DNA of 64,000 bases, taken from NCBI GenBank assembly GCA_041609995.1, contig JBFIPU010000002.1:3733-67732 (forward strand). The letters are read 5' to 3'. The position numbers and the translations under genes were made by a program. The number at the start of each line of letters is the position of its first letter. Positions within the stretch are counted from its first letter, which is position 1. The notes beneath the pieces were generated by a model. That model searched no databases. It saw nothing but the letters and a program-made list of their open reading frames with translations, and had not been told where the DNA came from. Shown in pieces: positions 1 through 64,000 of this stretch. Source of the DNA: Acidimicrobiia bacterium. GTDB lineage: Bacteria; Actinomycetota; Acidimicrobiia; Spongiisociales; SHLN01.

Positions 1-136
1 CGAGACATCGCAACAGCGTCGACTTGCCGGCTCCGTTCGGGCCGACCACCACCAGGGTCTCGTCGGCTATCTCGAATTCCACCTCGAGGGCAAATCCGTC
101 GCCCCGCTCGAGCCGGATGTCGGCACGGAAGGTCAT
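1..136 (-). CDS. modC: Molybdate ABC transporter ATP-binding protein, N-terminal fragment (runs off window start)
   Basis: Reverse-complement translation: MTFRADIRLERGDGFALEVEFEIADETLVVVGPNGAGKSTLLRCL with Walker A GPNGAGKST. ATGA overlap with modB stop at 133-136. Confidence 0.8.
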   Translation of the reverse strand, partial: MTFRADIRLERGDGFALEVEFEIADETLVVVGPNGAGKSTLLRCL

Positions 137-893
137 TGCGACATCCAGCCGAGCCTCGTCAATGCGGCAGCCACGGCCGCCAGCGCCACCGCCAGCAAGC
201 TGAGCGCCACGGCCTGATCGATCCCACGCTCGAGCCCCAAGAACACGGCCAGCGGCAGCGTCTGGGTGATCCCGGGGCGGTTGCCGGCAAACGTGATCGT
301 CGCTCCGAACTCGCCGATGGCCCTCGCCCACGTGAGGGCGGCTCCGGCCATGATGGGTACTTTGGCGAGCGGCAGAGCGATGCGCCGAAATCGCTCCCAG
401 GCCGAGAGACCCAACGTGGCGCCGAGGTCGAGAAAGTCGGGGTCGACCTGCCGAAACCCCGCCTCTGCGGCCAGTACGGCGAGTGGCGAGGACACGAACA
501 GGACGGCGATGATGGCTCCGGCCGTGGTGAACGACAGCGTGATCCCGAGAGAATCCAGCCAGGTGCCGAGCAGTCCCCGGCGCCCGAAAGCGGCGGTGAG
601 GGCCACCCCGCTGACAACCGGGGGTAGCACAATCGGTACCAGCAGCAGTCCCCGGACTCCCCGCACCCATCCGCCCTTTGCGCGGGCAAGCATCCAGGCC
701 AACGGCAGGCCGAAGAGGAGTGCGATCAGGGTGGCCGCCGTGCTCACCAGTAGCGAAAGAACAAGCGGCGTCCACCCGGTTTCCAACTGCCCGGTCAACG
801 AGGACCAGGGGGCGCGGGCGATGAGAGCGATGACCGGCAGCGCCAGAAACGCAAGGGTGGTACCCGCCAGCAGCCGGCTGACATGTCTCATCG
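133..893 (-). CDS. modB: Molybdate ABC transporter permease
   Basis: C-terminal 253 aa of the 469-aa track ORF from MRHVSRLLAG...; multi-TM, ABC type-1 permease (EAA-like region ALPLAKVPIMAGAALTWARAIGEFGATITFAGN). Upstream part of the track ORF is Arg-rich noise; start set at the ATG at 893. Confidence 0.85.
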
Positions 894-1589
894 GACCGGC
901 TGCAATCCGGAGAGGGCGAACGCTCTCTGGCCGTCGGGTCCGTAGAAGTAGTCGACAATGATCTCCCGATCGGGCACCTGAGGGGACAGCCCCAGCCAGT
1001 AACTCGTGTCGGCATCGAGCGGAATAGCGGTCACGCCCACCAGCCGGCCGTCCGACTCGTACGCGATCGCAGCGTCCGCCTCGCCGGTGGCGACCTTGGC
1101 GACCACCGCCCTTGCCGAAGTCTCCCAACTCAGCGGTTGAAGGCCCACCCCCCGGTCGGCGAGCAGCTCTGCGGTATAACGACCGAGCGGCACCTCTGGT
1201 GCCGCCAGCACCAATCGCTCGACCGAGGCGAGGGATGCGAGCGAATCCAAGCCGGCCGGGTTGCCGGCGGGAACGATCATCGCAAGTCGGTTGTAGGCGA
1301 CAGGCTGCGGTAGCACGGTGAAAGCGCCGGTCAATTCGAGCGGTCGGAGTGTGGCACGATCGGCTGCGATGAGCACGTCGACGGGGGCACCCGCCTCGAT
1401 GGCGGCCACCAGAGTCTGGGTCCCGGCGATGTTGGTCTCGACCTCGGCGCCCAACCGCAACTCCAGGTCGTGTGCGATCGTCGTGAGAGCGTCGGTCAGC
1501 GACGACGCACCGGCGACCACTGTCACGTCCCTGCTCGCGCAACCGGCCAAGAGGAACAGGGCGAGGGCCGTCGCAGCAAGACGGCTCAC
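888..1589 (-). CDS. modA: Molybdate-binding periplasmic lipoprotein
   Basis: ModA-like sequence (..VLIAADRATL..PVAYNRLAMIVPAGNPAGL..AIAYESD..). Lipoprotein signal VSRLAATALALFLLAGCAS from a GTG start at 1589. 4-nt overlaps with flanking genes. Confidence 0.85.
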   Translation of the reverse strand: MSRLAATALALFLLAGCASRDVTVVAGASSLTDALTTIAHDLELRLGAEVETNIAGTQTLVAAIEAGAPVDVLIAADRATLRPLELTGAFTVLPQPVAYNRLAMIVPAGNPAGLDSLASLASVERLVLAAPEVPLGRYTAELLADRGVGLQPLSWETSARAVVAKVATGEADAAIAYESDGRLVGVTAIPLDADTSYWLGLSPQVPDREIIVDYFYGPDGQRAFALSGLQPVR

Positions 1590-1975
1590 CCGCTTCCTTC
1601 CACGATGACGTTGGTCGCCTTCACGACGGCGGTCGCCCGCATCCCCGGCTCGAGCCCGAGTTCGCGCACCGCCTCCGCAGTATGCAGGCTCACCAGCCGG
1701 TGCGGGCCGGCCTGGATCTCGACCGTTGCACACACGTCGTCGATGTTGACGCCCGTCACGATCCCGGAAAACCGGTTGCGGGCCGAGAGGCGAGCCCTCC
1801 AGGGATCGTCGCGGCCGCGCAGGGCAACGATGAAAGATGCCAGGTCTGCGCCGTCCACCTCGCGGTGGCCGGCCTTCGTGCGGGTGGCAGGCAGGCGCCC
1901 GCTATCGACCCAACGGCGAACGGTGTCGGGGCTGATACCCAGGAATTCGGCTACCTCGCTCATGCGATATTTCAT
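1586..1975 (-). CDS. Molybdate-responsive transcriptional regulator (MerR/excisionase-type HTH + TOBE/Mop molybdate-binding domain)
   Basis: N-term MKYRMSEVAEFLGISPDTVRRWVDSGRLPA (HTH_17-like); C-term ..NRFSGIVTGVNIDDVCATVEIQAG..ATAVVKATNVIV (TOBE fold). First gene of the mod operon. Confidence 0.8.
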   Translation of the reverse strand: MKYRMSEVAEFLGISPDTVRRWVDSGRLPATRTKAGHREVDGADLASFIVALRGRDDPWRARLSARNRFSGIVTGVNIDDVCATVEIQAGPHRLVSLHTAEAVRELGLEPGMRATAVVKATNVIVEGSG

Positions 1976-1984
1976 GGTGATTAC

Positions 1985-2000
1985 CTTAGCAAACGCTAAG
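1985..2000. promoter_or_regulatory. Perfect palindrome CTTAGC-AAAC-GCTAAG in the divergent promoter region between the mod operon and yitT; candidate operator for the ModE-like regulator
   Basis: 6-bp inverted repeat with 4-bp spacer read directly at 1985-2000, 10 bp upstream of the regulator start codon (1975, minus). Confidence 0.35.
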
Positions 2001-2002
2001 AA

Positions 2003-2989
2003 ATGGCAGAGAAAACTCTCAGCGGAAAGCGGCGCCGCACCAGCCCTCGACGACGTATACTCCGGCGTTTCGCAGGAGCCGCCTTGACCAACAACCTGTT
2101 CCCAATCGACGAATGGCGTCCGAGTCGCGCCGTGATGCTCAAGCTGGTGGCCGACTACGGCCTCCTCACCGTCGGCGCCGTGGCGATGATCTACTCGTAT
2201 CGAACCTTCATGCTGCCCTTCGGCATCGCCGGCGGGGGAGTGGGAGGTCTGGGCCTGGTAGTCAACGAGTGGACGGGCTTTCCCCCCGGGTTGGCCATGC
2301 TGGTGGCGAACCTACCGGTCCTGTTCCTCGGGTATCGCAAGCTCGGGGGACCGCAGTTTCTGGTGCGCACGGCGTACGTGGTGGTCCTGTACAACCTGGG
2401 AGTCGATGTCATCGGTGACATCTTTCCTGACCGGATCTCCGATGACCTCTTGCTGATTGCGCTCTTCGGCGGTGTTCTTTCAGGTCTCGGGGGCGGGCTG
2501 GTCTACCGGGCGGGTGGAACCGCGGCCGGTACCGGCGTCATCAGCCGGGTGGTGCAGATCAGGACGGGGATCCCGGTGAGCCAGCTCTATCTGGTGATAG
2601 ACGGTTCGATTCTGACGCTTCAGGGCCTGACGTTCGGGTGGGAGAAAGCGCTCTACGGTGTGATCCTCCTCTTCGTCGCCGGCCTGGCGCTCGATTACGT
2701 GCTCGAAGGCCCCAGCGTTGTTCGCACGGTGACGGTCGTCACCGACCAGGCCGAGGAGCTGGCCGACTCCGTGTTCGCCACGATGAACGTCGGGGTGACC
2801 GGGTGGCGTGCGACGGGCATGTACACCGACGAGGAACGCGGTGTTCTCTTCTGCACCATCAGCCGCTCCGAGGCCCACCGGCTGGTCGACGCCGTGCGTG
2901 CGGTCGACCCCGATGCGTTCACCGTCATTGGCGTCGGCCATCAACGGCGCGGCGGATTGGTGCGCCCGGACGTGCCGGTCGACGTGTAA
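2003..2989 (+). CDS. YitT-family (DUF161/DUF2179) membrane protein
   Basis: Multi-TM N-terminal region with Gly-rich IAGGGVGGLG helix followed by C-terminal DUF2179-like soluble domain (..VVTVVTDQAEELADSVFATMNVGVTGWRATGMYT..). True start may be the internal Met at ~2135. Confidence 0.7.
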   Translation: MAEKTLSGKRRRTSPRRRILRRFAGAALTNNLFPIDEWRPSRAVMLKLVADYGLLTVGAVAMIYSYRTFMLPFGIAGGGVGGLGLVVNEWTGFPPGLAMLVANLPVLFLGYRKLGGPQFLVRTAYVVVLYNLGVDVIGDIFPDRISDDLLLIALFGGVLSGLGGGLVYRAGGTAAGTGVISRVVQIRTGIPVSQLYLVIDGSILTLQGLTFGWEKALYGVILLFVAGLALDYVLEGPSVVRTVTVVTDQAEELADSVFATMNVGVTGWRATGMYTDEERGVLFCTISRSEAHRLVDAVRAVDPDAFTVIGVGHQRRGGLVRPDVPVDV

Positions 2990-3001
2990 TAGCCTGGCCG
3001 G

Positions 3002-4600
3002 ATGGACGAACCATGGTGGAAGACGGGGGTCATCTACCAGATCTACCCGCGCAGCTTTCAGGACACGACCGGCAACGGCATCGGCGATCTCGCCGGCGTC
3101 ACCCGCCGGCTCGACTACGTCCGCGATCTGGACGTCGACGCCATCTGGCTCTCGCCGTTCTATCCGTCGCCCATGGCCGACTTCGGATACGACGTCGCCG
3201 ACTACACCGATGTCGACCCTCTGTTCGGGACGCTGGGAGACTTCGAGGAGCTGGTGTCCCAGGCCCACGGACGCGGGCTGAAGGTGATTGTCGACTACGT
3301 GGGCAATCACACCTCCGACCAACATCCCTGGTTCCAGGAGTCACGACGCGATCGCTCCAACCCGAAAGCCGACTGGTACGTGTGGGCCGATCCGGGGCCC
3401 GGCGGAGCTGTTCCCAACAACTGGCTCTCGATCTTCGGGGGGAGTGCGTGGCAGTGGGATGAGCCTCGGGGCCAGTTCTATCTGCACAGCTTTCTGAAGC
3501 AACAGCCGGATCTGAATTGGCGCAACCCCGGCGTCGAGCAGGCCATGATGGATGTGCTGCGGTTCTGGTTTGATCGGGGCGTGGACGGGGTCCGTATGGA
3601 CGTCATCCACATGATCCTGAAAGACCCAGATCTGCGGGACAATCCGCTCGGGGATCACTTGTCGGTCGAGACCTTCTATCCCGAATATGAAGCCCAGCAG
3701 CACATCCATGACAAGCTGCACCCAGACATCTACGACGTCTTTCGACGCATGCATGCATTGGCAGCTTCGTACGATGGCGACCGGGTCCTGATCGGCGAGG
3801 TTGAGCCGCTTCCATTCGATCAGTTCGTCAAGTTCTATGGCGGCGGCGCCGGCCTGCACCTGCCGTTCTCGTTTCACATGATCTACTCCGCCCGCGATTG
3901 GAAAGCGGTGGACGTCCGATCACTGGTCGACGAGTACGAGCGCTCGGTCGGCCCGTCGGATTGGCCGAACTATGTCCTGGGGAATCACGATGTGGATCGT
4001 CTCGCATCCCGGATTGGTCGCGACCAGGCCCGGATCGGGGCGTTGCTGCTGCTGACACTGCGGGGAACTCCCACCCTCTACTACGGGGACGAGCTGGCGA
4101 TGAGCAACTCCACCATTGCCGATCATCAGGTCCAGGATCCCCGCGCCCACGGGGTTTGGGGGACCGGACGGGACGGTTGCCGCAGTCCTATGCAGTGGGA
4201 TGCCGGGCCTCACGGGGGGTTCACGCACCACACCGCAGAGCCATGGCTGCCGCTGAACGAGGACAGCGCACTCTACAACGTGGCGGTCGAGTCGGAAGAT
4301 CCAGGCTCGATGCTGAACTTCTATCGACGGGTCCTCCGGTTTCGCCGCAGCCACCCCGTCATGCAGCTGGGCGCATACGAACCCCTCGACGTAGGCGAAA
4401 GTGTGTTCGCCTACACGCGCTCGCTCCCAGACGTCGAAGCCGTGATCGCCCTGAATTTCTCGGATGATCCCATCACGATCCGCCATCGTGCCCTGCTGGG
4501 AAAGGCGGCTGTCGTCGGGACGAGCACCCGGCCCAGCCCGGCGGTCGGCGACGCGCTGACGCTCGATGCCAATGAGGGGGTCATCCTCCTGGAGGGCTAG
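3002..4600 (+). CDS. GH13 alpha-glucosidase / oligo-1,6-glucosidase-type (alpha-amylase catalytic domain)
   Basis: MDEPWWKTGVIYQIYPRSFQD..GDLAGV..LDYVRDLDVDAIWLSPFYPSP..DFGYDV.DY..VDP.FGT...F..LV...H..G.KVI.D.V.NHTSDQHPWF: canonical GH13 subfamily signatures. Confidence 0.9.
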   Translation: MDEPWWKTGVIYQIYPRSFQDTTGNGIGDLAGVTRRLDYVRDLDVDAIWLSPFYPSPMADFGYDVADYTDVDPLFGTLGDFEELVSQAHGRGLKVIVDYVGNHTSDQHPWFQESRRDRSNPKADWYVWADPGPGGAVPNNWLSIFGGSAWQWDEPRGQFYLHSFLKQQPDLNWRNPGVEQAMMDVLRFWFDRGVDGVRMDVIHMILKDPDLRDNPLGDHLSVETFYPEYEAQQHIHDKLHPDIYDVFRRMHALAASYDGDRVLIGEVEPLPFDQFVKFYGGGAGLHLPFSFHMIYSARDWKAVDVRSLVDEYERSVGPSDWPNYVLGNHDVDRLASRIGRDQARIGALLLLTLRGTPTLYYGDELAMSNSTIADHQVQDPRAHGVWGTGRDGCRSPMQWDAGPHGGFTHHTAEPWLPLNEDSALYNVAVESEDPGSMLNFYRRVLRFRRSHPVMQLGAYEPLDVGESVFAYTRSLPDVEAVIALNFSDDPITIRHRALLGKAAVVGTSTRPSPAVGDALTLDANEGVILLEG

Positions 4601-5652
4601 ACCTCCTGGAACAGGTATGGACGGAGGACGTCGACGCGTTCTTCGAAGCCGTCCGGGTGCAGATACCACAGCATGGCGGTGACAGACGAGAGCAACGCGT
4701 TGCCATCCTGGGGGGTGAAGCAGAATCCGATGAGCTCGTTGCCGTTACGGACGGCCAAGGTTTCGATCGGGATCACCGTCTGGCTGAGGATGCGGCCGTA
4801 CCATCCATGATCGCGCCCGAAGGAGAAGATCTGGTTGGCCGATTTCTTGTACGTTGTCGCCATGCGGGTGTTGGCGGCGATCCGCTCCATCGCCTCGTCC
4901 ACACTCGTTTCGTGGTCAAGTTCGAGGCTGAACCAGAGGGAGTGCATGTATTGGGTGGGGACCTTCATGGCCGATGACCACAGGTTCAGATCGTGGCCCA
5001 GCGTGGCGAAGAGATCGTGGGCGTCGCGAGCATGGTGAGTGCCGAACCGCTCATCGGCGTGGCCACCCACAGTGGGGGCCGGAATGAAAGAGCCGTCCTG
5101 GCTGATGTCGTTGGCGCGCCGCATGCACAAGAATCTTCCGGAAATGAGGCGGCTCGTCCCGTCCCCGTCCAATGCCAGAGTCTTGATGAGCGAAGAGATG
5201 TTGTGGGTGTTGCACGAAACGATGTGGATGAACTTGTCCTCACCCTTTACCAGAGCTTGATCGTTGATGCCGCGGGCGTACATCTTGCCGAATCCATACT
5301 CAGAGCCCTGGGCCAGGAATCCCAGCGGACCGTCGATCGACTCGTAGAGGGCGTCCTTGTTCTTGTTTCCGACGGGCGTGCAGTCGATGACGACCGAGGA
5401 GCGGGCGACGGCGTCGAACGCGCTCCATTTTGGTGTCACTCCAATGGCCTCAAAGCCGCTCCACCGATCCTCGTCCACTGCCAGGCCGGCTCCGCGCCGG
5501 ATCAGGTCATCGATCTTCGAACGTTCTTCGACGAGCGGGGTGCGTTTGTGAAAGGTGACCTCATCGATGCCAAACGCTTCCCGGTTGTCGACGAGCAGAC
5601 CGATGAGTGGCTCGCCGATGGTCCCAGTCCCGACCACGTGGACGATGTTCAT
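4597..5652 (-). CDS. Type II (archaeal-type) glyceraldehyde-3-phosphate dehydrogenase-like NAD(P)-dependent dehydrogenase
   Basis: MNIVHVVGTGTIGEPL (Rossmann), VVIDCTPVG, IVSCNTHNISSLIKTL, cf. archaeal GAPDH IDCTPEG / VVSCNTTGL active-site Cys region. Start set at MNIV (5652). Confidence 0.5.
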   Translation of the reverse strand: MNIVHVVGTGTIGEPLIGLLVDNREAFGIDEVTFHKRTPLVEERSKIDDLIRRGAGLAVDEDRWSGFEAIGVTPKWSAFDAVARSSVVIDCTPVGNKNKDALYESIDGPLGFLAQGSEYGFGKMYARGINDQALVKGEDKFIHIVSCNTHNISSLIKTLALDGDGTSRLISGRFLCMRRANDISQDGSFIPAPTVGGHADERFGTHHARDAHDLFATLGHDLNLWSSAMKVPTQYMHSLWFSLELDHETSVDEAMERIAANTRMATTYKKSANQIFSFGRDHGWYGRILSQTVIPIETLAVRNGNELIGFCFTPQDGNALLSSVTAMLWYLHPDGFEERVDVLRPYLFQEV

Positions 5653-5659
5653 GTTCTCC

Positions 5660-6670
5660 CTACTCCTGCGTTGCGGCCGGACGGCCGGCCAAAAGCGCAC
5701 TGATTTTACGAAGTCGTCCGAGGTCGTGCCGGGCGCTCATCCGGCGAATCGCTCCGGTTTTTGACCGCATGACCATTGACTCCGTCAACACTTGGCTTCC
5801 TCGATACTGTACCCCCGACAACCACTCTCCGTCGGTTACGCCCGTGGCGGCGAAGTACACATTATCGGAGTTCACGAGGTCCGAGTGGGACAGAACCGAC
5901 GAGATGTCGCGACCCGTTTCGCGGGCGTAGGCCTCCTCTTCGGGCGAGCGGGGCCACAGCCGACACTGGATGTCTCCACCGAGACATTTGAGGGCGGCGG
6001 CCGACAACACGGCCTCGGGCGATCCGCCGATTCCGAACAGGATGTCGATGCCGGAGTTCTCGATGGACGTGGCGATCGCCCCCGCCACGTCACCGTCTTG
6101 GATGAGGCGAATCCGGGCGCCGGCCGCCCGCACATCGGCGATGAACTTCTCGTTACGCGGCCGCTGCAGGATGATGGCTGTCACGTCCTCGATGGACTTC
6201 TCGCGCGCTTTGGCCACCCGGGCCAGATTGTGGGCCACCGGCGCGTCCAGGTCGATCATGCCGGCCGCCTCCTGCCCCACAGCGATTTTGTCCATGTAAA
6301 CGAGACTGCCGGGCGAGTACATGGAACCTGCATCCGACAAGGCAATCACGGAAACGGCGCCTGGCATGCCGTTGGCGGTCAGCGTCGTTCCGTCGAGCGG
6401 ATCGACCGCCACATCGAGCTTGGGCCCCTTGCCGGTTCCGACCCGCTCGCCGTTGGCCAGCATCGGGGCACCGTCTTTTTCCCCTTCGCCGATGACGACC
6501 ATTCCGTCGATGTCTACATAGTCGAGAATCAACCGCATGCCATCGACCGCTGCCTGATCCGCCGCTTCTTTGTCACCGCGGCCCTGATATCGGGCGGCGA
6601 GGATCGCAGCTGTCTCTGTCACCCGGGCGAGGTCAAGCCCGAGGTTGCGCTCTGGTGCTTCCGCCATCAT
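5660..6670 (-). CDS. glpX: Fructose-1,6-bisphosphatase class II
   Basis: Full-length GlpX-like sequence (..DGMRLILDYVDIDGMVVIGEGEKDGAPML..VDPLDGTT..IDILFGIGGSPEAVLSAAALKCLGG..). Confidence 0.9.
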   Translation of the reverse strand: MMAEAPERNLGLDLARVTETAAILAARYQGRGDKEAADQAAVDGMRLILDYVDIDGMVVIGEGEKDGAPMLANGERVGTGKGPKLDVAVDPLDGTTLTANGMPGAVSVIALSDAGSMYSPGSLVYMDKIAVGQEAAGMIDLDAPVAHNLARVAKAREKSIEDVTAIILQRPRNEKFIADVRAAGARIRLIQDGDVAGAIATSIENSGIDILFGIGGSPEAVLSAAALKCLGGDIQCRLWPRSPEEEAYARETGRDISSVLSHSDLVNSDNVYFAATGVTDGEWLSGVQYRGSQVLTESMVMRSKTGAIRRMSARHDLGRLRKISALLAGRPAATQE

Positions 6671-6751
6671 CCTCCAGAATAGGAAGGGGAGAGGGACGGT
6701 GCTGGCCCATCTGGTCCAATTTGTCCTGGTCCCCCCGGTCCCATTGTTGTC

Positions 6752-8032
6752 CTAGAACTGTTCCTCTTCGGTGGAGCCGACCAGAGCCAGGGTGGAGGCG
6801 TTGCTCCCAGAGGCGATCACCTGGGCGACCTGATCGAAATAGCCCGCCCCGACTTCCCGCTGGTGGCGGGTTGCCGTATATCCATCCTCTTCCATGGTGA
6901 ACTCGTGCTCCTGCAGCTGGACGTAGGCGGGCATGCCTTCGGCCGCATACCCGCGGGCGAGCTCGAACATCCCGGCGTTGAGGGCATGGAAGCCGGCCAG
7001 CGTGATGAACTGATACTTGTAGCCCATGGCGCCCAACTCCTTCTGAAACACAGCAATCGTGGCGTCATCGAGATGCCGCTTCCAGTTGAAGGAGGGCGAG
7101 CAGTTATAGGCCATCATCTTTCCCGGGTGCTCGGCGCCGAGCCTCTCGGCGAACTCCCGAGCGATGTCGAGGTCGGGTGTGCTGGTCTCGCACCACACGA
7201 GGTCGGCGTACGGAGCGTAGGCCACGCCTCGGGCCACCGCCTGATCCATGCTGTTGTCGACCCGATGGAAGCCCTCGGCAGTCCGCTCTCCGGTCAGGAA
7301 GGGGCGATCGCGCTCATCGATGTCGGAGGTCAGCATGTCGGCTCCGAGAGAGTCGGTGCGGGCGACGATCACCAGATCGACTCCAAGGACGTCGGCCGCC
7401 AGCCGCGCCGCCACCAGGCTCCGGATGTGCTGCTGGGTGGGGATGAGGACTTTCCCACCCATGTGGCCGCATTTCTTCTCGGAGGCCAGCTGGTCCTCGA
7501 GGTGGATGCCGGCTGCGCCGGCTTCGACGTAGGCCTTGACCAGCTCGTATACATTGAGCGCGCCCCCGAACCCGGCCTCGGCGTCCGCCATGATCGGCAG
7601 CATCCAATCGCGTGAGACCTTGCCCTCCGACCATTCGATCTGATCGGCGCGCATCAAGGCGCTGTTGATGCGCTTGACGAGCTCGGGTCCGCTGTTGACG
7701 GGGTAGAGGCTCTGGTCGGGATAGACGTTGCCGCTGAGGTTGGCGTCGCCCGCCACCTGCCAACCGGACAAATAGATCGACTGCAGCCCTGCCTTGGCCA
7801 TCTGGACGGCCTGGCCGCCTGACATCGCGCCGAGAGATCGGACGAAGTCGCCGGAGGTGATCATCTTCCACAGCTTCTCCGCGCCGGTGCGGCTGATGAC
7901 ATGATCCCGGCGGATGGAACCCCGGAGCCTGACAACGTCCTCGGCGCTGTACGGCCGGGTGATACCGTTCCAACGTGGGTTGGTTTCCCAGTCCAGCTGG
8001 AGCGCTTCGATTTCCTGCTGCATGGTTGTCAT
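6752..8032 (-). CDS. aceA: Isocitrate lyase
   Basis: ICL signature [11 protein letters not shown], ..ARTDS..; 426 aa. Confidence 0.95.
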
Positions 8033-8050
8033 GTGTCTCCTTCTCGGGAT

Positions 8051-9640
8051 CTAGGTGCTGACGGCCTGGGGGAGCAGCTCTTGGGCAGGGATCGTGAGGA
8101 ACTCTTCGAAGTTCTCTGATAGGGCCACCTGCAGGAACACCGATGAGGCGCGGGCGACGCCCAGCTGTTCGTAGGCGTCATCACCCATCTCTTCCCGCCA
8201 TCGGGCGAGCTCCTCCGCTGTCAGCTCATGGACCAGTTCGGTCGTGACGGCCCGGCCGTCGTCGAGGCTGGCCCCGTGGCGGACCCACTGCCAGATCTGG
8301 GAGCGGCTGATTTCGGCGGTCGCCGCGTCCTCCATGAGGTTGAAGATGGCGGCGGCTCCGGTCCCGTTTATCCAGGAGGTGATGTAGCGAATACCGACCG
8401 AGATGTTCTTGCGAAGGCCCGCCTCGGTGATCGTTCCGGTGGGCACGGCGAGCAAGTCTGCCTGTGTGATCCAGCCGACCGGTCCCGGATTGGCGATCTG
8501 GTTCGGTGCGCCGCCGAGGACCCGGGCGAAAGCATCCATGGCGACGTCGATCAGGTCCGGGTGGGCAACCCAGGTGCCATCGTGACCCTTGTGGGCCTCC
8601 TTGTCCTTGTCAGCCTTGACCTTGGCCAGCGCCCGATCCGTGATGGTGGGGTTGGACCGATCCGGGATGAATGCCGCCATGCCCCCCATGGCGTGTGCTC
8701 CCCGGCGGTGGCAGGTGTGAACGAGGAGATCGGTGTACGCCTCCATGAACGGCACCGACATCGTCACCTGGTCCCGATCCGGCATCACGAACGCCGGATC
8801 ACTCCGGAGCTTCTTGATGACCGAAAAGATGTAGTCCCAGCGGCCGGCGTTGAGGCCGGCGGAGTGATTCCTCAGCTCGTAGAGGATCTCGTTCATCTCG
8901 AAAGCAGCCGGCAGTGTCTCGATGAGGACGGTTGCCTTGATTGTGCCCTGCGCGATGTCGAGGTGATCCTGGCTGAAGACAAACACGTCATTCCAGAGGC
9001 GAGCTTCGAGGTGTGACTCGAGCTTGGGAAGGTAGTAATACGGTCCGGTGCCGCGAGAGATCAGTTCTCGCCCATTGTGAAAGAGATACATCCCGAAATC
9101 GAACAGCGACGCACTCAGAGGCTCGCCGTCGATCGTGACGCTTCGCTCTTCTAGGTGCCATCCCCGCGGTCGGACCATCAGCACTGCCAGCTGCTCTCCG
9201 AGCTGGTAGATCTTGCCGTTCTGCTCGAGCTCGATCGATCGTCGCACGGCGTCCTTCAGGTTGATCTGGCCGCCGATCGTGTTGGCGTAGGTGGGAGAGT
9301 TGGAATCCTCGAAATCGGCCATGAACGCCTTGGCCCCACTGTTGAGAGCATTGATGATCATCTTGCGATCGACCGGGCCGGTGATCTCGACCGTGCGGTT
9401 CTCGAGGTCCGGCGGAATCGGGGCGATGGTCCAGTCGCTCGTCCGGATCGACTCGGTGGAAGGAAGGAAATCGGGTTTCACGCCCCGATCAAACGCCTCC
9501 TGGCGACCGCGGCGGGTATCGAGCAGCGCAAGGCGCCGGTGATCGAACCGTCGGTGGAGCTCCGCCACGAACGCAAGGGCGTCTTCTGTGAGGATTTCGG
9601 AGGCTCGTGGGTGGTCCGACGGGGTGTGATGGATGTTCAT
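8051..9640 (-). CDS. aceB: Malate synthase A
   Basis: 529 aa; malate synthase A-type sequence (..[63 protein letters not shown]..). Directly upstream of aceA on the same strand. Confidence 0.95.
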
Positions 9641-9915
9641 ACGCTCATAATTATTGATAGATTTTCGACCGCCGACAGATTCGCCCGGTAAGAATGAGTG
9701 ATATTATCAATAGGGCAAGATCTGCACAGTCGCGAGCGGGCGAGCAAACGAGCATCGGGCGCGACTCGCCAATGGCGGGCCCGACCGTGACGAGGCAGGT
9801 CAGAAACCACCGGAAGAAGCCGATCGAAAGCAAAAGACGACCGATCCCGGACATGAGATCACGGGGTTCGGGTGGCAGCCACCCGAACCATCGGACCCGG
9901 ATAGGAGACACAGCA

Positions 9916-10016
9916 CACGTGAACACGGACACATGAACACGGACACATGAACACGGACACATGAACACGGACACATGAACACCGACACATGAACACCGAC
10001 ACATGAACACCGGGAC
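9916..10016. repeat. Seven tandem copies of a 14-bp unit (GAACACGGACACAT; last copies GAACACCGACACAT / GAACACCGGGACAT) in the aceB-ramB divergent promoter; the final copy contains the ramB-like ATG
   Basis: Read directly: ..acacgtGAACACGGACACAT x4, GAACACCGACACAT x2, GAACACCGGGACATtt.. Generates spurious repeat-derived ORFs on both strands (9651..10127, 9800..10018). Confidence 0.9.
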
Positions 10017-11448
10017 ATTTGGCCGAAGAGTTCGCCACTTCCGGAAGGAAGCGGGACTCACCCTCGAGGAATTGGGGGCGCTGGTCGGCAGGCCCGCACC
10101 GTACCTGTCCAACATCGAGACCGGCAAGCGGGAGCCGAAGCTGGGCGTAGTTCAGGACCTGGCAAATGCGCTGGGGATCAGCTCACAAGCGCTGCTGGAG
10201 GAGACCGCGCCCACCGAACGCGACCGCCTCGAGCTCGAGCTGGAGACGGCCCAACGCCATCCGTTGTATGCCGAGCTCGGCTTGCCACACCTCAAGCCCA
10301 CGGCCAGGATGCCCGACCTCGCCCTCCACCATCTGGTGGAGCTGTTTCGGGGGATGGTTTCGTCACGCGAGCTCGCCCCGGACGCGATGCGGGTGGCGAC
10401 GACCCAGCTTCGTTCCGAGATGGCGCGCCGCGACAACTACGTCGGCGAGATCGAGGACGTTGCCAGCGCCACGCTGGCCAAGTCCTCTTACCAGGGAACC
10501 GGGCCGGTGGCGCAAGCGCAGCTGTTGGAGATCCTCGATGCGTTCGGCTTCTCGATTGCCCGGGTGTCCGACCTTCCGCGGACGACGCGCTCGGTCGCCG
10601 ATCTCGCCAACCGAACCATCTACCTTCCCCAACGGGACGCTCTTCGGACCCGTGACGCCCGGTCTGTCCTGCTGCAGACCCTCGCCCATTTCGCGCTGGA
10701 GCACGTCGACCCCGAAGACCTCGAAACGTTTCTTCGTCAGCGTATCGAGGCCAACTACTTCGCCGGAGCGGTGCTGGCGCCGGAAGAGGCCGCCGTGGCG
10801 TTTCTGCGGGCCGAGCAAGAGGATCGGAACCTGTCGGTGGGCGATCTGAAAGAGGTCTTTTACGTGTCGTATCAGATGGCGGCCCACCGATTCACCAACC
10901 TCGCCACCCGCCACCTCGATATCCCGGTTCACCTCGTGCGGAGCGACGAGGCCGGGATCATCTGGCAGGTCTATGAGAACAACGGCGTACCGCTGCCCCG
11001 GGCGGCCGATGGCAGCGTCGAGGGCCAGCGGCTGTGCAAGGAGTGGGGAACGCGAGCTGTCTTCAAGTCACCCGACAAATACTCGCTTCACTACCAGTAC
11101 ACCGACACCACCAACGGCACCTACTGGTGCGCGTCGCACATCATCGTCGACAGTGAGCCGTTGCATGCGGTCACGGTCGGCACCGACTTCGAGCATGTTC
11201 GGTTCTTCCGCGGAAGGGAAACCGAGCGCCATACGGCCAGCGGGTGCCCGGACGGGCCGTGCTGCCGGACGCCTTCGCCGGGCCTGGCGGAGCGCTGGGC
11301 GGGGCACGTGTGGCCGTCCGTGATCGGACGCTCTCATCCTGGAGCACCGGTTCCTGGTGTCTTCGCCGGTGTCGACATGGTCGAGATCTACGAATTCCTT
11401 GAAACACATGCACAAGACGAGAATCAGATATCGGATCGGGTAGAGTGA
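10003..11448 (+). CDS. ramB: RamB/ScfR-like transcriptional regulator (XRE-family HTH + ImmA/IrrE-type DUF955 domain)
   Basis: N-term HTH GRRVRHFRKEAGLTLEELGALVGRPAPYLSNIETGKREPKLGVVQDLANALGIS. Long C-terminal short-chain-fatty-acyl-CoA-regulator-type domain. Divergent from aceB/aceA, the arrangement known for ramB-icl in Corynebacteriales. Confidence 0.8.
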   Translation: MNTGTFGRRVRHFRKEAGLTLEELGALVGRPAPYLSNIETGKREPKLGVVQDLANALGISSQALLEETAPTERDRLELELETAQRHPLYAELGLPHLKPTARMPDLALHHLVELFRGMVSSRELAPDAMRVATTQLRSEMARRDNYVGEIEDVASATLAKSSYQGTGPVAQAQLLEILDAFGFSIARVSDLPRTTRSVADLANRTIYLPQRDALRTRDARSVLLQTLAHFALEHVDPEDLETFLRQRIEANYFAGAVLAPEEAAVAFLRAEQEDRNLSVGDLKEVFYVSYQMAAHRFTNLATRHLDIPVHLVRSDEAGIIWQVYENNGVPLPRAADGSVEGQRLCKEWGTRAVFKSPDKYSLHYQYTDTTNGTYWCASHIIVDSEPLHAVTVGTDFEHVRFFRGRETERHTASGCPDGPCCRTPSPGLAERWAGHVWPSVIGRSHPGAPVPGVFAGVDMVEIYEFLETHAQDENQISDRVE

Positions 11449-11767
11449 TTCCTGCGTGACCACGGCGCGCGCTGCGTGGTGGTCTCGCATAACCCGAATG
11501 CCGGCGCCATTCCGATGCCGCGGCAGAAGGCTGATGCAGCGAGGGCAACAGAGCCGGGCAAGAAACGGGAGAAACGGTTACGCGTTGAGAGGCTGCGCAG
11601 CCATGCGGGGAAAAACCAGGCGGGTCAAGATTGGGCGGGGCACCCGGGCGCCAGCGAGCGCGCCATCGCCCACCCCCACCCCCACCCATCGTGATGATGC
11701 AGGGCTGAATGATGCAGGGCCGAGCGACGTTCCCGCAGGCGCCTTCAGCGGCATCTTCCAGAGCTGG

Positions 11768-12430
11768 GTGGTGGGTGTTTCCACGATCGCCATGGTCCTG
11801 CTGTTCTTCCTGGCTCGCGAGAGCCTCGAATCGTTGGCGATCGAGGACGGTCCCCTGGAGAATCTGACGGCGCTCCTCTATGGAGTGGCGACGGTGGCCT
11901 TCCTGGTGGCGGTCCGCCGCCGCAGCGCAGGCGTGGTGTGGCTCTTGATCCTGGCTGCCGCCTCGCTATTCGTGGCAGGCGAGGAGATCAGCTGGGGGCA
12001 GCGGATATTCGGCTGGTCGACGCCCGCCGGCATGGCCGAGATCAACGTGCAGGACGAGACGACGATCCACAACATTGAGGGTATCCACGGCAACATCCGG
12101 GCACTGGCGGTGCTGTTCGTCGCCGCCTTCTGCGTGTTGTTACCCCTGACGAATCGGTACCTGTCACCGTTGCGAGCCGCATATCGGCGGCTGGCGATCC
12201 CGATCTTTCCGGTGTCGGCTCTGCCCTGGGTCGCCATGGCCATCGGTTTCATGCTGGTGCCGCGCTTGGTCGCCGAGCACGTGGGATCCCTCGACGAGAT
12301 CGGCGAGACCGCCTTGGGTGTGGCATTTGCGATGTTCGGCTGGGTCTACGCTGTCAAACCCAGGATGCGGGAAGCGCCGCCGTCGATCGGATCGGCGGCC
12401 GATCCTTCGAGGTTCTCGCAGGCGAGCTAG
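11768..12430 (+). CDS. Hypothetical polytopic membrane protein
   Basis: Hydrophobic helices (..VGVSTIAMVLLFFLARESL.., ..VVWLLILAAASLFVAGEEISWGQRIFGW.., ..IRALAVLFVAAFCVLLPL..). The track ORF begins at 11456, but 11456-11760 shows poor GC3 bias, so a GTG start near 11768 was chosen. Start is uncertain. Confidence 0.4.
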   Translation: MVGVSTIAMVLLFFLARESLESLAIEDGPLENLTALLYGVATVAFLVAVRRRSAGVVWLLILAAASLFVAGEEISWGQRIFGWSTPAGMAEINVQDETTIHNIEGIHGNIRALAVLFVAAFCVLLPLTNRYLSPLRAAYRRLAIPIFPVSALPWVAMAIGFMLVPRLVAEHVGSLDEIGETALGVAFAMFGWVYAVKPRMREAPPSIGSAADPSRFSQAS

Positions 12431-12434
12431 CCGG

Positions 12435-12920
12435 CTAGTCGCGGAAATTCGTGTACTGAAGCGGGAGCGGCACGTCCATTTCTTTGACGGCGGCAATGGC
12501 GGTCTGGAGGTCATCGCGCTTCTTGCCCGTCACCCGCAGCTGGTCGCCCTGGATCTGTACCTGCACTTTCAGCTTCAGATCACGGACGTGCTTGGAGATC
12601 GCCTTGGCGTGTTCTTGCTCGATGCCTGAATTCAATCGAAACACGGCCTGCGACCGGCCCCCGCCGATTTCGGTCGGGTCGCCACCGCTGAGGGCCTTGA
12701 GGGACACCCCGCGCTTGATGAGCTTGCTCTGGAGGACGTCGATCGCTGCCCTGACCCGGTCTTCGGTCGAAGACCCCACGGTGATGGTGTCGTCGCCCAG
12801 CGAAAGGCTCGTGCCGGTGTTCTTGAAGTCGTAGCGGTTGACGACTTCCCGATTGGCCTGGTCGACGGCGTTGCGGACCTCCTGCAGATCGATCTCACTC
12901 ACGATGTCGAAGCTGGGCAT
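12435..12920 (-). CDS. YajQ-family (UPF0234) nucleotide-binding protein
   Basis: [33 protein letters not shown]..; ~161 aa from the ATG at 12920. Confidence 0.85.
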
Positions 12921-13003
12921 GCGGGCAGAATAGCCACCGGTCAGGAACAGTTTGTTGCCGGCCGCCGTTAAGAAAGTGCTTGCCACATGAAGGAGACCGT
13001 GCG

Positions 13004-13399
13004 ATGGAGAGCTTGACCGAAACCGAATGGCGCGAGCGCCTCACACCCCAGCAGTTCGAGGTACTCCGCAACGCTGCGACCGAACCCCCGTTCACGGGGA
13101 TCTACTGGGACGAGAAGGCTCCGGGTGTCTACAAGTGCGCTGGGTGCGGGTCGGAGCTCTTCGTCTCGGATACCAAGTTCGAGTCGGGGAGCGGTTGGCC
13201 CAGCTTCTGGGAGCCGATCTCCGACGACGCGGTGGCGCTGAAAGAAGACCGGTCCCACTTCATGGTGCGGACCGAGGTCGTCTGCGCCACCTGCGACGGT
13301 CACCTCGGACACGTCTTCGAGGACGGCCCGGCTCCGACCGGACTGCGGTACTGCATGAACTCGGTGGCGTTAGAGCTCGAAGCGGCCGAGGATGCCTGA
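13004..13399 (+). CDS. msrB: Peptide-methionine (R)-S-oxide reductase
   Basis: Two CxxC pairs (CAGCGSELF ... [16 protein letters not shown]) and the RYCMNS catalytic motif. Confidence 0.9.
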
Positions 13400-13424
13400 G
13401 GGTGATGCATCCCCTCGCTGACGG

Positions 13425-13446
13425 GACCCCGTGAGCGTGCGGGGTC
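13425..13446. terminator. Putative bidirectional stem-loop (GACCCCG-tgagcgtg-CGGGGTC) between convergent msrB and the PRTase-RRE gene
   Basis: Perfect 7-bp GC-rich inverted repeat with 8-nt loop, read directly. No U-tract, so weak as an intrinsic terminator. Confidence 0.3.
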
Positions 13447-13448
13447 GA

Positions 13449-14600
13449 CTACGAATCGTCGGACTGATCGACCAGCAGCCCGGCGGTGATCAGCTGAGCG
13501 ATCAACTCATCGACGTCGGAACCGGCAGTACCGACGTCGATGTTGTAGGAGCTGACGACAGCGGCCACGGTTTCTGACCGCTCCCGCCCGTTCGCCACCT
13601 GGTCCCAGATGAAGGCAGAGGTTCCTGTCAGGCGAACAACCTGTCCGCCGGCCGTGTCGGCCACCACGACAGATTCCTCGTCCTGGGCGTACAGCGTGGA
13701 CGGAGCCAGCCGCATCCAGCCGCTCCATTCGCTGATGGTGCGGATCGGCGTATCGGTCGCCTGGTTCTTGAGACACAGCTCGGGCGGCACCAACCGCCAT
13801 CCGCTCTCGCTCGTATCGAGAGCTCGATTCCAGAATCGGATATCTGGCTCGTTCCACGGAAACACGACGTGGTCCGGTTGGCCGTCCCAGTAGCGGTCGT
13901 CGTGCTCGGTCCACCGCTGCTCCCAATCACCGTGGTCGTCCCCCAGCCGCTCCGGAGCGTGATCCACGAGGTCGACGCCACTCACCACCGAAACCACCCT
14001 GGGCTCGGCTGCAGTAATGGCGGACCGCAGCTGCGGGGTCGAGAACAGCGGCGCGAACACGATTTCACTCGCCTCGAGCCTCGCCAGATGACGCCGGAAC
14101 TGATCTCCCGAGTAGGCGACGTCGTCGAACACGACCAGCGGCCGGGCCTCCGCCTCCGGCTCCGGATCCCCTTGCCCGAGCAGGTACGACATGACCCCGA
14201 GCACGAACCAGCCGCCGCGGGGGATGGCACTCAGCGGCCAGTGCGTGATCCCAGCCCCCAACTCCTCACGCAATCGCCCGGCCAGCGAGCGGCAGGCAGC
14301 CTCGACGCCCGGATAGTCCACATAGCGGGTATGAGGCGCCACGTGGGCCAGCATCCAGTGCAGGGCTGTCAAGCGTTGGAGATCGGCTTCGTCGAAGCGG
14401 CCGGCGATGCCCGCGAGGCCGGTGGCGGGCCTCACCACGAGCTGCGGCTGGTTCATCTGCCGGAGAAGCGGGCTCGACTGGATTCCACGACACGCAGCCA
14501 CTGTTGGGGGCGCGCCGATCCTCTCGCTCATCGGTGAGAAGAACGCGAGGGCAGGGGAGAGGTCTAGAGGTTCGAGGTGTAGCGTTTGGGCTGAGGCCAC
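13449..14600 (-). CDS. Fusion protein: N-terminal type-I phosphoribosyltransferase-like domain + C-terminal PqqD-like RiPP recognition element (RRE); putative leader-guided lasso-peptide tailoring enzyme
   Basis: Central PRPP-loop-like motif RPLVVFDDVAYSGDQFRRHLARL. C-terminal ~85 aa (ESVVVADTAGGQVVRLTGTSAFIWDQVANGRERSETVAAVVSSYNIDVGTAGSDVDELIAQLITAGLLV) has the PqqD/RRE pattern. Begins 9 nt after the precursor stop. Track start is GTG at 14600; internal Mets at residues 24 and 48 are alternatives. Confidence 0.6.
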   Translation of the reverse strand: MASAQTLHLEPLDLSPALAFFSPMSERIGAPPTVAACRGIQSSPLLRQMNQPQLVVRPATGLAGIAGRFDEADLQRLTALHWMLAHVAPHTRYVDYPGVEAACRSLAGRLREELGAGITHWPLSAIPRGGWFVLGVMSYLLGQGDPEPEAEARPLVVFDDVAYSGDQFRRHLARLEASEIVFAPLFSTPQLRSAITAAEPRVVSVVSGVDLVDHAPERLGDDHGDWEQRWTEHDDRYWDGQPDHVVFPWNEPDIRFWNRALDTSESGWRLVPPELCLKNQATDTPIRTISEWSGWMRLAPSTLYAQDEESVVVADTAGGQVVRLTGTSAFIWDQVANGRERSETVAAVVSSYNIDVGTAGSDVDELIAQLITAGLLVDQSDDS

Positions 14601-14609
14601 CCGGGCAAA

Positions 14610-14747
14610 CTAGTTGCCCATTCCTTGCCCCATACCGCTGCCGAAGTTGGCGTCAAAGCCCGGGTTACTTGGCCCGTTCTGTGTGAGCTCGGCAATCGAG
14701 CCCAGCCGCTCCACCTTCGGTTTGGTGTATTCCAGCTTCTTGTCCAT
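14610..14747 (-). CDS. Lasso peptide precursor (45 aa), absent from the ORF track
   Basis: Hand translation of the minus strand: MDKKLEYTKPKVERLGSIAELTQ-NGPSNPGFDANFGSGMGQGMGN*. Leader matches the lasso consensus Y-x2-P-x-L/V-x3-G-x5-T-x with Thr at -2. Core has an Asp at position 9 (8 if Gly is residue 1) for the macrolactam. RBS AAGGGG 7 nt upstream of the ATG. Sits between the cyclase and the RRE-fusion gene on the same strand. Confidence 0.8.
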   Translation of the reverse strand: MDKKLEYTKPKVERLGSIAELTQNGPSNPGFDANFGSGMGQGMGN

Positions 14748-14837
14748 GTCTTACCCCTTGAAGAGCACTCTGTGTGTCAGGATCGACACTGTAAGTGTTC
14801 AGATTAGCGAGAACTTCGCGACCTGCAACCCCTTGCG

Positions 14838-16610
14838 CTACCAGTGATTGCGCAACCACAACTCGAGCGTCACCAGGGCCCAGAAATTGCTATCGAGGGG
14901 TCGGCCCTGACGGAATGCGGCGACGTGTTCGCGCACGCCTTGCGGTTGCGCGTATCCGGCCCGTACCGAGGACATGTCCGTCGTCAGATCGTCGAGCCTG
15001 CGGTTGGGATCGTGGCGAAGATGCTGGTCGAAGAAGGCCACCGGGATCACCTTCGCCAGGGGTTCCACCACCGCCGGAGGGGCCATGGTCTGCAGAGCGA
15101 GCCGGGTCAGGCGTTTGGGACAGCTCGGAGTCTGGACCAGGTGCTGGGGGATGCTGACCACGAGACGGGCGATCCGCAGGTCGCTCCACGGGTCGACCAT
15201 CCGTACGCCCCGGGCCGCATGCATGCGTTGGGACCAGGATGCCACCCGCATCTGAAATGGCGACAGAATCGTCCGCTGCCGTCGACCCGCAGGGCCTCCC
15301 AGGTCTGCGGGCGCGGAGAATCTGGTGAGGAACTGGCCCATGTTCGTCGCCTCTGCGAAGTCGGGGTTCACCCATGATTGCCAGGGCCTCTTGCGGTGCT
15401 TGGCCAGTTCCAGCCGGACGGGTTGGGGAAGCTTGTCCACGAGGAGGGGCCGTACTGCCTCCTTCCAGGCCGACGCCAAGGCCGAGCGACGACCGAATGA
15501 AGCCAGTTCAGACCATGTGCGGCGGATACCCAGATCGGTCAGCATGCCCGACCAGGCGTAGACCTCGGATCCCGTCATCAGATCACCCCGGTTGCCCAAC
15601 ATCATCGCCTCGACGCCTCCATCGGCCGCCCGGCCGACCGTCGCGTGCAGCAGCGGCTCGTAGTGGCCATAGAGCGGATCGTTCAAATCCGGACCCGCTG
15701 GGAATTCGGCCAGCGGCGGCGACGAGTCGGCGTCGATCTCGGTGACGGGGATCTCGAGCGCAGCCGCCAGAGGGTCGCTGAGGTGGCGCTCGTCCACCGT
15801 GGGAGTGGTCGGGAAGGCGAAACTGAATGCTCGCACCGACGTGTCATTCCGGACCTGGGCGGCGGCTGCTGCCAGCGACCCGCTGTCGAGTCCACCGCTC
15901 AGCATGATGCCCGCCGATCGCGGCGGCAGTCGTACTCGCACAGCCTCCTGGAGGAGGTGCGCCAACTCGGCTGTTGCATCGTCGGGGACCGCCCCCGGTT
16001 CGAGGTCCCAGAACCCGGCGCTCGCCACCCCCCGGGGCGAGACCGTCACTACGTGGCCGGGGGGGACCTGCTCGATCCCTTCGAAGAACGTCCACGTTGG
16101 GTCGAAAACGCCGCCCGCCAGATGTCCGGCCACTGCGCGCTCGTTGATCCTCTTGTCCACCAGCCCCGATGCCAGGAGATGGCTCGGCTCGGACGCAAAC
16201 GCCACCAGGCCATCCGAGTGCCAGAAGACCAGCGGACGCAGCGACATCGGGTCGCGGCCCAGGAGGATTGCCCTGGCATCGAAGTCGATGACCGCGAAGG
16301 CGTAGTCGCCCAGGCAACCAGAAGCAGCAGACGTTCCCAGCTTCTCATAGCCGGACAGAATCATCGCAGCAGGGGGTTCGTCGGCGTGGTCGAAGCGAGC
16401 ATCCGCCACAACTAGACGCCGCCCGTCTGCCGACCAGCCAAGGCCAGCAGACTCCCACTGGAGTGGCAGCGAATAGACCCGAGCCGATTCGTTGCCATCT
16501 GTGACCGGATCGCCATCGCGATCACCGGCCGCCGCCCGAGCCATGGCGGACACGGTTCCCGGATCAACGGGTCGACCGTTCAGGTCCACGATGCCGCCGA
16601 TTCCGGGCAT
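14838..16610 (-). CDS. Lasso peptide cyclase (asparagine synthetase B-like, C protein)
   Basis: N-term vestigial glutaminase-like MPGIGGIV..RPLVFWHSDGLVAFASE; PP-loop ATP-binding motif SGGLDSGS; 590 aa. Confidence 0.9.
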   Translation of the reverse strand: MPGIGGIVDLNGRPVDPGTVSAMARAAAGDRDGDPVTDGNESARVYSLPLQWESAGLGWSADGRRLVVADARFDHADEPPAAMILSGYEKLGTSAASGCLGDYAFAVIDFDARAILLGRDPMSLRPLVFWHSDGLVAFASEPSHLLASGLVDKRINERAVAGHLAGGVFDPTWTFFEGIEQVPPGHVVTVSPRGVASAGFWDLEPGAVPDDATAELAHLLQEAVRVRLPPRSAGIMLSGGLDSGSLAAAAAQVRNDTSVRAFSFAFPTTPTVDERHLSDPLAAALEIPVTEIDADSSPPLAEFPAGPDLNDPLYGHYEPLLHATVGRAADGGVEAMMLGNRGDLMTGSEVYAWSGMLTDLGIRRTWSELASFGRRSALASAWKEAVRPLLVDKLPQPVRLELAKHRKRPWQSWVNPDFAEATNMGQFLTRFSAPADLGGPAGRRQRTILSPFQMRVASWSQRMHAARGVRMVDPWSDLRIARLVVSIPQHLVQTPSCPKRLTRLALQTMAPPAVVEPLAKVIPVAFFDQHLRHDPNRRLDDLTTDMSSVRAGYAQPQGVREHVAAFRQGRPLDSNFWALVTLELWLRNHW

Positions 16611-16624
16611 GGTCTCAGACTAGG

Positions 16625-17599
16625 TTGCGCTCGGAAACCTGCTGGGCGGGAGCTATGAACGATTATCGGATCTACGGCCGCAATCTCCGGTCTTCATTCC
16701 GTTTCGAAAACCGGCTGCTCCCGGCTGCCGGCGAGCCCGAGCTCTATTTTGGGGCGGTGGCAGGACCGGCCTTTGACGCCTCGGTCCACAAACTGGTCTA
16801 TCAAACCGAACCGCCCATCTACGACGGGAAGGCCGAGTTGTACCTCTTCAAGGGAGACGACGAGTTCGTCTTTGAATTCACGGGCGCCAGCCGCTTCCAT
16901 GTGAAGAGTCAGGAGATCCTCTTCGAGGTCACCCATCCCGAGTATTCGTTTCTGACCGAGATCTATTTCCTGGGAATCATCATGAGCGCCTGGCTGGAAC
17001 TCCAGGGTGTCATCGCTCTCCACTCGGCGGCGGTGGCGGTCGGTGACAGGGCGGCGGGGTTCGTCGGGCTCAACCAGGCGGGCAAGAGCACGCTGGCGGC
17101 GTCCCTCATGAACAGAGGTCATGGCCTGATGACCGATGACGTGTTGGCCGTCGAGAAAGTCGAAGGCCGGTTCGTGGCCCACCCCGGCTATCCCCAGATG
17201 CGCATGTGGCCGGAAATGGCGATGGCATTCGGCCTCGATCCCGGGTCGCTGCCCAGGGTGCATCCAGAATTCGACAAAGTGCGCGTGCCGGTCGGGGAGG
17301 GAGGATTCGGGCGCATGCGCCGCGAGGCAGCAGAGCTCTCTCGCATCTATGTCGTGAACCGCGATGACCGTGCAGACGCGCCGGCGGTTCAACCGATGAC
17401 TTCGTCCGAGGCGATGTCCGAGTTGTTGCGCACCTCCTTCGCCGGTCTCGTGCTGGGGGGGATCGAGGTCAGCCACACGAGGTTGCCGGTCGTAGCACAA
17501 TTGGTGGGAGAGGTTCCGGTGCGTCGCCTGACGTATCCGGCCAACCGGTTCGAAGCGGCGTTGGAGATGATCGAGGAGGATGTGCGTGGCAGGCTATAG
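16625..17599 (+). CDS. HPr kinase/phosphorylase C-terminal-domain-like kinase (lasso-peptide kinase family)
   Basis: P-loop region LHSAAVAVGDRAAGFVGLNQAGKSTLAASLMNRGHGLMTDDV typical of HprK-like kinases reported in phosphorylated lasso peptide clusters. Start may be the Met at 16655. Confidence 0.7.
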   Translation: MRSETCWAGAMNDYRIYGRNLRSSFRFENRLLPAAGEPELYFGAVAGPAFDASVHKLVYQTEPPIYDGKAELYLFKGDDEFVFEFTGASRFHVKSQEILFEVTHPEYSFLTEIYFLGIIMSAWLELQGVIALHSAAVAVGDRAAGFVGLNQAGKSTLAASLMNRGHGLMTDDVLAVEKVEGRFVAHPGYPQMRMWPEMAMAFGLDPGSLPRVHPEFDKVRVPVGEGGFGRMRREAAELSRIYVVNRDDRADAPAVQPMTSSEAMSELLRTSFAGLVLGGIEVSHTRLPVVAQLVGEVPVRRLTYPANRFEAALEMIEEDVRGRL

Positions 17600-18524
17600 C
17601 CTCGTTCAGTACGGCGAGATGTTGGCTGATCGAGTTCGAACCTCTGCCTACGTCCGGGCCATGGAGGAGACCATCAAGGCGGGTGACGTCGTGCTGGATC
17701 TGGGGGCCGGCCCCGGCTTCTTTGCGATCAAAGCGGCTTTGATGGACGCCAGGAAGGTCTATGCCATCGAGCCCAATCCCAGCATCGCGCTCGGGCGAGA
17801 GCTGGCCCACACAGCCGGGGTCACCGAGCGGGTCGAGTTCATCCACGCGCTCTCGACCGAAGTCGAATTGCCAGAGAAGGCGGATGTGATCGTGGCCGAT
17901 TTGCGCGGTGCGCTGCCGCTGTACGACGGCTCCATCACGACGATTGCCGACGCCCGCGATCGACTCCTGGCGCCGGGCGGTACATTCATCCCGCTGCGAG
18001 ATGACCTCTACTGCGCCCCCACCTCCGGGGCCCTGAGCCGGGGCTACTCGATATGGACCTCCGAGGAAACCGGGCTCGATCTCACTCCGGGAGCCAAATA
18101 CGCCCTGAACACGTGGGATGCGAGACGCGTTGATCCGTCAATGCTCGCCGCCGGCCCGAGGAAATGGGCGAGCATCGATTATCTCTCGGTCGACAGTGCC
18201 GGGATCAGCGGTCGCGCCGTTTGGAAAGCCGACCATCCTTTCGAAGCGGATGGTTTGTGCCTCTGGTTCGAAACCGAGCTGATCCCGGGCATCGGATACT
18301 CGAGCGGACCGTTGGGGGAGGCCACCACGTATCGCATGGCGTTCTTTCCTCTTAGCGAGACCCTCCGCGTCGATGCCGGTGGACAACTGGAGGTGGAGAT
18401 CGAATCGAGCCCAATTGGCGACTCCCCAGCCTGGACCTGGCAGGCGCGGACGGTCGACGCTGCTGGAGCAATACACGAGCCGGCCAAGCAGTCGAGCCTG
18501 CTGTCCATGCCCATTCCCCGCTGA
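17580..18524 (+). CDS. PRMT-like (protein arginine N-methyltransferase fold) class I SAM-dependent methyltransferase
   Basis: RTSAYVRAMEETIKAGDVVLDLGAGPGFFAIKAALMDARKVYAIEPN..VEFIHALSTEVELPEKADVIVADLRG..RDRLLAPGGTFIP aligns motif-by-motif with the PRMT1 core ([53 protein letters not shown]), plus a C-terminal beta-barrel-like domain. Confidence 0.65.
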   Translation: MCVAGYSLVQYGEMLADRVRTSAYVRAMEETIKAGDVVLDLGAGPGFFAIKAALMDARKVYAIEPNPSIALGRELAHTAGVTERVEFIHALSTEVELPEKADVIVADLRGALPLYDGSITTIADARDRLLAPGGTFIPLRDDLYCAPTSGALSRGYSIWTSEETGLDLTPGAKYALNTWDARRVDPSMLAAGPRKWASIDYLSVDSAGISGRAVWKADHPFEADGLCLWFETELIPGIGYSSGPLGEATTYRMAFFPLSETLRVDAGGQLEVEIESSPIGDSPAWTWQARTVDAAGAIHEPAKQSSLLSMPIPR

Positions 18525-18800
18525 TCAAACGACCCGGATCAGGCCCTTCTGGTGAAGATCCGACAGCAGTTCGTGCAGGTCTTGGCGGAGCGTCTCGTCA
18601 TCGACGTCGAACTGACCCGCCAGCTGCTCACGCGCTGCCGCAATGGAATCAGCGCCGCCGACCGCCTTCCACATCGCGAGCGCAACCGGGTCGAGCGAGT
18701 AATACACCTCGGTTCCGAGATGCAAGATGACAGCCTCGCCATCGGCCAGCTCCTGGACCAGTGCGTCGGGTGCCAGCTCAACCCGTCTCGTCTCATCCAT
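18525..18800 (-). CDS. Lasso peptide biosynthesis B1 protein (PqqD-family RRE)
   Basis: 91 aa, MDETRRVELAPDALVQELADGEAVILHLGTEVYYSLDPVALAMWKAVGGADSIAAAREQLAGQFDVDDETLRQDLHELLSDLHQKGLIRVV: classic PqqD-like pattern. Confidence 0.85.
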   Translation of the reverse strand: MDETRRVELAPDALVQELADGEAVILHLGTEVYYSLDPVALAMWKAVGGADSIAAAREQLAGQFDVDDETLRQDLHELLSDLHQKGLIRVV

Positions 18801-18809
18801 GGCAACCTC

Positions 18810-19268
18810 TCAGTCGAACCGTTTGCCTTCTACCGGACCGGCAAAGGGAGCGTACAGCGTTGCGACGTCGTCATCGTCATTCACAACGGAGCCGTCGACC
18901 TCCACCCAGGCGTGAAAAAGGATCGCACCCTCCTCCTTCTTGACCCCGAAGCGCACGTCGGCGGGAATACCATGTTTTCGCAGGAGCGCCAGTGCCGCTG
19001 TCGACCGGGCGAGACAGTTCGGGCGGCCGATCGAGTATTTGGCAGCCAGAGAAACCAGAGATGCGATATGACGAGCTTCCTCGATTGTCGCCGACCTGGG
19101 TGCGGGTCGCCGGGCCAGCAAATCGTGCATTCGCTGAAATCCCGCCAGGCGGAAGCCGATACGGGTTATATGGAGCAGCCACCAGGCGCGAAACAACAGA
19201 CGACGGTCTCTGCCGGTGAGATCTCTGACGAGGATTCGAATCCGATTGGCCCAGACGGAGCGCAGCAT
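18810..19268 (-). CDS. Lasso peptide biosynthesis B2 protein (transglutaminase-like leader peptidase)
   Basis: Catalytic Cys/His/Asp region RPNCLARSTAALALLRKHGIPADVRFGV..GAILFHAWVEVDGSVVNDDD. Start chosen at Met-29 (19268); the track ORF extends to 19352. Confidence 0.85.
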   Translation of the reverse strand: MLRSVWANRIRILVRDLTGRDRRLLFRAWWLLHITRIGFRLAGFQRMHDLLARRPAPRSATIEEARHIASLVSLAAKYSIGRPNCLARSTAALALLRKHGIPADVRFGVKKEEGAILFHAWVEVDGSVVNDDDDVATLYAPFAGPVEGKRFD

Positions 19269-19324
19269 GCTCCAAAGCGTATCGGCTATGGCCGGCACGG
19301 GTCCGCCGCCATCGCACGGTTTCG

Positions 19325-20455
19325 GTGGGCGACAATGACATGGTGACCGCAATGCCGCGCCACGTGCCCCCCTTCTGGCCGGACGAGACGGAACTCGGCC
19401 TGTTGCGGGCTGCCCTCCTCCCAGATCAGCGGGCGATCCACGCCTGGCGGCAATTGGACCTGAGCTCGGTCGGTGCGCGTCACGAAACCTGGAGCCTGCT
19501 TCCCCTGGCGTTTTTCAATCTCAAGGATCTGGGGGTCCCCATCAACGACATGGCCGAGGCGGCCGCCGCCTACAACCGGACACTCGATACCAATCGCGTG
19601 CTTGCTCAGGCGGCCTCGGAGACGATGGCGTCTTTTCTTCGCGAGGGCATCGATCACGTCGCCCTCAAGGGCCTGGCGTTGTTGACGACGGTGTATCCGG
19701 ATCTGGGAACGCGTCCGATGTTCGATGCCGATGTGATGGTGCGAAGTCTCGACGTGAAACGGGCTGCCCGGGTGTTGGGCCGGGCCGGATACCATCCCGC
19801 CACCCCACTCGAGGATGCCCTTCTGGCCACCAGAGCGAGTGCTCAGTTCGTTAATGCGGACGGGATCGACATCGACCTCCATTGGCACGCCCTCGGCGGA
19901 TACGTGGCCGAGCCATTCGACGATGCGCTGTGGCAGGGGCGGGTCACCACCACCTCGCCGCTGGGGATGGAGATGAAGGTGCTGAGCCGGGCCGAGCAGC
20001 TCACCCAGGTGATCGGGCATGCACTCCGCGCCGGGTGGCCAGGCACGCGATGGTGGGCCGATATCGCCCTGCTTCTCAGATCGTCCTGGACCGATGACCA
20101 GTGGTCACGTCTCGGCGAGTTGGCTTCTCTGTTCCAGATGACGCTTCCCATGTCGGGAATCCTGACGTACCTGCGTGACCATGTCGGCATCGATGTTCAG
20201 CGTGAGGCCTTCGAAGTCCTAGAACGCAACCGCCCGTCTCGATCAGAGAGGATTCAACGCCGGGCGCTCAGCAGGCTCGATCCGGGTTCTACGACAGCGG
20301 CCTTGCTGCGGTCATGGGCCACGTATGCCGCCGTGCAAGCCGCCGGGGAACGCCGCCGGGGGCCGGTTGGCTTCACGCGCTTCACATGGAGGTACCTCGG
20401 ATCGGGCTCTGATGCCGGCAATGCACTCGAAGCCATACGTCGCAAACTCAGCTGA
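19325..20455 (+). CDS. Nucleotidyltransferase-family protein (NTP_transf_5/pfam14907-like)
   Basis: ..VALKGLALLTTVYPDLGTRPMFDADVMVRSLDVKRAARVLGRAGYHP.. matches the 'uncharacterised nucleotidyltransferase' family commonly found in kinase-containing lasso clusters. Divergent from B2; the true start may be a few codons downstream. Confidence 0.6.
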   Translation: MGDNDMVTAMPRHVPPFWPDETELGLLRAALLPDQRAIHAWRQLDLSSVGARHETWSLLPLAFFNLKDLGVPINDMAEAAAAYNRTLDTNRVLAQAASETMASFLREGIDHVALKGLALLTTVYPDLGTRPMFDADVMVRSLDVKRAARVLGRAGYHPATPLEDALLATRASAQFVNADGIDIDLHWHALGGYVAEPFDDALWQGRVTTTSPLGMEMKVLSRAEQLTQVIGHALRAGWPGTRWWADIALLLRSSWTDDQWSRLGELASLFQMTLPMSGILTYLRDHVGIDVQREAFEVLERNRPSRSERIQRRALSRLDPGSTTAALLRSWATYAAVQAAGERRRGPVGFTRFTWRYLGSGSDAGNALEAIRRKLS

Positions 20456-20486
20456 GCCCTACGCCAAAGCGGTCGGGGAGCGCGGC

Positions 20487-21617
20487 TCAGAAGAACGAAG
20501 AGTTTTTGTATTCGGTGAGCTGTTCGAGGTTTTCCTGGATGAAGCGGCTCTCGAATTCGGTCCGCACCTCGTCCTGGATCTCCTTGAGCGGCGCCTGGCA
20601 CTCGTGGTCGGCCACGGCCGTGCGGATCTCTTCTTCGCTCAACGCCCGGATCTCGGCAGTGGTGGCCTCGTCGAACTGGGGGCCCTGATTGAACTGATTG
20701 AAGAAGTCCTCCTGCTCCTCAGGGGTGGTGGTTTCGAAGAACTCCTGGATCTCTTCTTCCGACCAGCCCGCAAACGGGTCGACGTAGGCCTCCTCCATCT
20801 TCCTCCAGAAGACTTCGGCCGCTTGATAGAAATACTCCGGCGGCTCCCGGGGGCTGTCGTAGGAGAACCCCTTGTCCGCCATGCACGATGACCAGGCGTT
20901 CTCGGCCTCGACCATGCGGGGATCGGCGCTGATCTGCTGCTCCAGACGGTCGAAAGCCTCGAAAATCTCCTCGTAGTCGAACTCGTCGTTCTCTTCGAAG
21001 TTCCCATAGATCTCGGTGTGAGCTCGGTTGTAACAACCGTTATCGGGATCGAACTCGTTGACCTGTTCGTCCACGTACTCACCCGTCTCCGGGTCGAGCG
21101 CCGGCTCCTCCCAGACTCCATAGAGGTCTTCGTAGTACTGCTCACGCTCGATCTCGGTGAGAGAGTCGACGTACTCCTGATTGGGATCCACGAACTCTTG
21201 CGCCGGCTGTTCGACGTCAGACCACGGATCATCGAGGATGAATGTGGTGGCCCCGTAGCCGAAACGAGCAGCCCGTTCCTGTTCCGTCAGGTCTCCGAAG
21301 GGATCGAAGAACTCGGCCTCGCCGTAGTCGACCGGCCGGTATTCCCAACCGAATTCGGCCATGCAACCCGCAACGACCTCTTCGACCTGGCGCTGCCGGT
21401 CCCGCTCGGCTGCGGGATCGTATCCGTCTCCCCACCCGAAGAACTCCTCGAGCGTGGCAGCCGGGCTCCCGGGATCTTCGCCGTTCTCCGGCGCGGTCGA
21501 AGCGGCTGTGACGTCCGCCTCCGGCTCTCCGTCGTCCGGCGAGGTCGATCCTCCTCCGCAAGCCGCCATGGCCAGCGCTGCCAGCAGCAGGATTGCCGGC
21601 ACCAGCCAACGCGTCAT
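20487..21617 (-). CDS. Highly acidic, aromatic-rich secreted lipoprotein of unknown function
   Basis: Lipobox LLAALAMAACGGGS. Very Asp/Glu/Phe/Tyr/Trp-rich with repeated E-x-F/E-E-F motifs; no recognisable catalytic domain. Confidence 0.6.
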   Translation of the reverse strand: MTRWLVPAILLLAALAMAACGGGSTSPDDGEPEADVTAASTAPENGEDPGSPAATLEEFFGWGDGYDPAAERDRQRQVEEVVAGCMAEFGWEYRPVDYGEAEFFDPFGDLTEQERAARFGYGATTFILDDPWSDVEQPAQEFVDPNQEYVDSLTEIEREQYYEDLYGVWEEPALDPETGEYVDEQVNEFDPDNGCYNRAHTEIYGNFEENDEFDYEEIFEAFDRLEQQISADPRMVEAENAWSSCMADKGFSYDSPREPPEYFYQAAEVFWRKMEEAYVDPFAGWSEEEIQEFFETTTPEEQEDFFNQFNQGPQFDEATTAEIRALSEEEIRTAVADHECQAPLKEIQDEVRTEFESRFIQENLEQLTEYKNSSFF

Positions 21618-21700
21618 GGAATGGAACCGGTCGTCCATCGTCCTCTCCTATGGAAGGTCAGTCAGGATACGCCGGGATACCACCTGGTGCGGGGCTGTGC

Positions 21701-22087
21701 TCAGGCGTCGTAATCGGTGTCGGAAACCTTCTCGTCGAGCCATTCGGTCGGCCCACCGGTCGTGAGCGACAGGTGCATCATGTGCGTGTGGGCCGTCGAG
21801 CCGTGCCAGTGCACTTCACCTGCGGGCGAATACACGACGTCGCCGGCCGACACGCGCACCGTGTGACCGTCTTGGGTCTGGACCTTGCCGGCGCCAGAAG
21901 TGATGTAGAGGACCTGTCCATCAGGGTGGGTGTGCCAGTCGGTGCGAGCACCGGGAGCAAAGTGCACTCCGAGCGCATTGAGGCCGGGGTCGGGGACCCG
22001 GGAGAGGGCTCCGAACCAGACCTCGCCGGTGAAATGCTCAGCCGGAGCGGGCTCCCACTCGATCTGTCCCGCGGGCTTGTGGTCCAT
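21701..22087 (-). CDS. Cupin-domain protein
   Basis: Metal-binding His motifs WHTHPDGQVLYITSGAGKV ... GEVHWHG. RBS GAGGAG upstream of the ATG at 22087; only the last 128 aa of the 243-aa track ORF. Confidence 0.75.
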   Translation of the reverse strand: MDHKPAGQIEWEPAPAEHFTGEVWFGALSRVPDPGLNALGVHFAPGARTDWHTHPDGQVLYITSGAGKVQTQDGHTVRVSAGDVVYSPAGEVHWHGSTAHTHMMHLSLTTGGPTEWLDEKVSDTDYDA

Positions 22088-22250
22088 GTTGCTCCTCTCA
22101 GTCTCTTGACGTGACGTCATCGGGTCGTATGCCGACACTAGCTCCAGAGCGCGATTTCTTCCCGAGCAACCAAACGCGTTCAGGGGTACCATCCCGCCCG
22201 CTGGACGAGGGTCTCGAAAGGGGAAGATCATCGGCAAAAGGAGGCGGGCA

Positions 22251-24305
22251 TTGGTGGCTCGGGATGGTCTACCCGGCTCGGTGGCGGGGACGCTGGTGGC
22301 AACGGGGCCGGTGGCGAGGGCGCTGGCAACGGCGGCAGCCCTGGCGTGCGCTGCGTTGATTCTCATGGTTCTGGGGTCCGGCGACGCAGCAGCGTCGGAA
22401 GCAACCCCGGTGACCTTCGTCGACCTGCGCACCGGCCAGTGGTTCTTACAGCATTCAGACGGAACCGAGGTCGCTTTGTACTACGGAGCGCCCGGCGATC
22501 AGCCCCTGATGGGTGACTGGGATTGCGACGGAACCGCCACGCCCGGGGCCTACCGGGCGAGCGACGGCTTCGTGTACCTGAGAAATACACTCGACACCGG
22601 TCCAGGGACGATCCGGTTCTTCCTCGGCATGGCCGGAGACGTCGCTCTGGCAGGGGACTTCAATGGCGATGGCTGCGATAGCGTCTCGATCTATCGACCG
22701 TCGGAAGGACGGGTGTACGTCTCCAACTCACTCGGGTCCGAGGAGGGATACTTCACTGCCGAGGCCGACTACTTCTTCGGTGTGCCGGGGGATAGAGCTT
22801 TCGTGGGTGATTTCGACGGCGACGGCATCGATACCGTGGGACTGCACCGCGCCTCGACCGGGTTCGTCTATTTCACCGACGAACACGCTCCCGCCGGTTT
22901 CGCTGAGACCTCCGATAGCTTTTTCTACGGGGATCCGGGCGACCTCATCACGGCCGGCGATTGGAGCGGCGACGGGACGGACACCGTGGCGATCCTCCGC
23001 CGGGGCGACGGGCGTTTCTATGCACGCAACACGAATTCGCAGGGGCCCGCCGACGTGGTCGTGTCGGTCCCGGGGGATGGGTTGTGGGTGGCTCTGTCCG
23101 GAGCGGGTGTCGGCGGGTCGATCGGATCCCCGTCCCCATCGCCCCCATCGCCGACTCCGCCGCCGGCCCCGCCGCCTCCGCCCCCACCGATTCCCACCGG
23201 CCCGATCGAGATCTTCCCTGGTGACCCCCTGGCGGACCTCGTCGGCGCCAGCCCGCCCGGTACCGAGTTCATCATCAAGGCGGGTGTTCACGTCGGCCAT
23301 GTGATGTATCCGGCGGCGGACATGAAGTTCCTGGGCGAGCCGGGAGCGGTCCTCGACGGGAATGGCGTGCAGCTGAATGCCTTCGCCGGGGATACCGGGA
23401 GGGACCGGGTCGAGATCCGGGGCCTCGAGATCAGAAACTACCGGGTGGGTGTCTTCGACGGCGCCATCAGCGCCCGCCAGATCGGAGATCTGTCAGCCGA
23501 GGGAGTCGGCTGGATCGTTGCCGACAACAACATCCATTCCAACGGGGGCGCCGGCATCAACCTCGGCACCGGAATGACGGTCGTCAACAACTCGATTCAC
23601 GACAACCAGCAGATCGGAATCAGCGGCCTGGGGAGCGAAGAACACCCGATCACGGACGTCACGATCACCGGAAACACCATCTTCCGGAACTCGACGAACC
23701 CCGATTTCGTGTTCGAGCACCACGAAGGCGGGATCAAGACCACGTTCACCAGCAGCCTCGTCGTGGAGGACAACGAGATCTACGACAACGGCGGGGTCGC
23801 CATGTACTGCGACATCCTCTGTAACTCGGTGGTGGTCACCGGCAACCGGATGTACGACAACTGGGGCCGGGCCAACGGCGGCGGCGTCTTCCTCGAGATC
23901 TCGGACGGGCTCGAGGTGACCAACAACTATTTCGGTCCCGGGGGTCACCTCACCTATCCGTACACGATCTACTTCTTCGGCGGGATCACCATCGGCGAAT
24001 CGCACAACGGGTACATCTCCGGCAACGAGGTGGAAGTCGACACTGCGGCCGGCATCGTGGTGCGCAACTGCTGCTCGCACGAGCGGGAGCCTTCCAGCGG
24101 GATCGTGATCGAGAACAACGTCGTGCGGTCGATCAACGGGGGACCCGTCACGGTCGGCTTGACCGACGGGAACTCCAATGTGGGCGACATCTCGTATCGG
24201 GGCAACACCTACCAGGGCGATATCCGGTTTTACTGGAATGGTGGGTGGCTCGGTTTCGACCAATGGCAGGGAATGGGCCAGGACACCACTGGTAGTTTTG
24301 GCTGA
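22251..24305 (+). CDS. Secreted multi-domain protein: FG-GAP/VCBS-like 'GDW/FDxDGxDT' repeat region, Pro-rich linker, right-handed parallel beta-helix domain
   Basis: Signal/TM near ALATAAALACAALILMVLG. At least 5 repeats of [FY]-[FY]-G-x-[PA]-GD-x-[PA]-[LF]-x-GD[WF][DN]-[GC]DG-x-D-[ST] ... GF[VA]Y. Linker SPSPSPPSPTPPPAPPPPPPPIPTGP. C-terminal NxxIxxN/G-rich beta-helix repeats (ADNNIHSNGGAGINLG..VVNNSIHDNQQIGISG..TGNTIFRNS..EDNEIYDNGG..TGNRMYDNWG). Confidence 0.7.
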   Translation: MVARDGLPGSVAGTLVATGPVARALATAAALACAALILMVLGSGDAAASEATPVTFVDLRTGQWFLQHSDGTEVALYYGAPGDQPLMGDWDCDGTATPGAYRASDGFVYLRNTLDTGPGTIRFFLGMAGDVALAGDFNGDGCDSVSIYRPSEGRVYVSNSLGSEEGYFTAEADYFFGVPGDRAFVGDFDGDGIDTVGLHRASTGFVYFTDEHAPAGFAETSDSFFYGDPGDLITAGDWSGDGTDTVAILRRGDGRFYARNTNSQGPADVVVSVPGDGLWVALSGAGVGGSIGSPSPSPPSPTPPPAPPPPPPPIPTGPIEIFPGDPLADLVGASPPGTEFIIKAGVHVGHVMYPAADMKFLGEPGAVLDGNGVQLNAFAGDTGRDRVEIRGLEIRNYRVGVFDGAISARQIGDLSAEGVGWIVADNNIHSNGGAGINLGTGMTVVNNSIHDNQQIGISGLGSEEHPITDVTITGNTIFRNSTNPDFVFEHHEGGIKTTFTSSLVVEDNEIYDNGGVAMYCDILCNSVVVTGNRMYDNWGRANGGGVFLEISDGLEVTNNYFGPGGHLTYPYTIYFFGGITIGESHNGYISGNEVEVDTAAGIVVRNCCSHEREPSSGIVIENNVVRSINGGPVTVGLTDGNSNVGDISYRGNTYQGDIRFYWNGGWLGFDQWQGMGQDTTGSFG

Positions 24306-24361
24306 CCCGGTTAACGTCTTTCGGGTGATGAGTGGTCGATACGCTTCTGCCTGGTGACGCC

Positions 24362-29841
<5,480 letters not shown>

Positions 29842-29845
<4 letters not shown>

Positions 29846-30318
29846 CCGTCCCGCCCTTGCACCCCGAGCTGACGGACCTCGGGTTCCTCCTCGGGACCTG
29901 GGTGGGGTCGGGAGTGGGGGAGTACCCGACGATCGAAGATTTCGCCTATCAGGAGACGGCCGAATTCACCCACGTGGGAAAGCCGTTCATCGCATACCGT
30001 CAGAAGACCAAGCGGGCCGGTTCGAATGAACCGCTGCATGCCGAGAGCGGGTATTTTCGACCCACTACCCCCGGGTCGATGGAGCTGGTGATCGTCCAGC
30101 CCAGCGGCATTCTCGAGATCCACGAGGGGGCGATCGACCGAGGCGAACTCAGTCTGCGGTCGAGCGTTGTCCTCACCACCCCTACTGCAAAAGAGGTCTC
30201 GACGGTCGAGAGGTGGATCAACGTCGAGGGGGACGTGATGACCTACCGGCTGCTCATGGGGGCGGTGGGCCAGCCTCATCAGATCCATCTGCGGGCGCGG
30301 TTAAATAGAACCGGCTGA
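29842..30318 (+). CDS. Nitrobindin / FABP-like beta-barrel protein (DUF1794, UPF0678 family)
   Basis: LGFLLGTWVGSGVGEYPTIEDFAYQETAEFTHVGKPFIAYRQKT..LHAESGYFRP is the nitrobindin signature. ATGA overlap with the carboxylase stop. Confidence 0.75.
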
Positions 30319-31324
30319 TGGCGTTGGGGGCGTACGACCGCAGGGTCTTCATGTAGTTGGCACGCTCGTATCCGGCCGGGTCGGCCACCGCAGCGTGGCT
30401 GACGCTTCCGCGGGCCTGGGCGATCGATTCGTAGTCGTGGTCGGTGAACCATTCGGTCAATGTCGCCAGCACCTCGGAGACGTGATACGGCCCGTTCTCC
30501 AGCAGCGCCGAGGTCATCATCGCCACGTCGGCGCCGGCCAATATCAGCTTGACAGCGTCCTCTCCGGTGTGGACGCCCGACGTGGCGGCCAGGGAGGCTG
30601 TCGTCGTCGGTCGAAGGATGCCAATCCAACGCAGGGGCAGCCGTGACTCGATCGACGTACTCAGTTGCAGGTTGGGGGCCACGCTGAGGTCATCGAGGTC
30701 GATATCCGGCTGGTAGAAGCGGTTGAAAAGAACGAGCCCATCGGCCCCCGCCGATATCAGGCGGTGCGCCATGTGCCCGGGGGAGCTGAAGTAGGGACCG
30801 ATCTTGACCGCCAGCGGAATGGACACCGACGCCTTGACTTCTTCGACGAGCTGCACATACCGGTCTTCGATCTCGGCTCCGGACACCGAGACCTCAGCGG
30901 CGACGAGATAGATGTTGAGCTCGAGCGCGGCGGCACCGGCCTCCTCGATCTGGCGGGCATAGGAAGTCCATCCACCGACGCTCACGCCGTTCAAACTGCC
31001 GATCACGGGGATCGAGAGCTCCCCGGAGGCCTGGCGGACCAGGTCCAGGTATTGATCCGGGCCTGTGTTGTAGGTGTCGGGCTCGGGGAAGTAGCCGGTG
31101 GTGGCTTCGGGGTGGTGCTCGGCACCGTGCTCCATCCCCAGGTGGACCATCATCGACTCGGCTTCGATTTGTTCCTCGAAGAGGGAGGGGAGCACGACTG
31201 CCGCCACCCCGGCCGCTTCCAACTCGCGCAAGGAATCGGTCTTTCCGGTGAGCGGTCCGGCGGACGCCACCAGGGGATTGGCCAACTCGAGCCCTAGGTA
31301 GGTGGTGGATAGGTCGGTCTTCAT
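30254..31324 (-). CDS. Dihydroorotate dehydrogenase-like / PreA-like TIM-barrel flavoprotein (DHOD family 1-like)
   Basis: MKTDLSTTYLGLELANPLVASAGPLTGKTDSLRELEAAGVAAVVLPSLFEEQ... ATGA overlap with nifJ stop (31321-31324). The upstream 216 aa of the 572-aa track ORF are Arg-rich noise. 3' end overlaps the convergent nitrobindin-like gene by ~65 nt. Confidence 0.75.
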   Translation of the reverse strand: MKTDLSTTYLGLELANPLVASAGPLTGKTDSLRELEAAGVAAVVLPSLFEEQIEAESMMVHLGMEHGAEHHPEATTGYFPEPDTYNTGPDQYLDLVRQASGELSIPVIGSLNGVSVGGWTSYARQIEEAGAAALELNIYLVAAEVSVSGAEIEDRYVQLVEEVKASVSIPLAVKIGPYFSSPGHMAHRLISAGADGLVLFNRFYQPDIDLDDLSVAPNLQLSTSIESRLPLRWIGILRPTTTASLAATSGVHTGEDAVKLILAGADVAMMTSALLENGPYHVSEVLATLTEWFTDHDYESIAQARGSVSHAAVADPAGYERANYMKTLRSYAPNAISRFYLTAPADGSDEAGPPPP

Positions 31325-34300
31325 TCGTGTTCCTCCAGATCTCCGAACCGGGCGGTTCGCTCGACCTCGACCATCTGTTCGTAGAGGTGCCAGCGGTCGT
31401 CGATGTCTCGCTGTGCGGCGTCGAACAGTTTGGCGGCGACGTCGGGCTTCGCTCGGGCCAGCATCGCAAACCGCCCTTCGGTGGCGGCGAAGTCCTTGAA
31501 CGGTACCTTGGGTTTGCGGCTGTCGAGGTGCAGGGCGTGATCTCCGTGCGCTTCCCGGCCCGGGTCGAACCGATACAGGGGCCAGTATCCACTGTCGGCG
31601 GCCATTTTCTGATGGGAGGCCATGTCGGTCAAGTCGTAGCCGTGGGCGATGCAGGGGCTGTAAGCGATGATGAGCGACGGCCCCGGATGGGCTTCGGCCT
31701 CGGCGAACGCCTTGACTGTCTGGGTCATGTTGGCGCCCATGGCGATCTGGGCCACGTAGACGTCTCCGTAGGCCATGGCGATCATCCCCAGGTCCTTCTT
31801 CGGCGTGGTCTTGCCACCTGAAGAGAACTTGGCGGTAGCGGCCCGAGGGGTGGCCTTGGAGGTTTGTCCGCCCGTATTGGAATAGACCTCGGTGTCGAGC
31901 ACGAGGATGTTGACATCCCGTCCCGACGCGAGGACGTGATCGAGCCCGCCGAACCCGATGTCGTAGGCCCATCCGTCACCCCCTACGATCCACACATCCA
32001 TCTTCACGAGGTACTCGGACAGCTCAGACAGCCGGCCGGCCTCAGGGCGGTCCAGCCTCGTCAGGATGGCGTCGAGTTCTTCGACCCTCCGGCGTTGCTG
32101 GTCGATGCCGCTCTCGCTGCTCTGGTCGGCATCGAGAATGTCGCGAGCCAATTCGCCGACGTCCGCCGCCAGATGTTCGAGCAGCCGCCGGGCAGCCGCT
32201 GCGTGGTGATCCAGTGCCAGGCGCATCCCCAGCCCGAATTCGGCGTTGTCCTCGAACAACGAGTTCGACCACGCCGGTCCGCGACCGTCGCCGTTCTGGG
32301 CCCATGGCGTGGTGGGCAGGTTGCCCCCATAGATCGAGGAGCAGCCGGTGGCATTGGCCACGAGGATCCGGTCTCCGAACATCTGGCTCATCAACTTCAG
32401 ATAGGGGGTCTCACCGCACCCGGCGCAGGCCCCGGAGAACTCGAAGAGGGGTTCTGCCAGCTGCGAGCCCTTCACCGACTCGAGCCGCAGTTCACTGCGG
32501 TCATATTCTGGCAACGACAGGAAGAAATCGAAGTTCTCCCGCTCGGTCGCGAGGTGGTCGAGGATTGGTTCCATGTTGATCGCCCGGTGCTTGACCACCT
32601 CTTTGCTCTTGGCGGGGCAGATGCTGACGCAGACACCACAGCCGGTGCAATCATCCGGTGCCACCTGAACGATGAGCTGCTCCTCGCTCGTCTTTTCCCA
32701 GTCCTTCGTCTTGAAGCCGGCCGGCGCCCCCACCACATCACCGGCATCAACGACCTTCAGCCGTATGGCGGCGTGGGGACAGACCAGGGCGCACCTGGCA
32801 CAGTCGATACAGATCGCCGGATCCCAGATCGGGATCTCGGTGGCAATGGTGCGTTTCTCCCACTTGGCGGTGCCGGTGGCGAAGGTCCCGTCAACCGGTA
32901 GGGCGCTCACCGGTAGCAGGTCACCGTTGCCCGCCAGAATCTGACTCGTTACGCGCGACACGAGGGAATCGGCCGGCACATTCGGCCGCATGGGCGGGCC
33001 GGCCGTCGGTTCATCGGGCACCGCCAGTTGCTCGAGTCCGGCCAGCGCGGCATCGACCGCGGCGCTGTTGCGTTCGACCACCGCCGGGCCACGTTTGCCA
33101 TAGGTCTTGGCGATCGTGTCCTTGATCGCGGCGATCGCCGCATCCCGTTCGATCACGTCGGCCAGACCAAAGAAGCAGGTTTGCAGGACCGTGTTGATGC
33201 GTCCGCCCAGCCCGGCCTCGCGTGCGACCCGGTTGGCGTCCACCACCCAGACGTCGAGATGCTTGTCGATGATCTGGCGCTGCACGCCGGTGGGAATGCG
33301 GTGCCAGGTCTCGTCGGCCGGGAACGGGCTGTTCAGGAGGAATGTGGCGCCCGGGTTGGCCACGCCCAGCATGTCGAATCGGTCGAGAAACCCGAAATTG
33401 TGGCATGCGACGAAGTTGGCCGCTGTGATCAGATATGTGGAGTCGATCGGGTCGGGGCCGAACCGGAGATGGGAAGTGGTGCGCGAGCCCGACTTCTTGG
33501 AGTCATACACGAAATACCCCTGGGCATACAGAGGGGTTTGCTCTCCGATGATTTTCACCGAGTTCTTGTTGGCACCCACGGTTCCGTCGGCTCCCAGGCC
33601 GTAAAACACGGCACGGGTCACGTGTTCGGGCTCACTCCACGATTCGTCGTCGTACGGCAGGCTGAGATGGGATACGTCGTCGGTGATCCCGACGGTGAAA
33701 TGGCGGGGAGGCTGGTCGGCTGCCAACGCGTCGAACACTGCGTTGACCATCGGGGGAGTGAACTCCTTCGATGACAGTCCGTACCGGCCCCCAATGACCT
33801 CGACCGCGGACCGGCCCGCTTCAGACAAGGCGGTGACGACGTCCTGGTACAGGGGCTCACCGATCGATCCGGGCTCTTTCGTGCGATCCAGAACGGCGAT
33901 GCGTCGCGTGGAGGCGGGGAGTGCGGCGGTGAAGGCCGCGACGGAGAAGGGACGATAGAGTCGCACGAGCATCGCCCCCATGCGCTCGCCTTCCCCTGCT
34001 CGCGCCTCGACCACCTCGCGAACCGGACCGGCTCCGGACCCCATGATCACGAGCACCCGCTCGGCTTCAGGGTGGCCGACGTAATCGAAGAGCCGATAGT
34101 GGCGGTCTACCAGGGAGCCCAGCTTGTCCATTTCGGCCTGGACGATCTCGGGGACAGCGGCGTGGAAGGGGTTGGCGGCCTCGCGGGCTTGGAAGAACAC
34201 GTCCGGGTTCTGGGCGGTGCCGCGCAACACCGGGGCATTGGGATTGAGCGCCCGGTCCCGGTGTTCGGTCACGAGGGCGTCATCGATCATCGAGGCGAGC

Positions 34301-34860
34301 GTTGCGTGGTCGAGGAGGCTGATCTTCGCAACCTCGTGGCTGGTGCGGAACCCATCGAAGAAATGCACGAATGGGACCCGGGAGCGGAGGGAGGCGGCGT
34401 GGGCCACCAACGCCAGGTCGTGCGCCTCCTGGACAGAGCCCGATGCCAGCATGGCCGCGCCCGTCTGGCGGATCGCCATCACATCGCTGTGATCTCCGAA
34501 GATGCTCAAGGCGTGGGTGGCCACCGACCTGGCCGCCACATGAATGACCGCCGGAGTCAGCTCTCCTGCGATCTTGTACAGATTGGGGATCATGAGCAGG
34601 AGGCCTTGGGAGGCCGTGAAGGTCGTGGTCAGCGCCCCTCCCTGCAGCGACCCGTGGAGGCTCCCGGCGGCCCCGCCCTCGCTCTGGAGCTCGATGACGT
34701 GTGGAACGTCGCCCCAGATGTTGGCTTCCCCCGACATCGACCAGGCATCGGCCAGCTCGCCCATGGGCGACGCCGGGGTGATCGGGTAGATGGTGATTAC
34801 TTCCGAGACGGCGTGCGCCACGCGCGCCGCCGCCTCGTTACCGTCGATGGTGACTTGCAT
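31321..34860 (-). CDS. nifJ: Pyruvate:ferredoxin (flavodoxin) oxidoreductase, single-polypeptide NifJ type
   Basis: ~1180 aa. N-term MQVTIDGNEAAARVAHAVSEVITIYPITPASPMGE. Two 4Fe-4S ferredoxin motifs (CIDCARCALVCPHAA..; CTGCGVCVSICPAK). TPP-binding C-terminal domain (GGDGWAYDIGFGGLDH). Confidence 0.9.
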   Translation of the reverse strand: MQVTIDGNEAAARVAHAVSEVITIYPITPASPMGELADAWSMSGEANIWGDVPHVIELQSEGGAAGSLHGSLQGGALTTTFTASQGLLLMIPNLYKIAGELTPAVIHVAARSVATHALSIFGDHSDVMAIRQTGAAMLASGSVQEAHDLALVAHAASLRSRVPFVHFFDGFRTSHEVAKISLLDHATLASMIDDALVTEHRDRALNPNAPVLRGTAQNPDVFFQAREAANPFHAAVPEIVQAEMDKLGSLVDRHYRLFDYVGHPEAERVLVIMGSGAGPVREVVEARAGEGERMGAMLVRLYRPFSVAAFTAALPASTRRIAVLDRTKEPGSIGEPLYQDVVTALSEAGRSAVEVIGGRYGLSSKEFTPPMVNAVFDALAADQPPRHFTVGITDDVSHLSLPYDDESWSEPEHVTRAVFYGLGADGTVGANKNSVKIIGEQTPLYAQGYFVYDSKKSGSRTTSHLRFGPDPIDSTYLITAANFVACHNFGFLDRFDMLGVANPGATFLLNSPFPADETWHRIPTGVQRQIIDKHLDVWVVDANRVAREAGLGGRINTVLQTCFFGLADVIERDAAIAAIKDTIAKTYGKRGPAVVERNSAAVDAALAGLEQLAVPDEPTAGPPMRPNVPADSLVSRVTSQILAGNGDLLPVSALPVDGTFATGTAKWEKRTIATEIPIWDPAICIDCARCALVCPHAAIRLKVVDAGDVVGAPAGFKTKDWEKTSEEQLIVQVAPDDCTGCGVCVSICPAKSKEVVKHRAINMEPILDHLATERENFDFFLSLPEYDRSELRLESVKGSQLAEPLFEFSGACAGCGETPYLKLMSQMFGDRILVANATGCSSIYGGNLPTTPWAQNGDGRGPAWSNSLFEDNAEFGLGMRLALDHHAAAARRLLEHLAADVGELARDILDADQSSESGIDQQRRRVEELDAILTRLDRPEAGRLSELSEYLVKMDVWIVGGDGWAYDIGFGGLDHVLASGRDVNILVLDTEVYSNTGGQTSKATPRAATAKFSSGGKTTPKKDLGMIAMAYGDVYVAQIAMGANMTQTVKAFAEAEAHPGPSLIIAYSPCIAHGYDLTDMASHQKMAADSGYWPLYRFDPGREAHGDHALHLDSRKPKVPFKDFAATEGRFAMLARAKPDVAAKLFDAAQRDIDDRWHLYEQMVEVERTARFGDLEEHE

Positions 34861-35051
34861 CAGAGCACCCTGCCTGACGCGACCCGGCTCCATGTGGCTG
34901 TATTCATAGGCGTGAAGCTATTCGGGGGCCTGTTCACCAAACAGGGTCGATGGTCACCCTGGCTACGGACCAGGCCGGTGGCAGGGCCACAGCGAGCCAT
35001 TTGGAGGTGCGGATCGGCTGAAACCAGGGGCCCGCTACGTACGATTAGGCC

Positions 35052-36056
35052 ATGACACGACAGCGGAGACTGTTTGCGGGCCTGGGGCTGGTGGCGATGG
35101 CCATCGCCGTCGGCACGATCGCCTACATGATCGTCGAGAACCTAGCGTTTCTCGACGCCCTCTATCTGTCCGTGATCACCATCTCGACGGTGGGGTTTGC
35201 CGAACCGGCCGGAGGGTTCTCACCCATCGGCCAGATCGCCACCATCGTGCTCGTGATCCTCGGGGTCGGCGCCGGCTTTTATACGGCCACTGTCGGCCTC
35301 GAATACCTGCTCGAAGAAGTTGTGGCGGGTAGGGCGCTCTCGCGCTTCCAGGGAAGGAGAATACGCTCGATGCAGAACCACGTCATTGTGTGCGGATACG
35401 GACGCGTCGGTCAGGCGGTTGCCCGCCGCCTGGCCGCGAGTGGAAGCGGCGTGGTCGTGATCGAGATCGATCCCCACGTCGCCGAAGCTCCGGTACCGGC
35501 GGACTGGGTGGTGCTCGAAGGGGATGCGACCCTGGACGAGGTGCTCGACCGCGCCGGGATCGATCAGGCGGCGGTGCTGATCGCCGCTGTCGAGGACTCG
35601 GATAATCTGGCGATCGTGTTGTCGGCTCGGGCGCGACGCCCCGATCTTCGCATCATCGCCCGGGCGGCGGCGCCGCAGTCGGAACGAAAGCTCAAGCTGG
35701 CGGGTGCCGACCGGGTCGTCTCGCCGGTGGCGGTGGGGGCGGAACGCTTGGCGGCGATGGCCGTCGACCCCGAGCTGAGCGAGTTCATCGACATCGCCGT
35801 GCATGGTGATCTCGTCGATTTCAAGATCGAGGAGATCAACGTGAAGCCGGACTCGGCCATCCGCGGCCGTACGCTGGCCGACTCCACGATTCGCGAGAGC
35901 ACCGGAGCGCTGATCCTGGCGTTACGTAGACGCGACGGAATGGTTGACGTCAACCCGGACGGGGACGCGGCCCTGTTGGACGGAGATACGTTGGTCGCGA
36001 TCGGCACCGAGGATCAACTCGAGCGGCTGGAGGCCTTGGCGAACCCGTCGGGGTAG
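35052..36056 (+). CDS. Ion (K+-type) channel protein with RCK/TrkA-N and TrkA-C domains
   Basis: Two TM helices flanking pore-like TISTVGFAE (non-canonical filter, not TVGYGD). Rossmann GYGRVGQAVARRL (TrkA-N) and C-terminal TrkA-C. Confidence 0.75.
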   Translation: MTRQRRLFAGLGLVAMAIAVGTIAYMIVENLAFLDALYLSVITISTVGFAEPAGGFSPIGQIATIVLVILGVGAGFYTATVGLEYLLEEVVAGRALSRFQGRRIRSMQNHVIVCGYGRVGQAVARRLAASGSGVVVIEIDPHVAEAPVPADWVVLEGDATLDEVLDRAGIDQAAVLIAAVEDSDNLAIVLSARARRPDLRIIARAAAPQSERKLKLAGADRVVSPVAVGAERLAAMAVDPELSEFIDIAVHGDLVDFKIEEINVKPDSAIRGRTLADSTIRESTGALILALRRRDGMVDVNPDGDAALLDGDTLVAIGTEDQLERLEALANPSG

Positions 36057-36090
36057 GAGAGCGGCGGTACGAAGCTGCCAGCAAGAGCCG

Positions 36091-37092
36091 CTAGTCGTCC
36101 TCCCGGTCTGCTGCGGCCTGGCGGCGGGCGATCTTGTCGAGCGCCTCGCGAGCATTCCGGAGATGGCCGGAAACCGACATGCCGTGGCTCATGGCTCGGT
36201 CCACGTCGGCGTCCCGGATGAGCTTGACGGCCTCACGGGCGGCAGCCGCGCCTCGTTCGAGCTCTTCGGCCAGCTTCTTGAATCCGGCTTCCGTCTTCGC
36301 CCGGGATTTGGGCACCCGCGGCGCGATCACGGCCTCGGGGGACTCCATCTCTGCGGGGATCTCTGACAGGACCTTCTTGGCCTCCTCGACCGTGAATCGA
36401 CCACTCGTGACCTCCCGGCCCACGACGACACCCTCCAGCCGGCGGCCCCGGGCCTGCAGACGAGCCAGGTCGCGCAGGTCGTCGAGATTACGAACTCCAC
36501 CGCCGGCGATCAATGGCACGTCGACGTCCTCCATCGCCTCGAGATGCATTCGGAGGTCAGGCCCGTCCTCGAGTGCGTCCCGGCCTGCTTCGGCCAAGAG
36601 GATGGCGGCCGCCCCGGCTGACGACATCTCGATCAACACCTCTTCCAGGTACCGGCCCGAGTTGATGGTCCAGCCACGCGTGGCGATTTCGCCGTCGGGT
36701 CGAACGTCGAGTGACACGACGATCTTGCCCGGGTAATCCCGGCACAGATCCCAGACCATGTTCTGGTCCTCGATGGCGGCCGTCCCCATGACAATCCGCC
36801 AGGCACCGGCCTCGATGATCCGCTGGGCCTCCATGGGGGATCGGATGCCGCCGGCCACCTGCACCGGGACGTCGACGGCGGCGATGATCTCGTCGATGAG
36901 CGGCCGATTTCCATATTCCCGGAACGCGGCAGCGTCCAGGTCGACGAGGTGGATGCGATCCGCTCCGGCTTCCACCCATGCCAGGGCTCGCGCCTTGGGA
37001 TCGGCGTCCAGGACGATGGCATCGGCGACGTTACCGTGCGGCAGGCGCACAGACCGTCCGTCCATGATGTTGACTCGCGCATATAGGTCCAT
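36091..37092 (-). CDS. HisA/PriA-family (ProFAR isomerase-like) TIM-barrel protein with ~95-aa charged C-terminal extension; stand-alone, not in a his operon
   Basis: LYARVNIMDGRSVRLPHGNV.., VPVQVAGGIRS, GTAAIED, LIAGGGVRNLDDLRDL, VVVGREVTSGRFTVEEA all match HisA motifs. Extension EEAKKVLSEIP...ARRQAAADREDD. Confidence 0.65.
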   Translation of the reverse strand: MDLYARVNIMDGRSVRLPHGNVADAIVLDADPKARALAWVEAGADRIHLVDLDAAAFREYGNRPLIDEIIAAVDVPVQVAGGIRSPMEAQRIIEAGAWRIVMGTAAIEDQNMVWDLCRDYPGKIVVSLDVRPDGEIATRGWTINSGRYLEEVLIEMSSAGAAAILLAEAGRDALEDGPDLRMHLEAMEDVDVPLIAGGGVRNLDDLRDLARLQARGRRLEGVVVGREVTSGRFTVEEAKKVLSEIPAEMESPEAVIAPRVPKSRAKTEAGFKKLAEELERGAAAAREAVKLIRDADVDRAMSHGMSVSGHLRNAREALDKIARRQAAADREDD

Positions 37093-37166
37093 GATCCACA
37101 CACCTTATTGGATCCCTCATCGAATGGCGCACGCCATACCCGGCGACCCCGCGTAGAGTTTGGGCC

Positions 37167-37466
37167 ATGACGGCTTCATCCGAGCACAAACGGGATCAGT
37201 CCGATTCAGCTGAGCCCGTCAAAGGAGACGCGGATCCCGACCTGTTGCGGAAGGTGGTGGTAGGGGCCGCCGGCGGCGCATTGACGGCCGCCGGGGTGGT
37301 GATGCTCGTGACCCCCGGCCCCGGGGTTCTCGTCACGCTCGGCGGGCTGGGAATTCTCAGCACCGAGTTTCCGATCGCCCAACGCGCCCTTCACGGATTG
37401 CGCCGGCGCGTCATCCCGACACGCGACGATGAAAATAGAGGCGACAGGCGATCGAGCAATTTCTAG
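37167..37466 (+). CDS. PGPGW-family small membrane protein
   Basis: ..VVGAAGGALTAAGVVMLVTPGPGVLVTLGGLGILSTEFP.. is the PGPGW motif. Confidence 0.6.
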   Translation: MTASSEHKRDQSDSAEPVKGDADPDLLRKVVVGAAGGALTAAGVVMLVTPGPGVLVTLGGLGILSTEFPIAQRALHGLRRRVIPTRDDENRGDRRSSNF

Positions 37467-37535
37467 AGTGAAGAGTGGGAATTCTCTCACTAGTGTCTCC
37501 CGCTCAGAACGCACTCGACCTACGGATGGAGGACC

Positions 37536-38081
37536 GTGGAGTTGGAAAACCGGAACATCTGGGTGGTCGTTTCCTTGGCGATCATCTGGCTCGTTGTCAT
37601 CGTCACGAGCCTCCAGGCCCCGTCGCTGAGCTTTGGCGATGGGGAACCGGTGGTCATCCGGGTGGCGGCGCTGGCCAACTGGTTCTGGGGCCTGGCCGGC
37701 AGCGTCTATGTCCTGCGCGCAACGATCTTCCGCCGACCCACCGAGCCCGGATGGGGAGAAGACACTGCGTGGCCGTGGATCGCCGTCGCGGTTGGTGTGA
37801 TCTGGGTGGTGGCCTTGATCGTCAGCCTCACATTTCCCGACATCGTCATCGACGGCGGCTTTGCCGTGGTGCCGTTCGGATCGATCGCAGCTCCCGTCAT
37901 CGCGGTTGCCTTGACCTCCTACGTTGTCGATTTCCTCGTCACGGGGTTCGCCGCCCGCAACGCCGGCCGGATGGTGGCTCCGGCGCCGGTGGTGCCAGCC
38001 AGCACCGGCCCGACCGACGTGCCGGAGGCCGCAGAAGAAGTCGCCTATGCCGAGGAGTACTACGAGGAGGGGTACGAGTAG
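37536..38081 (+). CDS. Hypothetical membrane protein with acidic C-terminal tail
   Basis: Four predicted TM helices; C-term EAAEEVAYAEEYYEEGYE. No family assignment. Confidence 0.5.
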   Translation: MELENRNIWVVVSLAIIWLVVIVTSLQAPSLSFGDGEPVVIRVAALANWFWGLAGSVYVLRATIFRRPTEPGWGEDTAWPWIAVAVGVIWVVALIVSLTFPDIVIDGGFAVVPFGSIAAPVIAVALTSYVVDFLVTGFAARNAGRMVAPAPVVPASTGPTDVPEAAEEVAYAEEYYEEGYE

Positions 38082-38098
38082 CGCCGAATCGGTTCTGC

Positions 38099-38446
38099 TC
38101 AGTCCCCAAAGGGTCCCGACCGGGACGGGGTCGGATCCACGCCCCGGCTCCACCGGAATGGGCGGCGCGCGAGATCGATCCCGCGCCACGTGTCGGCGTC
38201 GGCTTCGGTGAGAATCAGGGCCGGGCCGGATCGGAGGTCCTCCGGGATTCCGGGTTCGAACCGCCACCATGCCTGCGGCATTCCCCACAGGTTCCAACGC
38301 TCGAGAAACTCGTCGCGTATTGCCATCCACGCCAGCTCGGCATCTTCCAATGAGCCGTAGCCGGCGATCAGTTCCTCGTCACTTCCGAAGGTGAAGACCT
38401 TGAAATCGATGAACGTGATCGAGTCGTGTCGCTTCTTGCCGAACAT
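38099..38446 (-). CDS. Hypothetical protein
   Basis: 115-aa ORF with good GC3 bias, preceded by an unusually AT-rich segment (38505-38560). No recognisable motifs. Confidence 0.4.
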   Translation of the reverse strand: MFGKKRHDSITFIDFKVFTFGSDEELIAGYGSLEDAELAWMAIRDEFLERWNLWGMPQAWWRFEPGIPEDLRSGPALILTEADADTWRGIDLARRPFRWSRGVDPTPSRSGPFGD

Positions 38447-38557
38447 GTGGTTCCAGTCTGGCCGATCGACGGGTGAGACGCAGCCCGTTTTCCGACATCT
38501 CGATCAATCCGCCGTGCATTGCGCCCATAATCACCGTTATGTCAAGTAACTCCATTC

Positions 38558-39256
38558 TCACTGACTGTGGGGCACGATGACCTGGTCCGCCACTTCCTCG
38601 ACGTCGGGGAAGAGCCACCGGATGAACCCCACTGCGATCCCGACTCCCACCAGTTCCGCGATCACGAACCCGGGAGCAGAAGACGGAGCAATGCCGGCAA
38701 AGGTGTCAGAGAAGGTGCGGGCAATGGTGACGGCAGGATTGGCGAAGCTGGTCGACGAGGTGAAGTAGAAGGCTCCGGCGATATAGGCACCGACGGCGAA
38801 CGCCGCCGCCGAAGCGCGTCCCGATCGGACGAGCCCGAAGATCACCAGGAGCAGCCCGATGGTTGCCACTACCTCCGCCAGCCACAGATGCGGACCGGAT
38901 CGCGAAGTGGTCGACCAGGTGACCGCAGAGAGGTCGAACATCAGGTTGGCCACAACCACCCCGGCGATGCCTCCGGTGATCTGGGCGGCGATGTAGCCCA
39001 CCGTCTCGCGATTGGTGAGGCCCCCGAACACCCGATCGGCGAGCGTGACGGCCGGGTTGATGTGCGCTCCCGAGACCGGTCCCAATGCCAGGATCACCGC
39101 TGTGAGGACCCCCGCCGTCGCCAGTGCGTTTTGTAGCAGGCGCAGTCCGGGATCGGTCGACAGGTTCTCTGCCATGATCCCCGACCCGACGATCGCTGCC
39201 AGCAAGAAGGCGGTGCCGATGAATTCGGCGGCAACCCGCCTCCCCAGCGATGCCAT
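38558..39256 (-). CDS. Aquaporin / MIP-family channel
   Basis: Two NPA boxes (SGAHINPAVT and ANPAVTIART), six TM helices. Start at MASLGRR (39256). Confidence 0.9.
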   Translation of the reverse strand: MASLGRRVAAEFIGTAFLLAAIVGSGIMAENLSTDPGLRLLQNALATAGVLTAVILALGPVSGAHINPAVTLADRVFGGLTNRETVGYIAAQITGGIAGVVVANLMFDLSAVTWSTTSRSGPHLWLAEVVATIGLLLVIFGLVRSGRASAAAFAVGAYIAGAFYFTSSTSFANPAVTIARTFSDTFAGIAPSSAPGFVIAELVGVGIAVGFIRWLFPDVEEVADQVIVPHSQ

Positions 39257-39582
39257 CACACGAAGCAAACATCGAGGGCCATCAGCGCCCGACCCTGATG
39301 GCGGGGGCATCGCGGACCATCTCCCCCGCCGCCGACAAGCTTCGCGATCGCGCCTCAACATCCATCGGCCCGGGAGGCTATCGCTCGAGGACCGTTGAAT
39401 CAAAACAGGGGACCCGAGTCACCGTGCGCGCGCATTCGATCACCGTCGGATCTCGAGTTGTCGACCGGGTGGACTGTCAGGTGCTCGACCCTCGCCTTCG
39501 AGATCCTCACGGGCACCTGGATCGCCGGCCGTCAGGTGGATGCTCGACTCTGTGACCGGGCCAACAAAAAACGAGCAGCAGC

Positions 39583-40647
39583 GTGAGCACTCCCCGGGCC
39601 CAGCGGCGATGGCTGGGCCCGGTCGCCTACCATGGCCTCGTCTCGACTTGGACGAAGATGGACGAAATGCCCGGCCCTGATAGCCCTCACCCCCCGCAGA
39701 AGACGATCGCGTCGGAGCTCGCCAAACCGTTTCGGCGTGTGCCCAACGTGACGTACGGGCCGATCTCGCTACGGTTCATGCGGCCGCTGGTCCGACATGC
39801 CGCCGGTTTGTTGATCCCCGACGTCGACCTCTCGGGCATTTCGATCGAGACGATTCCGACTCCGGGTACCACGGTGACGATGCGGGTCTACCGCCGCGTC
39901 GAGTCGAATGGATCCGTGCCGGTGGTTTTCTGGATTCATGGGGGCGGTTACATCATCGGCGACAACGAGGAAGATCGGTGGGCCAAGTTGTTCTGTGATA
40001 CCGGGGATGTGGCGGTGATCTCGGCCGGGTACCGGCTGGCGCCGGAGCATCCCTTTCCAGCGGCACTCGATGATCTCGTGGCCGCAGTCGAGTGGCTGCG
40101 CGATCACGGGGCCGGTCGCGGGCTCGATTCGGACCGAATCTGTATCGGCGGCGAGAGCGCCGGTGGCGGCCTGGCGGCCGCGCTGGTGCAGCAGCTCCAC
40201 GACGCCGGCGTCCCCATGAAAGGCCAGTTGCTGGTCTACCCGATGCTCGATGATCGAACCGCGGTCGATGAGGCGATCGACCGCAAAGAACACCTCGCCT
40301 GGAACAACGGATCGAACCACTTTGGATGGTCGAGCTACCTCGGGGCAGAGCCCGGCCGTGACACGGTTCCGCAGTATGCGGTACCCGCCCGGCGGGAGGA
40401 TCTGAGCGGTCTCCCGCCCGCCTGGATCGGTGTGGGCGACCTCGACCTGTTCCTCCGCGAGAACACGGCTTACGCCCGGCGGCTGCTCGAGGCCGACGTG
40501 CCGACCTCATTCGAGTTGGTCGAAGGAGCCCCGCACGGCTTCCCGAGCATCGTGCCCGGGGCGCAGCTGTCGCAAGCATTCACAGCCTCCGCCGCTTCGT
40601 TCGTGATGGATGTCCTCGACGTGGACGGCAGCAGCGACGATCGTTGA
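39583..40647 (+). CDS. Alpha/beta-hydrolase fold-3 esterase/lipase (HSL family)
   Basis: Oxyanion-hole HGGGY in VVFWIHGGGYIIGD; nucleophile elbow GESAGGGLAAAL. Start may be the Met at ~39655. Confidence 0.8.
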   Translation: MSTPRAQRRWLGPVAYHGLVSTWTKMDEMPGPDSPHPPQKTIASELAKPFRRVPNVTYGPISLRFMRPLVRHAAGLLIPDVDLSGISIETIPTPGTTVTMRVYRRVESNGSVPVVFWIHGGGYIIGDNEEDRWAKLFCDTGDVAVISAGYRLAPEHPFPAALDDLVAAVEWLRDHGAGRGLDSDRICIGGESAGGGLAAALVQQLHDAGVPMKGQLLVYPMLDDRTAVDEAIDRKEHLAWNNGSNHFGWSSYLGAEPGRDTVPQYAVPARREDLSGLPPAWIGVGDLDLFLRENTAYARRLLEADVPTSFELVEGAPHGFPSIVPGAQLSQAFTASAASFVMDVLDVDGSSDDR

Positions 40648-40751
40648 GCCCCGGCAGGGGCTTCCCGAATCCGTTCGAGTCTCAATCCAGATGGTGGCGG
40701 AAGCGTGGACCCGGCCTGGTAGGGTCGGTCGGCGTTGCGAGGAGGTGTCCG

Positions 40752-41114
40752 GTGCCAGGTGGATCCAAATATGAGGGGCCGGCCGAGAAGCTCGAGCAGT
40801 ATGCCGCCGCAGTCGAGGAGAGCGAGAGCGGGGCGGAGGTGAAGGGCGCCAAGAACCCCTATACGTCGCGCAACGGGCACATGTTCAGCTTCCTGGCCGC
40901 CGATGGGACCATGGCGTTGCGACTCCCCGACGATTTGACGGATGAGTTCCGCTCACAGTACGACAGCGGGGACGTGATGCAGTACGGCGCCACCATGCGG
41001 GGCTACTCCTCGGTACCGGCCGAACTGCTGGCCGACACCGGCGAGGTGGCCGGCTGGTTCGACAAGTCGTGGAACTGGATCGGCACACTCCCACCCAAGC
41101 CGACCAAGAAGTAG
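40752..41114 (+). CDS. Hypothetical protein
   Basis: GTG start with RBS GAGGAGGTG; ..NPYTSRNGHMFSFLAADGTMALRLPDD..; no family assignment. Confidence 0.4.
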   Translation: MPGGSKYEGPAEKLEQYAAAVEESESGAEVKGAKNPYTSRNGHMFSFLAADGTMALRLPDDLTDEFRSQYDSGDVMQYGATMRGYSSVPAELLADTGEVAGWFDKSWNWIGTLPPKPTKK

Positions 41115-41207
41115 GAGTCCATTCGATCGCAGCGGGTAGAACCACGATCTGAGACCACACCCCTCCCCTGGCAACGAGCAGCAGTGATCACGTTGGGCGC
41201 TACCGAC

Positions 41208-43550
41208 TCAACCGGCGGTCAGCCAGATCGGATGTTCACGGAGGAAGATCTTGCTCCCGTCGTTCGCCGAGATCTCGAAGACCATCAGCGTGCCGACCTG
41301 GTCGAACGACACGTCGTAATCGACGGTGAAGGCGAACCGACCCCAGGCGGGGCCCCCTTCGGTCGTCATCGCAAACCCGGAGGCCAGCAGTGTTCCGTCG
41401 TTGTCGTAGAGCTCCCAGTCGAGGGCGGCCTCGAAGACGCGGGCGAGTCCGGTCACCTGCAGCGGTCGCCCGGCTGTGGCGAACCAGGCGGGTGTGTCGG
41501 CGAAGACCTCCGGGATGATCCCGGTGTCATTGAAGTAATCGCGGTTGATGGTCTCACCGAGGACGATCCCCTCCCCCGAGAAGACGGTGATGGGGACGCC
41601 ATCGATCGAATAGGCCACCTCGGTGGTTTGGAGGGTCTGGGTGAGGGTGAAGGTCATCTGCGCCAGACGGGCGAACATCGTCGCAGACCCACCCCCCGAC
41701 TCGAACTCCCCCGACAGGTCCACCTCGACCACGCCCGGGGCGGTGTGCTCGAGGCCGAGCAGGCGTGTGCCAGTTGGGATCTCGGTCCAAAGTGCCGGCG
41801 ACCCGTTCATCTCGGCAACGGTGGGCCCCTCCAATAATGCCGTGACGGTCGCTTCCAAGAGGTCGCCGTCTGCCGGCACGGTGCGCGTGACCGGAATGAG
41901 GAACGGCCCACCGTCGGGCTGGTCGTTCACGAAGTAGACCGATACGTTGCGCGTGGCGGCTAGGTCGAACGCTCCCGCCACCGGCCGGTGGGCGGCGGTT
42001 CCCCACCGGAAGCTGGTGGCTGCCTGAGAAGTCACATTGGCGCCCGACAGGTAGAACTGTGCCTCAGCAGGCCGGAACACGCCCACCGTATCGAGGCCGT
42101 CCGCATCCCAGTCCCCGGCCAGCACGACGTCCGAGGGTTCACCAAAGAAGAACTGGTGATCGGCGAATCCCGTGTCGAGGGTGTTGCGGAGATACGCAAA
42201 CCCGGTCGTGTCGCGATACAGGCCGATGGTGTCAATGCCGTCGCCGTCGAAATCGCCCGCAAACGGTTCGTCGCCCGGCACCCCGAAGTAGAAGTCGAAC
42301 TCGGCAACGCCGGTGTCCAGCGTGTTGCGGACGAAGACGCGATCGTTGCGGTAGATGGCGAGGGTGTCGCACCCGTCGTTGTCCCAATCCCCGGCGAGGG
42401 GAACATCCCCCGCCATCCCGTAGAAGAACTCGATGTCGGCCACGCCGAAGTCATTCGTGTTGCGCAGGTAGGCGAAGCCGTTGGAGGGGCGGAACATCCC
42501 AACGGTGTCGACCCCGTCACAGTCCCAGTCTCCCATGAGGGGGATGTCACCGCCGACCCCGTAGAAGAAGCTGGTGACATCTCCCGAAGCGTCGATCAGG
42601 CGCCACTCGGCGCTGTTGGGGTTGACGAGCGCCAGCGAGGTGCCTGGCACAGGCTGCCAGTCGGCCTCACTCCCCTCGACCGGGAGCGGGCCGAGGTCGG
42701 TGCCATTGGGCCGCACGCGAAACAGTTCGGACGTAGAGCCCGACACGTCGAAAAACGTGATCCACTCCCCGTCCGGTGACCAACGGGGATCGAACTTGCC
42801 TCCCCCTGCGGTCGTGACCACGGAGGCGTTGTTGCCGTCGGCGTCGGCGACCCACACCTCATACCCGTCGAGGCCCGGCCCCGGCATCGTGAAAGTGAGC
42901 TTGCCTTCGTGGAACTCCGGTCCCAGCGCTGTGCCCGACAAGGGCAGGGCCGTATCGCCGGTCCCGTCGGGTTTGATGGTGTTGATGCCCGAAAACCCAT
43001 CCGGCGCGAAGTAGTCATAGGCCAGCAGGTCGGCCTGGTGGCTCCATGTGATCCGACCCGGGGCCAGCGTTCCTTCCAGCTGTACGAGCTGTCTTTCTAC
43101 GCCGCTCCGTAGATCCACGATCCAGTAAGCGGCCCCGTCCTCGGAAATCGAGCCGTAGGCAAGCTGTTGACCGTCGGGAGACCAGGCGGGGGAACCGATC
43201 TGGGTGTTGGCATTGAAGTTGACCCGTCGCTGATCGCTGCCGTCGGCATTCATCACGTACAGCTGCCACACGCCCCCATCCCGGTTTGAGACGAATGCAA
43301 TGCGCTGACCGTCGGGTGAAAACACCGGCGCCCGGTTGGTGCCGGCCGTCAGAGGACCCAGCGGGTAATACGTATGGGTGAGCTGTCTCGCCTCCCCTGT
43401 TTCGAGGTCGGTCGTCCAGATCTCGCCGTCGATGACCGACACCACCAACCCGTTCTCCCCCGACGCGGTCGCCGCGAGGGCAGCCGCCGTCCCGATTGCC
43501 ACCATCAGCGACACGAACAAGCCCACCATGAACAGTCGTTTCCCGATCAC
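41208..43550 (-). CDS. Secreted TolB-like beta-propeller (PD40 repeats) protein fused to the same 'GDWDxDGxDT' FG-GAP/VCBS-like repeat module as 22251..24305
   Basis: Signal peptide MIGKRLFMVGLFVSLMVAIGTAAALAATA. PD40-like blades (FSPDGQRIAFVSNRDGGVWQLYVMNADGS; WSPDGQQLAY; WSPDGEWITFF). Six repeats (..GDIPLMGDWDCDGVDTVGMFRPSNGFAYLRNT.. etc.). Confidence 0.75.
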   Translation of the reverse strand: MIGKRLFMVGLFVSLMVAIGTAAALAATASGENGLVVSVIDGEIWTTDLETGEARQLTHTYYPLGPLTAGTNRAPVFSPDGQRIAFVSNRDGGVWQLYVMNADGSDQRRVNFNANTQIGSPAWSPDGQQLAYGSISEDGAAYWIVDLRSGVERQLVQLEGTLAPGRITWSHQADLLAYDYFAPDGFSGINTIKPDGTGDTALPLSGTALGPEFHEGKLTFTMPGPGLDGYEVWVADADGNNASVVTTAGGGKFDPRWSPDGEWITFFDVSGSTSELFRVRPNGTDLGPLPVEGSEADWQPVPGTSLALVNPNSAEWRLIDASGDVTSFFYGVGGDIPLMGDWDCDGVDTVGMFRPSNGFAYLRNTNDFGVADIEFFYGMAGDVPLAGDWDNDGCDTLAIYRNDRVFVRNTLDTGVAEFDFYFGVPGDEPFAGDFDGDGIDTIGLYRDTTGFAYLRNTLDTGFADHQFFFGEPSDVVLAGDWDADGLDTVGVFRPAEAQFYLSGANVTSQAATSFRWGTAAHRPVAGAFDLAATRNVSVYFVNDQPDGGPFLIPVTRTVPADGDLLEATVTALLEGPTVAEMNGSPALWTEIPTGTRLLGLEHTAPGVVEVDLSGEFESGGGSATMFARLAQMTFTLTQTLQTTEVAYSIDGVPITVFSGEGIVLGETINRDYFNDTGIIPEVFADTPAWFATAGRPLQVTGLARVFEAALDWELYDNDGTLLASGFAMTTEGGPAWGRFAFTVDYDVSFDQVGTLMVFEISANDGSKIFLREHPIWLTAG

Positions 43551-43712
43551 GTGCCCCTCTTCTGATCGACCTCATTCGATCCTACCGGTGGTTCCCAGCC
43601 ACGGCTCTCTGACTCGAAATCGACGTTTTCGGGAGCGGGAGCGCGTTCATCTGTAGACCTGCCCTGCCTCCGCCAGCGTCGCCCGTGGTCCGAGTGGGCG
43701 AGAGAGGACGAC

Positions 43713-43860
43713 ATGCCGACCAGAGATTCTTACGACCATGGGATCCCATCGTGGGTGGACCTCGGGACCACCGACGTCGATGGGGCCAAGGACTTCTACA
43801 CGGCTTTGTCCCGTCAGGACCGGGGAGCCCGACAGCACCGGGGAGTAGGAGCCGATCTGG
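43713..43860 (+). pseudogene. Remnant of a VOC/glyoxalase-family gene (first ~30 codons only)
   Basis: RBS GAGAGAGG + ATG, then MPTRDSYDHGIPSWVDLGTTDVDGAKDFYTAL (typical actinobacterial VOC N-terminus). The frame then degenerates into Arg-rich text and overlaps a convergent ORF. Confidence 0.35.
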
Positions 43861-44064
43861 TCAGGCGTTCTCCGACGCGGCCATCAACTCGAGCCGCCGC
43901 CGGATGTGCTCGCGCGTCATGTAGGCGCTGACCAGCTCGTCGTGGGCGGCCCGGGTCGCCGGCCGACTGAGCTGAACGGTGTCGAGCACCTCGTTGAGCT
44001 GGCGAATTCGTGCTTCCACGTACGCCAGCCGTGCATTGACCCGCTCTTGGGGAATCGAGCTCAT
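43861..44064 (-). CDS. Small hypothetical protein (67 aa)
   Basis: Track ORF only; helical/charged sequence, no motifs. Confidence 0.25.
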   Translation of the reverse strand: MSSIPQERVNARLAYVEARIRQLNEVLDTVQLSRPATRAAHDELVSAYMTREHIRRRLELMAASENA

Positions 44065-44123
44065 GGACTCGATGGTAGACCGGGAGAAGACGACGACAGT
44101 GGGGGTCCGCCCTGGCGGACCGT

Positions 44124-45029
44124 CTACTGTGTGAATTTGCCCTTCCGGATGCGATCCCGGCGCATGTTCCCCAGCTCGACCGCGCCGTCCAAAACGACCT
44201 CCGGGTCCGGCATGTAGTCGAGATCCGGGTTGCGGTCTTCATAGGGAACCGAGTTGAGGAGCACCTTGATGGCGTTGAGGCGAGCCCGACGCTTGTCCTC
44301 AGACCTGATGATGGTCCAGGGAGCCATCGACGTGTGCGTGCGTTTCAGCATCGCGTATTTCAGCTCGGTGAAATCGTCCCAGTGCTCTTGCGCCTGAACG
44401 TCGATTTCGCTCAGCTTCCACTGGCGCAAGGGGTCGTCCCGCCGCCGCTCGAAGCGCCGGGCCTGTTCGTCTTTGGTCACGCTGAAGTAGAGCTTGACGA
44501 GCACGGTGCCCTGCCGCACCAGGTCTTTCTCGAATCCCACTACGCCCCGCATGAAGTCCTCGTATTCGGTATCCGTGCAGAAGCCGAACACCTTCTCCAC
44601 GATCGCCCGGTTGTACCAGCTGCGGTCGAACAAGACCATCTCTCCCCCCCGCGGAAACTCGGTGACATAGCGCTGGAAGTACCACTGGGTGTTTTGCTCC
44701 TCTGTCGGCTTGCCGAGCGCGACCACCCGGTAGTGCTTCACATTCATATAGCGCGTCACACGCCGCAGCGTCCCGCCCTTGCCGGCTGCGTCCCGGCCTT
44801 CGAACAGAACGATCATGCGGCGCCCGCTCGCCTCCAGGTAGCGCTGCAGCTTCAGCAGCTCGACCTGGAATGGTCGGATGGTCTCTTCGGCGCTGAGCTT
44901 CTTCAGGGCGCGCCTGGCGTCGACGCGAAGCGCTCCTACTTCTTCCTGCAATTCCAGGTGCTGGGTGATCAGCTTTGACAGAGACATCGTCTCGTCACCA
45001 ACCACCACCTGGGGATCGTCGTCCGCCAT
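44124..45029 (-). CDS. ppk2: Polyphosphate kinase 2 (PPK2 family)
   Basis: Walker A FEGRDAAGKGGT, PPK2 motifs ..LFDRSWYNRAIVEKVFGF.. and lid region. Start at MADDDPQ. Confidence 0.9.
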   Translation of the reverse strand: MADDDPQVVVGDETMSLSKLITQHLELQEEVGALRVDARRALKKLSAEETIRPFQVELLKLQRYLEASGRRMIVLFEGRDAAGKGGTLRRVTRYMNVKHYRVVALGKPTEEQNTQWYFQRYVTEFPRGGEMVLFDRSWYNRAIVEKVFGFCTDTEYEDFMRGVVGFEKDLVRQGTVLVKLYFSVTKDEQARRFERRRDDPLRQWKLSEIDVQAQEHWDDFTELKYAMLKRTHTSMAPWTIIRSEDKRRARLNAIKVLLNSVPYEDRNPDLDYMPDPEVVLDGAVELGNMRRDRIRKGKFTQ

Positions 45030-45087
45030 GGACTCCAAGGTACCATCCCGCCGCCGGCAGGGCCATTCGATTCTGCGCCGTGCTGCG

Positions 45088-46119
45088 CTATCTCCGACGG
45101 CCAAACCACCCGATCGCGACGCCTACGAGCACGGCCAGTACCCCTTTGTCCCGAACGGACGCAGCGGGGCGAGAAGGGCGGGCGTCGGGCCGGGCGGCGA
45201 CCGGCGGCTGGATGTGCCGGTCCTTCACTTCGCGTTCGTCCGGCTGGACGATGTCGCCGTGCTCCAGATAGTCGCTATAAACCTTGGTCACCTCGGCCCC
45301 GAACACGAACACGAGCCACATCAGGTTGAAGAAGAAGAGCAAAACCGCCACCCCGCCCAGTGCCCCGAGTGTTCCGGTGGTTCCGGCCTGGCTGAGATAG
45401 ATGCCGACGCCGAACGCCGCCGCCAGGCCGGCGATGGCTGTGGCGCCGCCGCCTCGAATGGCTGCCTTCCAGGGGATGGTGATCGACGTGAGGCCTTGGA
45501 ACGTCAAGCCCACGACGACGCTCAGCATCAGCAACGAGACAACGGGCACCCCGAACTGCACGACCGGCCGCAGCCACGACAAAGCGCCGGGCAGTAGCGA
45601 CGCCAGCCAGCCGATCGCGCCGACCGCCAGCACCGGTACCAGCACCAGCACCGCCAATATCAGGGCGGACACCAGGGCGATCCCCCGTTTGATGAGCCAT
45701 CCCGTAACGCCCGACGGTCGCTTGTCCTGCGGAACGTGAAACAGGGCGTTCAAGACCCCCTGGACTTGCTGAAAGATGCCCGAGGCCGAGAACGCCGCCA
45801 GCACCAGACCGATTCCGAGTGCGCCGCCCCGCTGTTCCCGTACAGTCTCGAGAAGGTCGCCGATTATGGAGCCGATCTCGTCGCCGGCCACGGCCGCCAC
45901 CTGATCGACCACCTCGTTGACCGCCGAGGGCTCGTCGAACACGAAGCCGGCGATCGCCACCATCAAGAACAGCGCCGGTACCAGGGCGAATACGGAGTAG
46001 TAGGTGAGGGCGGCGGCCTGCCGGCCGCCGTTATCGACGCCGAATTCCTTGCCGGCTGCCTTCAGCATCTCGAACACCTGGCGGGGCGTCAGTCGCCGGG
46101 TGCGCTGGTCAGCGGCCAC
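45088..46119 (-). CDS. YihY/BrkB-family membrane protein
   Basis: ..GGRQAAALTYYSVFALVPALFLMVAIAGF.. is the YihY signature; six TM helices. Confidence 0.8.
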   Translation of the reverse strand: MAADQRTRRLTPRQVFEMLKAAGKEFGVDNGGRQAAALTYYSVFALVPALFLMVAIAGFVFDEPSAVNEVVDQVAAVAGDEIGSIIGDLLETVREQRGGALGIGLVLAAFSASGIFQQVQGVLNALFHVPQDKRPSGVTGWLIKRGIALVSALILAVLVLVPVLAVGAIGWLASLLPGALSWLRPVVQFGVPVVSLLMLSVVVGLTFQGLTSITIPWKAAIRGGGATAIAGLAAAFGVGIYLSQAGTTGTLGALGGVAVLLFFFNLMWLVFVFGAEVTKVYSDYLEHGDIVQPDEREVKDRHIQPPVAARPDARPSRPAASVRDKGVLAVLVGVAIGWFGRRR

Positions 46120-47878
46120 GAATCAACACCTCCGGTATCGGTGCGGTACGAGCCCGGAGCCATTCACCCAGGCTCTTTGCCTGGGCATCCTGGCGGGTAG
46201 CGGCCGCCACGCCTTCTTGCAGTAGGCCGCGGATGACGAAATTCAGTGCACGTAAGTTGGGTAGACGGTAGCGCTCGATCACCAGGTCCGCTGTCTCCGG
46301 TAACAGCTCTCGCAACCGGTAGGTGGTGAGGAAGCCGTCGAGCCAGACGAACGCCGGATCCGAACGGGTGAACACACCGAGGTTGGCGTCTCCCCCCTTG
46401 TCGCCCGACCGGGTCCCGATCACGCGTCCGAGGGCCGCTTCCACCGTCGGACCCGTGGGCGCCGCGTCTTGCGGTTCCGGGGGCGCAACGATCACGACAC
46501 GGCCTGGGGGCGCCTCCGATCCGACTTCGAACGACTGACCGCCAATCGCAACCTGGGCAGGTACGTGCTCAGCCGAAATCAGCGCCGGGCGAAACACCCC
46601 GAAGGGCTCGCCGTCACCGGGACGGCCGCTCAGGGCGTACATGCCGGGGATCGAGGCCAGGAACGTCTGGACGACGGCGTCGGAAAAAGCGCGCCCCACC
46701 TTGTCGGCGTCGGCGTCTTTGACCGTCAACCTCCAGCTGGCAGTCGCTCGCTCGTTGGTGTCGGGGTCCGGGTGTTCGGTGCGCACGACCTGGCTGGAGA
46801 CGACGTCGAAGTCCGCCGGGTCGAGTGGACAGCGGTCCCAGAAAGAGGCCTGGACGAACTCCGCTTTTTCGGCGATGTCGAGCCCGGTGAGCGCGATGGA
46901 GAACGAGTTGCGGTACCCGCCCAATTCGTTGATCCCGACCTTGAGCGTCGGCGGCGGCGGTTCGCCCTTGACGCCGGAGATCAAGACGCGGTCGTGGTCG
47001 ATGTGGTCCAGAGAGATGGTGTCGAAACGGGCAGTGACATCAGGACCTGGGTAGGCAGGGGCACCGATCTCGTAGAGCAGCTGAGAGGTGACCGTGCCGA
47101 TGTTGATCGCTCCCCCGGTTCCGTGGTGTTTGCCGATCACGCTGGTGCCGTCGGCCGCTACGTCCGCCCAGGGAAACCCGAAGCGGGCACGCGCCGGGTC
47201 GGCGTATCCTTCGATCTCGGTGAAGAACGAATAGTTCCCACCGGTCGCCTGCGTCGAACACTCGAGGACATGGCCGGCCACCACCCCTCCCGCCAACGCA
47301 TCCCAATCGTCACGCCGCCACCCATGGTGCCAGGCGGCCGGCCCGCACACCACGGCCGCGTCCGTCACCCGTCCGGAGATCACGATGTCCGCCCCCCGTT
47401 CCAGCGCGTCGACGATTCCCCAGCAACCGAGGTAGGCGTTGGCCGTGAGATAGCGATCCGGATCGCCCAGGCCAGAGTCCTCGTCGAACGGTTCGAGAAA
47501 CGGGGCGAGCTCGGCCAAGCGAGGCATCAGGTCGTCGCCGGAAACAGTGGCGATGGACGGGCTCAAACCGAGCTGATCTGCCACCAATGCCACCGCCTCG
47601 GCACACCCGGCCGGGTCGAGGCCGCCCGCATTGGAGACGACCTTGATCCCCCGTTCCAGGCAATCGGCCATGACCTCGCCCATCTGCGCCACGAACGTGC
47701 GGGCGTATCCGCCCCCCGGGTGCTTGGCCCGTGTGCGGGACAGGATCAGCATGGTGAGCTCGGCCAGCCAATCCCCGGTGAGAACATCGATCGGGCCGCC
47801 GGTCACCATCTCGCGAGCGGCCGACAGCCGGTCGCCGTAATAACCCGAGCAGTTGGCGATCCGAATCGGATCAGCCAC
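46109..47878 (-). CDS. AtuA-family (DUF1446) acyclic-terpene-utilisation-type protein
   Basis: N-term IRIANCSGYYGDRLSAAREMV.. and overall DUF1446 pattern. GTG start at 47878; GTGA overlap with carboxylase alpha stop. Confidence 0.75.
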   Translation of the reverse strand: MADPIRIANCSGYYGDRLSAAREMVTGGPIDVLTGDWLAELTMLILSRTRAKHPGGGYARTFVAQMGEVMADCLERGIKVVSNAGGLDPAGCAEAVALVADQLGLSPSIATVSGDDLMPRLAELAPFLEPFDEDSGLGDPDRYLTANAYLGCWGIVDALERGADIVISGRVTDAAVVCGPAAWHHGWRRDDWDALAGGVVAGHVLECSTQATGGNYSFFTEIEGYADPARARFGFPWADVAADGTSVIGKHHGTGGAINIGTVTSQLLYEIGAPAYPGPDVTARFDTISLDHIDHDRVLISGVKGEPPPPTLKVGINELGGYRNSFSIALTGLDIAEKAEFVQASFWDRCPLDPADFDVVSSQVVRTEHPDPDTNERATASWRLTVKDADADKVGRAFSDAVVQTFLASIPGMYALSGRPGDGEPFGVFRPALISAEHVPAQVAIGGQSFEVGSEAPPGRVVIVAPPEPQDAAPTGPTVEAALGRVIGTRSGDKGGDANLGVFTRSDPAFVWLDGFLTTYRLRELLPETADLVIERYRLPNLRALNFVIRGLLQEGVAAATRQDAQAKSLGEWLRARTAPIPEVLIRGR

Positions 47879-49886
47879 GATCCTCGTCCCGGGCGATGGC
47901 CTCGAGCCGGACCAGCAGATCACCAGTCTCGACCCGGTCGCCCACTGAGTACCGTACGTCGGCAACCGTGGCGGGTATGGCGGCCGTGATCCGATGTTCC
48001 ATCTTCATGGCTTCCACCACCATCAGCACCTCCCCGTCCTGAACGACCTGGCCCGCGGTGACGTGGACGGCGATCACCGTCCCCGGCAATGGAGACACCG
48101 GGCCCTGGCCGGCTTCCTCGAACTCGGGTGCGACGAACCGGGGCACGCGCGTGAAGGTGACGGCGCCGCTGGGTCCGGTCGTGTGGGCCCGGTTGCCGTC
48201 GAGGTCGACGCCAATGAGACGTCGCTCCCCGTCGATTACGACCGCCTGGCCCGTGAGGGAGCGTTGGAACAATCGAACCGAGATTTGGCGGCGCCCATCC
48301 GGGGTCAGGCTGCCATCCTCCGTGGCTTGGGGCCATGGCCCATACCAGACGTCGGCAGCTGACGGTCCCTGCATCACGTACTCGACCGCGTGCTCGCCGC
48401 GGGCGTCTCGCCACAACTGTCGCTGGCCGGTCGTGAGCAGATTCCGCCAGCCTGAGGGGGCGAAGCCGGTGACATCGTCCGCCAGCCGATCGTTGAGCTC
48501 GGTGGCGAACACCGCGCCCAGCAACAACGCCAACCGATCGTCGCCGTCGGGACCGGGCGGATCGAGCACCGCCGGGTGGTCGTCGAGGTAGGTCGTGGGT
48601 GTCTCAGCAGCGAGGAATTCATCCTCGGACAAAACCGCGATGAGGGTGTCGATGTTGGTCGTCACCCCGGTGATGCGGGCGGCCCGCAACGTCCGGGCCA
48701 GCACCCGCGCAGCAGAAGGGCGATCGGGACCGTGGGCGATCACTTTGGCGAGCAGCGAGTCGTAGTCGCTGGAGATCTGGCTGCCGGCTCTGGTCCCGGT
48801 GTCGACCCGCACGTCGCCTTCGATGTCGAAGGAGCGAACGGTGCCCGTCGACGGGAGCCACTCCTGCGATGGATCCTCGGCGACCACCCGCGCCTCGATG
48901 GCGTGTCCTTCGAATGTCACGTCGTCCTGGGTGATCGGGAGCGGTTCGCCGTCGGCCACCATCAGCTGGAGCGCCACCAGGTCGAGGCCGGTCACGGCCT
49001 CGGTCACCGGATGTTCGACCTGGAGCCGCGTGTTGACCTCGAGGAAGTTGATGGCGCCGTCGGCCCCGACCAGGAACTCGACGGTTCCGGCGCCCACGTA
49101 TCCGACGTGCCGGCCGAGCGCCACAGCCCCCCGCAGGAGTGTGCCGCGCATCTCGTGGGTGATGCCGGCCGACGGCGCTTCTTCGAGGATCTTCTGGTTG
49201 CGGCGCTGGATCGAGCATTCCCTCTCCCCCAAGTGGATCACGTTGCCGTGCCGGTCGCCGATGATCTGCACCTCGACGTGCCTTCCCTTCTCGAGGAAGG
49301 GCTCCACGAACACCGAGCCGTCTCCGAAGGCGCTCTCAGCCTCCCGCGAGGCGGCGACGATGGCCTCGGCGAGGTCCGAGCGGTTTCGCACGACCCGCAT
49401 GCCCCTCCCCCCGCCACCGGCGGCCGCTTTCACGAGGGCCGGCATCGGGACATCATCGGGCGGCTCGGTGCCGGGCGTCACGACGATGGCGGGCGTGGTC
49501 TCGACCCCGGCTTCCTCCGCTGCCCGCTTGGCGGCGACTTTGTCGCCCAGCAGGCGAATGTGATCGGGGTCGGGGCCCACCCAGAGCAGGCCGGCATCCA
49601 TCACTGCCTGTGCGAACTCGGCGTTCTCGGCCAGAAAGCCATATCCGGGGTGTACAGCATCACAGCCGGTTTCGAGCGCGGCCTCAATCAGCAGATCCCC
49701 GCGAAGGTAGGTGTCGTTGGGGCTGGATCCGGGGAGCGATACCGCCACGTCGACGACGTCGGTGTGCATTGCCCCGGCGTCGGGATCCGCATACACCCCG
49801 ACCGTATCGATCCCGAGCCGATGGGCGCCCTCGGCGATGCGGACAGCGATCTCGCCCCGGTTGGCGATCAGCAGACGTCGCATCAT
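47871..49886 (-). CDS. Acyl-CoA carboxylase biotin-containing alpha subunit (BC + BCCP; MCC/GCC-type)
   Basis: MMRRLLIANRGEIAVRIAE.. (BC). C-terminal biotinyl domain VEAMKMEH. 671 aa from the ATG at 49886; upstream part of the 880-aa track ORF is noise. Confidence 0.9.
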   Translation of the reverse strand: MMRRLLIANRGEIAVRIAEGAHRLGIDTVGVYADPDAGAMHTDVVDVAVSLPGSSPNDTYLRGDLLIEAALETGCDAVHPGYGFLAENAEFAQAVMDAGLLWVGPDPDHIRLLGDKVAAKRAAEEAGVETTPAIVVTPGTEPPDDVPMPALVKAAAGGGGRGMRVVRNRSDLAEAIVAASREAESAFGDGSVFVEPFLEKGRHVEVQIIGDRHGNVIHLGERECSIQRRNQKILEEAPSAGITHEMRGTLLRGAVALGRHVGYVGAGTVEFLVGADGAINFLEVNTRLQVEHPVTEAVTGLDLVALQLMVADGEPLPITQDDVTFEGHAIEARVVAEDPSQEWLPSTGTVRSFDIEGDVRVDTGTRAGSQISSDYDSLLAKVIAHGPDRPSAARVLARTLRAARITGVTTNIDTLIAVLSEDEFLAAETPTTYLDDHPAVLDPPGPDGDDRLALLLGAVFATELNDRLADDVTGFAPSGWRNLLTTGQRQLWRDARGEHAVEYVMQGPSAADVWYGPWPQATEDGSLTPDGRRQISVRLFQRSLTGQAVVIDGERRLIGVDLDGNRAHTTGPSGAVTFTRVPRFVAPEFEEAGQGPVSPLPGTVIAVHVTAGQVVQDGEVLMVVEAMKMEHRITAAIPATVADVRYSVGDRVETGDLLVRLEAIARDEDRG

Positions 49887-51493
49887 CAGTGCCGCCAGAC
49901 GCCGTATTCGCTGGCGCCCTCGATCACATTGCTGTGAGCAGCCGATAACGCCAGGCCCAGCACCGTGCGCGAATCCGCCGGGTGGATGATGCCATCGTCC
50001 CACAGGCGCCCGGTGGAGAACAGGGCAGTCGATTCGTCTTCGATCTGGGCTTCCAGTTCGGCTGTCTTGCGGGCCAGTTCGTCTTCGTCGACCTCGACGC
50101 CTTTGCCGGCCGCAGCATTGCGGGCGACGATTTCCATGACGCCGGCCAGCTGCTTGGGTCCCATCACTGCGATCTTGTGGTTTGGCCAGCTGAAGACGAA
50201 CCGGGGCTCGTAGGCTCGCCCGGCCATCCCGTAGTTGCCGGCGCCGTAGCTGGCCCCGACCATCAGGTTGAAGTGGGGCACCGTGGAGTTGGAGACGGCG
50301 TTGATCATCTTCGCGCCGTTGACGATGATCCCGCCCTGCTCGGCTTTCGAGCCGACCATGAAGCCCGTGATGTTGTGGAGGAAGACCAGCGGTGTGTCCG
50401 TGCGGTTGCAGAGCTGGATGAACTGGGCCCCTTTGCGGGCTTCCTCCGAGAACAGGATCCCGTTGTTCCCGAGCAGGCCCACCGGAAAGCCGTGAATGGA
50501 GCCCCAGCCGCATACGAGCTTGTCACCAAAGAGCGGCTTGAACTCCTCGAAACGGCTGCCGTCCAGGATGCGGGCATAGATCTCACGGATTTCGAACGGG
50601 ATCCGTACGTCGGCCGAGGCACAGCCGATCAGCTCGGCGGGGTCATACAGTGGGTCGTCGTCGGGCTGAGACGGACCGGGGCCGAGACGGCGCCAGTTGA
50701 GGTGGCGGACGATTTGGCGGGCAAGCCGGAGCGCATCCATCTCGTCCACTGCCAGGTAGTCGGAGAGCCCGCTGGTGCGGGAGTGCATCTCGGCTCCGCC
50801 CAGTGTCTCCTCATCCACGATCTCGTCGATCGCCATCTTCACGAGCGGGGGGCCGCCCAGGTAGGCGGTACCGCGGCCCTTGACGAACACGGTGTAGTCG
50901 CTCATCCCCGGCACGTATGCGCCGCCTGCAGTGTTGGGCCCAAAGGCGACGGTGATGGTGGGAATCCCGGCCCGGGACATGCGGGTGAGCTCCTTGAAGC
51001 TCGCTCCCCCACCGATGAAGAGGTCGGCTTGCCGGGGAAGGTCGGCGCCTGCCGATTCGTTCAGCACGATCAACGGCAGGCGGTTGTTGTGCACGATTTC
51101 CCACAGGCGCTGTTGTTTCCGCCACGACGTGGGGTTCATGGAGCCGCCACGGTAGGTCATGTCCGAGCCGGTGATGGCACACTGGACCCCCTCCACCACC
51201 CCGATGCCGGTGACCAGGCCCACCCCGACCGGGTCCCGGGTGCCCCAGCCGGCCAGCGGGCTCAGCTCGAGAAACGGCGTGTTGGGGTCGACCAGGTGCT
51301 CGATGCGGTCCCGCACCAGCATCTTGCCTCGCTTGCGGTGCCGGTTGACGTACCGTTGTCCGCCGATGCCGGGGACGCTCGCGAGCTCGGCCGCCACCTC
51401 TGCCCACAGCTCCTCCATCGCCGCCAGGTTGGCGGCGTACTCCTCGGACCGGGTGTCCAGCCGGCTGACGAGTTGCTGTCCGATTCCGCTCAT
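49886..51493 (-). CDS. Acyl-CoA carboxylase carboxyltransferase beta subunit (MccB/AtuC-type)
   Basis: 535 aa from MSGIGQQL (ATG 51493, RBS GGAGGGG); CT crotonase-fold dimer sequence. ATGA coupling to the alpha subunit. Confidence 0.9.
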   Translation of the reverse strand: MSGIGQQLVSRLDTRSEEYAANLAAMEELWAEVAAELASVPGIGGQRYVNRHRKRGKMLVRDRIEHLVDPNTPFLELSPLAGWGTRDPVGVGLVTGIGVVEGVQCAITGSDMTYRGGSMNPTSWRKQQRLWEIVHNNRLPLIVLNESAGADLPRQADLFIGGGASFKELTRMSRAGIPTITVAFGPNTAGGAYVPGMSDYTVFVKGRGTAYLGGPPLVKMAIDEIVDEETLGGAEMHSRTSGLSDYLAVDEMDALRLARQIVRHLNWRRLGPGPSQPDDDPLYDPAELIGCASADVRIPFEIREIYARILDGSRFEEFKPLFGDKLVCGWGSIHGFPVGLLGNNGILFSEEARKGAQFIQLCNRTDTPLVFLHNITGFMVGSKAEQGGIIVNGAKMINAVSNSTVPHFNLMVGASYGAGNYGMAGRAYEPRFVFSWPNHKIAVMGPKQLAGVMEIVARNAAAGKGVEVDEDELARKTAELEAQIEDESTALFSTGRLWDDGIIHPADSRTVLGLALSAAHSNVIEGASEYGVWRH

Positions 51494-51602
51494 GTCCCCT
51501 CCGGGGCGGGTGGTCTTGATCGAGGAACGGTAGCGAATGGCACGGTGCGCTGTCACTTTAAGCTCAGGCCACGGCGAGACCCGGGAGGTTGCGAGGTACC
51601 CC

Positions 51603-52400
51603 ATGAAGACAACGGAGATCGCCGGCGATCTGGCGGCCGAACAGCAGGAGCTCGACGTCATCGTCTCCCGGATCCCGGACGCCGACTGGGAGGCTCCGAC
51701 CCCCAGTCCGCGCTGGGCGGTACGCGACCAGATCGCCCACCTCGCCTATTTCGATGAGACAGCGGTTGTGGCCATCACCGATCCGATACGGTTCGCGGAT
51801 CACGTGTCCGAACTCGGCGGCATCATGGCTGAGGGGCCCGGAGCAGTCGACGATGCCACCATCGGACCCATGCGCACGCTGCCACCTGCCTCGCTTCTCG
51901 ACCGCTGGCGGGCGGCCCGGGCCTCGCTCGCCGAGGCCGCCTCCGGCCTGGACGGCGATACCCGCGTGAACTGGTATGGCCCTGCCATGTCGGCCAACTC
52001 GTTCTTGACTGCCCGCTTGATGGAAACCTGGGCCCACGGGCAGGACGTTGTCGACGCCCTCGGGGTTCGGCGGCAGCCGACCAACCGTCTGCGGCACATC
52101 GCCCGGCTCGGCTATTTGACCCGTTCCTGGTCGTACCTGAATCGGGGACTGATGGTGCCTGAAGGCGACGTATTCGTGCAACTGCAAGGGCCGTATGGGG
52201 ACCGTTGGGTCTTTGGGCAGGAGGAGGCCGCCGAATCGGTGTCGGGCCCTGCCGAGCACTTCTGCCTCGTGGTCACGCAACGACGCCATCTCGACGACAC
52301 CGAATTGCACGTCACCCCCGGCGCCCGCGAGTGGCTGCTCATCGCCCAGGCCTTTGCGGGTGGGCCCACCGAGGGGCCCGAACCCGGGAGCCGGCCGTGA
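51603..52400 (+). CDS. Maleylpyruvate-isomerase-N-terminal-domain (DinB/MDMPI, TIGR03084-type mycothiol-dependent) family protein
   Basis: MKTTEIAGDLAAEQQELDVIVSRIPDADWEAPTPSPRWAVRDQIAHLAYFDETA.. ; RBS GGGAGG. Confidence 0.7.
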   Translation: MKTTEIAGDLAAEQQELDVIVSRIPDADWEAPTPSPRWAVRDQIAHLAYFDETAVVAITDPIRFADHVSELGGIMAEGPGAVDDATIGPMRTLPPASLLDRWRAARASLAEAASGLDGDTRVNWYGPAMSANSFLTARLMETWAHGQDVVDALGVRRQPTNRLRHIARLGYLTRSWSYLNRGLMVPEGDVFVQLQGPYGDRWVFGQEEAAESVSGPAEHFCLVVTQRRHLDDTELHVTPGAREWLLIAQAFAGGPTEGPEPGSRP

Positions 52401-53146
52401 AGGTCGAAACCGGGTTCGAGGCCGGCGTCTTCACCATCACCCTGGCGGATCAGGAAAACCGCAATGCTCTGAGTTCGGCAATGGTGGACGAGCTGCACGA
52501 CGCCCTCGACGAGGTAGATCGACGCCTTGATGTCCGGGTGGTCGTGGTCACCAACCGGGGCCGGGTGTTCTGTGCCGGGCGTGATCTTTCGGAGCAGACC
52601 GACGGCACGGTCCCGGCGGACGAAGACGACCCTTCCCGGGTCTTTGCCCGGATCCTCCGCTCCCCCAAGCCGTTCGTCGGCCGCATCGCCGGCCACGCCG
52701 TGGCAGGAGGAACCGGGCTGGTCGCCGCCATGGATCTCTCGGTGGCCGTGGATGATGCCAAGTTCGGCTTCACGGAGGTTCGCCTGGGCCTGGCCCCGGC
52801 CATCATCTCCACGATCTGTCTGCCAAAGATGCGCCGCTCCGAAGCGCTCGAGGCGATGCTCCGGGGGCGCCGTTTCGACGCCACCGAGGCCGCCCGGCTG
52901 GGCATCATCAACCACGCGGTGCCCGCCGAACAACTGGATGCAGCGGTCGAGGAGATCGTGGGCGACCTCTTGTTGGGTGGACCCAACGCGCTGGCCGCAA
53001 CCAAGGCCTTGTTCGGCTTCGACGACGAGTTCGAGGAACGGATCTCGGAGATGGGCCGGCTGTCGGCCGCCCTGTTCCAGTCGGAAGAGGGGCAGGAGGG
53101 GATGCGCGCCTACCTGGAGAAGCGCCCGCCGGATTGGGCCGGCTGA
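52397..53146 (+). CDS. Enoyl-CoA hydratase/isomerase (crotonase family)
   Basis: VFCAGRDLSE (oxyanion hole), ..GHAVAGGTGLVAAMDLSVAVDDAKFGFTEVRLGL.. GTG start overlapping the upstream stop. Confidence 0.85.
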   Translation: MKVETGFEAGVFTITLADQENRNALSSAMVDELHDALDEVDRRLDVRVVVVTNRGRVFCAGRDLSEQTDGTVPADEDDPSRVFARILRSPKPFVGRIAGHAVAGGTGLVAAMDLSVAVDDAKFGFTEVRLGLAPAIISTICLPKMRRSEALEAMLRGRRFDATEAARLGIINHAVPAEQLDAAVEEIVGDLLLGGPNALAATKALFGFDDEFEERISEMGRLSAALFQSEEGQEGMRAYLEKRPPDWAG

Positions 53147-53353
53147 GCCGACCCGAATCTGGTCGTTGATCCCATCTGGCTCGTGGGTGCGTACCGACGC
53201 ACACCGGTGGAGATAGGTCGATGGTGTGACGGAAGACTCTGGCGTCACCCCTTTCAGGTCCGGCACCGTAACGACGTGGATTGGCAGGGGCGGTGCGTGG
53301 GTTGGTATGTCTCCGGTGTGCCCGTGCGTACCGTCACCATGAAAGGAGGCACG

Positions 53354-53920
53354 ATGCGTAGATCGATCACCATGATCGTCGCGACCATGGCGGCTTTGGG
53401 CCTGGTGCTGGCGGGCCCGGTGGGGGCGGCTCCCGCCGAAAAGACCACTTACGAGTTCTTTGAGTGCTTCACCGTGTTCGGTGAGCCCGATCGTTCGTGG
53501 TTCAGCGGCAAGGACGACAAGAACTGGCACGTGCGCGGAGCAGGGAACCAAGCCGATGAGTACCGGTGGGACGATAACGATGAGGTATGGGCAAACGTCG
53601 GCTCCAACGCCACGGTAGTCAACTGGAACGTCCGCTGGATGTTGGTTGGACCCCCGGACGCACCGATGCCGGTGCCCACTGCGGGCACGCTGTGGGGTAC
53701 GTTCGATTTCGAATCGGACATCGGCGATTTCAGCGGCCACTGGACCTGGGCGGGTTGGCCCGATGCCGAGGGAAAGGGGTCCGGCAAATCGGACTCCGGT
53801 CAGATCGCCAAGGTGACACTGCTGAACGAGGATCCCGGATTCGCCGGAGGAGACTTTCTTCCGGAGTGCGGCTTCGATGCCACTTTCGTGGTGCTGGAGG
53901 TGATCGACCCCAGGACGTAG
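53354..53920 (+). CDS. Secreted hypothetical protein
   Basis: Strong RBS AAAGGAGG 4 nt before ATG; signal peptide MRRSITMIVATMAALGLVLAGPVGAAPA; Trp-rich mature region. Confidence 0.6.
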   Translation: MRRSITMIVATMAALGLVLAGPVGAAPAEKTTYEFFECFTVFGEPDRSWFSGKDDKNWHVRGAGNQADEYRWDDNDEVWANVGSNATVVNWNVRWMLVGPPDAPMPVPTAGTLWGTFDFESDIGDFSGHWTWAGWPDAEGKGSGKSDSGQIAKVTLLNEDPGFAGGDFLPECGFDATFVVLEVIDPRT

Positions 53921-53969
53921 GCGCCAGATCTTTCCTGTACCCAGGGTTGTAGGTGGCGAAAATCGCCGC

Positions 53970-55157
53970 CTACAACCCTGGGTATGAGTCGCGACCGAGC
54001 ACCTCTTCGGCGATGATCATCTTGCGCACCTCGGTGGTTCCGGCGCCGATCTCACCGAGTTTGGTGGCCCGGAACAGCCGGTTGATCTCGGTCTCCCACA
54101 GGTAACCGGAGCCGCCGTGGATCTGCACGGCGTGGTCGAGGATCTGGTTGAGGGTGTTGGCGTTGTACATCACGACTGCGGCGGTGCGGGCGTGCACCTC
54201 ACCCCGGCCGGCCCGGGTTTCATCGACCCCGGCCAGCTCGGCCAGCACCTCGTAGGTGAATGCGCGCATCGTCTGGATCCCCGTGTACATGTCGGCGATG
54301 CGCGACTGGATCATCTGAAAGCTGGCGATCGGCTTGCCGAACTGCTCCCGGCTGTTGGCGTACTCGACCGACAGCTCCAGCGCCCGCTCGGCGATCCCGA
54401 GGCTGATGGGGGCCAGGGCGGCTCGTTCGATGTCGAGGCCGCTCATCACGACCTGGTGACCCTCGTGCTCGACGCCGACGATGTTGGCGACGGGCACCAC
54501 CACGTCCTCGAGTACCAGCTCGGCGGTCGGGCTTCCGCGGAATCCCATCTTGGTGAGTTTCTGGGCAACCGAGAACCCGGGCGTCGCGGTCTCCACCAGA
54601 AAGGCGGTCACGCCTTTGCTTCCCCGCTGCGCTTGGGACTTGGCATAGAGGAGCACCACGTCGGCCACCGGACCGTTGGTGATGTACATCTTGGCTCCGT
54701 TGAGCACATAGGTGTCGCCGTCGCGGACCGCCCGGGTGCGCATGGAACCGAGGGCGTCGCTGCCGGCGCCCGGCTCGGTGAGGCCGAGGGCACCGATGTA
54801 CTCCCCCGAACACAGCTTGGGCAGGTACCGGCGCTTGAGCTCCTCGGAGCCGTTGTTGCTGAGATTGTTGGCACACAGGTTGTCGTGGGCGCCCCAACTG
54901 AGGGCAAAGGCGTGGTTCCAGCGGGCAAACGCCTGGATCACCAGGCCGGCCTCCAGCAACCCCATCCCGGCGCCGCCATATTCTTCGGGGATCGTGGCAC
55001 CCAGGTAGCCGTTGGCTCCGAGTTTGGCCATGATGTCGGGCGGCCACCATTCCTCGTTGTCCATCTGCTCGGCGAGGGGGTACAGCTCGTTGCGGGCAAA
55101 GCGGTCCGCTTCGTCCAGCAGCGCCCGCTGCTCGTCGGTGAGAGAGAACTGTGACAT
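53970..55157 (-). CDS. Acyl-CoA dehydrogenase (isovaleryl-/short-branched-chain type)
   Basis: Acyl-CoA dehydrogenase family motifs, including LTEPGAGSD and the C-terminal catalytic region GGSGY.. ; 1-nt TGATG overlap with the upstream PhyH gene. Confidence 0.9.
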   Translation of the reverse strand: MSQFSLTDEQRALLDEADRFARNELYPLAEQMDNEEWWPPDIMAKLGANGYLGATIPEEYGGAGMGLLEAGLVIQAFARWNHAFALSWGAHDNLCANNLSNNGSEELKRRYLPKLCSGEYIGALGLTEPGAGSDALGSMRTRAVRDGDTYVLNGAKMYITNGPVADVVLLYAKSQAQRGSKGVTAFLVETATPGFSVAQKLTKMGFRGSPTAELVLEDVVVPVANIVGVEHEGHQVVMSGLDIERAALAPISLGIAERALELSVEYANSREQFGKPIASFQMIQSRIADMYTGIQTMRAFTYEVLAELAGVDETRAGRGEVHARTAAVVMYNANTLNQILDHAVQIHGGSGYLWETEINRLFRATKLGEIGAGTTEVRKMIIAEEVLGRDSYPGL

Positions 55158-56149
55158 CAGGCGCACACCGGGTTGTCACGGTTTCGCAGCCAGCGATCCT
55201 GCTCATAGAGCGCACCGTCCACGCGTCCGGACAAAACGCGTTCGCGGGCGTCCCACCATCCTTTGCGATAATCGTCAGCGGTCGCCACCGGCCTGTGCGA
55301 GCTCCGCAGGACAAACGACGGGAATGCGGGACGCCCGGTTGGCTGGCCGCTCTTCTGATACCGCAGGTCGAAGCTCCACCGGAGCCGATCCGAAGTATTG
55401 GGCAGAGCCCCGTGCTCGGTGAACTTGGTGAGGAGCACGAGCGAGCCGCGGCTGACCGGAACCGGCATCGGGTCGACCCCGTGCCGTTCCAGCAGCGCCT
55501 GCGGTATGTAGTTCTCGGCGGGGTTCGACCTGCCCGGACAATGCAGTGTGAGCTCGTGGTCTCGGTGAGAACCCGGCAAAACCTGGAGGCAGCCCATCTC
55601 CTCGGTGGTGTCCATCATCGCCACCCACACCGTGATCATGTCGGTGTCGGCCGCCTCGTCCATCACCGCACCGAAATCCTGGTGCCAGGTGGTGGCTCCC
55701 ACGTTGGAGTAGGTCGCCACGGCGCCGGTCAGCAGGTGCTGGGGCGGTTTGAGGCGCGTTTGCTGCACAGGGTTCGTGCTGATTTCGGGGCCGAGCACCG
55801 ACTCCACCACGTCCAACAGCTTCGGGTTGGCCAGCAGTCCGAAGAACGCCGGACCGGCATGGGCGCGTACCAGATGCGGCGGGAGCCCCTGGTAGTCGAG
55901 GGGCAGCGAGATGCCCAAGTAATAGAAGATGTCCGGGTTTTCGCTGAGCAGGGCGATGTACCGATCGGCGAACGGGAGATCGGCATACGTGGACGAGACC
56001 TCTCCCCGTCTGAACATCTCGGCACCGGCATCCCCGAGGGCGGCGGCATACTCGTCGACCACCGGGTCCAGGTCATCGTCGTCAAGAACGTCGGGCACCA
56101 CCAGAAAGCCCTGTTGGTCGAACAACTCCAGCTCGGCGGCCGTCAGCAT
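55157..56149 (-). CDS. Phytanoyl-CoA dioxygenase (PhyH) family Fe(II)/2-oxoglutarate-dependent oxygenase
   Basis: ..TWHQDFGAV.. (HxD) and ..HGALPNTSDRLRWSFDLRY.. typical of the PhyH family. Confidence 0.75.
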   Translation of the reverse strand: MLTAAELELFDQQGFLVVPDVLDDDDLDPVVDEYAAALGDAGAEMFRRGEVSSTYADLPFADRYIALLSENPDIFYYLGISLPLDYQGLPPHLVRAHAGPAFFGLLANPKLLDVVESVLGPEISTNPVQQTRLKPPQHLLTGAVATYSNVGATTWHQDFGAVMDEAADTDMITVWVAMMDTTEEMGCLQVLPGSHRDHELTLHCPGRSNPAENYIPQALLERHGVDPMPVPVSRGSLVLLTKFTEHGALPNTSDRLRWSFDLRYQKSGQPTGRPAFPSFVLRSSHRPVATADDYRKGWWDARERVLSGRVDGALYEQDRWLRNRDNPVCA

Positions 56150-56189
56150 GACGAAAGCCTATCAAGCGGCCCCCTGGTAGTTTGGCGTC

Positions 56190-56423
56190 ATGAATCACTA
56201 CCTGGTGCTGGGGGTCGACCGGAACGCCACCCAGGCCGAGATCGAGAACGCCTTTCGGTTGCGCAGCACGATGACGTACGGTCAGTTCGGGGGCGGCGGA
56301 GCCGGCGGCGCCCGCACCGCCGAACTCGAGGCTGCCTACGTGGCCCTCTCAGACCCGGCCAAACGGGCCGAGTACGACCGGCAGCTCGACCAGGAACTTT
56401 CCCGGCGAGCCAACGACCGCTAG
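56190..56423 (+). CDS. Small J-domain-like protein (degenerate DnaJ N-terminal domain, no HPD)
   Basis: HYLVLGVDRNATQAEIENAFR.. then Gly run GGGGAGGA. Lacks the HPD tripeptide. Confidence 0.4.
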   Translation: MNHYLVLGVDRNATQAEIENAFRLRSTMTYGQFGGGGAGGARTAELEAAYVALSDPAKRAEYDRQLDQELSRRANDR

Positions 56424-56427
56424 AGCC

Positions 56428-57732
56428 GTGGAGCGGCGCCACCAGTCGAAGATCGGTGCCCACCAGCGGGTTTCAGACGAGACGCGGGCGGCCGCCCGCC
56501 TCAACCTCCACATGCTCGGCCCGGGCGAGCCGGTGCTGACCGAATGGGCTGGAGCCGGCCTCCAACCTCCGGAACTCGATGCGATCCGGGCCTACCGGCT
56601 GCGGCGGGTTCGCCAGACGCTGCTGAACCTGGGTTACGCCGGGATCGTCTTGTATGACCCGGTGAACATCCGCTACGCCACCGACAGCACCAACATGCAG
56701 CTGTGGGTGGCTCACAACCCCACGCGGTACGCCCTGGTCCTCGCCGAGGGCCCGGTCGTGATCTGGGACTACATGACGTCCGAGCACCTGTCGGCCCACC
56801 TGGATTTGGTCGACGAGAGGCGCACTGCAGTCCAATGGATGTACCAGTTCGCCGGCGAGGAAACCGATCGCAACGTCAGGCGCTGGTCGGACGAGATGGC
56901 CGACATGGTCGATCGGTATGGAAACGGCAACCGGAGGCTGGCGATCGACCGGGCCAATCCGCTGGCGGTCCTCGCTCTGGACCGGCTCGGGGTCGAGGTC
57001 GGCAACGGTGAAGAGGTGATGGAACATGCACGCGCCGTCAAGTCAACGGACGAAATCGTCGCGATGCGCTGTGCCATCCACGCCTGTGAGACCGCCATGG
57101 ACAAGATGTACGAGGCCCTGGAGCCGGGCATGACGGAGAACCAGGTCTGGGCGGTCTTGCACGCCGAAAACATCATCCGCTTCGGCGAGTGGATCGAGAC
57201 GCGGCTTCTGTCGTCGGGTCCCCGCACCAACCCCTGGTTCCAGGAGAGCTCCAGCAAGGTCATCGAGGCCGGCGAACTGGTGGCCTTCGACACCGATCTG
57301 ATCGGCGCGTATGGCTATTGCGTGGACATCTCCCGCACTTGGATCGCCGGGGGCCGGAAACCGCTTCCCCACCAGCGGCACGCGTGGGAAATGGCCGCCG
57401 ACCAGATCCACCACAACACCGAACTGCTTGGGCCTGGCGTCACCCTCAAGGAGCTCACGTTCAAGGCGATGAGCTTTGATCCCGATGAGTACCGCCGCTA
57501 CTCGGTCCAGTACCACGGGGTGGGGCTGGCCGACGAGTGGCCATCGGTGTTCTTTCCTGATTCCTGGGACGAAACGGGGTTCGACGGCGTCTTGGTGCCG
57601 GGTCAGGTCATCTGTGTCGAGTCATACGTCGGAAGGCGCGACGCCCCCGAAGGGGTCAAGCTGGAGGAGCAGGTCCTGATCACCGACACCGGGTACGAGA
57701 CTCTGTCGAACTATCCGCTGGAGCTCCGCTGA
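56428..57732 (+). CDS. M24-family metallohydrolase (creatinase/prolidase-like), paralog 1
   Basis: Creatinase-N-like domain + pita-bread domain (..SGPRTNPWFQESSSKVIEAGELVAFDTDLIGAYGYCVDISRTW.. ; ..QYHGVGLADEWP.. ; ..ESYVG..GVKLEEQVLITDTGYE). Start may be the Met at 56509. Confidence 0.8.
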   Translation: MERRHQSKIGAHQRVSDETRAAARLNLHMLGPGEPVLTEWAGAGLQPPELDAIRAYRLRRVRQTLLNLGYAGIVLYDPVNIRYATDSTNMQLWVAHNPTRYALVLAEGPVVIWDYMTSEHLSAHLDLVDERRTAVQWMYQFAGEETDRNVRRWSDEMADMVDRYGNGNRRLAIDRANPLAVLALDRLGVEVGNGEEVMEHARAVKSTDEIVAMRCAIHACETAMDKMYEALEPGMTENQVWAVLHAENIIRFGEWIETRLLSSGPRTNPWFQESSSKVIEAGELVAFDTDLIGAYGYCVDISRTWIAGGRKPLPHQRHAWEMAADQIHHNTELLGPGVTLKELTFKAMSFDPDEYRRYSVQYHGVGLADEWPSVFFPDSWDETGFDGVLVPGQVICVESYVGRRDAPEGVKLEEQVLITDTGYETLSNYPLELR

Positions 57733-58259
57733 GCCCTGAAATCGTCAGCGAGCAGCTCCATCAACAACCCGGCATGGAAGGTGCCGTCGGAGCCGCGCTC
57801 GTACTGGCGCATGACGCCCACCACCCGGAAGCCGACCTTCGAGTAGCACCCGATGGCGGCGTGGTTGTCGGTAGCCGGGTCCATCGTGAGCCGGTGGTGG
57901 CCCACCTCATCGAACAGGTAGGCCGACAGCGTGCGGACCGCGTCGGTGCAATATCCCTGGCCGTGGGCCGATGGGTGGAGGTAGACATCGATCGATGCAT
58001 GGGCATGATCGGGATCCTCTTCGGCTTCCCACTGGATCCCGCCGATGATCGAGCCGTCCTCGTTTTCGATGGCCAGGTACTGCACGTTGTCCATCTCCAC
58101 GGCTGCCCACACATCCGCCGCGACGTCATCGCCGGGCCAACGTGACCGGACCTCGGGCGTCGACCGGATCGCCACCTGGGCTGCGACGTCTACTGCGAGT
58201 TGGTCCGGACCCTGGGTGCGCTCCAACGGTCGGAGCCGGATGCGATCGCCCTGCAACAT
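57711..58259 (-). CDS. GNAT-family N-acetyltransferase
   Basis: ..HRLTMDPATDNHAAIGCYSKVGFRVVGV.. (acetyl-CoA binding motif A region). Start at MLQGDRIRLRP. Confidence 0.7.
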   Translation of the reverse strand: MLQGDRIRLRPLERTQGPDQLAVDVAAQVAIRSTPEVRSRWPGDDVAADVWAAVEMDNVQYLAIENEDGSIIGGIQWEAEEDPDHAHASIDVYLHPSAHGQGYCTDAVRTLSAYLFDEVGHHRLTMDPATDNHAAIGCYSKVGFRVVGVMRQYERGSDGTFHAGLLMELLADDFRAQRSSSG

Positions 58260-58323
58260 CCCACGAATGTAGCCAGGCGATTGGGCCGGACGCTTGCCGC
58301 CTGTCCCGGGTATCCTCCCCGCG

Positions 58324-59343
58324 ATGGAATCTCCCATCATGGAACTGGTCGAGCTCGGGTTTCCCTGGGATGGCCTCGATCCGTTCATCTTCACCGTTCA
58401 TCACCTCGATCACTACCCGGCCGGAGCGGACGATCTCGGCCCGGCCGACTCGCTGATCGGCCGCAACATCGGCTCGGACTTCTCTTACATGGACGGCTGG
58501 AGCATGTACCACGGTGATCGCGTTCCCGGGTTTCCGCAGCATCCGCACCGGGGATTCGAGACGGTGACGGTGGTGCGGCGCGGATACGTCGACCACTCCG
58601 ATTCTCTCGGGGCCACTGCCCGATACGGCGGCGGCGATACGCAGTGGCTGACGACCGGCTCCGGGATCATGCACGCCGAGATGTTCCCGTTGCTCGAAAC
58701 AGACCGCGACAATCCGCTCGAGCTCTTTCAGATCTGGCTCAATTTGCCACCGGAGTCCAAGATGGTGCCGGCCCACTTCTCGATTCTCTGGAGTGAGGAC
58801 ATCCCCACGGTCGAGCCGGGCGCAGGTATTTCGATCGACGTGATCGCGGGGCGGTTGGAAGGGGATCGGGCACCCGCTCCCCCGCCCGACTCATGGGCTT
58901 CGCAGGCTGACTCAGAGATGGCCATCTGGCTGATCCGTATCGAGGAGGGATACCGCTGGGATCTTCCCACCGCTTCGTCCGGCGTCAACCGGATGTTGCA
59001 CTTCTACCACGGCTCATCGGCCGAGGTGGGCGGCACCACCATCGGCGCCCCCACCGGCGTCCGTCTCCGGCCCGACGCCAAGGCTTTGATCACGAGCCAC
59101 GACGGAACCTCGGAGTTTTTGCTGCTCCAGGGCCGCCCGATCGGGGCGCCCGTGTATCAGATGGGGCCCTTTGTGATGAACACGCCGGAACAGCTGCAAC
59201 AGGCCGTGCGGGATTACCGCCTGACCCAGTTCGGGGGCTGGCCCTGGCCATCGCCCAGCCACGTGCACGACAGATCCGAAGGGCGGTTCGCAGTCCACGC
59301 CGACGGACGGATCGAACGACGGGACATGCAGCGGGTCCGTTGA
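58324..59343 (+). CDS. Pirin-family bicupin protein
   Basis: ..GFPQHPHRGFETVTVV..GVDHSDS.GA....GG.QWLTTGSGIMHAE.. matches the pirin N-cupin metal site. Confidence 0.8.
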   Translation: MESPIMELVELGFPWDGLDPFIFTVHHLDHYPAGADDLGPADSLIGRNIGSDFSYMDGWSMYHGDRVPGFPQHPHRGFETVTVVRRGYVDHSDSLGATARYGGGDTQWLTTGSGIMHAEMFPLLETDRDNPLELFQIWLNLPPESKMVPAHFSILWSEDIPTVEPGAGISIDVIAGRLEGDRAPAPPPDSWASQADSEMAIWLIRIEEGYRWDLPTASSGVNRMLHFYHGSSAEVGGTTIGAPTGVRLRPDAKALITSHDGTSEFLLLQGRPIGAPVYQMGPFVMNTPEQLQQAVRDYRLTQFGGWPWPSPSHVHDRSEGRFAVHADGRIERRDMQRVR

Positions 59344-59350
59344 CTTCGCG

Positions 59351-60529
59351 CTAGGAAAGCAAAGCCGGTTCGAACGGGAACGTCGACAGGGGTTCAGCCC
59401 CGGTATCGGTGACCAGGTACATCTCCTCGAGCTTCACCCCCGGCCCGCCCTTGTCGGAGCCGACGAAGCTCTCGACCGACAGCACCATGCTGGGCTCGAT
59501 CAGCCCGTCATAGCCGTGGCGGTCCCAGTCCTGCCGATAGTAGATCTTGGGGTACTCATCGGTCATCCCGACGCCGTGTGCCAGGCAGGCGTAGCGGTGG
59601 GCGACGAACTCCTCTTCCTGTCGATACGCCTTTTCCGACAGTTCGCGGAACGAGACTCCGGGGCCGAGCAGAGCGGCGTTGTGCATGATCTCGGCATGCG
59701 CCCGCTGGTACCGGTCCCGCTGGGCAGCGGAGGGCGCACCGGTCCCGACCAGCCACGTTCGCGAGATGTCGGCGCAGTAACCGAATGGTCCGATCATGTC
59801 GGTATCGAGCGCCACCAACTCCCCCTCCTGGAGATGGCGTCCCGAGGCCTCTTGATACCAGGGATTGGTGCGGGGGCCGCTGACGAGCATGCGGCCGTCG
59901 ATCCAATCCCCGTCGTTGGCGATGTTGGTCTGGTGCAGCATCGACCACAGCTCGTTCTCGCTCATGCCCGGCTGCAGCGAGGAGCGCATCCAGGCGAGGG
60001 CCGCCTCTGCCACGCCGATGGAGTGGCGCATACACTCCAATTCCACCTCCGACTTGATCGAGCGTGCACGCTCCATGTGCGGCTCGGCATCGATGACGCG
60101 GAGCCCGGCCTGCTGGAGCGCGGCCAGCGCGCTGGGTGCCAACCTGTCGACGGCTACTGTGGCGGCCGGTCCGATTTCGGCCAGGATCGAGTTGGCGAAC
60201 GCCGCCGCGGTCGGCTCCGGATCGAGTCCGGCATCGAAGCAGCTCAGGTAATCGGCCGGGCGGAATTCGTCGATCGTCGGGTGGGCACCCGTGTAGGCCC
60301 CATGCATGATGAGGCGCCCGTCGGGCCGCACGAACAGGTAATACGTCGGAATGCGGGACTGGAACATGGCGTACTCGCGCCAGTCGGCCACGTAGCGCAG
60401 GCTGGCCGGGTTGGTGAGCACCAGGAGCGAGATGTCAGCGGACGCCATCTGACCGATGGTCCGGTCGAGCCGGTGTCTCCGGAGAGAACCCGATTCGACT
60501 GCCGGAGCCGGCAGTACAGGAGCGTCCAT
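59351..60529 (-). CDS. M24-family metallohydrolase (creatinase/prolidase-like), paralog 2
   Basis: About 50% identical to 56428..57732 over the catalytic domain (..SGPRTNPWYQEASGRHLQEGELVALDTDMIGPFGYCADISRTW.. ; ..VESFVGSDKGGPGVKLEEMYLVTDTGAE..). Confidence 0.8.
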   Translation of the reverse strand: MDAPVLPAPAVESGSLRRHRLDRTIGQMASADISLLVLTNPASLRYVADWREYAMFQSRIPTYYLFVRPDGRLIMHGAYTGAHPTIDEFRPADYLSCFDAGLDPEPTAAAFANSILAEIGPAATVAVDRLAPSALAALQQAGLRVIDAEPHMERARSIKSEVELECMRHSIGVAEAALAWMRSSLQPGMSENELWSMLHQTNIANDGDWIDGRMLVSGPRTNPWYQEASGRHLQEGELVALDTDMIGPFGYCADISRTWLVGTGAPSAAQRDRYQRAHAEIMHNAALLGPGVSFRELSEKAYRQEEEFVAHRYACLAHGVGMTDEYPKIYYRQDWDRHGYDGLIEPSMVLSVESFVGSDKGGPGVKLEEMYLVTDTGAEPLSTFPFEPALLS

Positions 60530-60586
60530 GTGCCGAATCTACCGGTCGCGCAGGTTGCTAGTGTCCACGATGGACGAAGGAGGCAG

Positions 60587-61525
60587 ATGGCGGCTCGTGC
60601 TGATGTCGGCACACCCACAGTAGAGGTCCCGCGGCCTGGTGTTCTCAAGAGAGCCTTCAAGGGCAGCTCGGCGTATCTCTATCTGGCGCCGACCTTCATC
60701 ATCCTGGCCATCTTCGTCTACTTTCCGATCGTGTCTTCCCTCCGACTGTCCCTCAACCGGGTGGCGCCGTTCGGGAGCCAGGAGATCTTCGTCGGAGCGG
60801 AGAACTACTCGCGCCTGTTGGGCAGCGATGAGTTCTGGAATACCGTGAAGGTGTCGCTGTGGTTCATGGTCGGGACAGTCCCGGTCGGGATCGTCGTGGC
60901 GGTCGCTATCGCCCTGCTGCTGTCGTACCCGGTGCGGCGCATGTCGTGGCTGCACCGCATGCTCATCTTCGTGCCGGTCGTCATCAGCAGCGCCATCGCC
61001 GGCGTTCTGTTCAGGCTCCTCTACAACCCGGTCGTCGGTTTCATCAACCATTGGCTCGGTTTCATCGGCATCGACGGGCCTAATTGGTTGACCGACCGCA
61101 CGTTTGCCCTGGTGGCAGTCATCATCACTGTGACGTGGCGGCAACTCGGTTTCAACGTCATCATCGCATTGGCCGGGCTGCAATCGATCGACGACACGCT
61201 CTACGAAGCTGCCAAAGTCGATGGCGCCACGGCATGGCAGCGGATCCGCCACATCACACTGCCCATGCTCTCGCCCACCCTGTTCTTCCTGGCGGTGATC
61301 AATGTGATCATCAGCTTGCAGGCCTTTGGCGAGATCAACATCCTCACGGACGGAGGCCCGGGGCAGGCGACCACCAACCTCGTGTATTCGGTGTTCGTCG
61401 ATGCGTTCGTGGGCACTTCGTTCCGGGGCCTGGCCTCTGCCCAGGCGTTCATGCTGGCGATCATCATCATGATCTTCTCGTTCCTTCAGTTTCGAGGGCT
61501 TGGTAAGAAAGTGCACTACCAGTGA
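60587..61525 (+). CDS. Carbohydrate-type ABC transporter permease (MalF/UgpA-like)
   Basis: RBS GAAGGAGG + ATG 60587; six TM helices; EAA loop ..YEAAKVDGATAWQRIRHITLPMLSPT.. The 669-aa track ORF extends upstream, antisense to the M24 gene. Confidence 0.85.
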   Translation: MAARADVGTPTVEVPRPGVLKRAFKGSSAYLYLAPTFIILAIFVYFPIVSSLRLSLNRVAPFGSQEIFVGAENYSRLLGSDEFWNTVKVSLWFMVGTVPVGIVVAVAIALLLSYPVRRMSWLHRMLIFVPVVISSAIAGVLFRLLYNPVVGFINHWLGFIGIDGPNWLTDRTFALVAVIITVTWRQLGFNVIIALAGLQSIDDTLYEAAKVDGATAWQRIRHITLPMLSPTLFFLAVINVIISLQAFGEINILTDGGPGQATTNLVYSVFVDAFVGTSFRGLASAQAFMLAIIIMIFSFLQFRGLGKKVHYQ

Positions 61526-62445
61526 CCAGCGTCGACGAGGTAGCGACGGGAGCCGATCAGGCGAGTCCACCGTTCGAGCGAGAGGCGGACGAGGTCGCCC
61601 GACCCCAGCGCTCGGCCCGATTCAGATGGGGTGAGATACCGGTGCACGTCATCCTGATCGGCATCGGGTTGCTCGTGGCCGCCCCGATATTCATCGCCTT
61701 CTTCATGAGTTTCACGCCGCTCAAGGAGATCGTTTCGCGGCCTGACCCCAAGCTGCTGCCCGACACGTGGGTATTCGAGAACTACCGGACGGCGTGGAAC
61801 GCCACGCCGTTTGGCCGCTACATGCTCAACAGCTTCGTCCAAACCGGTTTGATCACCGCGGGCCAGGTGCTGTTCAGCATCCTCGCCGCGTACGCATTTG
61901 CCATGTTCGACTTTCGGTTCAAGAACGCTTTGTTCGCCATCGTCATCGGCAGCCTGTTCGTCCCCTTCGAGCTCATCTTCATCCCCAACTTCATCACGAT
62001 CAGCGACCTGGGGTGGGCCAATACCTACGCCGGGCTGGCAGTGCCGTTCCTGGCCAGCGCCTTCGGTGTCTTCATGCTCAGACAGTTCTTTCTGACGCTT
62101 CCGCGCGACCTCTTCGATGCGGCCAAGGTGGATGGTGCCAGCAACTGGTACTACCTCTGGAAAGTGGTCGTGCCTTTGAGCAAGGGTGGAATTTCCGCTT
62201 TCACGATATTTGCATTCCTCGGCGCTTGGAATCAGTACTTGTGGCCGCTCATCATCACCAACGACGAGAGCATGCGGACCGCCCAGATCGGCATCCGCTT
62301 CTTCCTCGTCAACCAGGAGCGCGCCACCGACTGGGGTGCGATCATGGCCGGAGCCATGATCGTTATGGTGCCGACCCTCATCGTCTTCCTCGTCGCTCAG
62401 AAGCAGTTGGTCAAAGGAATTGCCATGTCGGGCCTGAAGGGCTGA
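61522..62445 (+). CDS. Carbohydrate-type ABC transporter permease (MalG/UgpE-like)
   Basis: EAA loop ..FDAAKVDGASNWYYLWKVVVPLSKG..; GTGA overlap with the preceding permease. Confidence 0.85.
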   Translation: MTSVDEVATGADQASPPFEREADEVARPQRSARFRWGEIPVHVILIGIGLLVAAPIFIAFFMSFTPLKEIVSRPDPKLLPDTWVFENYRTAWNATPFGRYMLNSFVQTGLITAGQVLFSILAAYAFAMFDFRFKNALFAIVIGSLFVPFELIFIPNFITISDLGWANTYAGLAVPFLASAFGVFMLRQFFLTLPRDLFDAAKVDGASNWYYLWKVVVPLSKGGISAFTIFAFLGAWNQYLWPLIITNDESMRTAQIGIRFFLVNQERATDWGAIMAGAMIVMVPTLIVFLVAQKQLVKGIAMSGLKG

Positions 62446-62504
62446 CGGCGAATCGGTGAAATGAAAGAGAAAGACCGGGTTCGCCCGGAGGAGGTAGAGA
62501 AACA

Positions 62505-63932
62505 GTGAAAATGCGCAAGATATTGGCGCTGTTGCTGGCGCTGGCCATGGTGGCCACCGCCTGCGGCAGCGACTCGGAAACGGGGGGGACGGAGGCCACC
62601 GAGGCCACCACGGCAACCACGGCCGCCCCCTCCGACGACGGAGGAACCGATAGTGGCACCGACGACGGCGAAGCGATGGCCGACGTCATCGAGATCGACT
62701 TCTGGCATGCTATGGCAGATGATCTCGGCGCGGTCGTCGACACGCTGGTGGACCGGTACAACTCCAGCCAGGATGCCGTAAAGGTCAACTCGACGTTCCA
62801 GGGTTCGTACGACGACACCTACAACGCATTACTGGCGGCGTTCGAAACCGGCACCGAGCCCAACATCGTCCAGAACTTCGATCTGGCTGCCCAGACGATG
62901 TTCGACACAGGACGACTGGTTCCGGCGCACACCCTGATGGCGCCTGGTGACGCCGACGCCTATCTGGCGGCGCCGCGGGACTACTACTCGGACGAGACCG
63001 GCATGGTGGCGCTGGCCTTCAACTCCAGCACCCCCATCGTGTACTACAACGCCGATATGTTCGAGGCGGCCGGCCTCGACGCCCCTGCGCCGGACTGGAC
63101 GTTCTCGGACTTCCTGTCCACGTGTGATGCCCTCGAGGCGAACGGCGTGGAGTTCTGTGTGACATTCGGGACCGTCGGGTGGTTCTTCGAGCAGATCCTC
63201 GCCAACAGCGGCGGGTTGTATTTCAACAACGACAACGGACGTACGGCGCGCGCAACCGAAGCTGTGTTCAATCAAGGCCAGGGTGTGGAGGTCTTCGAGT
63301 TCCTTACGGGCCTCATCGCCGACGGCCATGCGCCAAATCTCGGCAACACCTGGTCGGATACCGACAGCGTGTTCTTTGCCGGACAGGCGGCTATGAACTT
63401 CGACTCCACGTCGGGTGCTCGTGGCATGCAGGACGGCGCTGATTTCGAGGTGAAGACTGCCTTCATCCCGCACAGCGACTCCAGCGAACGCAACGGAGTG
63501 GTGATCGGCGGCGCGGCCCTATGGTTGATCGACTCCGGTGACGACGCAGAAAACGCGGCGGCGTGGGACTTCATGAAGTTCATGACCGAGGCGGACCAAC
63601 AGGTGACCTGGCACACGGGCACGGGATATTTCCCGGTCCTGGCCAGCCTGCAGGACTCGCCTCCGGCCGAGCTCAATACGTTCTGGCAGGAGAACCCGAA
63701 CTTCGTGACGGCGATCGAGCAGTTGGCGACCACAAAAACGGTCAACGACGACCTGACGATCAACTACCCGGTGCTGGGAGGACGTGCCGGACCGTTCCCG
63801 GAGATCCGCCGGATCATCGTCGAGGCTTACGACGCAGTCCTGAATGGTGGATTGAGTGCACAAGAGGCGCTCGACGAGGCGGCAGCCAAGGCCAACCAGG
63901 CACTCGCCGACTACAACGCCTTCTTCGAGTAG
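62505..63932 (+). CDS. ABC transporter extracellular solute-binding lipoprotein (family 1, sugar/oligosaccharide type)
   Basis: Lipoprotein signal MKMRKILALLLALAMVATACGSD, Thr/Ala/Gly-rich linker, SBP fold sequence. Confidence 0.85.
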   Translation: MKMRKILALLLALAMVATACGSDSETGGTEATEATTATTAAPSDDGGTDSGTDDGEAMADVIEIDFWHAMADDLGAVVDTLVDRYNSSQDAVKVNSTFQGSYDDTYNALLAAFETGTEPNIVQNFDLAAQTMFDTGRLVPAHTLMAPGDADAYLAAPRDYYSDETGMVALAFNSSTPIVYYNADMFEAAGLDAPAPDWTFSDFLSTCDALEANGVEFCVTFGTVGWFFEQILANSGGLYFNNDNGRTARATEAVFNQGQGVEVFEFLTGLIADGHAPNLGNTWSDTDSVFFAGQAAMNFDSTSGARGMQDGADFEVKTAFIPHSDSSERNGVVIGGAALWLIDSGDDAENAAAWDFMKFMTEADQQVTWHTGTGYFPVLASLQDSPPAELNTFWQENPNFVTAIEQLATTKTVNDDLTINYPVLGGRAGPFPEIRRIIVEAYDAVLNGGLSAQEALDEAAAKANQALADYNAFFE

Positions 63933-64000
63933 GCCGTACTGCGAGGCAATCGGGCCAAACGGGAGCAACCGGTCGGCGTCCTGGTGACGCCGGCCGGTTC

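Follow-up and report, generated by a model that had tools for sequence, protein, structure and literature searches.

In the 64-kb stretch of DNA analysed here (the window), the gene for a RamB-like regulator lies divergently to an aceB-aceA-glpX cluster and has no co-directional upstream neighbour, and the divergent intergenic region holds a tandem array of short repeats, the last copy of which is the beginning of the regulator ORF itself (Table 1). The domains of the regulator were recognised as HTH_31 (2.3e-15) and Peptidase_M78 (3.4e-8), and 1702 homologues were found, overwhelmingly in metagenome-assembled genomes of Acidimicrobiia (some of them labelled 'fatty acid utilization regulator' by their sources). 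A combination of an XRE helix-turn-helix with an M78-like domain, and an association with acetate and glyoxylate-shunt genes, are also found in the RamB/ScfR family (PMC4448153, PMC10370305), and the position of the regulator gene, divergent to aceB-aceA, is in keeping with this; but the relationship to RamB of Corynebacterium is only distant (37.9 bits against the NCBIfam RamB equivalog model NF038139, the cut-off of which is 700). The name ramB, suggested for the gene in an initial annotation of this DNA, can therefore be kept only in the sense that the protein is RamB-like by architecture and gene context, and not as that of a demonstrated RamB orthologue. The N-terminus, MNTGTFGRR, aligns with those of homologues beginning MKTDVFGRR, MDLATFGRR and M-DRLVFGHR; as these also start about five residues before FGRR, the ATG at 10003 is the correct start.

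The array consists of seven head-to-tail copies of a 14-bp unit, and occupies positions 9919-10016 when it is read in the register of the start codon. Tandem Repeats Finder (TRF) reported it at 9915-10010 (period 14, 6.9 copies, 97% matches, no indels, score 171), the top-scoring of 31 rows for the window, the runner-up having a score of 58. A search for the unit with up to two mismatches returned the seven array copies and three scattered 2-mismatch matches (10 matches, against about 0.94 expected in shuffles, none of 100 shuffles reaching 10), and nothing comparable elsewhere in the 64 kb, so that the head-to-tail copies, far above chance, qualify the array as a minisatellite. The initial annotation had described a seven-copy array at the 5' end of the regulator gene, with the register GAACACGGACACAT repeated seven times and the last three copies variant, ATGAACAC in each unit, the regulator start codon supplied by the last copy, and a distance of about 280 bp from aceB. 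All of this was borne out by TRF and by the mismatch-tolerant search (the start codon of aceB is complementary to 9638-9640, 278 bp from the beginning of the array), and the location was also right, except that the start given for it, 9916, is 3 nt early in the start-codon register. The internal variants are ordered, with the GTG copy first, four G-type units, and then the C-type units, and no stretch of identity is longer than 56 bp. In base composition the array is rich in A (35 A, 26 C, 17 G and 6 T in 84 nt).

Table 1. Genes, repeat copies and candidate signals around the regulator start codon (positions in the window)
Feature	Position	Strand	Remarks
glpX, fructose-1,6-bisphosphatase	5660-6670	-	
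aceA, isocitrate lyase	6752-8032	-	
aceB, malate synthase A	8051-9640	-	First gene of the divergent aceB-aceA-glpX cluster
3-codon mini-ORF, ATG AGC GTA TGA	9637-9648	-	Its TGA overlaps the aceB ATG
TATTAT	9702-9707	+	Candidate -10 of the regulator gene, from consensus
GGCAAGATCTGCAC	9714-9727		Candidate operator, shortly after the -10-like hexamer
Perfect 12+12 palindrome, GGTTCGGGTGGC-A-GCCACCCGAACC	9865-9889		30 nt before the array, in the putative leader
AGGAG, the sole SD-like element	9903-9907	+	11 nt before GTG 9919, the first start of the chain
Copy 1, GTGAACACGGACAC	9919-9932	+	
Copies 2-4, ATGAACACGGACAC (three times)	starts 9933, 9947, 9961	+	
Copies 5-6, ATGAACACCGACAC (twice)	starts 9975, 9989	+	
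Copy 7, ATGAACACCGGGAC	10003-10016	+	First 14 nt of the regulator ORF
Six upstream units, 5-codon mini-ORFs	9919-10002	+	GTG/ATG AAC ACS GAC ACA TGA, V/M-N-T-D-T-stop
The same mini-ORFs, including stops	9919-9936, 9933-9950, 9947-9964, 9961-9978, 9975-9992, 9989-10006	+	
RamB-like regulator, ScfR type, 481 aa	10003-11448	+	XRE helix-turn-helix and ImmA/IrrE (M78) domain

Candidate signals in the intergenic region

On the strand of the regulator gene, the 362-bp intergenic region contains just two TANNNT hexamers, at 9658 and 9702. The second of these, TATTAT, has positional counterparts in related loci (TAAGAT in L008 and L001, TATAGT in L007) and, if it is the -10 element that its resemblance to the consensus suggests, would place the array inside a leader of about 290 nt. 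Between 9708 and the main start there is no TANNNT hexamer, so that the array is unlikely to contain, or to be directly preceded by, a sigmaA-type promoter, and a strict sigma-70 scan likewise found no promoter-like site in or beside the array (promoter sequences of the host may differ). A terminator at the array was considered and dismissed, as the single terminator-like match lies on the opposite strand and is at chance level.

Just downstream of the -10-like hexamer is a candidate operator, GGCAAGATCTGCAC, which has three mismatches to a palindrome, GTGAAGATCTTCAC, that emerged from a k-mer search of 77 orthologous upstream regions. About 11 of these 77 distant orthologous loci have GTGAAGATCTTCAC upstream of codon 6 of the regulator gene, at a distance of some 53-63 nt (84 nt in a single locus), and a match such as that in the window arises in about 1% of shuffled upstream regions. 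The candidate at 9714-9727 may thus point, weakly, away from the array as the site of operator function.

The perfect palindrome that precedes the array is predicted to form a strong hairpin; the window has no second copy of it, and the sister loci described below lack it. The array itself folds poorly (-15.7 kcal/mol, z = -2.1, with an almost unpaired centroid), and the idea of a structured array RNA, with CAUG/CAUG and CGG/CCG pairing between its G-type and C-type halves, was not convincing in view of this weak fold. No known RNA family or riboswitch was significant in the region in an Rfam search at E<=10, nor did any reach the gathering threshold in the whole window. A leader-peptide attenuator was also rejected: the pentapeptide MNTDT has no amino-acid bias, no terminator follows the array, the fold is weak, and there is no Rfam match. 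As for a reading of the array as a set of CsrA-type GGA decoys, CsrA is, to our knowledge, not a feature of Actinomycetota.

Reading frames within the array

The unit reads ATG AAC ACG GAC AC/A TGA (the stroke marking the unit boundary), and its period of 14 is 3x5-1. Because the unit contains ATGA and has this length, each upstream copy is a full five-codon mini-ORF in UGA/AUG overlap with what follows. The outcome is a series of six consecutive ATGA junctions, in which the TGA of every mini-ORF overlaps the next ATG, and that of the sixth overlaps the regulator's own ATG at 10003. The G-to-C variant of copies 5-7, read in the frame of the mini-ORFs, leaves Thr unchanged (ACG to ACC). Taken alone, the array in the window is weak evidence for such a chain, since any 3n-1 period suffices once the unit starts with ATGA (a prior of about 1/3). 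As TGA closes each of the three frames across the array, an N-terminal extension of the regulator through it is impossible and was ruled out. An ORF of 80 aa that ends on the first ATGA (9694-9936) was discounted as a real gene, having neither a family match nor conservation in the sister loci; its GC3 is 0.67, compared with 0.79 for the regulator gene.

No SD-like sequence is present in the 20 nt before ATG 10003. The sole SD-like element is AGGAG, ahead of the first start of the chain, and we infer that it is used as an SD; its spacing of 11 nt from GTG 9919 is long, above the optimum. The array therefore combines two of the features looked for in TeRe-coupled uORFs, namely ATGA overlaps together with an SD-like signal upstream (at this above-optimal spacing) and none at the downstream start. 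De novo initiation at AUG 10003 without an SD is plausible in Actinobacteria, and would make a chain unnecessary.

Repeats at the same position in sister species

The nearest relatives of the window's species, with regulator proteins 77-79% identical to the one considered here, have other repeats at the same spot, and these fall into two groups. In the first (four assemblies: L008, L009/L010, L090 and L091), a 15-bp array with an ATG in each unit (ATGCATATACCAGCC and variants) reaches the regulator start codon. Three copies of ATGCATATACCAGCC are present in L009 and two in L008 (the extra L009 copy sits at a contig end), and each of the four assemblies has its own order and types of unit. The array has diverged at 2-5 times the pace of the intergenic DNA on its flanks (11/95 differences in the array vs 5/159 in the flank, 6/95 vs 2/159, and 9/95 vs 7/159). 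In the second group (L001-L006 and L092), the regulator has an N-terminal extension whose coding sequence includes, in frame, a 12-bp repeat, GCCGCGCGGACA, and L001 and L092 differ by exactly one unit. In this one small subclade, then, the 5' end of the regulator gene is a hot spot for repeats, and the polymorphism there is real. The initial annotation had recommended comparing copy number between strains, and these pairs (L009 vs L008, L001 vs L092) provide the comparison by proxy; for the window's own species no second assembly was found, and it is absent from the GTDB representatives. Its regulator protein forms a single-member protein cluster and is not in the contig index, and metagenome contig scans with a two-unit pattern for same-species arrays, and with a degenerate pattern of the first 14 codons for the same-species gene, were both empty. 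The contig for P0121 carries only a C-terminal fragment of the regulator.

The frames of the 15-bp arrays are also arranged around ATGA. In L008 and L091, a 6-codon uORF1 (MPPSET) is joined through ATGA to a 41-codon uORF2, which runs across the array and ends in ATGA on the main start codon. L090 has a +2 indel in the array together with a new ATGA junction (changed segment ...AAATGATAA...): the segment brings the long uORF to a stop and at the same time opens a new uORF of 10 codons, which itself ends in ATGA on the main start. The new junction apparently compensates the 2-bp indel, restoring an unbroken chain. In this 15-bp lineage the ATG of the last unit is in frame with the gene, and a start 15 nt upstream is possible, which would give an overlap of 19 nt rather than 4; one GenBank record, MBT8248803.1, is a translation straight through the 15-bp array and reads GHTSHAYTSHAY.... 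Unlike these chains, the N-terminal extension of the L001-type lineage is in-frame and lies behind a GGAAG SD. Mini-ORF peptides are not conserved between lineages. Beyond the subclade, no array abuts the start in L007 (a 72% relative) or in 77 loci at <=57% identity, and an ATGA-coupled uORF at the start is rare among them.

A related arrangement occurs on the other side of the intergenic region, where the 3-codon mini-ORF before aceB ends in a TGA that overlaps the aceB ATG. The length, start and overlap of this mini-ORF, and the sequence AATTATG, are kept in L008, L090, L091, L001 and L092, while the inner codons vary (ATG TGC ACA TGA in the L008 group, ATG TTC CCA TGA in L001, ATG TTC CTA TGA in L092). 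The ATGA chains of the sister species and the aceB mini-ORF together suggest that hand-off from mini-ORFs through ATGA may be a device used at this locus.

Possible origin and role of the array

The unit ATGAACACGGACACA (encoding MNTDT) matches the N-terminal coding sequence of a sister gene, ATGAAGACAGACGTG (MKTDV), at 11 of 15 nt, a better match than that of the window's present main start (MNTGT). From this similarity to a sister 5' coding end, it would seem that the array was copied from the 5' end of the gene itself, most simply by tandem duplication (slipped-strand) of its first 14 nt and then further slippage.

How might such an array act? ATGA overlaps are known to support termination-reinitiation (PMC6728339), and in M. 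tuberculosis uORFs commonly show NUGA overlaps, with one another as well as with genes; of the ORFs downstream in such pairs, more than half are without initiation signals, and the coupling may suppress Rho (bioRxiv 10.1101/2022.06.01.494293). Short ORFs have been proposed to deliver ribosomes to the gene to which they are coupled (PMC12548453). We infer that transcription passes through the array, that reinitiation takes place at its junctions, and that expression is affected. The array would most likely lie within the transcribed 5' leader; ribosomes could start out from AGGAG/GTG 9919, or from any of the AUGs in the A-rich and weakly structured tract, translate the pentapeptide and terminate on AUGA; and termination-reinitiation would then pass them from unit to unit to the SD-less main AUG at 10003. 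Unit number would set both the count of hand-offs and the length of the leader, and might thus serve as a heritable dial on the dosage of the regulator, rather than as an on/off switch. Ribosomes on this unstructured tract, in which C exceeds G, may also shield the leader from Rho. The chain would, moreover, be the arrangement that lets a gene tolerate an expansion of repeats at its start codon. A lineage-specific 5'-leader VNTR that acts on translation by termination-reinitiation is the reading of the array that we prefer, judging from the arrangement of frames and repeats, although we find the case for it about evenly balanced.

Some of the same observations can be accommodated if the array is a neutral or mildly deleterious satellite, initiation at AUG 10003 being SD-independent and the mini-ORFs and ATGA overlaps by-products; we regard this, the main rival, as rather doubtful, though deserving serious consideration. 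It would fit with the automatic emergence of a chain from unit length and content (with the prior of about 1/3 already mentioned), the confinement of arrays to one small subclade (none abutting the start in the 77 distant loci), the lack of conservation of the mini-ORF peptides, and the rapid turnover of unit sequences. Less easily reconciled with a satellite are the persistence of repeats at the same position in three lineages some 21-23% apart in protein, the retention of ATG in nearly every unit, the compensating ATGA junction of L090, and the conserved ATGA mini-uORF that also precedes aceB; and six decoy AUGs before an SD-less start could hardly be without effect if the array is transcribed. 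A more mundane source of the array, or of its copy number, would be the short-read assembly of a metagenome, from which the genome containing the window was indeed obtained, and sister contigs do break at arrays (L009, and L003, L004 and L006 at the downstream repeat). This we consider very improbable, given the orderly arrangement of the internal variants, an identical run (56 bp) that is shorter than typical final k-mers, and the independent assembly of analogous arrays in several other cases.

The two roles put forward in the initial annotation fared less well than its description of the array. One was a bank of operators (or iterons), with the 14-bp repeats binding the RamB-like protein or some other regulator of the divergent promoter. 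In its favour, autoregulation is known for RamB proteins and paired boxes for ScfR-type regulators (PMC4448153, PMC10370305), three units make 42 bp or four helical turns, and the first unit has, by eye, an 8/10 match to the CRP/GlxR-type site TGTGA-N6-TCACA. (The CRP/GlxR-like sites, 7-8/10 by eye, are not conserved in the sister arrays and were treated as chance.) The unit is nevertheless unlike the RamB box AA/GAACTTTGCAAA (PMC4448153), and that box, which is the one of Corynebacterium, is not found within two mismatches in the intergenic region. The array follows the only -10-like elements at a distance of about 200 nt, and one of these has beside it a better operator candidate, at 9714-9727. 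Since the unit is absent from the rest of the 64 kb, and since the recognition helix (PAPYLSNIETGKR) is near-identical to that of a sister species (PAPYLSTIETGKR) whose repeat unit is unrelated, an operator bank is improbable. The other suggestion was that slipped-strand mispairing makes the array a contingency locus, a change in copy number shifting the spacing from promoter to start and also altering which ATG is in frame. In a classical locus of the frameshift type, a gain or loss of 14 bp would switch the regulator ON or OFF in the latter way. A period that is not a multiple of three, and repeats that touch the start codon, made this a natural thought, and a VNTR nature is plausible from the differences in copy number and order among sister arrays. 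Every upstream ATG is, however, closed by TGA after five codons, with the three frames closed, while the last ATG and its ORF stay intact whatever the number of copies; whole-unit gain or loss therefore cannot frameshift the gene, and a switch of this kind is hardly credible.

A bolder version of the translational reading can also be stated, in which selection maintains the array as a copy-number 'ribosome relay': in one subclade of Acidimicrobiia the master regulator of the glyoxylate shunt would be translated only by way of the ATGA mini-ORF chain, slippage would heritably dial its dosage and with it the carbon-source strategy, sister lineages would have reached or kept the same solution with other units, and aceB would have a single, 3-codon version. 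We put this forward tentatively, considering it unlikely as a whole.

Comparison with known systems and significance

Among repeats of known type, those that seem closest to the array are the MIRU-VNTRs of mycobacteria, and it resembles a miniature MIRU. As in a MIRU, the unit carries an ORF with 4-nt stop/start overlaps to its neighbours and has a length of 3n-1. The common 53- and 77-bp MIRU units are also of 3n-1 length. In the summaries of Supply 1997 that are given in later papers (PMC12548453, PMC3184786), MIRUs are placed at start codons and carry an ORF coupled at -4. Going by those summaries, both are tandem units at a start codon in Actinomycetota, with ORFs coupled through a 4-nt stop/start overlap, and the copy number of MIRUs is polymorphic between strains. 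On the same basis, they differ in unit size (14 bp in the array, 40-100 bp in MIRUs), in the source of the unit (the gene's own first codons, as against a dispersed and possibly mobile element), in dispersal (once in 64 kb and without a metagenome-contig match, as against 40-50 per genome) and in context (the leader of a divergent regulator gene, as against positions between the genes of operons); unit size, dispersal and the lack of an operon context place the array outside the definition of a MIRU.

The NUGA-uORF systems share with the array the ATGA overlaps and an SD-less downstream start, ribosome delivery and Rho shielding having been proposed for them (bioRxiv 10.1101/2022.06.01.494293; PMC6728339; PMC12548453). 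They consist of single uORFs or short series of unrelated uORFs, whereas the array has six identical pentapeptide ORFs, and, as these are made by a tandem repeat, the number of hand-offs would itself be mutable. A transcribed tract in which copy number grades expression, with no switch, is exemplified by the 5'-UTR repeat of hmw1A in Haemophilus influenzae (PMC12721329), to which the array may be likened; but start and stop codons play no part in the action of the hmw repeat (7 bp, ATCTTTC), which takes effect by means of a long hairpin and RNase III (PMC12721329), and in our folding no comparable hairpin involves the array. The TAACTGA heptamer repeats of Beggiatoaceae, Cyanobacteria and Bacteroidetes lie directly before start codons and contain stops, and, as with the array, SD sequences are rare at their sites and a translational role has been proposed (PMC4679880). 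They are, however, genome-wide (169 sets in one genome), include no start codon, and have been proposed to bind protein (PMC4679880), in contrast to the single locus of the array and its units that are complete mini-ORFs. In the papers on RamB/ScfR regulators cited here (PMC4448153, PMC10370305) no tandem array at a ramB start codon is described.

What makes the feature interesting is thus less the roles at first proposed for it than the architecture of its reading frames and the fact that it recurs in sister species. Arrays of this kind are misread by automated annotation, as in the sister record that was translated through its array. Even if the array in the window is only a tolerated satellite, it shows how a gene can survive the expansion of a repeat on its start codon. 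Should the chain work as we propose, it would be the smallest and clearest natural example of a series of termination-reinitiation cassettes that is open to mutation, in which one whole mini-ORF makes up each 14-bp unit and the number of units can change by slippage, and so a ready-made natural design for graded translational control. It would then join repeat-driven variation with uORFs and translational coupling in the leader-poor and SD-poor Actinomycetota, and would do so, in the abundant uncultured Acidimicrobiia, at the gene that chooses between the glyoxylate shunt and gluconeogenesis on the one hand and other uses of carbon on the other.

Divergent region between aceB and the regulator gene

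Two −10-like hexamers, one on each strand, face each other and overlap within 9701-9707 of the window (see table), and this could be a core common to the divergent aceB and regulator promoters. From 9700 to 10050 the + strand carries far more A than T (AT skew 0.35-0.71), a bias that reaches far past the limits of the array.

The palindrome upstream of the array occurs only once in the window and has one copy of an imperfect direct repeat on either side (22 nt, 73% identical; 9837-9858 and 9887-9908); the sister loci lack the palindrome, and no T-run follows it on either strand. It could be a leader hairpin, a site bound by a protein or a small inserted segment.

At the other end of the region lies a three-codon mini-ORF. 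Three sister lineages share its start codon and its length, have AATT upstream of it and keep the ATGA overlap; the pair of inner codons varies between them. In L007, the 72% relative that lacks an array at the regulator start, ATT stands where the others have ATG. The mini-ORF looks like a conserved mini-uORF for ribosome delivery to aceB.

Features around the regulator gene (coordinates of the window or of the sister locus named)
Feature	Position	Strand	Remarks
−10-like hexamer TATTAT	window 9702-9707	+	
−10-like hexamer TAATAT	window 9706-9701	-	
Perfect 12+12 palindrome, GGTTCGGGTGGC-A-GCCACCCGAACC	window 9865-9889		30 nt 5' of array
Mini-ORF, ATG AGC GTA TGA	window 9637-9648	-	TGA overlaps aceB ATG
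Mini-ORF counterparts	L008 about 2744-2755; L001 about 2862-2873		also L092, L090, L091
Conserved non-coding block, GCGCGCGCTGCGTGGT	window 11455-11480; L001 4567-4600; L090 2392-2425		
Second leader repeat, 15 bp (GGTGAGAAGCCACAT) x4.9	L001 4760-4844		also present in L002

Conserved block and second leader repeat downstream

Directly 3' of the regulator stop codon is a conserved block for which Rfam gave no match; in the sister loci TCTGTAGATTGA comes next. Some 120-320 nt separate the block from the conserved gene that follows it. In the window this gene is likely to start at ATG 11603, whereas the mechanical ORF list gives GTG 11456.

In L001, a sister locus with the 12-bp in-frame repeat, a second leader repeat is contained in a small ORF (MGEKPHGEKTHGDKPH...). 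This ORF stops 5 nt short of the start of a conserved gene (227 aa) 3' of the regulator. Here too, every unit of the repeat contains an ATG. Contigs L003, L004 and L006 break off within this second repeat, which the homologous region of the window and that of L090 (15-bp lineage) lack.

Regulator starts in other genomes

The L009/L010 contig (15-bp lineage) ends within its repeat, so that the public translation of GenBank MBT8248803.1 (L009/L010 1-111) reads through the array; its N-terminal GHTSHAYTSHAYTSHAY... is an annotation artefact due to the VNTR.

Among the more distant orthologous loci (L012-L089), one subgroup has a clear AGGAGG, and in many others the regulator start lacks a Shine-Dalgarno sequence. 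Instead, the latter share a TCTG-N-CAAAGTT / CATTATTTT-like segment that is conserved; it lies in the zone 20-45 nt from the regulator start and ends 5-8 nt upstream of the ATG. This suggests transcripts that are leaderless or nearly so, overlapped by a RamB-box-like site.

Follow-up and report, generated by a model that had tools for sequence, protein, structure and literature searches.

Positions 13449-20455 of the window (that is, the whole 64-kb stretch of DNA analysed here) hold a genuine and complete lasso-peptide gene cluster in which a PRTase-like domain fused to an RRE is paired with a kinase, an enzyme type that, to judge from the literature we could find, has never before been linked to peptide natural products. 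The cluster has eight genes, encoding the precursor, the cyclase C, the separate B1 and B2 proteins, and four accessory proteins, namely an HprK/PEPCK-fold kinase, a PRMT-fold methyltransferase (MT), an NTP_transf_5 nucleotidyltransferase (NTase) and the 383-aa PRTase-RRE fusion. The lasso family around this fusion is widespread and unstudied. On balance, we assign the cluster to the class II, split-B lasso-peptide clusters, with an uncultured high-GC actinobacterium as host, and, with about the same modest confidence, we favor a split-B core pathway leading to a lasso peptide whose tail Ser14 would be modified by the kinase and by a PRPP-dependent transfer.

Core lasso-peptide genes

As hallmarks of lasso clusters we took a leader with YxxP and a penultimate Thr, a core Asp/Glu at positions 7-9, a PP-loop cyclase, a B1 RRE and a B2 protease, and the precursor, cyclase and B1/B2 proteins of the cluster show all that is expected of a split-B system. 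The precursor gene A (14610..14747, minus strand; 45 aa) scores 21.7 bits against the NF033521 lasso_leader_L3 model (cutoff 19), has an AAGGGG ribosome-binding site upstream, appears among the gene calls of public assemblies, has homologues in about 60 related loci, and is the only precursor-like ORF in the 64-kb window. Its leader, MDKKLEYTKPKVERLGSIAELTQ, carries the YxxP motif as Y7-T-K-P10 and ends in ...AELT(-2)Q(-1), which places Thr at position -2, while the predicted core, NGPSNPGFDANFGSGMGQGMGN, contains an Asn1-Asp9 ring, a tail with Gly13-Ser14, and a C-terminal Asn (...GMGN). An Asn as the first core residue, or the Thr or Val that relatives have there, is atypical of lasso peptides, and, since core position 2 is an invariant Gly across the family, the cleavage site is ambiguous by one residue, the alternative being an 8-residue Gly-Asp ring.

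Cyclase C (14838..16610, minus strand; 590 aa) is Asn-synthetase-like, with the PP-loop SGGLDS (MLSGGLDSG), and matches PF00733 (E=4.6e-26), GATase_7 (E=1.4e-8) and NF033535 (E=4.9e-46); its N-terminus, MPGIGG, is devoid of a Cys nucleophile, and its score of 157 bits against the NCBIfam lasso-cyclase 'exception' models, which are lineage-specific, lies below their cutoff of 525. B1 (18525..18800, minus strand; 91 aa) is a stand-alone PqqD-type RRE (PF05402, E=1.5e-16) that also matches lasso_PqqD_Bac and lasso_PqqD_Strm (each ~1e-8). B2 (18810..19298, minus strand) is the leader peptidase, a transglutaminase-like Cys protease (NF033537, 91.5 bits vs. a cutoff of 33; PF13471, E=6.2e-23) with recognisable Cys, His and Asp residues in PNCL, FHAW and NDDDD; it starts at ATG 19268 (152 aa) or GTG 19298 (162 aa), and both lengths are called in public contigs. 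An earlier note on this DNA had proposed a complete lasso cluster with precursor A, a cyclase with an SGGLDS loop, a B1/PqqD RRE and a B2 protease with Cys, His and Asp, and the lasso-specific or Pfam matches of each core gene bear this out; all eight of the ORFs it listed are present, at positions that are exact or off by a few codons.

The PRTase-like::RRE fusion and its family

The fusion protein (13449..14600, minus strand; 383 aa) comprises a type I PRTase core at residues ~95-205, with IPRGG at 125-130 and LVVFDDVAYSGDQF at 155-168, a conserved 'hood' at ~205-300 (FPWNEPD, CLKN), and a lasso-B1-type RRE at 300-383 (PF05402, E=1.7e-11 at the C-terminus). The protein has the type I PRTase core fold, and its LVVFDDVAYSG segment combines the hydrophobic strand, two acidic residues and S/T-G of a PRPP loop; consistently, hhalign sets this segment on VVLVDDVLFTG, the PRPP loop of a canonical PRTase. 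Both IPRGG, which we take to be the PPi loop after HGPRT-type motifs, and the acidic-pair/S-G loop (with D159, D160 and G165) are invariant in an alignment of 31 diverse members. The earlier note's reading of this ORF as a PRTase-like::RRE fusion holds. Similarity to OPRT, APRT, HGPRT and UPRT (PF00156) is below Pfam thresholds: the window protein stays under the gathering threshold of every PRTase Pfam model, with PRTase-CE as its sole match (17.2 bits vs. a cutoff of 27), and PF00156 recognises seven of the 31 family members, with E=9e-7 for the best of them. Only the fusion has this hood and these N-terminal subdomains. The known lasso B1 RREs TbiB1 and TfuB1 (PDB 5v1u, 6jx3) likewise differ from the fusion RRE, which is the C-terminal domain of an enzyme-like protein, and, whereas fused B proteins carry their RRE ahead of the protease, on its N-terminal side, here it lies at the C-terminus.

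The family comprises ~430 clusters at 50% identity, nearly all derived from MAGs and spread over many phyla (Actinomycetota, Gemmatimonadota, Acidobacteriota, Bacteroidota/Rhodothermota, Verrucomicrobiota, Spirochaetota, Chloroflexota and Cyanobacteria), and since almost all of the 430 representatives are 370-420 aa long, the fused architecture is the norm. One carrier is cultured, Salinibacter ruber (L091; cluster at CP030357.1, ~304.7-321.7 kb; precursor sequence VGNTDPGTDMKDGSVNPPGH...). Cyclase C was found at 57 of 80 non-duplicate fusion loci, and in most of them the conserved precursor gene lies directly upstream of the fusion gene. An HprK-like kinase is near the fusion in 50 of the 56 usable loci (adjacent in 37, elsewhere in the locus in 13) and absent from the remaining six, a far tighter linkage than that of the kinase to the NTase. 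These counts come from an HMM built on alignment A2, as an HMM seeded on the window kinase badly under-detected kinases; for instance, it missed the 333-aa kinase of locus L001, which was recognised only through Pfam. All four accessory genes that the earlier note described as interleaved candidate tailoring genes are present, but two of them, the usually adjacent fusion and kinase genes, form the conserved centre of the family and are more than optional additions. The closest relatives of the window cluster are found in Acidimicrobiia MAGs, and the identical eight-gene layout recurs in three Acidimicrobiia/Actinomycetes MAGs (L004, L006 and L007) at 48-59% protein identity. The view that the combination is not a described cluster type therefore stands insofar as we found no publication describing it, but the cluster is not a one-off, given this shared layout and the occurrence of its modules across many phyla. 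Similarly, we found no publications linking any PRTase to lasso or RiPP pathways, the one apparent match concerning hisZ phylogeny, and none of relevance that connects arginine methyltransferases with lasso peptides.

Because the PRTase-like domain is fused to a peptide-recognition domain, its implied acceptor is a peptide. It is possible, and we put this forward tentatively, that the fusion represents the first peptide phosphoribosyltransferase to be guided by a leader and to depend on PRPP, and that together with the kinase it would build a phospho(ribosyl) adduct on the conserved tail Ser that locks otherwise plug-less, Gly/Ser-rich tails. Alternatively, the fusion might be a leader-binding chaperone, i.e., a B1 paralogue that hands the precursor over to the adjacent kinase and, in some of the clusters, also to B2 and C, with the PRTase fold serving as a scaffold or as a PRPP/nucleotide sensor, like PyrR, PurR and the ppGpp-binding PRTase-like proteins. 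Such a role would fit the similarity of the fusion RRE, which is greatest to lasso B1 proteins, as well as the clusters of Salinibacter ruber and two further loci (L052 and L058), which have B2 but no separate B1 and in which the fusion must therefore supply the only RRE. In addition, HprK-like RiPP kinases pair with PqqD-type chaperones according to the NCBIfam descriptions of TIGR04352 and TIGR04353, and B1 may help phosphorylation according to a review (PMC9266682). We nonetheless consider a pure chaperone role unlikely, though far from negligible, since the residues that contact PRPP in catalytic PRTases and ~15 further hood residues (including W238, E251, C276, K278 and N279) are invariant across phyla, which points more to an active site than to a scaffold, and since a separate B1 is already encoded in the window cluster, with only ~27% identity over 44 residues between the two RREs.

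The kinase and the conserved tail serine

The kinase (16655..17599, plus strand; 314 aa) starts at ATG 16655, with a GGGAG ribosome-binding site, and not at TTG 16625, where the ORF opens. It carries the Walker A motif NQAGKST and H133/K154/D171/D172 (numbered from 16625), a His-Lys-Asp-Asp motif that is reported to be essential in lasso kinases (PMC9266682). The HMM matches are sub-threshold (PF07475, E=5.9e-5; TIGR04352, E=3.2e-8) and the PDB sequence search returned nothing useful for the kinase or the NTase, so it is the HprK/PEPCK fold that sustains the HprK-like assignment of the earlier note. The precursor cores of the family follow the pattern xGxTxPGxD...GS; most of them also conserve a Lys and a Thr that are absent from the window core. 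Shuffled sequences give a tail Gly-Ser in 21.4 +/- 3.3 of 60 cores (maximum 32 in 2000 shuffles), whereas the observed number is 48, the other 12 being without it; that is, the conserved hydroxyl is that of an internal Gly-Ser, and a C-terminal Ser is present in only 3/60 cores. Like the window core, those of L004 and L007 end in Asn (relatives' termini being ...GGGN and ...EPGN).

These core sequences bear directly on whether the cluster is a paeninodin/pseudomycoidin-type cluster moved into Actinobacteria, with C-terminal (poly)phosphorylation, an NTase that glycosylates the phosphate, and only minor roles for the MT and the fusion. The paeninodin (Paenibacillus dendritiformis) and ThcoK/SyanK systems, which make phosphorylated lasso peptides, share with the window cluster the separate B1 and B2 proteins, the C cyclase and a kinase of the HprK type bearing His-Lys-Asp-Asp, and their kinases act on the linear, leader-bearing precursor; pseudomycoidin (Bacillus pseudomycoides; PsmK and PsmN, phospho-glycosylated) similarly combines a kinase with a DxD 'uncharacterised nucleotidyltransferase' in a lasso cluster, so that the motifs and fold of the window kinase and the DxD-bearing NTP_transf_5 enzyme all have precedents (PMC9266682, PMC8498205, PMC6993621). 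However, the paeninodin and ThcoK/SyanK kinases need a conserved C-terminal Ser as the phosphorylation site, whereas the window core has a terminal Asn and an internal Gly13-Ser14, and those systems have no PRTase-like::RRE fusion, with which the window kinase is partnered. The cluster departs from pseudomycoidin, too, in its missing C-terminal Ser, its additional PRMT-fold MT and PRTase-RRE protein, its phylum and its precursor family. Since the core terminus is Asn and not Ser, the mode of action of the paeninodin and pseudomycoidin kinases is not open to the window kinase, contrary to the likeness drawn in the earlier note, and with the linkage of the kinase to the NTase also far looser than that to the fusion, we judge a transplanted cluster of this type very improbable.

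Methyltransferase and nucleotidyltransferase

The SAM methyltransferase (17580..18524, plus strand; 312-314 aa, starting at 17580 or 17586 and overlapping the kinase stop) matches PrmA (E=3.8e-9) and aligns with PRMT6 over residues 10-283 (E=2.9e-23), which covers both the Rossmann SAM domain and the beta-barrel, in agreement with the PRMT fold assigned earlier. The double-E loop of PRMTs is not conserved: the Glu pair of PRMT6 aligns to D107 and D115 and, of these, only D107 (SDLRG) is invariant in the bacterial MT family, the second position being variable. As there is also no Arg in the cores of the window cluster and of L004, L007, L024 and L082, the enzyme is, as far as sequence can tell, probably not an arginine methyltransferase. 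It lacks a ~70-aa C-terminal domain found in most family members; we considered this extension as a further RRE and rejected the idea, since hhalign against B1 gave no support. Uncharacterised proteobacterial lasso clusters also combine a kinase, a PRMT-fold MT and an NTP_transf_5 enzyme; one of them, in Caenimonas aquaedulcis (L089), with the order B1-B2-C-A-kinase-MT-(JmjC)-NTase, encodes an MT 43% identical to that of the window, but it has no PRTase-RRE fusion, its MT carries the extra C-terminal domain, and its core is without xGxTxPGxD...GS.

The NTase-fold enzyme (19340..20455, plus strand; 371 aa, from ATG 19340) was correctly placed in NTP_transf_5 (PF14907, E=2.2e-32, 113 bits vs. 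a cutoff of 31.2) and has the DxD motif FDADV. The importance of DxD is known from the D134A/D136A mutants of PsmN, and PsmN-type NTases add groups onto phospho-Ser (PMC6993621). The window enzyme is of the same broad 'uncharacterised nucleotidyltransferase' type as PsmN, with which it was compared by description.

Layout and integrity of the cluster

Intergenic gaps had been given as 0-15 bp, with the starts in need of checking. With the starts now set for the kinase, the NTase, B2 and the MT as above, the divergent regions measure 44 bp (C/kinase) and 41-71 bp (B2/NTase), i.e., longer than stated yet still very short. No sigma-70-like sites were detected in these ~40-70-bp regions, a scan that is uninformative for a high-GC actinobacterium, and no exporter or immunity gene adjoins the cluster, which itself has no ABC exporter. 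While very short intergenic regions with no promoter-like sites, and no transporter or immunity gene, might suggest unrelated accessory neighbours or a decayed, silent remnant, this is hardly credible given eight intact ORFs, undamaged catalytic motifs in C, B2, the kinase, the NTase and the fusion, a gene order and orientation kept in relatives at only ~50% identity, and the presence of the same cluster, unchanged, in >10 sequencing runs.

Proposed pathway and significance

In the pathway that we favor, the core steps follow the known lasso pathway: an RRE would bind the 45-aa precursor through its YxxP...Thr(-2) leader, B2 would cut the leader off after Gln23, and the ATP-dependent C would couple the alpha-amine of Asn1 to the side chain of Asp9. 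The predicted product is a threaded lariat with nine residues in the ring and 13 in the tail, for which [M+H]+ would be 2094.84 before any modification. The B1-like RRE of the fusion would tether its PRPP-competent-looking PRTase domain to the leader, with the HprK-like kinase as partner, and both enzymes would modify the still linear precursor at its conserved tail Gly13-Ser14. We infer an order of steps in which phosphorylation of Ser14 would fall to the kinase and the PRTase domain would move 5-phosphoribosyl from PRPP onto the phosphate or the hydroxyl of Ser14 or onto a different conserved nucleophile; after that, the NTP_transf_5 enzyme would elongate a phosphate in the manner of PsmN in the pseudomycoidin pathway, and the PRMT-fold enzyme may methylate a non-arginine acceptor. 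Since many tails in the family are Gly/Ser-rich and without plug residues, the resulting bulky, anionic adduct may serve as a steric lock.

Known type I PRTases bond mostly to N nucleophiles, and transfer to Ser-O or phosphate would be new chemistry; to our knowledge, no peptide acceptor is known for the type I PRTase superfamily. As scaffolds, lasso peptides are valued both for antibiotics and in peptide engineering, and any new tailoring reaction enlarges the range of possible products. If the fusion is active on peptides, its modification would be one that is absent from lasso reviews up to mid-2026, and the PRTase superfamily would gain peptide acceptors. The internal Gly-Ser and the bulk-poor tails also lead to the testable idea that a post-translational group, and not a side chain, is the lasso plug, and the cultured carrier Salinibacter ruber makes such experiments practical. 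If true, the model proposed here would add a new RiPP modification, a new class of acceptor for type I PRTases, and a new kind of lasso lock.

Core genes of the lasso cluster

All eight reading frames in 13449-20455 were reproduced by ORF listing and translation, and annotation with Pfam and NCBIfam HMMs returned strong, specific matches for most of them. Specifically, the proposed lasso cyclase C was recovered with PF00733 (E=4.6e-26) and an SGGLDS PP-loop, the stand-alone PqqD-type RRE B1 with PF05402 (E=1.5e-16), the leader peptidase B2 with NF033537 lasso_biosyn_B2 (91.5 bits vs. a cutoff of 33), the nucleotidyltransferase (NTase) with NTP_transf_5 PF14907 (E=2.2e-32), and the C-terminal RRE of the 383-aa PRTase-like::RRE fusion (13449..14600, -) with PF05402 (E=1.7e-11). 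The N-terminus of C reads MPGIGG and hence lacks the glutaminase Cys. The 45-aa precursor ORF (14610..14747, -) scored above the NCBIfam lasso_leader_L3 cutoff (21.7 bits vs. 19) and is preceded by a good RBS; no second precursor-like ORF was found in the 64-kb window. Overall, both the observation and the interpretation of the earlier note are supported, and the window almost certainly carries a functional-looking lasso cluster with the named enzyme families. The gene calls themselves stood, with small corrections to the starts of the HprK/PEPCK-fold kinase (ATG at 16655, GGGAG just ahead), the NTase (ATG at 19340), and B2 (19268 or 19298); because of these corrections, the divergent gaps are 44 bp and 41-71 bp.

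Housekeeping genes flank the cluster (DUF520, glyoxylate-shunt genes, a cupin, and a giant acyl-CoA carboxylase), and no exporter was found nearby within the window. Directly adjoining the NTase gene, and its neighbor in every public contig of the source organism, is a gene (20487-21638, -) whose 383-aa product has a lipoprotein-like signal (…LAALAMAACGG), extreme Asp + Glu content, and no Pfam match. The carboxylase (24332-29845, +) is one 1837-aa chain of biotin carboxylase, BCCP, ACC_central region, and carboxyltransferase, i.e., a eukaryote-like single-chain enzyme. At 6752-11448, isocitrate lyase and malate synthase adjoin an HTH_XRE + peptidase_M78 (ImmA/IrrE-like) regulator, which resembles a RamB-type glyoxylate-shunt regulon and bears no relation to the lasso finding.

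The PRTase-like::RRE fusion

A database search returned 49 full-length relatives of the fusion, all from metagenomes or MAGs, with “PqqD family protein” as the best annotation. Using the N-terminal 300 residues only as query, an exhaustive HMMER search recovered 430 representatives at 50% clustering (397 with E<=1e-10) and no canonical PRTase; since nearly all 430 are 370-420 aa long even with this query, the PRTase-like part is almost always fused to an RRE. Invariant in the family alignment are IPRGG and VV(V/F)DDxxxSGxRF, and a second block (W..GQPDH..FPWNEPD...W, then GWR..PP..CLKN) is conserved. The DD-x3-SG loop falls on a strand-loop-helix in the structure model and aligned with the PRPP loop of a canonical PRTase, and 7/31 family members matched PF00156 directly. 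Collectively, alignment, model, and PF00156 matches suggest a functional PRPP site accompanied by an acceptor “hood” peculiar to the family, and the fusion may, at near-even odds, be an active enzyme that modifies peptides in a PRPP-dependent manner. Alternatively, the fusion might plausibly serve the kinase as a B1-like chaperone without catalytic activity, its PRTase domain being a sensor or scaffold. Regulatory PRTase folds do exist, and some clusters, such as that of Salinibacter ruber (L091), encode B2 without a separate B1, so that the fusion carries the sole RRE available there; however, the strict invariance of the PRPP-site and hood residues argues against this alternative.

Precursors and the methyltransferase

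Leaders across the precursor family follow YxxPxLxxWGTVxDLTx, and the cores form two classes, the major one being x-G-x-T-x-P-G-x-D-x-K-x-G-S-V...; the window core reads NGPSNPGFD-ANFGS-GMGQGMGN. A tail Gly-Ser is present in 48/60 cores vs. 21.4 +/- 3.3 expected (maximum 32) in 2000 composition-preserving shuffles, [GA][ST] is present in 55/60, and Gly-Ser is retained despite a much longer Asp9-to-motif loop in five related loci (L038, L060, L066, L070, and L072). Only 3/60 cores end in Ser, and a C-terminal Asn is conserved in the window clade. The missing C-terminal Ser contradicts the view that the window cluster is a plain paeninodin/pseudomycoidin analogue. A 9-residue lasso ring normally requires large plug residues, and it is odd in this respect that the bulkiest residues of several tails, read directly, are Lys, Gln, Met, Ile, Leu, or Val (e.g., AKTGSASSQGG, AKSGSVASQGG).

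Two fold calls had weak HMM evidence and were therefore examined by structure. The PRMT fold proposed for the methyltransferase (MT; 17580..18524, +) was borne out by a PRMT6 alignment spanning the Rossmann domain and barrel (E=2.9e-23). The PRMT6 double-E residues correspond to D107 and D115, of which the family conserves D107 only, and Arg is mostly missing from the cores of MT-containing clusters; judged from its residues, the active site is non-canonical for a PRMT. Proteins of the bacterial PRMT-fold MT family (778 hits; alignment A3) are mostly ~380 aa long and mostly bear, at the C-terminus, a conserved helical domain of ~70 aa (...LRKR..VP.L...G..D...L..M......IA..L...FP.RF...) with no similarity to B1 by hhalign; this domain is missing from the window MT and from the relative closest to it.

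Genomic context of related loci

The fusion family ranges over Acidimicrobiia and other Actinomycetota, Gemmatimonadota, Acidobacteriota, Salinibacteraceae/Rhodothermales, Opitutia, Spirochaetes, Chloroflexota, Cyanobacteria, and a few Proteobacteria. We surveyed 85 related loci by profile searches of six-frame ORFs; a lasso cyclase was detected in 57/80 non-duplicate loci, and in most loci the gene directly upstream of the fusion encodes a lasso-type precursor. Searches with an improved kinase HMM placed an HprK-like kinase directly next to the fusion in 37 of the 56 loci with at least 1.2 kb on each side (elsewhere in the locus in 13, absent in 6), and of the 25 loci in which both flanks extend for at least 7 kb, 16 have B1, 16 have B2, 10 have the NTase, and one has a PRMT-fold MT. 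Based on these counts, the conserved unit is precursor-fusion-kinase beside C, with B1/B2, NTase, and MT being variable additions. All eight genes of the window cluster occur in exactly the same arrangement in three Acidimicrobiia/Actinomycetes MAGs (L004, L006, L007) at 48-59% protein identity, and this arrangement is under selection; conserved synteny and intact motifs contradict a chance neighborhood or dead cluster.

Many related clusters have two tandem Asn-synthetase-like cyclase genes beside a single precursor and fusion (L016-L018, L020, L027, L035, L036 at 5414-7363 and 7378-9312, L049, L053), and the window has one; the second cyclase could possibly form a second isopeptide bond or part of a heteromeric cyclase. 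In Acidobacteriota (L002/L003/L028; 7708-9738), the fusion-adjacent cyclase consists of two separate ORFs (347 + 269 aa), seen in two independent assemblies, and kinase, B1, and B2 are absent nearby; the cluster may be decaying, or the cyclase may be split by nature. In cyanobacterial loci and some others, the fusion is present, usually with the kinase, but without cyclase, B1, or B2 in the available flanks (L032, L037, L043, and L045, each with kinase and fusion; L046, Altericista sp. CCNU0014 chromosome, ~10001-11026), and the pair may also act outside lasso pathways or its partner genes may be located elsewhere. A Nitriliruptoraceae MAG (L072) has two systems side by side (~3900-5600 vs. 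9600-11134), one with a Ser-ending precursor (GSSDGDFTDASFPEGTPRGDLTFS) served by a separate kinase and B1, and a second with a fusion-type precursor (VGQTQPGDDTLPGDAKGKDGGSVNPGGLG). The locus of Sal. ruber, a cultured halophile (CP030357.1, record 304734-321696), is ordered C-kinase-ABC-B2-C-A-fusion-kinase, plus a third kinase, and encodes two distinct precursors, VGNTDPGTDMKDGSVNPPGH... and ALGTDSQSDQSDKPNQFPPDGGSSDVCNNDDPDSVC.

Proposed pathway and implications

Following the established lasso pathway, the RRE would bind the leader, B2 would cut after Gln23, and C would form the Asn1-Asp9 macrolactam in an ATP-dependent manner. The fusion would dock on the leader via its own RRE and, with the kinase, modify the conserved tail Ser of the linear precursor by phosphorylation and PRPP-dependent phosphoribosyl transfer; the NTase could extend a phosphate, as PsmN does (PMC6993621), and the MT may methylate a non-arginine atom. 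That Ser14 bears a phosphoribosyl-type adduct acting as a lock is possible but less likely than not.

The modifications of lasso peptides catalogued in reviews (2021, 2022) and in a June 2026 JACS perspective are C-terminal methylation, phosphorylation, phospho-glycosylation, citrullination, acetylation, acylation, hydroxylation, epimerisation, aspartimide, cross-links, Trp chlorination and prenylation, and Ser glycosylation; neither ribosylation nor a PRTase is mentioned in any of them. Hence, the window represents a lasso biosynthetic cluster within a large, undescribed tailoring family. Kinase-bearing lasso clusters have been described from Firmicutes and Proteobacteria. A related but fusion-less proteobacterial cluster (L089; isolate Caenimonas aquaedulcis GCA_015831345.1, 4139-11177; core SLNTGNADGMGGAAMQSTHL), ordered B1-B2-C-A-HprK-like kinase-PRMT-like MT-JmjC/cupin_8-NTP_transf_5, seems to represent a further uncharacterised lasso type with multiple tailoring enzymes, and we found no published characterisation of it. 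Beyond the earlier note, the results provide a family-wide picture in which fusion and kinase form a conserved module, a conserved internal tail Gly-Ser with failure of the C-terminal-Ser rule, a non-canonical PRMT active site, and, in Sal. ruber, a cultured organism for testing the fusion-kinase chemistry.

Follow-up and report, generated by a model that had tools for sequence, protein, structure and literature searches.

The window, by which we mean the whole stretch of 64,000 nucleotides that was analysed, contains a lasso peptide locus in which the gene next to the precursor, here called T, encodes a type I phosphoribosyltransferase (PRTase)-like protein fused to a PqqD-type RRE. We see an even chance that T, whose family is uncharacterised, is a leader-guided tailoring enzyme that depends on PRPP and works with an HPr-kinase-like kinase (K) at a conserved serine of the core peptide. 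RRE-fused tailoring enzymes diversify what RiPP pathways make, and with every new catalytic domain has come new peptide chemistry. Such enzymes are already known as a kind; the fusion to a PRTase is uncharacterised and widespread. The original prediction had stated that no such fusion was known. Our full-text literature searches are consistent with this: they returned no paper on a PRTase–RRE fusion, and among the papers found none described a RiPP pathway with a PRTase domain.

Gene T and the lasso cluster

Gene T is located on the minus strand at 13449..14600. In the ORF list it has a GTG start at 14600 and a stop codon at 13449-13451, and it encodes a protein of 383 amino acids, as had been predicted. 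Homology backs this start: the model has a high-confidence strand at residues 8-12, which aligns with the N-termini of the homologues. The precursor ORF (14610..14747, minus strand) ends in a TAG at 14610-14612, so the gap between the two genes is 9 nt, in agreement with the earlier reading. From this gap the two genes had been taken to be probably co-translated. The short gap stands, but the claim has to be weakened: T is possibly translationally coupled to the precursor, and no obvious Shine-Dalgarno sequence was found in the 9 nt before its start.

The precursor peptide A has 45 amino acids (leader MDKKLEYTKPKVERLGSIAELTQ, core NGPSNPGFDANFGSGMGQGMGN) and matched the lasso leader model NF033521 (lasso_leader_L3) with 21.7 bits, where the cut-off is 19. 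The minus strand also encodes the lasso cyclase C, an Asn-synthase homologue (14838..16610; PF00733, E-value 4.6e-26; NF033535, E-value 4.9e-46), a stand-alone B1 consisting of a PqqD RRE (18525..18800; PF05402, E-value 1.5e-16), and the transglutaminase-like B2 leader peptidase (18810..19352; NF033537, 91.5 bits against a cut-off of 33; PF13471, E-value 6.2e-23). With A, C, B1, and B2 all present, the locus is a lasso peptide biosynthetic gene cluster by its predicted gene content, and the separate B1 that the original prediction had assumed is found there together with its B2.

On the plus strand we found K (16625..17599; P-loop GLNQAGKST; Hpr_kinase_C, E-value 5.9e-5; HprK_rel_A, E-value 3.2e-8), the conserved partner gene of T. 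Accessory genes on this strand encode a PrmA/PRMT-like methyltransferase M (17580..18524; PF06325, E-value 3.8e-9) and an NTP_transf_5 nucleotidyltransferase N (19325..20455; PF14907, E-value 2.2e-32). In the locus survey, only 5 related loci have a methyltransferase M, and the nucleotidyltransferase N was seen in 16. A role of T, K, or N in anti-phage defence, with the PRTase as effector, was considered and rejected; none of them matched in PADLOC.

Fold and motifs of the PRTase-like part

The AF2 model of T (pLDDT 94.6, pTM 0.89) has a core with the alpha/beta fold of type I PRTases, and Foldseek matched it to E. coli XGPRT and to 1vdm with a probability of 1.00. In a profile search, the N-terminal part alone matched TT1426, OPRT, XGPRT, and 1vdm, with the PRGG, VVDDxxxSG, and FPWNE motifs in register. 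Structure prediction, fold search, and profile search agree on a PRTase-like fold, and they support the predicted architecture of a type I PRTase-like part with a PRPP loop joined to a PqqD-type RRE. The PRTase-like part had been drawn as the N-terminal ~280 residues. Its PRTase character is upheld, but the core spans only residues ~91-215 (13956..14330, minus strand), flanked by a domain of about 90 residues and an extension of about 75.

PF24390 (PRTase-CE) matched T weakly at residues 151-200, with 17.2 bits and below its cut-off of 27; the match covers model positions 104-161, the PRPP loop, of 253. Similarly weak matches to PF24390 were found for 26 of the 39 homologues. PF00156 had no match to the T protein of the window at an E-value of 1 or less; it was matched by 8 of the 39 homologues (best E-value 9.1e-7). 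The N-terminal alpha/beta domain, which was delimited from the AF2 secondary structure (residues ~1-90; 14331..14600, minus strand), had no Pfam or NCBIfam match. Two of its residues, R57 and G67, are near-invariant in both family alignments.

The pyrophosphate-binding loop P127-R128-G129-G130 (14211..14222, minus strand) is invariant in both family alignments and aligns with the PRGG/ARGG/SRGG loop of TT1426, 1vdm, and XGPRT; [PA]RGG is present in 185 of 190 T-family proteins. The PRPP-binding loop, L155-VVFDDVAYSGDQ-167 (14100..14138, minus strand), aligns with the VDDxxxTG of PRTases. As read from the translation, the motif RPLVVFDDVAYSGDQF occupies residues 153-168; within it, LVVFDDVAYSGDQ at residues 155-167 follows the PRPP-loop pattern of four hydrophobic and two acidic residues and then xxx[S/T]Gx[S/T], except at its last position, and D159, D160, and G165 are invariant. 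All 190 family members contain hhhDDxxx[S/T]G; in 188 of them the residue before the G is S or T. An alignment of 41 sequences, drawn from more than 8 phyla, has only 15 invariant columns, and both loops are among them. The residues known to contact PRPP in type I PRTases (PRGG, D159-D160, and the S/T-G of the 5-phosphate loop) show the strongest conservation in the family. The possibility that the PRTase motif arose by chance was rejected in view of the strong fold match and the motifs kept in 190 homologues.

The core is followed by a conserved extension (residues ~216-290; 13731..13955, minus strand) with the consensus YWxGQPDHVxFPWNEPD...CLKN, in which F247, W249, E251, D253, and C276 are invariant in the 41-sequence alignment. 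The motif FxWxExD is found in 173 of the 190 family members, and the FPWNE stretch aligns with the C-terminal FPWEE of the purine PRTase 1vdm. This extension probably replaces the nucleobase "hood".

T thus has the alpha/beta core, xRGG, hhhDDxxx[S/T]G, and C-terminal FPW(N/E)E in common, and in register, with XGPRT/Gpt of E. coli, 1vdm of P. horikoshii, and TT1426 (1wd5); we take the uncharacterised predicted PRTases of the TT1426 type to be COG1926. In contrast to the small 6-oxopurine PRTases, which are found in nucleotide salvage, T resides in a RiPP cluster, lacks their flexible catalytic loop, purine-specific Asp base, and nucleobase hood, and adds the N-terminal domain, the 75-residue extension with its invariant Cys and acidic residues, and the RRE. 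The absence of the flexible loop is apparent in the alignments to OPRT, 1vdm, and XGPRT, all of which need a gap of 13-20 residues; the gap falls between helix 2 and the PRPP strand, where residues 141-154 of T form a short loop of lower model confidence (mean pLDDT 79). At the position aligned with the general-base Asp of XGPRT, T has Tyr/Leu. The 5-phosphate loop also diverges, with SGxR in the T family versus the canonical TGxT; where the canonical motif ends in Thr, roughly 90% of family members carry Arg, and the T of the window carries Gln167.

This divergence from canonical PRTases, the missing loop and SGxR for TGxT, would fit a domain that performs other chemistry: pyrophosphoryl or phosphoryl transfer, as in PRPP synthetase, which has the same fold, or transfer from another 5-phosphoribosyl donor, leaving polyphosphate or some other group on the conserved serine. 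Polyphosphorylated lasso peptides are known (PMC8498205). We nevertheless regard this as quite unlikely. The nearest structures and profiles are XGPRT, purine PRTase, OPRT, and TT1426, not PRPP synthetase; PRPP synthetases contain two PRTase domains and T only one; and the acidic DD pair and the pyrophosphate loop of T are those of PRPP-using enzymes.

The RRE and the distribution of the T family

The C-terminal domain of T (residues ~295-383; 13452..13718, minus strand) is an RRE of the lasso B1 type. PF05402 (PqqD) matched residues 311-376 with 44.7 bits, well over the gathering score of 23.4 (E-value 1.7e-11), which bears out the predicted PqqD/RRE domain. The domain has the winged-helix fold of three strands and three helices, and its closest structures are lasso B1 proteins. 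The lasso B1 proteins TfuB1 (6jx3) and TbiB1 (5v1u) are PqqD-type RREs as well; in T, however, the RRE is fused to an enzyme-like N-terminal part of 290 residues, and T shares its cluster with a separate B1 and does not adjoin B2. With an identity of just ~27% over 44 amino acids to the B1 of the cluster, the RRE was rejected as a recent duplicate of it. T also scored below the cut-offs of both NCBIfam lasso B1 models (NF033530, 34.5 bits against 70; NF033536, 16.6 bits against 80). Given these scores, its 383-residue fusion architecture in place of a stand-alone protein of ~90 residues, and a B1/B2 pair elsewhere in the cluster (18525-19352), T does not classify as a lasso B1 chaperone.

We found 49 close homologues of T, and the search for the fusion architecture across genomes that had been proposed with the original prediction returned a family of hundreds: about 424 cluster representatives (50% identity, E-value of 1e-30 or less) from many phyla. 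Where names are given, they go no further than "PqqD family protein" or "hypothetical protein", and genome-mining tools therefore likely misread T as a second B1.

Synteny was analysed for 78 genome loci. The usual gene order is cyclase, precursor, T, and HPr-kinase-like kinase; in the window, too, T comes right after the cyclase and the precursor. The cyclase adjoins T in 51 of 76 loci, and the precursor lies just upstream of T in 33 of 65. Among the 55 fully flanked loci, K lies no more than 300 nt from T in 34 and anywhere in the retrieved locus in 47; it was not found in the retrieved flank of the other 8. T and K are adjacent, and often overlap, in most loci. The T-linked kinases form a subgroup distinct from the T-less kinases of the same genomes (E-values of ~1e-110 versus ~1e-60 with the same profile, in L009, L025, and L059). 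A separate B1/B2 pair is present in the window and in at least 23 related loci, and most of the well-flanked loci, the window included, have kept both genes. Several loci (L012, L024) have T without K in up to 10 kb of flank, and in several that contain A, C, and T (L001, L012, L024), neither B1 nor B2 was found in the retrieved flank. Judged by these loci, either T and K are common but not obligate partners, or the genes of a cluster are scattered.

T also comes in RRE-less and split versions, and the pyrophosphate and PRPP motifs are kept in both; RRE-less T is found beside K in L045 and L042. In cyanobacteria, the T–K pair is also seen together with a CHAT protease in the absence of a cyclase, and the pair therefore behaves as a self-contained module. 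When these CHAT-K-T cassettes were searched for precursors, a convincing one was found only in L038.

We weighed whether T could be a second kind of B1 or a regulatory one, assisting the cyclase or the protease as a leader chaperone, with a PRTase-like domain that senses PRPP, GMP, or (p)ppGpp and gates maturation by nutritional state. The structural proximity of its RRE to lasso B1 proteins and the loci with A, C, and T whose retrieved flank contains neither B1 nor B2 would fit such a role. 5vog, second among the PRTase matches, is the crystal structure of a PRTase-like protein with ppGpp, and XGPRT-type enzymes are alarmone targets. We consider this role very unlikely, given that the separate B1 and B2 are kept in most well-flanked loci, that some T variants have no RRE, that the T–K pair is also found without any cyclase, and that the strong link to a kinase and the conserved core serine point to modification of the core, not to regulation. 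The genomic context (separate B1 and B2 genes here and in the related loci, the low RRE identity, and the RRE-less and split forms) instead supports the original reading of T as a dedicated leader-dependent tailoring enzyme. That reading had not taken in the close link of T to the HPr-kinase-like gene, the Gly-Ser kept in the cores, the size of the family, or the T–K pairs beyond lasso clusters.

The core serine and the proposed modification

The leader motif YxxPxLxxxGxxxxxTx, which is of the B1 type, is common to the precursor of the window and the 52 precursors in T loci. In the cores, G13-S14 is invariant in all 23 members of the main clade; Thr/Ser4 is nearly as conserved (22 of 23). Across the 52 T-linked cores, G[S/T] follows the ring acid at a distance of 3-7 residues in 42 and is absent in 10, and only 3 cores have a C-terminal Ser. 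The GS motif is also kept where T is present and the retrieved flank contains no K (L011, L012). In the window, the conserved serine is Ser37 of the precursor (core Ser14, five residues after ring Asp9; codon at 14637..14639, minus strand), and its conservation makes it the most likely target site.

The known lasso kinases phosphorylate a C-terminal Ser with little sequence specificity, and they work on the linear, leader-bearing precursor (PMC8498205). Phosphorylation of paeninodin and phosphoglycosylation of pseudomycoidin also involve an HPr-kinase-like gene, as do the T clusters, which in 16 loci likewise have an NTP_transf_5 gene; in pseudomycoidin, the sugar is added onto phospho-Ser (PMC8498205). 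These systems have a C-terminal Ser target and no T, whereas the conserved serine of the T-linked cores is internal.

An internal serine would demand more recognition than the characterised lasso kinases display (PMC8498205), and T could supply it as an adaptor, with its RRE recruiting the precursor to the RRE-less K and the PRTase-like domain serving as a docking or allosteric module. The close, often overlapping, arrangement of T and K and the lack of the flexible catalytic loop are compatible with an adaptor. We hold this to be unlikely: pseudoenzyme scaffolds usually lose their catalytic motifs, while the PRPP and pyrophosphate loops are the most conserved positions of T; an RRE-less T beside K would be pointless if T were an RRE adaptor and nothing more; and T also occurs where the retrieved flank contains no K.

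If T is a leader-guided tailoring enzyme, its RRE would dock the YxxPxLxxxG leader of the linear precursor, for which the precursor gene just before T, here and in 33 of 65 loci, is indirect evidence. Its PRTase domain would bind Mg-PRPP and move the 5-phosphoribosyl group (+212.009 Da) onto the core, a transfer that the original prediction had held possible. The acceptor would most likely be Ser37 (core Ser14), with T acting together with K. Two routes can be envisaged. In the first, K would phosphorylate the serine, and the phosphate would attack C1 of PRPP to give Ser-O-P-O-ribose-5-P (total +291.975 Da), which would parallel the phosphoglycosylation of pseudomycoidin by kinase and nucleotidyltransferase. 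In the second, T would ribosylate the hydroxyl directly, and K would act elsewhere. Leader removal and lasso closure by B1/B2 and C would follow.

We know of no type I PRTase that has a peptide hydroxyl or phosphate as acceptor. Our broader proposal is a tentative one, to which we give slightly less than even weight: T would catalyse a PRPP-dependent phosphoribosylation of peptides, at the Ser hydroxyl or at the phosphate installed by K, that is undescribed for RiPPs and represents a new acceptor class of type I PRTases, and T–K would be a portable two-enzyme module, used in cyanobacteria with CHAT proteases for a non-lasso peptide class. Should T use PRPP, lasso peptides would gain a charged sugar-phosphate handle not yet seen there, the PRTase superfamily would be extended to peptide acceptors, and a lasso subfamily would emerge, marked by D-x3-G-S as a conserved feature of the core, in at least 78 species-level genomes from many phyla.

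The first ribose-type RiPP modification that we found in the literature, the ADP-ribosylation of a triceptide, dates from as late as 2026: MicD of minviopeptin is an ADP-ribosyltransferase, described as a new kind of RiPP tailoring (PNAS 2026, PMC12912966). MicD and the proposed T would both provide a RiPP with a modification of the ribose-phosphate type. MicD adds ADP-ribose (+541 Da), presumably from NAD, whereas T has a PRTase fold and would presumably use PRPP (+212 Da); T also carries its own RRE and belongs to another RiPP class. The gene set of A, T, and K is short and well defined, and it comes with an exact predicted mass shift.

A phosphoribosyltransferase-like domain fused to a lasso-type RRE

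The fusion protein, here called T, is encoded at 13449-14600 on the minus strand (383 aa, GTG start). Its C-terminus had been predicted to carry a PqqD-type RiPP recognition element (RRE), and its N-terminal part to resemble a phosphoribosyltransferase (PRTase); both assignments held up. The RRE is of the lasso B1 type (residues ~295-383): Pfam PF05402 matches residues 311-376 with an E-value of 1.7e-11, exceeding the gathering score, and the family profile matches the lasso B1 proteins TbiB1 (E 3.6e-15) and TfuB1 (E 1.4e-9). By threshold and fold, T belongs to the PqqD/RRE superfamily; it is not a lasso B1, as it scores below the NCBIfam cut-offs and differs in architecture.

Upstream of the RRE, an alpha/beta domain without family assignment (residues ~1-90) is followed by the PRTase core (~91-215), in which the pyrophosphate (PPi) and PRPP loops are intact, and by a conserved extension (~216-290; YWxGQPDHVxFPWNEPD...CLKN). 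The PRPP-loop-like motif RPLVVFDDVAYSGDQF is at residues 153-168. Structure prediction, which the original prediction had proposed as a check, gave a very confident AlphaFold2 model (39 homologues as input; mean pLDDT 94.6, pTM 0.89). In Foldseek, E. coli XGPRT and the P. horikoshii purine PRTase 1vdm ranked next after B1 proteins (probability 1.00, target-normalised TM 0.5-0.58). A profile limited to residues 1-290 (alignment A2, 41 sequences, RRE excluded) matched TT1426 (E 1.3e-3), OPRT 2yzk (E 6.6e-3), 1vdm, and XGPRT. In these comparisons, iPRGG of T is in register with the PPi loop of the profile-matched PRTases (lPRGG, vaRGG, vsRGG), vvvDDcalsG with the PRPP loop VDDgvaTG, and cFPWnE with the C-terminal vFPWeE of 1vdm. 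The agreement of fold, profile, and three aligned motifs confirms the PRTase-like character of the domain and rules out a chance motif. The PRPP-synthetase fold carries out phosphoryl-type chemistry of another kind; that the domain of T does likewise is distinctly improbable, as XGPRT and TT1426 are closer to it than PRPP synthetase is.

Only 15 columns are invariant among the 41 sequences, which come from many phyla (P127, R128, G129, G130, L141, D159, D160, G165, L185, L211, F247, W249, E251, D253, and C276). Seven are in the PPi loop (P127-G130) and PRPP loop (D159, D160, G165), and five more are in the extension, which probably stands in for the nucleobase hood. The PRPP loop hhhDDxxx[S/T]G is found in 190 of 190 family proteins and [PA]RGG in 185. 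Judged from the sequences, such conservation points to a working ligand site and not to a decayed pseudoenzyme. Canonical PRTase features include a flexible catalytic hairpin and a purine-specific general-base Asp. T has neither: every alignment to solved PRTases has a 13-20 residue gap in place of the hairpin, and the position aligned with the Asp is Tyr163 in the window protein and mostly Leu elsewhere in the family. Residue 167 is Gln in the window, versus Arg in about 90% of the family. T is thus a divergent member of the type I PRTase superfamily by fold and motifs, one that lacks the flexible loop and falls below the PF00156 threshold. It is not a PRTase-CE protein (PF24390), for which the score is 17.2 versus 27 bits and the match covers the loop alone.

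Gene neighborhoods of the family

The lasso-peptide cluster around T is complete in the window. The precursor A (14610-14747, minus strand; 45 aa) passes the NCBIfam lasso-leader model with 21.7 bits against a cut-off of 19, and the GTG of T is located 9 nt past its TAG. The cyclase C (14838-16610, minus) is followed by the HPr-kinase-like K (16625-17599, plus), the PrmA/PRMT-like methyltransferase M (17580-18524, plus; its start overlaps the end of K by 20 nt), the stand-alone RRE B1 (18525-18800, minus), the leader peptidase B2 (18810-19352, minus), and the NTP_transf_5 nucleotidyltransferase N (19325-20455, plus). ORFs and Pfam/NCBIfam matches thus bear out the predicted position of the precursor directly upstream, the 9-nt gap, and the separate B1. 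T is the terminal gene on its side; beyond it are a convergent msrB (SelR), a DUF520 gene, and unrelated genes. Just past N, a very acidic 383-aa protein without Pfam family (20487-21638, minus) has a lipoprotein-like N-terminus (…LLAALAMAACGG). Elsewhere in the window, a 14-bp tandem repeat (ACACATGAACACGG; 9915-10010, 6.9 copies, 97% matches) is directly upstream of, and overlaps the start of, a gene for an HTH_31 and Peptidase_M78 (IrrE-like) regulator (10003-11448); the upstream neighbor of this region is malate synthase (8051-9640, minus).

A word-indexed search returned 49 homologues of about 380-400 aa, and those with names are all called "PqqD family protein" or "hypothetical protein". 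Searching for the fusion across genomes, as the original prediction had suggested, we obtained 424 cluster representatives at E<=1e-30 when the profile was run exhaustively against 1.84 billion representatives, and 78 T loci in a one-genome-per-species scan. Most of the best 150 of the 424 are about 380-420 aa and cover nearly the whole profile. The loci are from phyla that include Gemmatimonadota, Acidobacteriota, Actinomycetota, Chloroflexota, and Cyanobacteria, and from Rhodothermales/Salinibacteraceae, Deinococcota, and Nitrospirota.

The loci were annotated with iterated profiles built from the window's own cluster proteins. The closest relatives, MAG loci L002 (Acidimicrobiia) and L003 (Actinomycetes), have 49-50% identity and exactly the gene set and order of the window. 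The commonest order is C, A, T, K, with T, K, C in Gemmatimonadota. C adjoins T in 51 of 76 loci, and in 33 of 65 T is closely preceded by the end of a lasso-type precursor. Of the 55 loci that extend 1.2 kb or more to either side of T, 34 have K within 300 nt and 47 have it anywhere in the fetched sequence. B2 turned up in 23 related loci, N in 16, and M in only five (L002, L003, L020, L029, L030); genes missing from a locus, B2 above all, may be absent because the cluster is dispersed or the MAG fragmented. In loci L012 (382-4174), L013 (11766-15502), L014 (2348-6338), L041 (5254-9512), and L044 (5406-9427), two Asn-synthase-like lasso cyclase genes stand in tandem.

T without an RRE adjoins K in Deinococcota (L045, 1265-2353; L042, 2447-3367), ending directly after a CLK(N/H)R motif (CLKHR in L045), and in a split form (L071, 1329-2837) an RRE gene and then a precursor precede an RRE-less T. 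Therefore, the PRTase-like part is the functional core of T, and the RRE is accessory, as in other RiPP enzymes. These RRE-less forms, together with the invariant PRPP motifs, make it unlikely that T is a non-catalytic adaptor that directs K specifically to an internal Ser.

In Cyanobacteria, the T-K pair comes after a CHAT (caspase-like) protease gene (L038, 7058-11350; also L036, L028, and L032), and no lasso cyclase was found within 10 kb of these pairs. Since T and K occur together without a cyclase, they behave as a portable module. In L038, T is directly followed by a 50-aa peptide whose leader is of the lasso type (WNVPKLFNYGTVETMTQ) and which lacks the core Gly-Ser (GS) motif; precursors were looked for in the other three cassettes and not found. 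The CHAT-K-T cassettes may represent a separate, non-lasso peptide class. K, B1, and B2 were not found within the fetched flank of A-C-T loci such as L012 and L024. The absence of B1/B2 there and a match to the ppGpp-bound structure 5vog would fit T as a metabolite-sensing alternative B1, but the separate B1 and B2 in the window, the link to the kinase, and the cyclase-free cassettes leave this reading very improbable.

Core peptides and a putative phosphoribosyl transfer

The 52 precursors from T loci have in common the B1-type leader motif YxxPxLxxxGxxxxxTx. The main-clade core (n=23, including the window) is xGxTxPGxD-xxx-GS, with G2, G7, D9, G13, and S14 invariant and T/S4 and P6 each in 22 of 23. 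A G[S/T] follows the ring acid by 3-7 residues in 42 of the 52 cores, whereas a C-terminal Ser is found in only three; in the window precursor, the conserved internal Ser is Ser37 (codon 14637-14639, minus strand). Characterised lasso kinases phosphorylate the C-terminal Ser of the linear precursor (PMC8498205), and this difference sets the T-linked clusters apart as a distinct subfamily. T-less lasso clusters of the same genomes differ in their cores and carry K genes that are more distant. In L059, a second lasso cluster without T (2619-5575) is on the same contig as the T-type cluster; its core ends in ...GDLTFS, and its kinase matches the K profile far more weakly (E 4e-57 versus 1e-107). 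This pair would fit a division of the kinases into two subfamilies that target different positions.

We consider the chances about even that T performs a leader-guided, PRPP-dependent phosphoribosyl transfer to the core, likely at the conserved Ser and with K. This computational inference draws on the architecture, the intact PRPP-type site, the B1-type RRE, the synteny with A, C, and K, and the core Gly-Ser. The leader of the linear precursor would dock on the RRE, and the PRTase domain would bind Mg-PRPP and pass 5-phosphoribosyl to the core, most likely at this Ser. K might phosphorylate first, the phosphate then attacking PRPP to give a phosphodiester-linked ribose-5-phosphate; this order would parallel the K-then-N phosphoglycosylation of pseudomycoidin, whose nucleotidyltransferase adds hexoses to the Ser phosphate (PMC8498205). 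Alternatively, T might ribosylate the hydroxyl directly. The GS motif persists in L011 and L012, where T is present and K was not found in the fetched flank, which slightly favors the Ser as T's own site. The expected mass shift would be +212.009 Da, or +291.975 Da with phosphate.

In its working logic, T is like RRE-fused RiPP tailoring enzymes. In 2026, ADP-ribosylation of a triceptide was presented as a major advance for the use of ribosylation in RiPP biosynthesis (PMC12912966). The full-text literature searched, which covers subscription journals in part, does not describe a PRTase in any RiPP pathway, lasso or otherwise; this is consistent with the original view that no such tailoring fusion is known. 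Within this literature, joining an RRE to a catalytic domain is known, the catalytic domain of T is unprecedented in RiPPs, and its chemistry is probably so as well.

Lasso leader cleavage canonically follows a Thr(-2) rule. Applied to the window core (14613-14678), it makes Asn the first residue and predicts a nine-residue N1-D9 ring. Since G2 is invariant across the main clade and residue 1 varies (T/V/N/A), the cleavage site is uncertain by one residue, and cleavage one residue later, with a G1-D8 ring, is possible. The tail of the window core is an unusual Gly/Met-rich GSGMGQGMGN.

Follow-up and report, generated by a model that had tools for sequence, protein, structure and literature searches.

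The DNA analyzed here (the window) is a stretch of 64,000 nucleotides from an Acidimicrobiia bacterium. We mapped a gene cluster in it by transferring the gene calls of locus L001, which is 99.9% identical to positions 11661..22579 of the window, and by scanning with the Pfam and NCBIfam models. The genes of the cluster and the translation signal of its short gene A are as follows.

13449..14600, minus strand: PRT_RRE, a PqqD/RRE fusion protein of 383 aa with a PRTase-fold domain and a C-terminal lasso-type RRE
14610..14747, minus strand: precursor gene A, 45 aa plus stop, ATG start, product MDKKLEYTKPKVERLGSIAELTQNGPSNPGFDANFGSGMGQGMGN, NCBIfam NF033521
14754..14759, minus strand: Shine-Dalgarno-like AAGGGG, 6 nt 5' of the precursor ATG, read directly from the sequence
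14838..16610, minus strand: lasso cyclase C, 590 aa, Asn_synthase plus GATase, PF00733 4.6e-26
16655..17599, plus strand: HPr-kinase-like peptide kinase, 314 aa, Hpr_kinase_C weak
17586..18524, plus strand: PRMT-like SAM methyltransferase, 312 aa
18525..18800, minus strand: B1, discrete RRE (PqqD), 91 aa, PF05402 1.5e-16
18810..19298, minus strand: B2, transglutaminase-like leader peptidase, 162 aa, PF13471 (Transglut_core3) 6.2e-23
19340..20455, plus strand: NTP_transf_5 nucleotidyltransferase-like protein, 371 aa, PF14907 2.2e-32

The initial annotation of this DNA had described gene A as a 45-codon ORF translated by hand from the minus strand, and on re-translation its position, strand, and product are all identical to those it gave. 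The AAGGGG that was read as a ribosome binding site is likewise present (14759..14754), and the gene does lie between the cyclase gene and the RRE-fusion gene. The same annotation called the gene unannotated. This holds for the ORF track on which it relied but not for public data, in which the identical 45-aa protein is a called but nameless gene on 20 contigs (Logan SRR29257xxx runs and a 98-kb NCBI contig).

The cyclase gene lies 90 nt upstream of gene A and the B1 and B2 genes approximately 4 kb away, all on the same strand. Together, A, B1, B2, and C make up a complete lasso gene set, and the cluster is of class II. The best NCBIfam match of the cyclase is the lasso isopeptide cyclase model NF033535, at 157 bits, which is under the 525-bit cutoff of that model. 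Housekeeping genes (MsrB, YajQ) flank the cluster. A 264-aa ORF at 18552..19346 on the plus strand was considered as a further cluster gene and rejected: it has no family match, it overlaps the minus-strand genes B1 and B2, and it is a shadow ORF of GC-rich DNA. Directly adjoining the NTP_transf_5 gene, at 20487..21638 on the minus strand, is a gene for a very acidic 383-aa protein that carries a lipoprotein-type signal (…LAALAMAACGG), matches no family model, and is also conserved in L001. At 22251..24305 on the plus strand, 1.8 kb past the cluster, a 684-aa beta-helix/NosD/FG-GAP-like protein is encoded. Salinibacter ruber locus L091 also ends with a NosD/beta-helix protein (16727..18201), which is possibly a coincidence.

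Public gene calls start PRT_RRE at an ATG at 14456, giving a protein of 335 aa, and an alternative GTG start at 14600 gives 383 aa. The GTG appears to be the likelier start because the 48 codons that it adds (14457..14600, minus strand) align with a conserved N-terminal extension of the homologs (…SP.L…LVVR). This would place the beginning of PRT_RRE 9 nt past the stop codon of the precursor gene.

The predicted leader of the gene A product spans residues 1-23 and contains Y7-x-x-P10-x-V12-x3-G16-x5-T22-Q23, which sets it in the canonical register for B1 recognition, with Y(-17), P(-14), V(-12), G(-8), and T(-2), and with Q23 as residue -1. The earlier statement that the leader fits the lasso consensus, with Thr at -2, is borne out both by these residues and by a score of 21.7 bits against NF033521 lasso_leader_L3 ('lasso RiPP family leader peptide-containing protein'), for which the curated cutoff is 19 bits. 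The YxxPxL motif at -17 to -12 is described in PMC10368454, which cites Chekan 2019 and Sumida 2019, as an accepted ruler for the boundary between leader and core. In this peptide, the YxxPxL ruler and Thr(-2) agree with one another and place the cut between Gln23 and Asn24, which leaves the following core.

Residues after Q23: predicted core, NGPSNPGFDANFGSGMGQGMGN

The core contains one acidic residue, an Asp at position 9 (or 8, should cleavage occur one residue later), and the 13-residue tail that follows it ends in Asn. The peptide has both a candidate acceptor Asp and a tail of sufficient length for threading. It does not have a small residue (Gly, Ala, Ser, or Cys) at core position 1, which is Asn under both rulers. 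A small first core residue is typical of lasso precursors, although it does not strictly define them, and Asn, Val, or Thr at this position is unusual.

A direct homolog search with the 45-aa query returned the query itself, one 48-aa relative, and no others. The family was found by way of the loci collected by the fusion protein, followed by a profile search: a profile built from the 21 precursors adjoining PRT_RRE retrieved 132 proteins. The conservation counts are for 117 of these, non-redundant precursors from many phyla in which the leader block from the Tyr to the residue after the Thr has an equal length of 17 residues. Three leader residues, Y(-17), P(-14), and T(-2), do not vary in the family, and Y(-17) and T(-2) are found in 117/117. 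The occupancy of the conserved core positions (n = 117) is as follows.

Core position 1: V 79, T 26, A 6, N 4, Q 2
Core position 2: Gly 117/117
Core position 4: Thr 111, Ser 5 (116 together)
Core position 6: Pro 106/117
Core position 7: Gly 113/117
Core position 9: Asp 116/117
Core position 13: Gly 113/117
Core position 14: Ser 100 (plus 2 Thr)

The window peptide is therefore one of only four relatives with Asn1, and it has Ser4 where most have Thr4. The ring-forming spacing that had been assigned to its lone Asp is supported by the conservation of Asp9. The tail has no conserved bulky residue, Gly13-Ser14 is near-invariant, and the C-terminal residue varies across the 117 relatives (R, G, S, V, N, K, and others). 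NCBI already names several of the relatives, from Salinibacter ruber, Halomonas, Billgrantia, and Trueperaceae, as lasso leader-containing proteins. The match to a curated HMM, the A/B1/B2/C gene set, the at least 117 homologs in the same register, and an adjoining RRE like those of TbiB1 and TfuB1 support the earlier identification of the window ORF as a lasso-peptide precursor, and it belongs to a subfamily that is widespread and apparently unstudied. Among the related loci, the Trueperaceae contig L062 carries three precursor genes (at 1207, 4391, and 4623), and L091 of Salinibacter ruber is a supercluster in which two cyclases are accompanied by three HprK/ScmC-like genes.

Across the broader collection of precursors adjoining the fusion gene, T-x is followed by G, N, E, L, S, T, V, A, or Q, and the cores start with N-I-L, E-K-F, L-D-G, E-M-P, or G-G-S, with Gly2 often absent. 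Since precursors beside the same fusion gene vary at this position, variable first core residues appear to be normal for these cyclases. Because both leader rulers put the cleavage before the Asn, we regard a cut after Gln23 and a ring between Asn1 and Asp9 as probable. The initial annotation had offered both N1-D9 and G1-D8; the comparative data favor the former, and the invariance of Gly2 leaves room for the latter. In that case the same lasso precursor would be cut after Asn24, yielding an eight-membered Gly1-Asp8 lactam and placing the Thr at -3. An invariant Gly preceded by a residue that varies among V, T, A, N, and Q is what would be expected of a ring-forming N-terminus, and the conserved Ser/Thr would become residue 3, which is the position phosphorylated by BsfK in the Gly1-Asp8 peptide BsfA (PMC10368454). 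However, Y(-17)xxP(-14)xL(-12) and T(-2) are independent of one another, both direct the cut to a point before the Asn, and their spacing is invariant in the family. In addition, the neighbors of the same fusion gene whose cores start with N-I-L, E-K-F, L-D-G, or E-M-P have no Gly2, and an invariant Gly2 within the Asn1-Asp9 register has a precedent, since Gly2 is essential in MccJ25, as are Gly1 and Glu8 (PMC8498205). We consider cleavage after Asn24 to be distinctly the less probable of the two.

The N-terminal region of PRT_RRE has the type I phosphoribosyltransferase core fold, and its matches to sequence profiles are weak (PF24390, E 0.004; PRTases of the PDB, E 0.01-0.1). The RRE of the protein is close to the lasso RREs TbiB1 (1.5e-16) and TfuB1. 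TbiB1 and TfuB1 (PDB 5v1u and 6jx3) are discrete proteins, whereas the window RRE is fused to an N-terminal enzyme-like region of ~250 residues in a cluster that keeps a separate B1. An alignment of 27 diverse homologs contains an invariant PRGG loop, corresponding to the pyrophosphate loop, and an invariant PRPP acidic loop, VV(F/V)DD...G; all members have G81, G82, D111, D112, and G117, and nearly all have R80. These loops are followed by a family-specific middle region (FPWNEPD, PPELCLKN) and then by the C-terminal PqqD domain. The conserved region between the core and the RRE sets PRT_RRE apart from the type I PRTases (OPRT, purine PRTases, and UPRT; PDB 5vog, 4ohc, and 4trb), with which it shares 9-24% identity. 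The acceptor of those enzymes is a base, whereas that of PRT_RRE is presumed to be a peptide. Homologs of the fusion protein form 62 clusters at 90% identity, some with both PF00156 (Pribosyltran) and PF05402 (PqqD), and a profile search of the full library at E <= 1e-30 gives at least 422 representatives of the family (50% clusters). A role for PRT_RRE as a hidden leader peptidase was also considered and, on balance, rejected, as the 27 members have no conserved Cys-His-Asp set: the His of the QPDH stretch varies, and of a protease-like triad only Cys228 is near-invariant.

The kinase encoded in the cluster is an HPr-kinase homolog with a His/Lys/Asp/Asp motif. It matches Hpr_kinase_C of Pfam (5.9e-5) and the HprK-related kinase A/B models of NCBIfam, both under the cutoffs. 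Its motif reads LHSAAV...GLNQAGKST...TDD, with GLNQAGKS as the P-loop and an arrangement of H...K-S...DD, in which the spacings from H to K (21) and from S to D (16) are equal to those of H148/K169/S170/D186 in BsfK (PMC10368454). The methyltransferase is a full-length homolog of eukaryote-type PRMTs (E 3e-23 against PRMT6 over residues 8-281). The position of the double-E loop is occupied by D...D (ADLRGALPLYDG) and that of the THW loop by TTY. Because the core peptide has no Arg, the methyltransferase probably acts on something other than arginine. The NTP_transf_5 protein is of the same Pfam family as the nucleotidyltransferase-like genes found in other lasso clusters. Across the related loci, its gene and the methyltransferase gene are both accessory. 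By tblastn, the methyltransferase gene is present in L011 and L012, the closest relatives of the window, the cores of which have Asn1 and a C-terminal Gly-Asn like the window core, and in L028, L035, and L036, the cores of which differ.

Among characterized systems, the nearest are the phosphorylated lasso peptides paeninodin, ThcoA, SyanA, pseudomycoidin, and BsfA. The ring of paeninodin, like the predicted ring of the window peptide, comprises 9 residues and begins with a residue other than Gly followed by Gly (A1-G2...D9). The paeninodin group of clusters (PadeA/PadeK, ThcoK, SyanK, and the pseudomycoidin pair PsmK/PsmN) resembles the window cluster in its split B1/B2, its Asn-synthase-like cyclase, its HPr-kinase homolog, and, often, an NTP_transf_5-type gene (PMC9266682). 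In that group, the kinases modify a strictly conserved C-terminal Ser, and the NTP_transf_5-type PsmN decorates phospho-Ser (PMC9266682). In contrast, the window core ends in Asn, the C-terminus of its family is variable, and the conserved hydroxyls are internal (Ser/Thr4 and Ser14). None of the paeninodin-type clusters has been described as containing a PRTase-RRE fusion or a PRMT-like methyltransferase, and the window cluster has both. The Bsf cluster of Bradymonas sediminis (PMC10368454) shares with the window a kinase with equal H...GKS...DD spacing, a nucleotidyltransferase, and split B1/B2. There, BsfK phosphorylates an internal ring Ser of BsfA located five residues before the ring Asp, and B1 accelerates the reaction (PMC10368454). 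Lasso kinases in general act on leader-bearing precursors and are accelerated by B1 (PMC9266682, PMC10368454). BsfA differs from the window family in having Ile(-2) and a Gly1-Asp8 ring, whereas Thr(-2) is invariant in the latter, and a PRTase-RRE fusion is absent from the Bsf cluster. In the Bsf study (PMC10368454), the mature peptide was never observed, and the products of all members of the window family are likewise predictions.

A genome scan with the fusion profile yielded 80 loci. Their hosts include Acidimicrobiia, other Actinomycetota, Gemmatimonadota, Rhodothermales/Salinibacteraceae, cyanobacteria, Acidobacteriota, Chloroflexota, Trueperaceae, Nitrospirae, Spirochaetales, among others. 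Genes most often follow one another in the order C, A, PRT_RRE, HPr-kinase-like gene, and the precursor gene lies directly upstream of PRT_RRE in loci of many phyla. Of the 59 loci with room on both sides of PRT_RRE, 37 have a kinase gene no more than 600 nt away from it. Most of the fully flanked loci have the kinase, and some, such as L017 and L074, do not. Salinibacter ruber L091 has the arrangement B2-C-A-PRT_RRE-kinase, and in Halomonas campisalis and another Halomonas (L093 5998..10538; L094 5867..10546) a C-A-PRT_RRE-kinase cassette is situated between truA and trpF. Three cyanobacterial loci (L043, L048, and L089) have a PRT_RRE and HPr-kinase-like pair with no cyclase within ~10 kb; in L048, a lasso-like leader peptide with an unrelated core (VLASDLQQINKF...) is found just downstream of the pair. 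The cyanobacterial pair may serve another peptide class.

Given these features, we think it likely that gene A encodes a class II lasso precursor that forms an Asn1-Asp9 ring and is tailored by PRT_RRE and the kinase, at Ser14 and/or Ser4, prior to leader removal. The enzyme-fused second RRE would bring the leader-bearing precursor to the PRPP-type phosphoribosyltransferase domain before B2 and C act, and the HPr-kinase-like kinase would also act on the precursor. B2 would then cut after Gln23, and the cyclase would join the alpha-amine of Asn1 to the side chain of Asp9, producing a lasso with a 9-residue ring and a 13-residue tail and a calculated mass, before tailoring, of 2093.83 Da. The likeliest targets of tailoring would be the near-invariant hydroxyls, Ser14 (in Gly13-Ser14) and/or Ser4. 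A phospho- or phosphoribosyl-type group at Ser14 could serve as a steric plug in a Gly/Met/Asn-rich tail that has none of its own. It could function in this way because Ser14 is located five residues past the ring Asp in a tail that has no conserved bulky residue, and the near-invariance of Gly13-Ser14 in such a tail is compatible with tailoring that supplies the steric bulk, as the initial annotation had surmised. In the clade of the window, the PRMT-like methyltransferase and the NTP_transf_5 protein would add further modifications. Weighing against this proposal, the sites modified by the characterized lasso kinases are a C-terminal Ser or Ser3, and the window core ends in Asn.

We know of no peptide-modifying type I PRTase. 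We put forward, tentatively, that PRT_RRE could be a leader-guided, peptide-modifying phosphoribosyltransferase that transfers 5-phosphoribose from PRPP onto Ser14 or onto the phosphate placed there by the kinase. Since some PRT_RRE loci have no kinase, it would be able to act on an unphosphorylated peptide, and the absence of the kinase from L017 and L074 suggests that the enzymes do not have to work one after the other. The weak PRTase profile scores mean that the domain could bind rather than catalyze.

One such binding role would make PRT_RRE an alternative leader-handling scaffold that substitutes for B1 and may have a further role in processing, with the PRTase-like domain as a regulatory nucleotide or PRPP binder and with a product that is unmodified or merely phosphorylated. 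Consistent with this, among the 23 loci that have a cyclase and at least 6 kb on each side, B2 was not detected in 10, and neither B1 nor B2 was detected in 7 (L093, L094, L021, L030, L040, L041, and L065 are loci of this kind). In the bare C-A-PRT_RRE-kinase cassettes of Halomonas, PRT_RRE must be the sole RRE, and its closeness to a genuine lasso B1, TbiB1, points in the same direction. However, the window cluster has a B1 and a B2 of its own, so a substitute is unneeded, and the invariance of the PRPP loop (DD...G) and the pyrophosphate loop (RGG) in 27 members is hard to explain for a scaffold. A processing role would also have to contend with the lack of a conserved protease-like triad. 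We therefore regard a pure scaffold as unlikely.

Returning to gene A itself, the regular expression Y..P.[LVI]...G.....T. has a single match across six reading frames of the 64-kb window, and this match lies at the precursor; composition-preserving shuffles give a mean of 0.145 matches per window. Orthologs hold the same position in L011 and L012, and over the first 39 codons 8-12 synonymous-only and 14 non-synonymous changes separate these from the window gene, with the leader/ring block ERLGSIAELTQNG identical in all three. A consensus scan for a promoter or terminator found nothing meaningful, the 176-nt spacer 3' of the precursor folds no better than its shuffles (z = 0.27), and an Rfam search of the window gave no matches. 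That gene A is a chance ORF in GC-rich DNA that is not expressed, as its shortness and the results of the promoter, terminator, and spacer analyses might suggest, is highly improbable and is effectively refuted by the comparative data, given that it passes the cutoff of a curated lasso-leader HMM, has a leader motif that occurs once in the window, shows synonymous substitutions along with conservation of both location and sequence across phyla, and is surrounded by a full lasso enzyme set.

As a lasso precursor, the gene A peptide is ordinary, and the lasso-leader model of NCBI already names its relatives. In contrast, the PRTase-RRE tailoring module appears to be uncharacterized in the searchable literature. 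In the searchable open literature, we found no paper that ties lasso peptides or RREs to PRTases, although an earlier mention elsewhere is possible, and nothing relevant on lasso peptides with arginine methyltransferases or from Salinibacter or Halomonas. A report of 2026 presented ADP-ribosylation of a RiPP as new, and that reaction involves another enzyme class (PMC12912966).

If the proposal is true, the window cluster would make a phosphoribosylated lasso peptide whose steric plug is the added group itself, and this would be, to our knowledge, the first PRPP-dependent modification of a ribosomal peptide. The tailoring family would have several hundred members in at least 10 phyla, among them those of the culturable Salinibacter ruber and Halomonas. 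The small cassettes of culturable hosts, for instance the four genes in Halomonas, make the tailoring directly testable. If PRT_RRE is active, it would represent a new class of RiPP chemistry and would provide a test of whether a post-translational group can lock the lasso fold.
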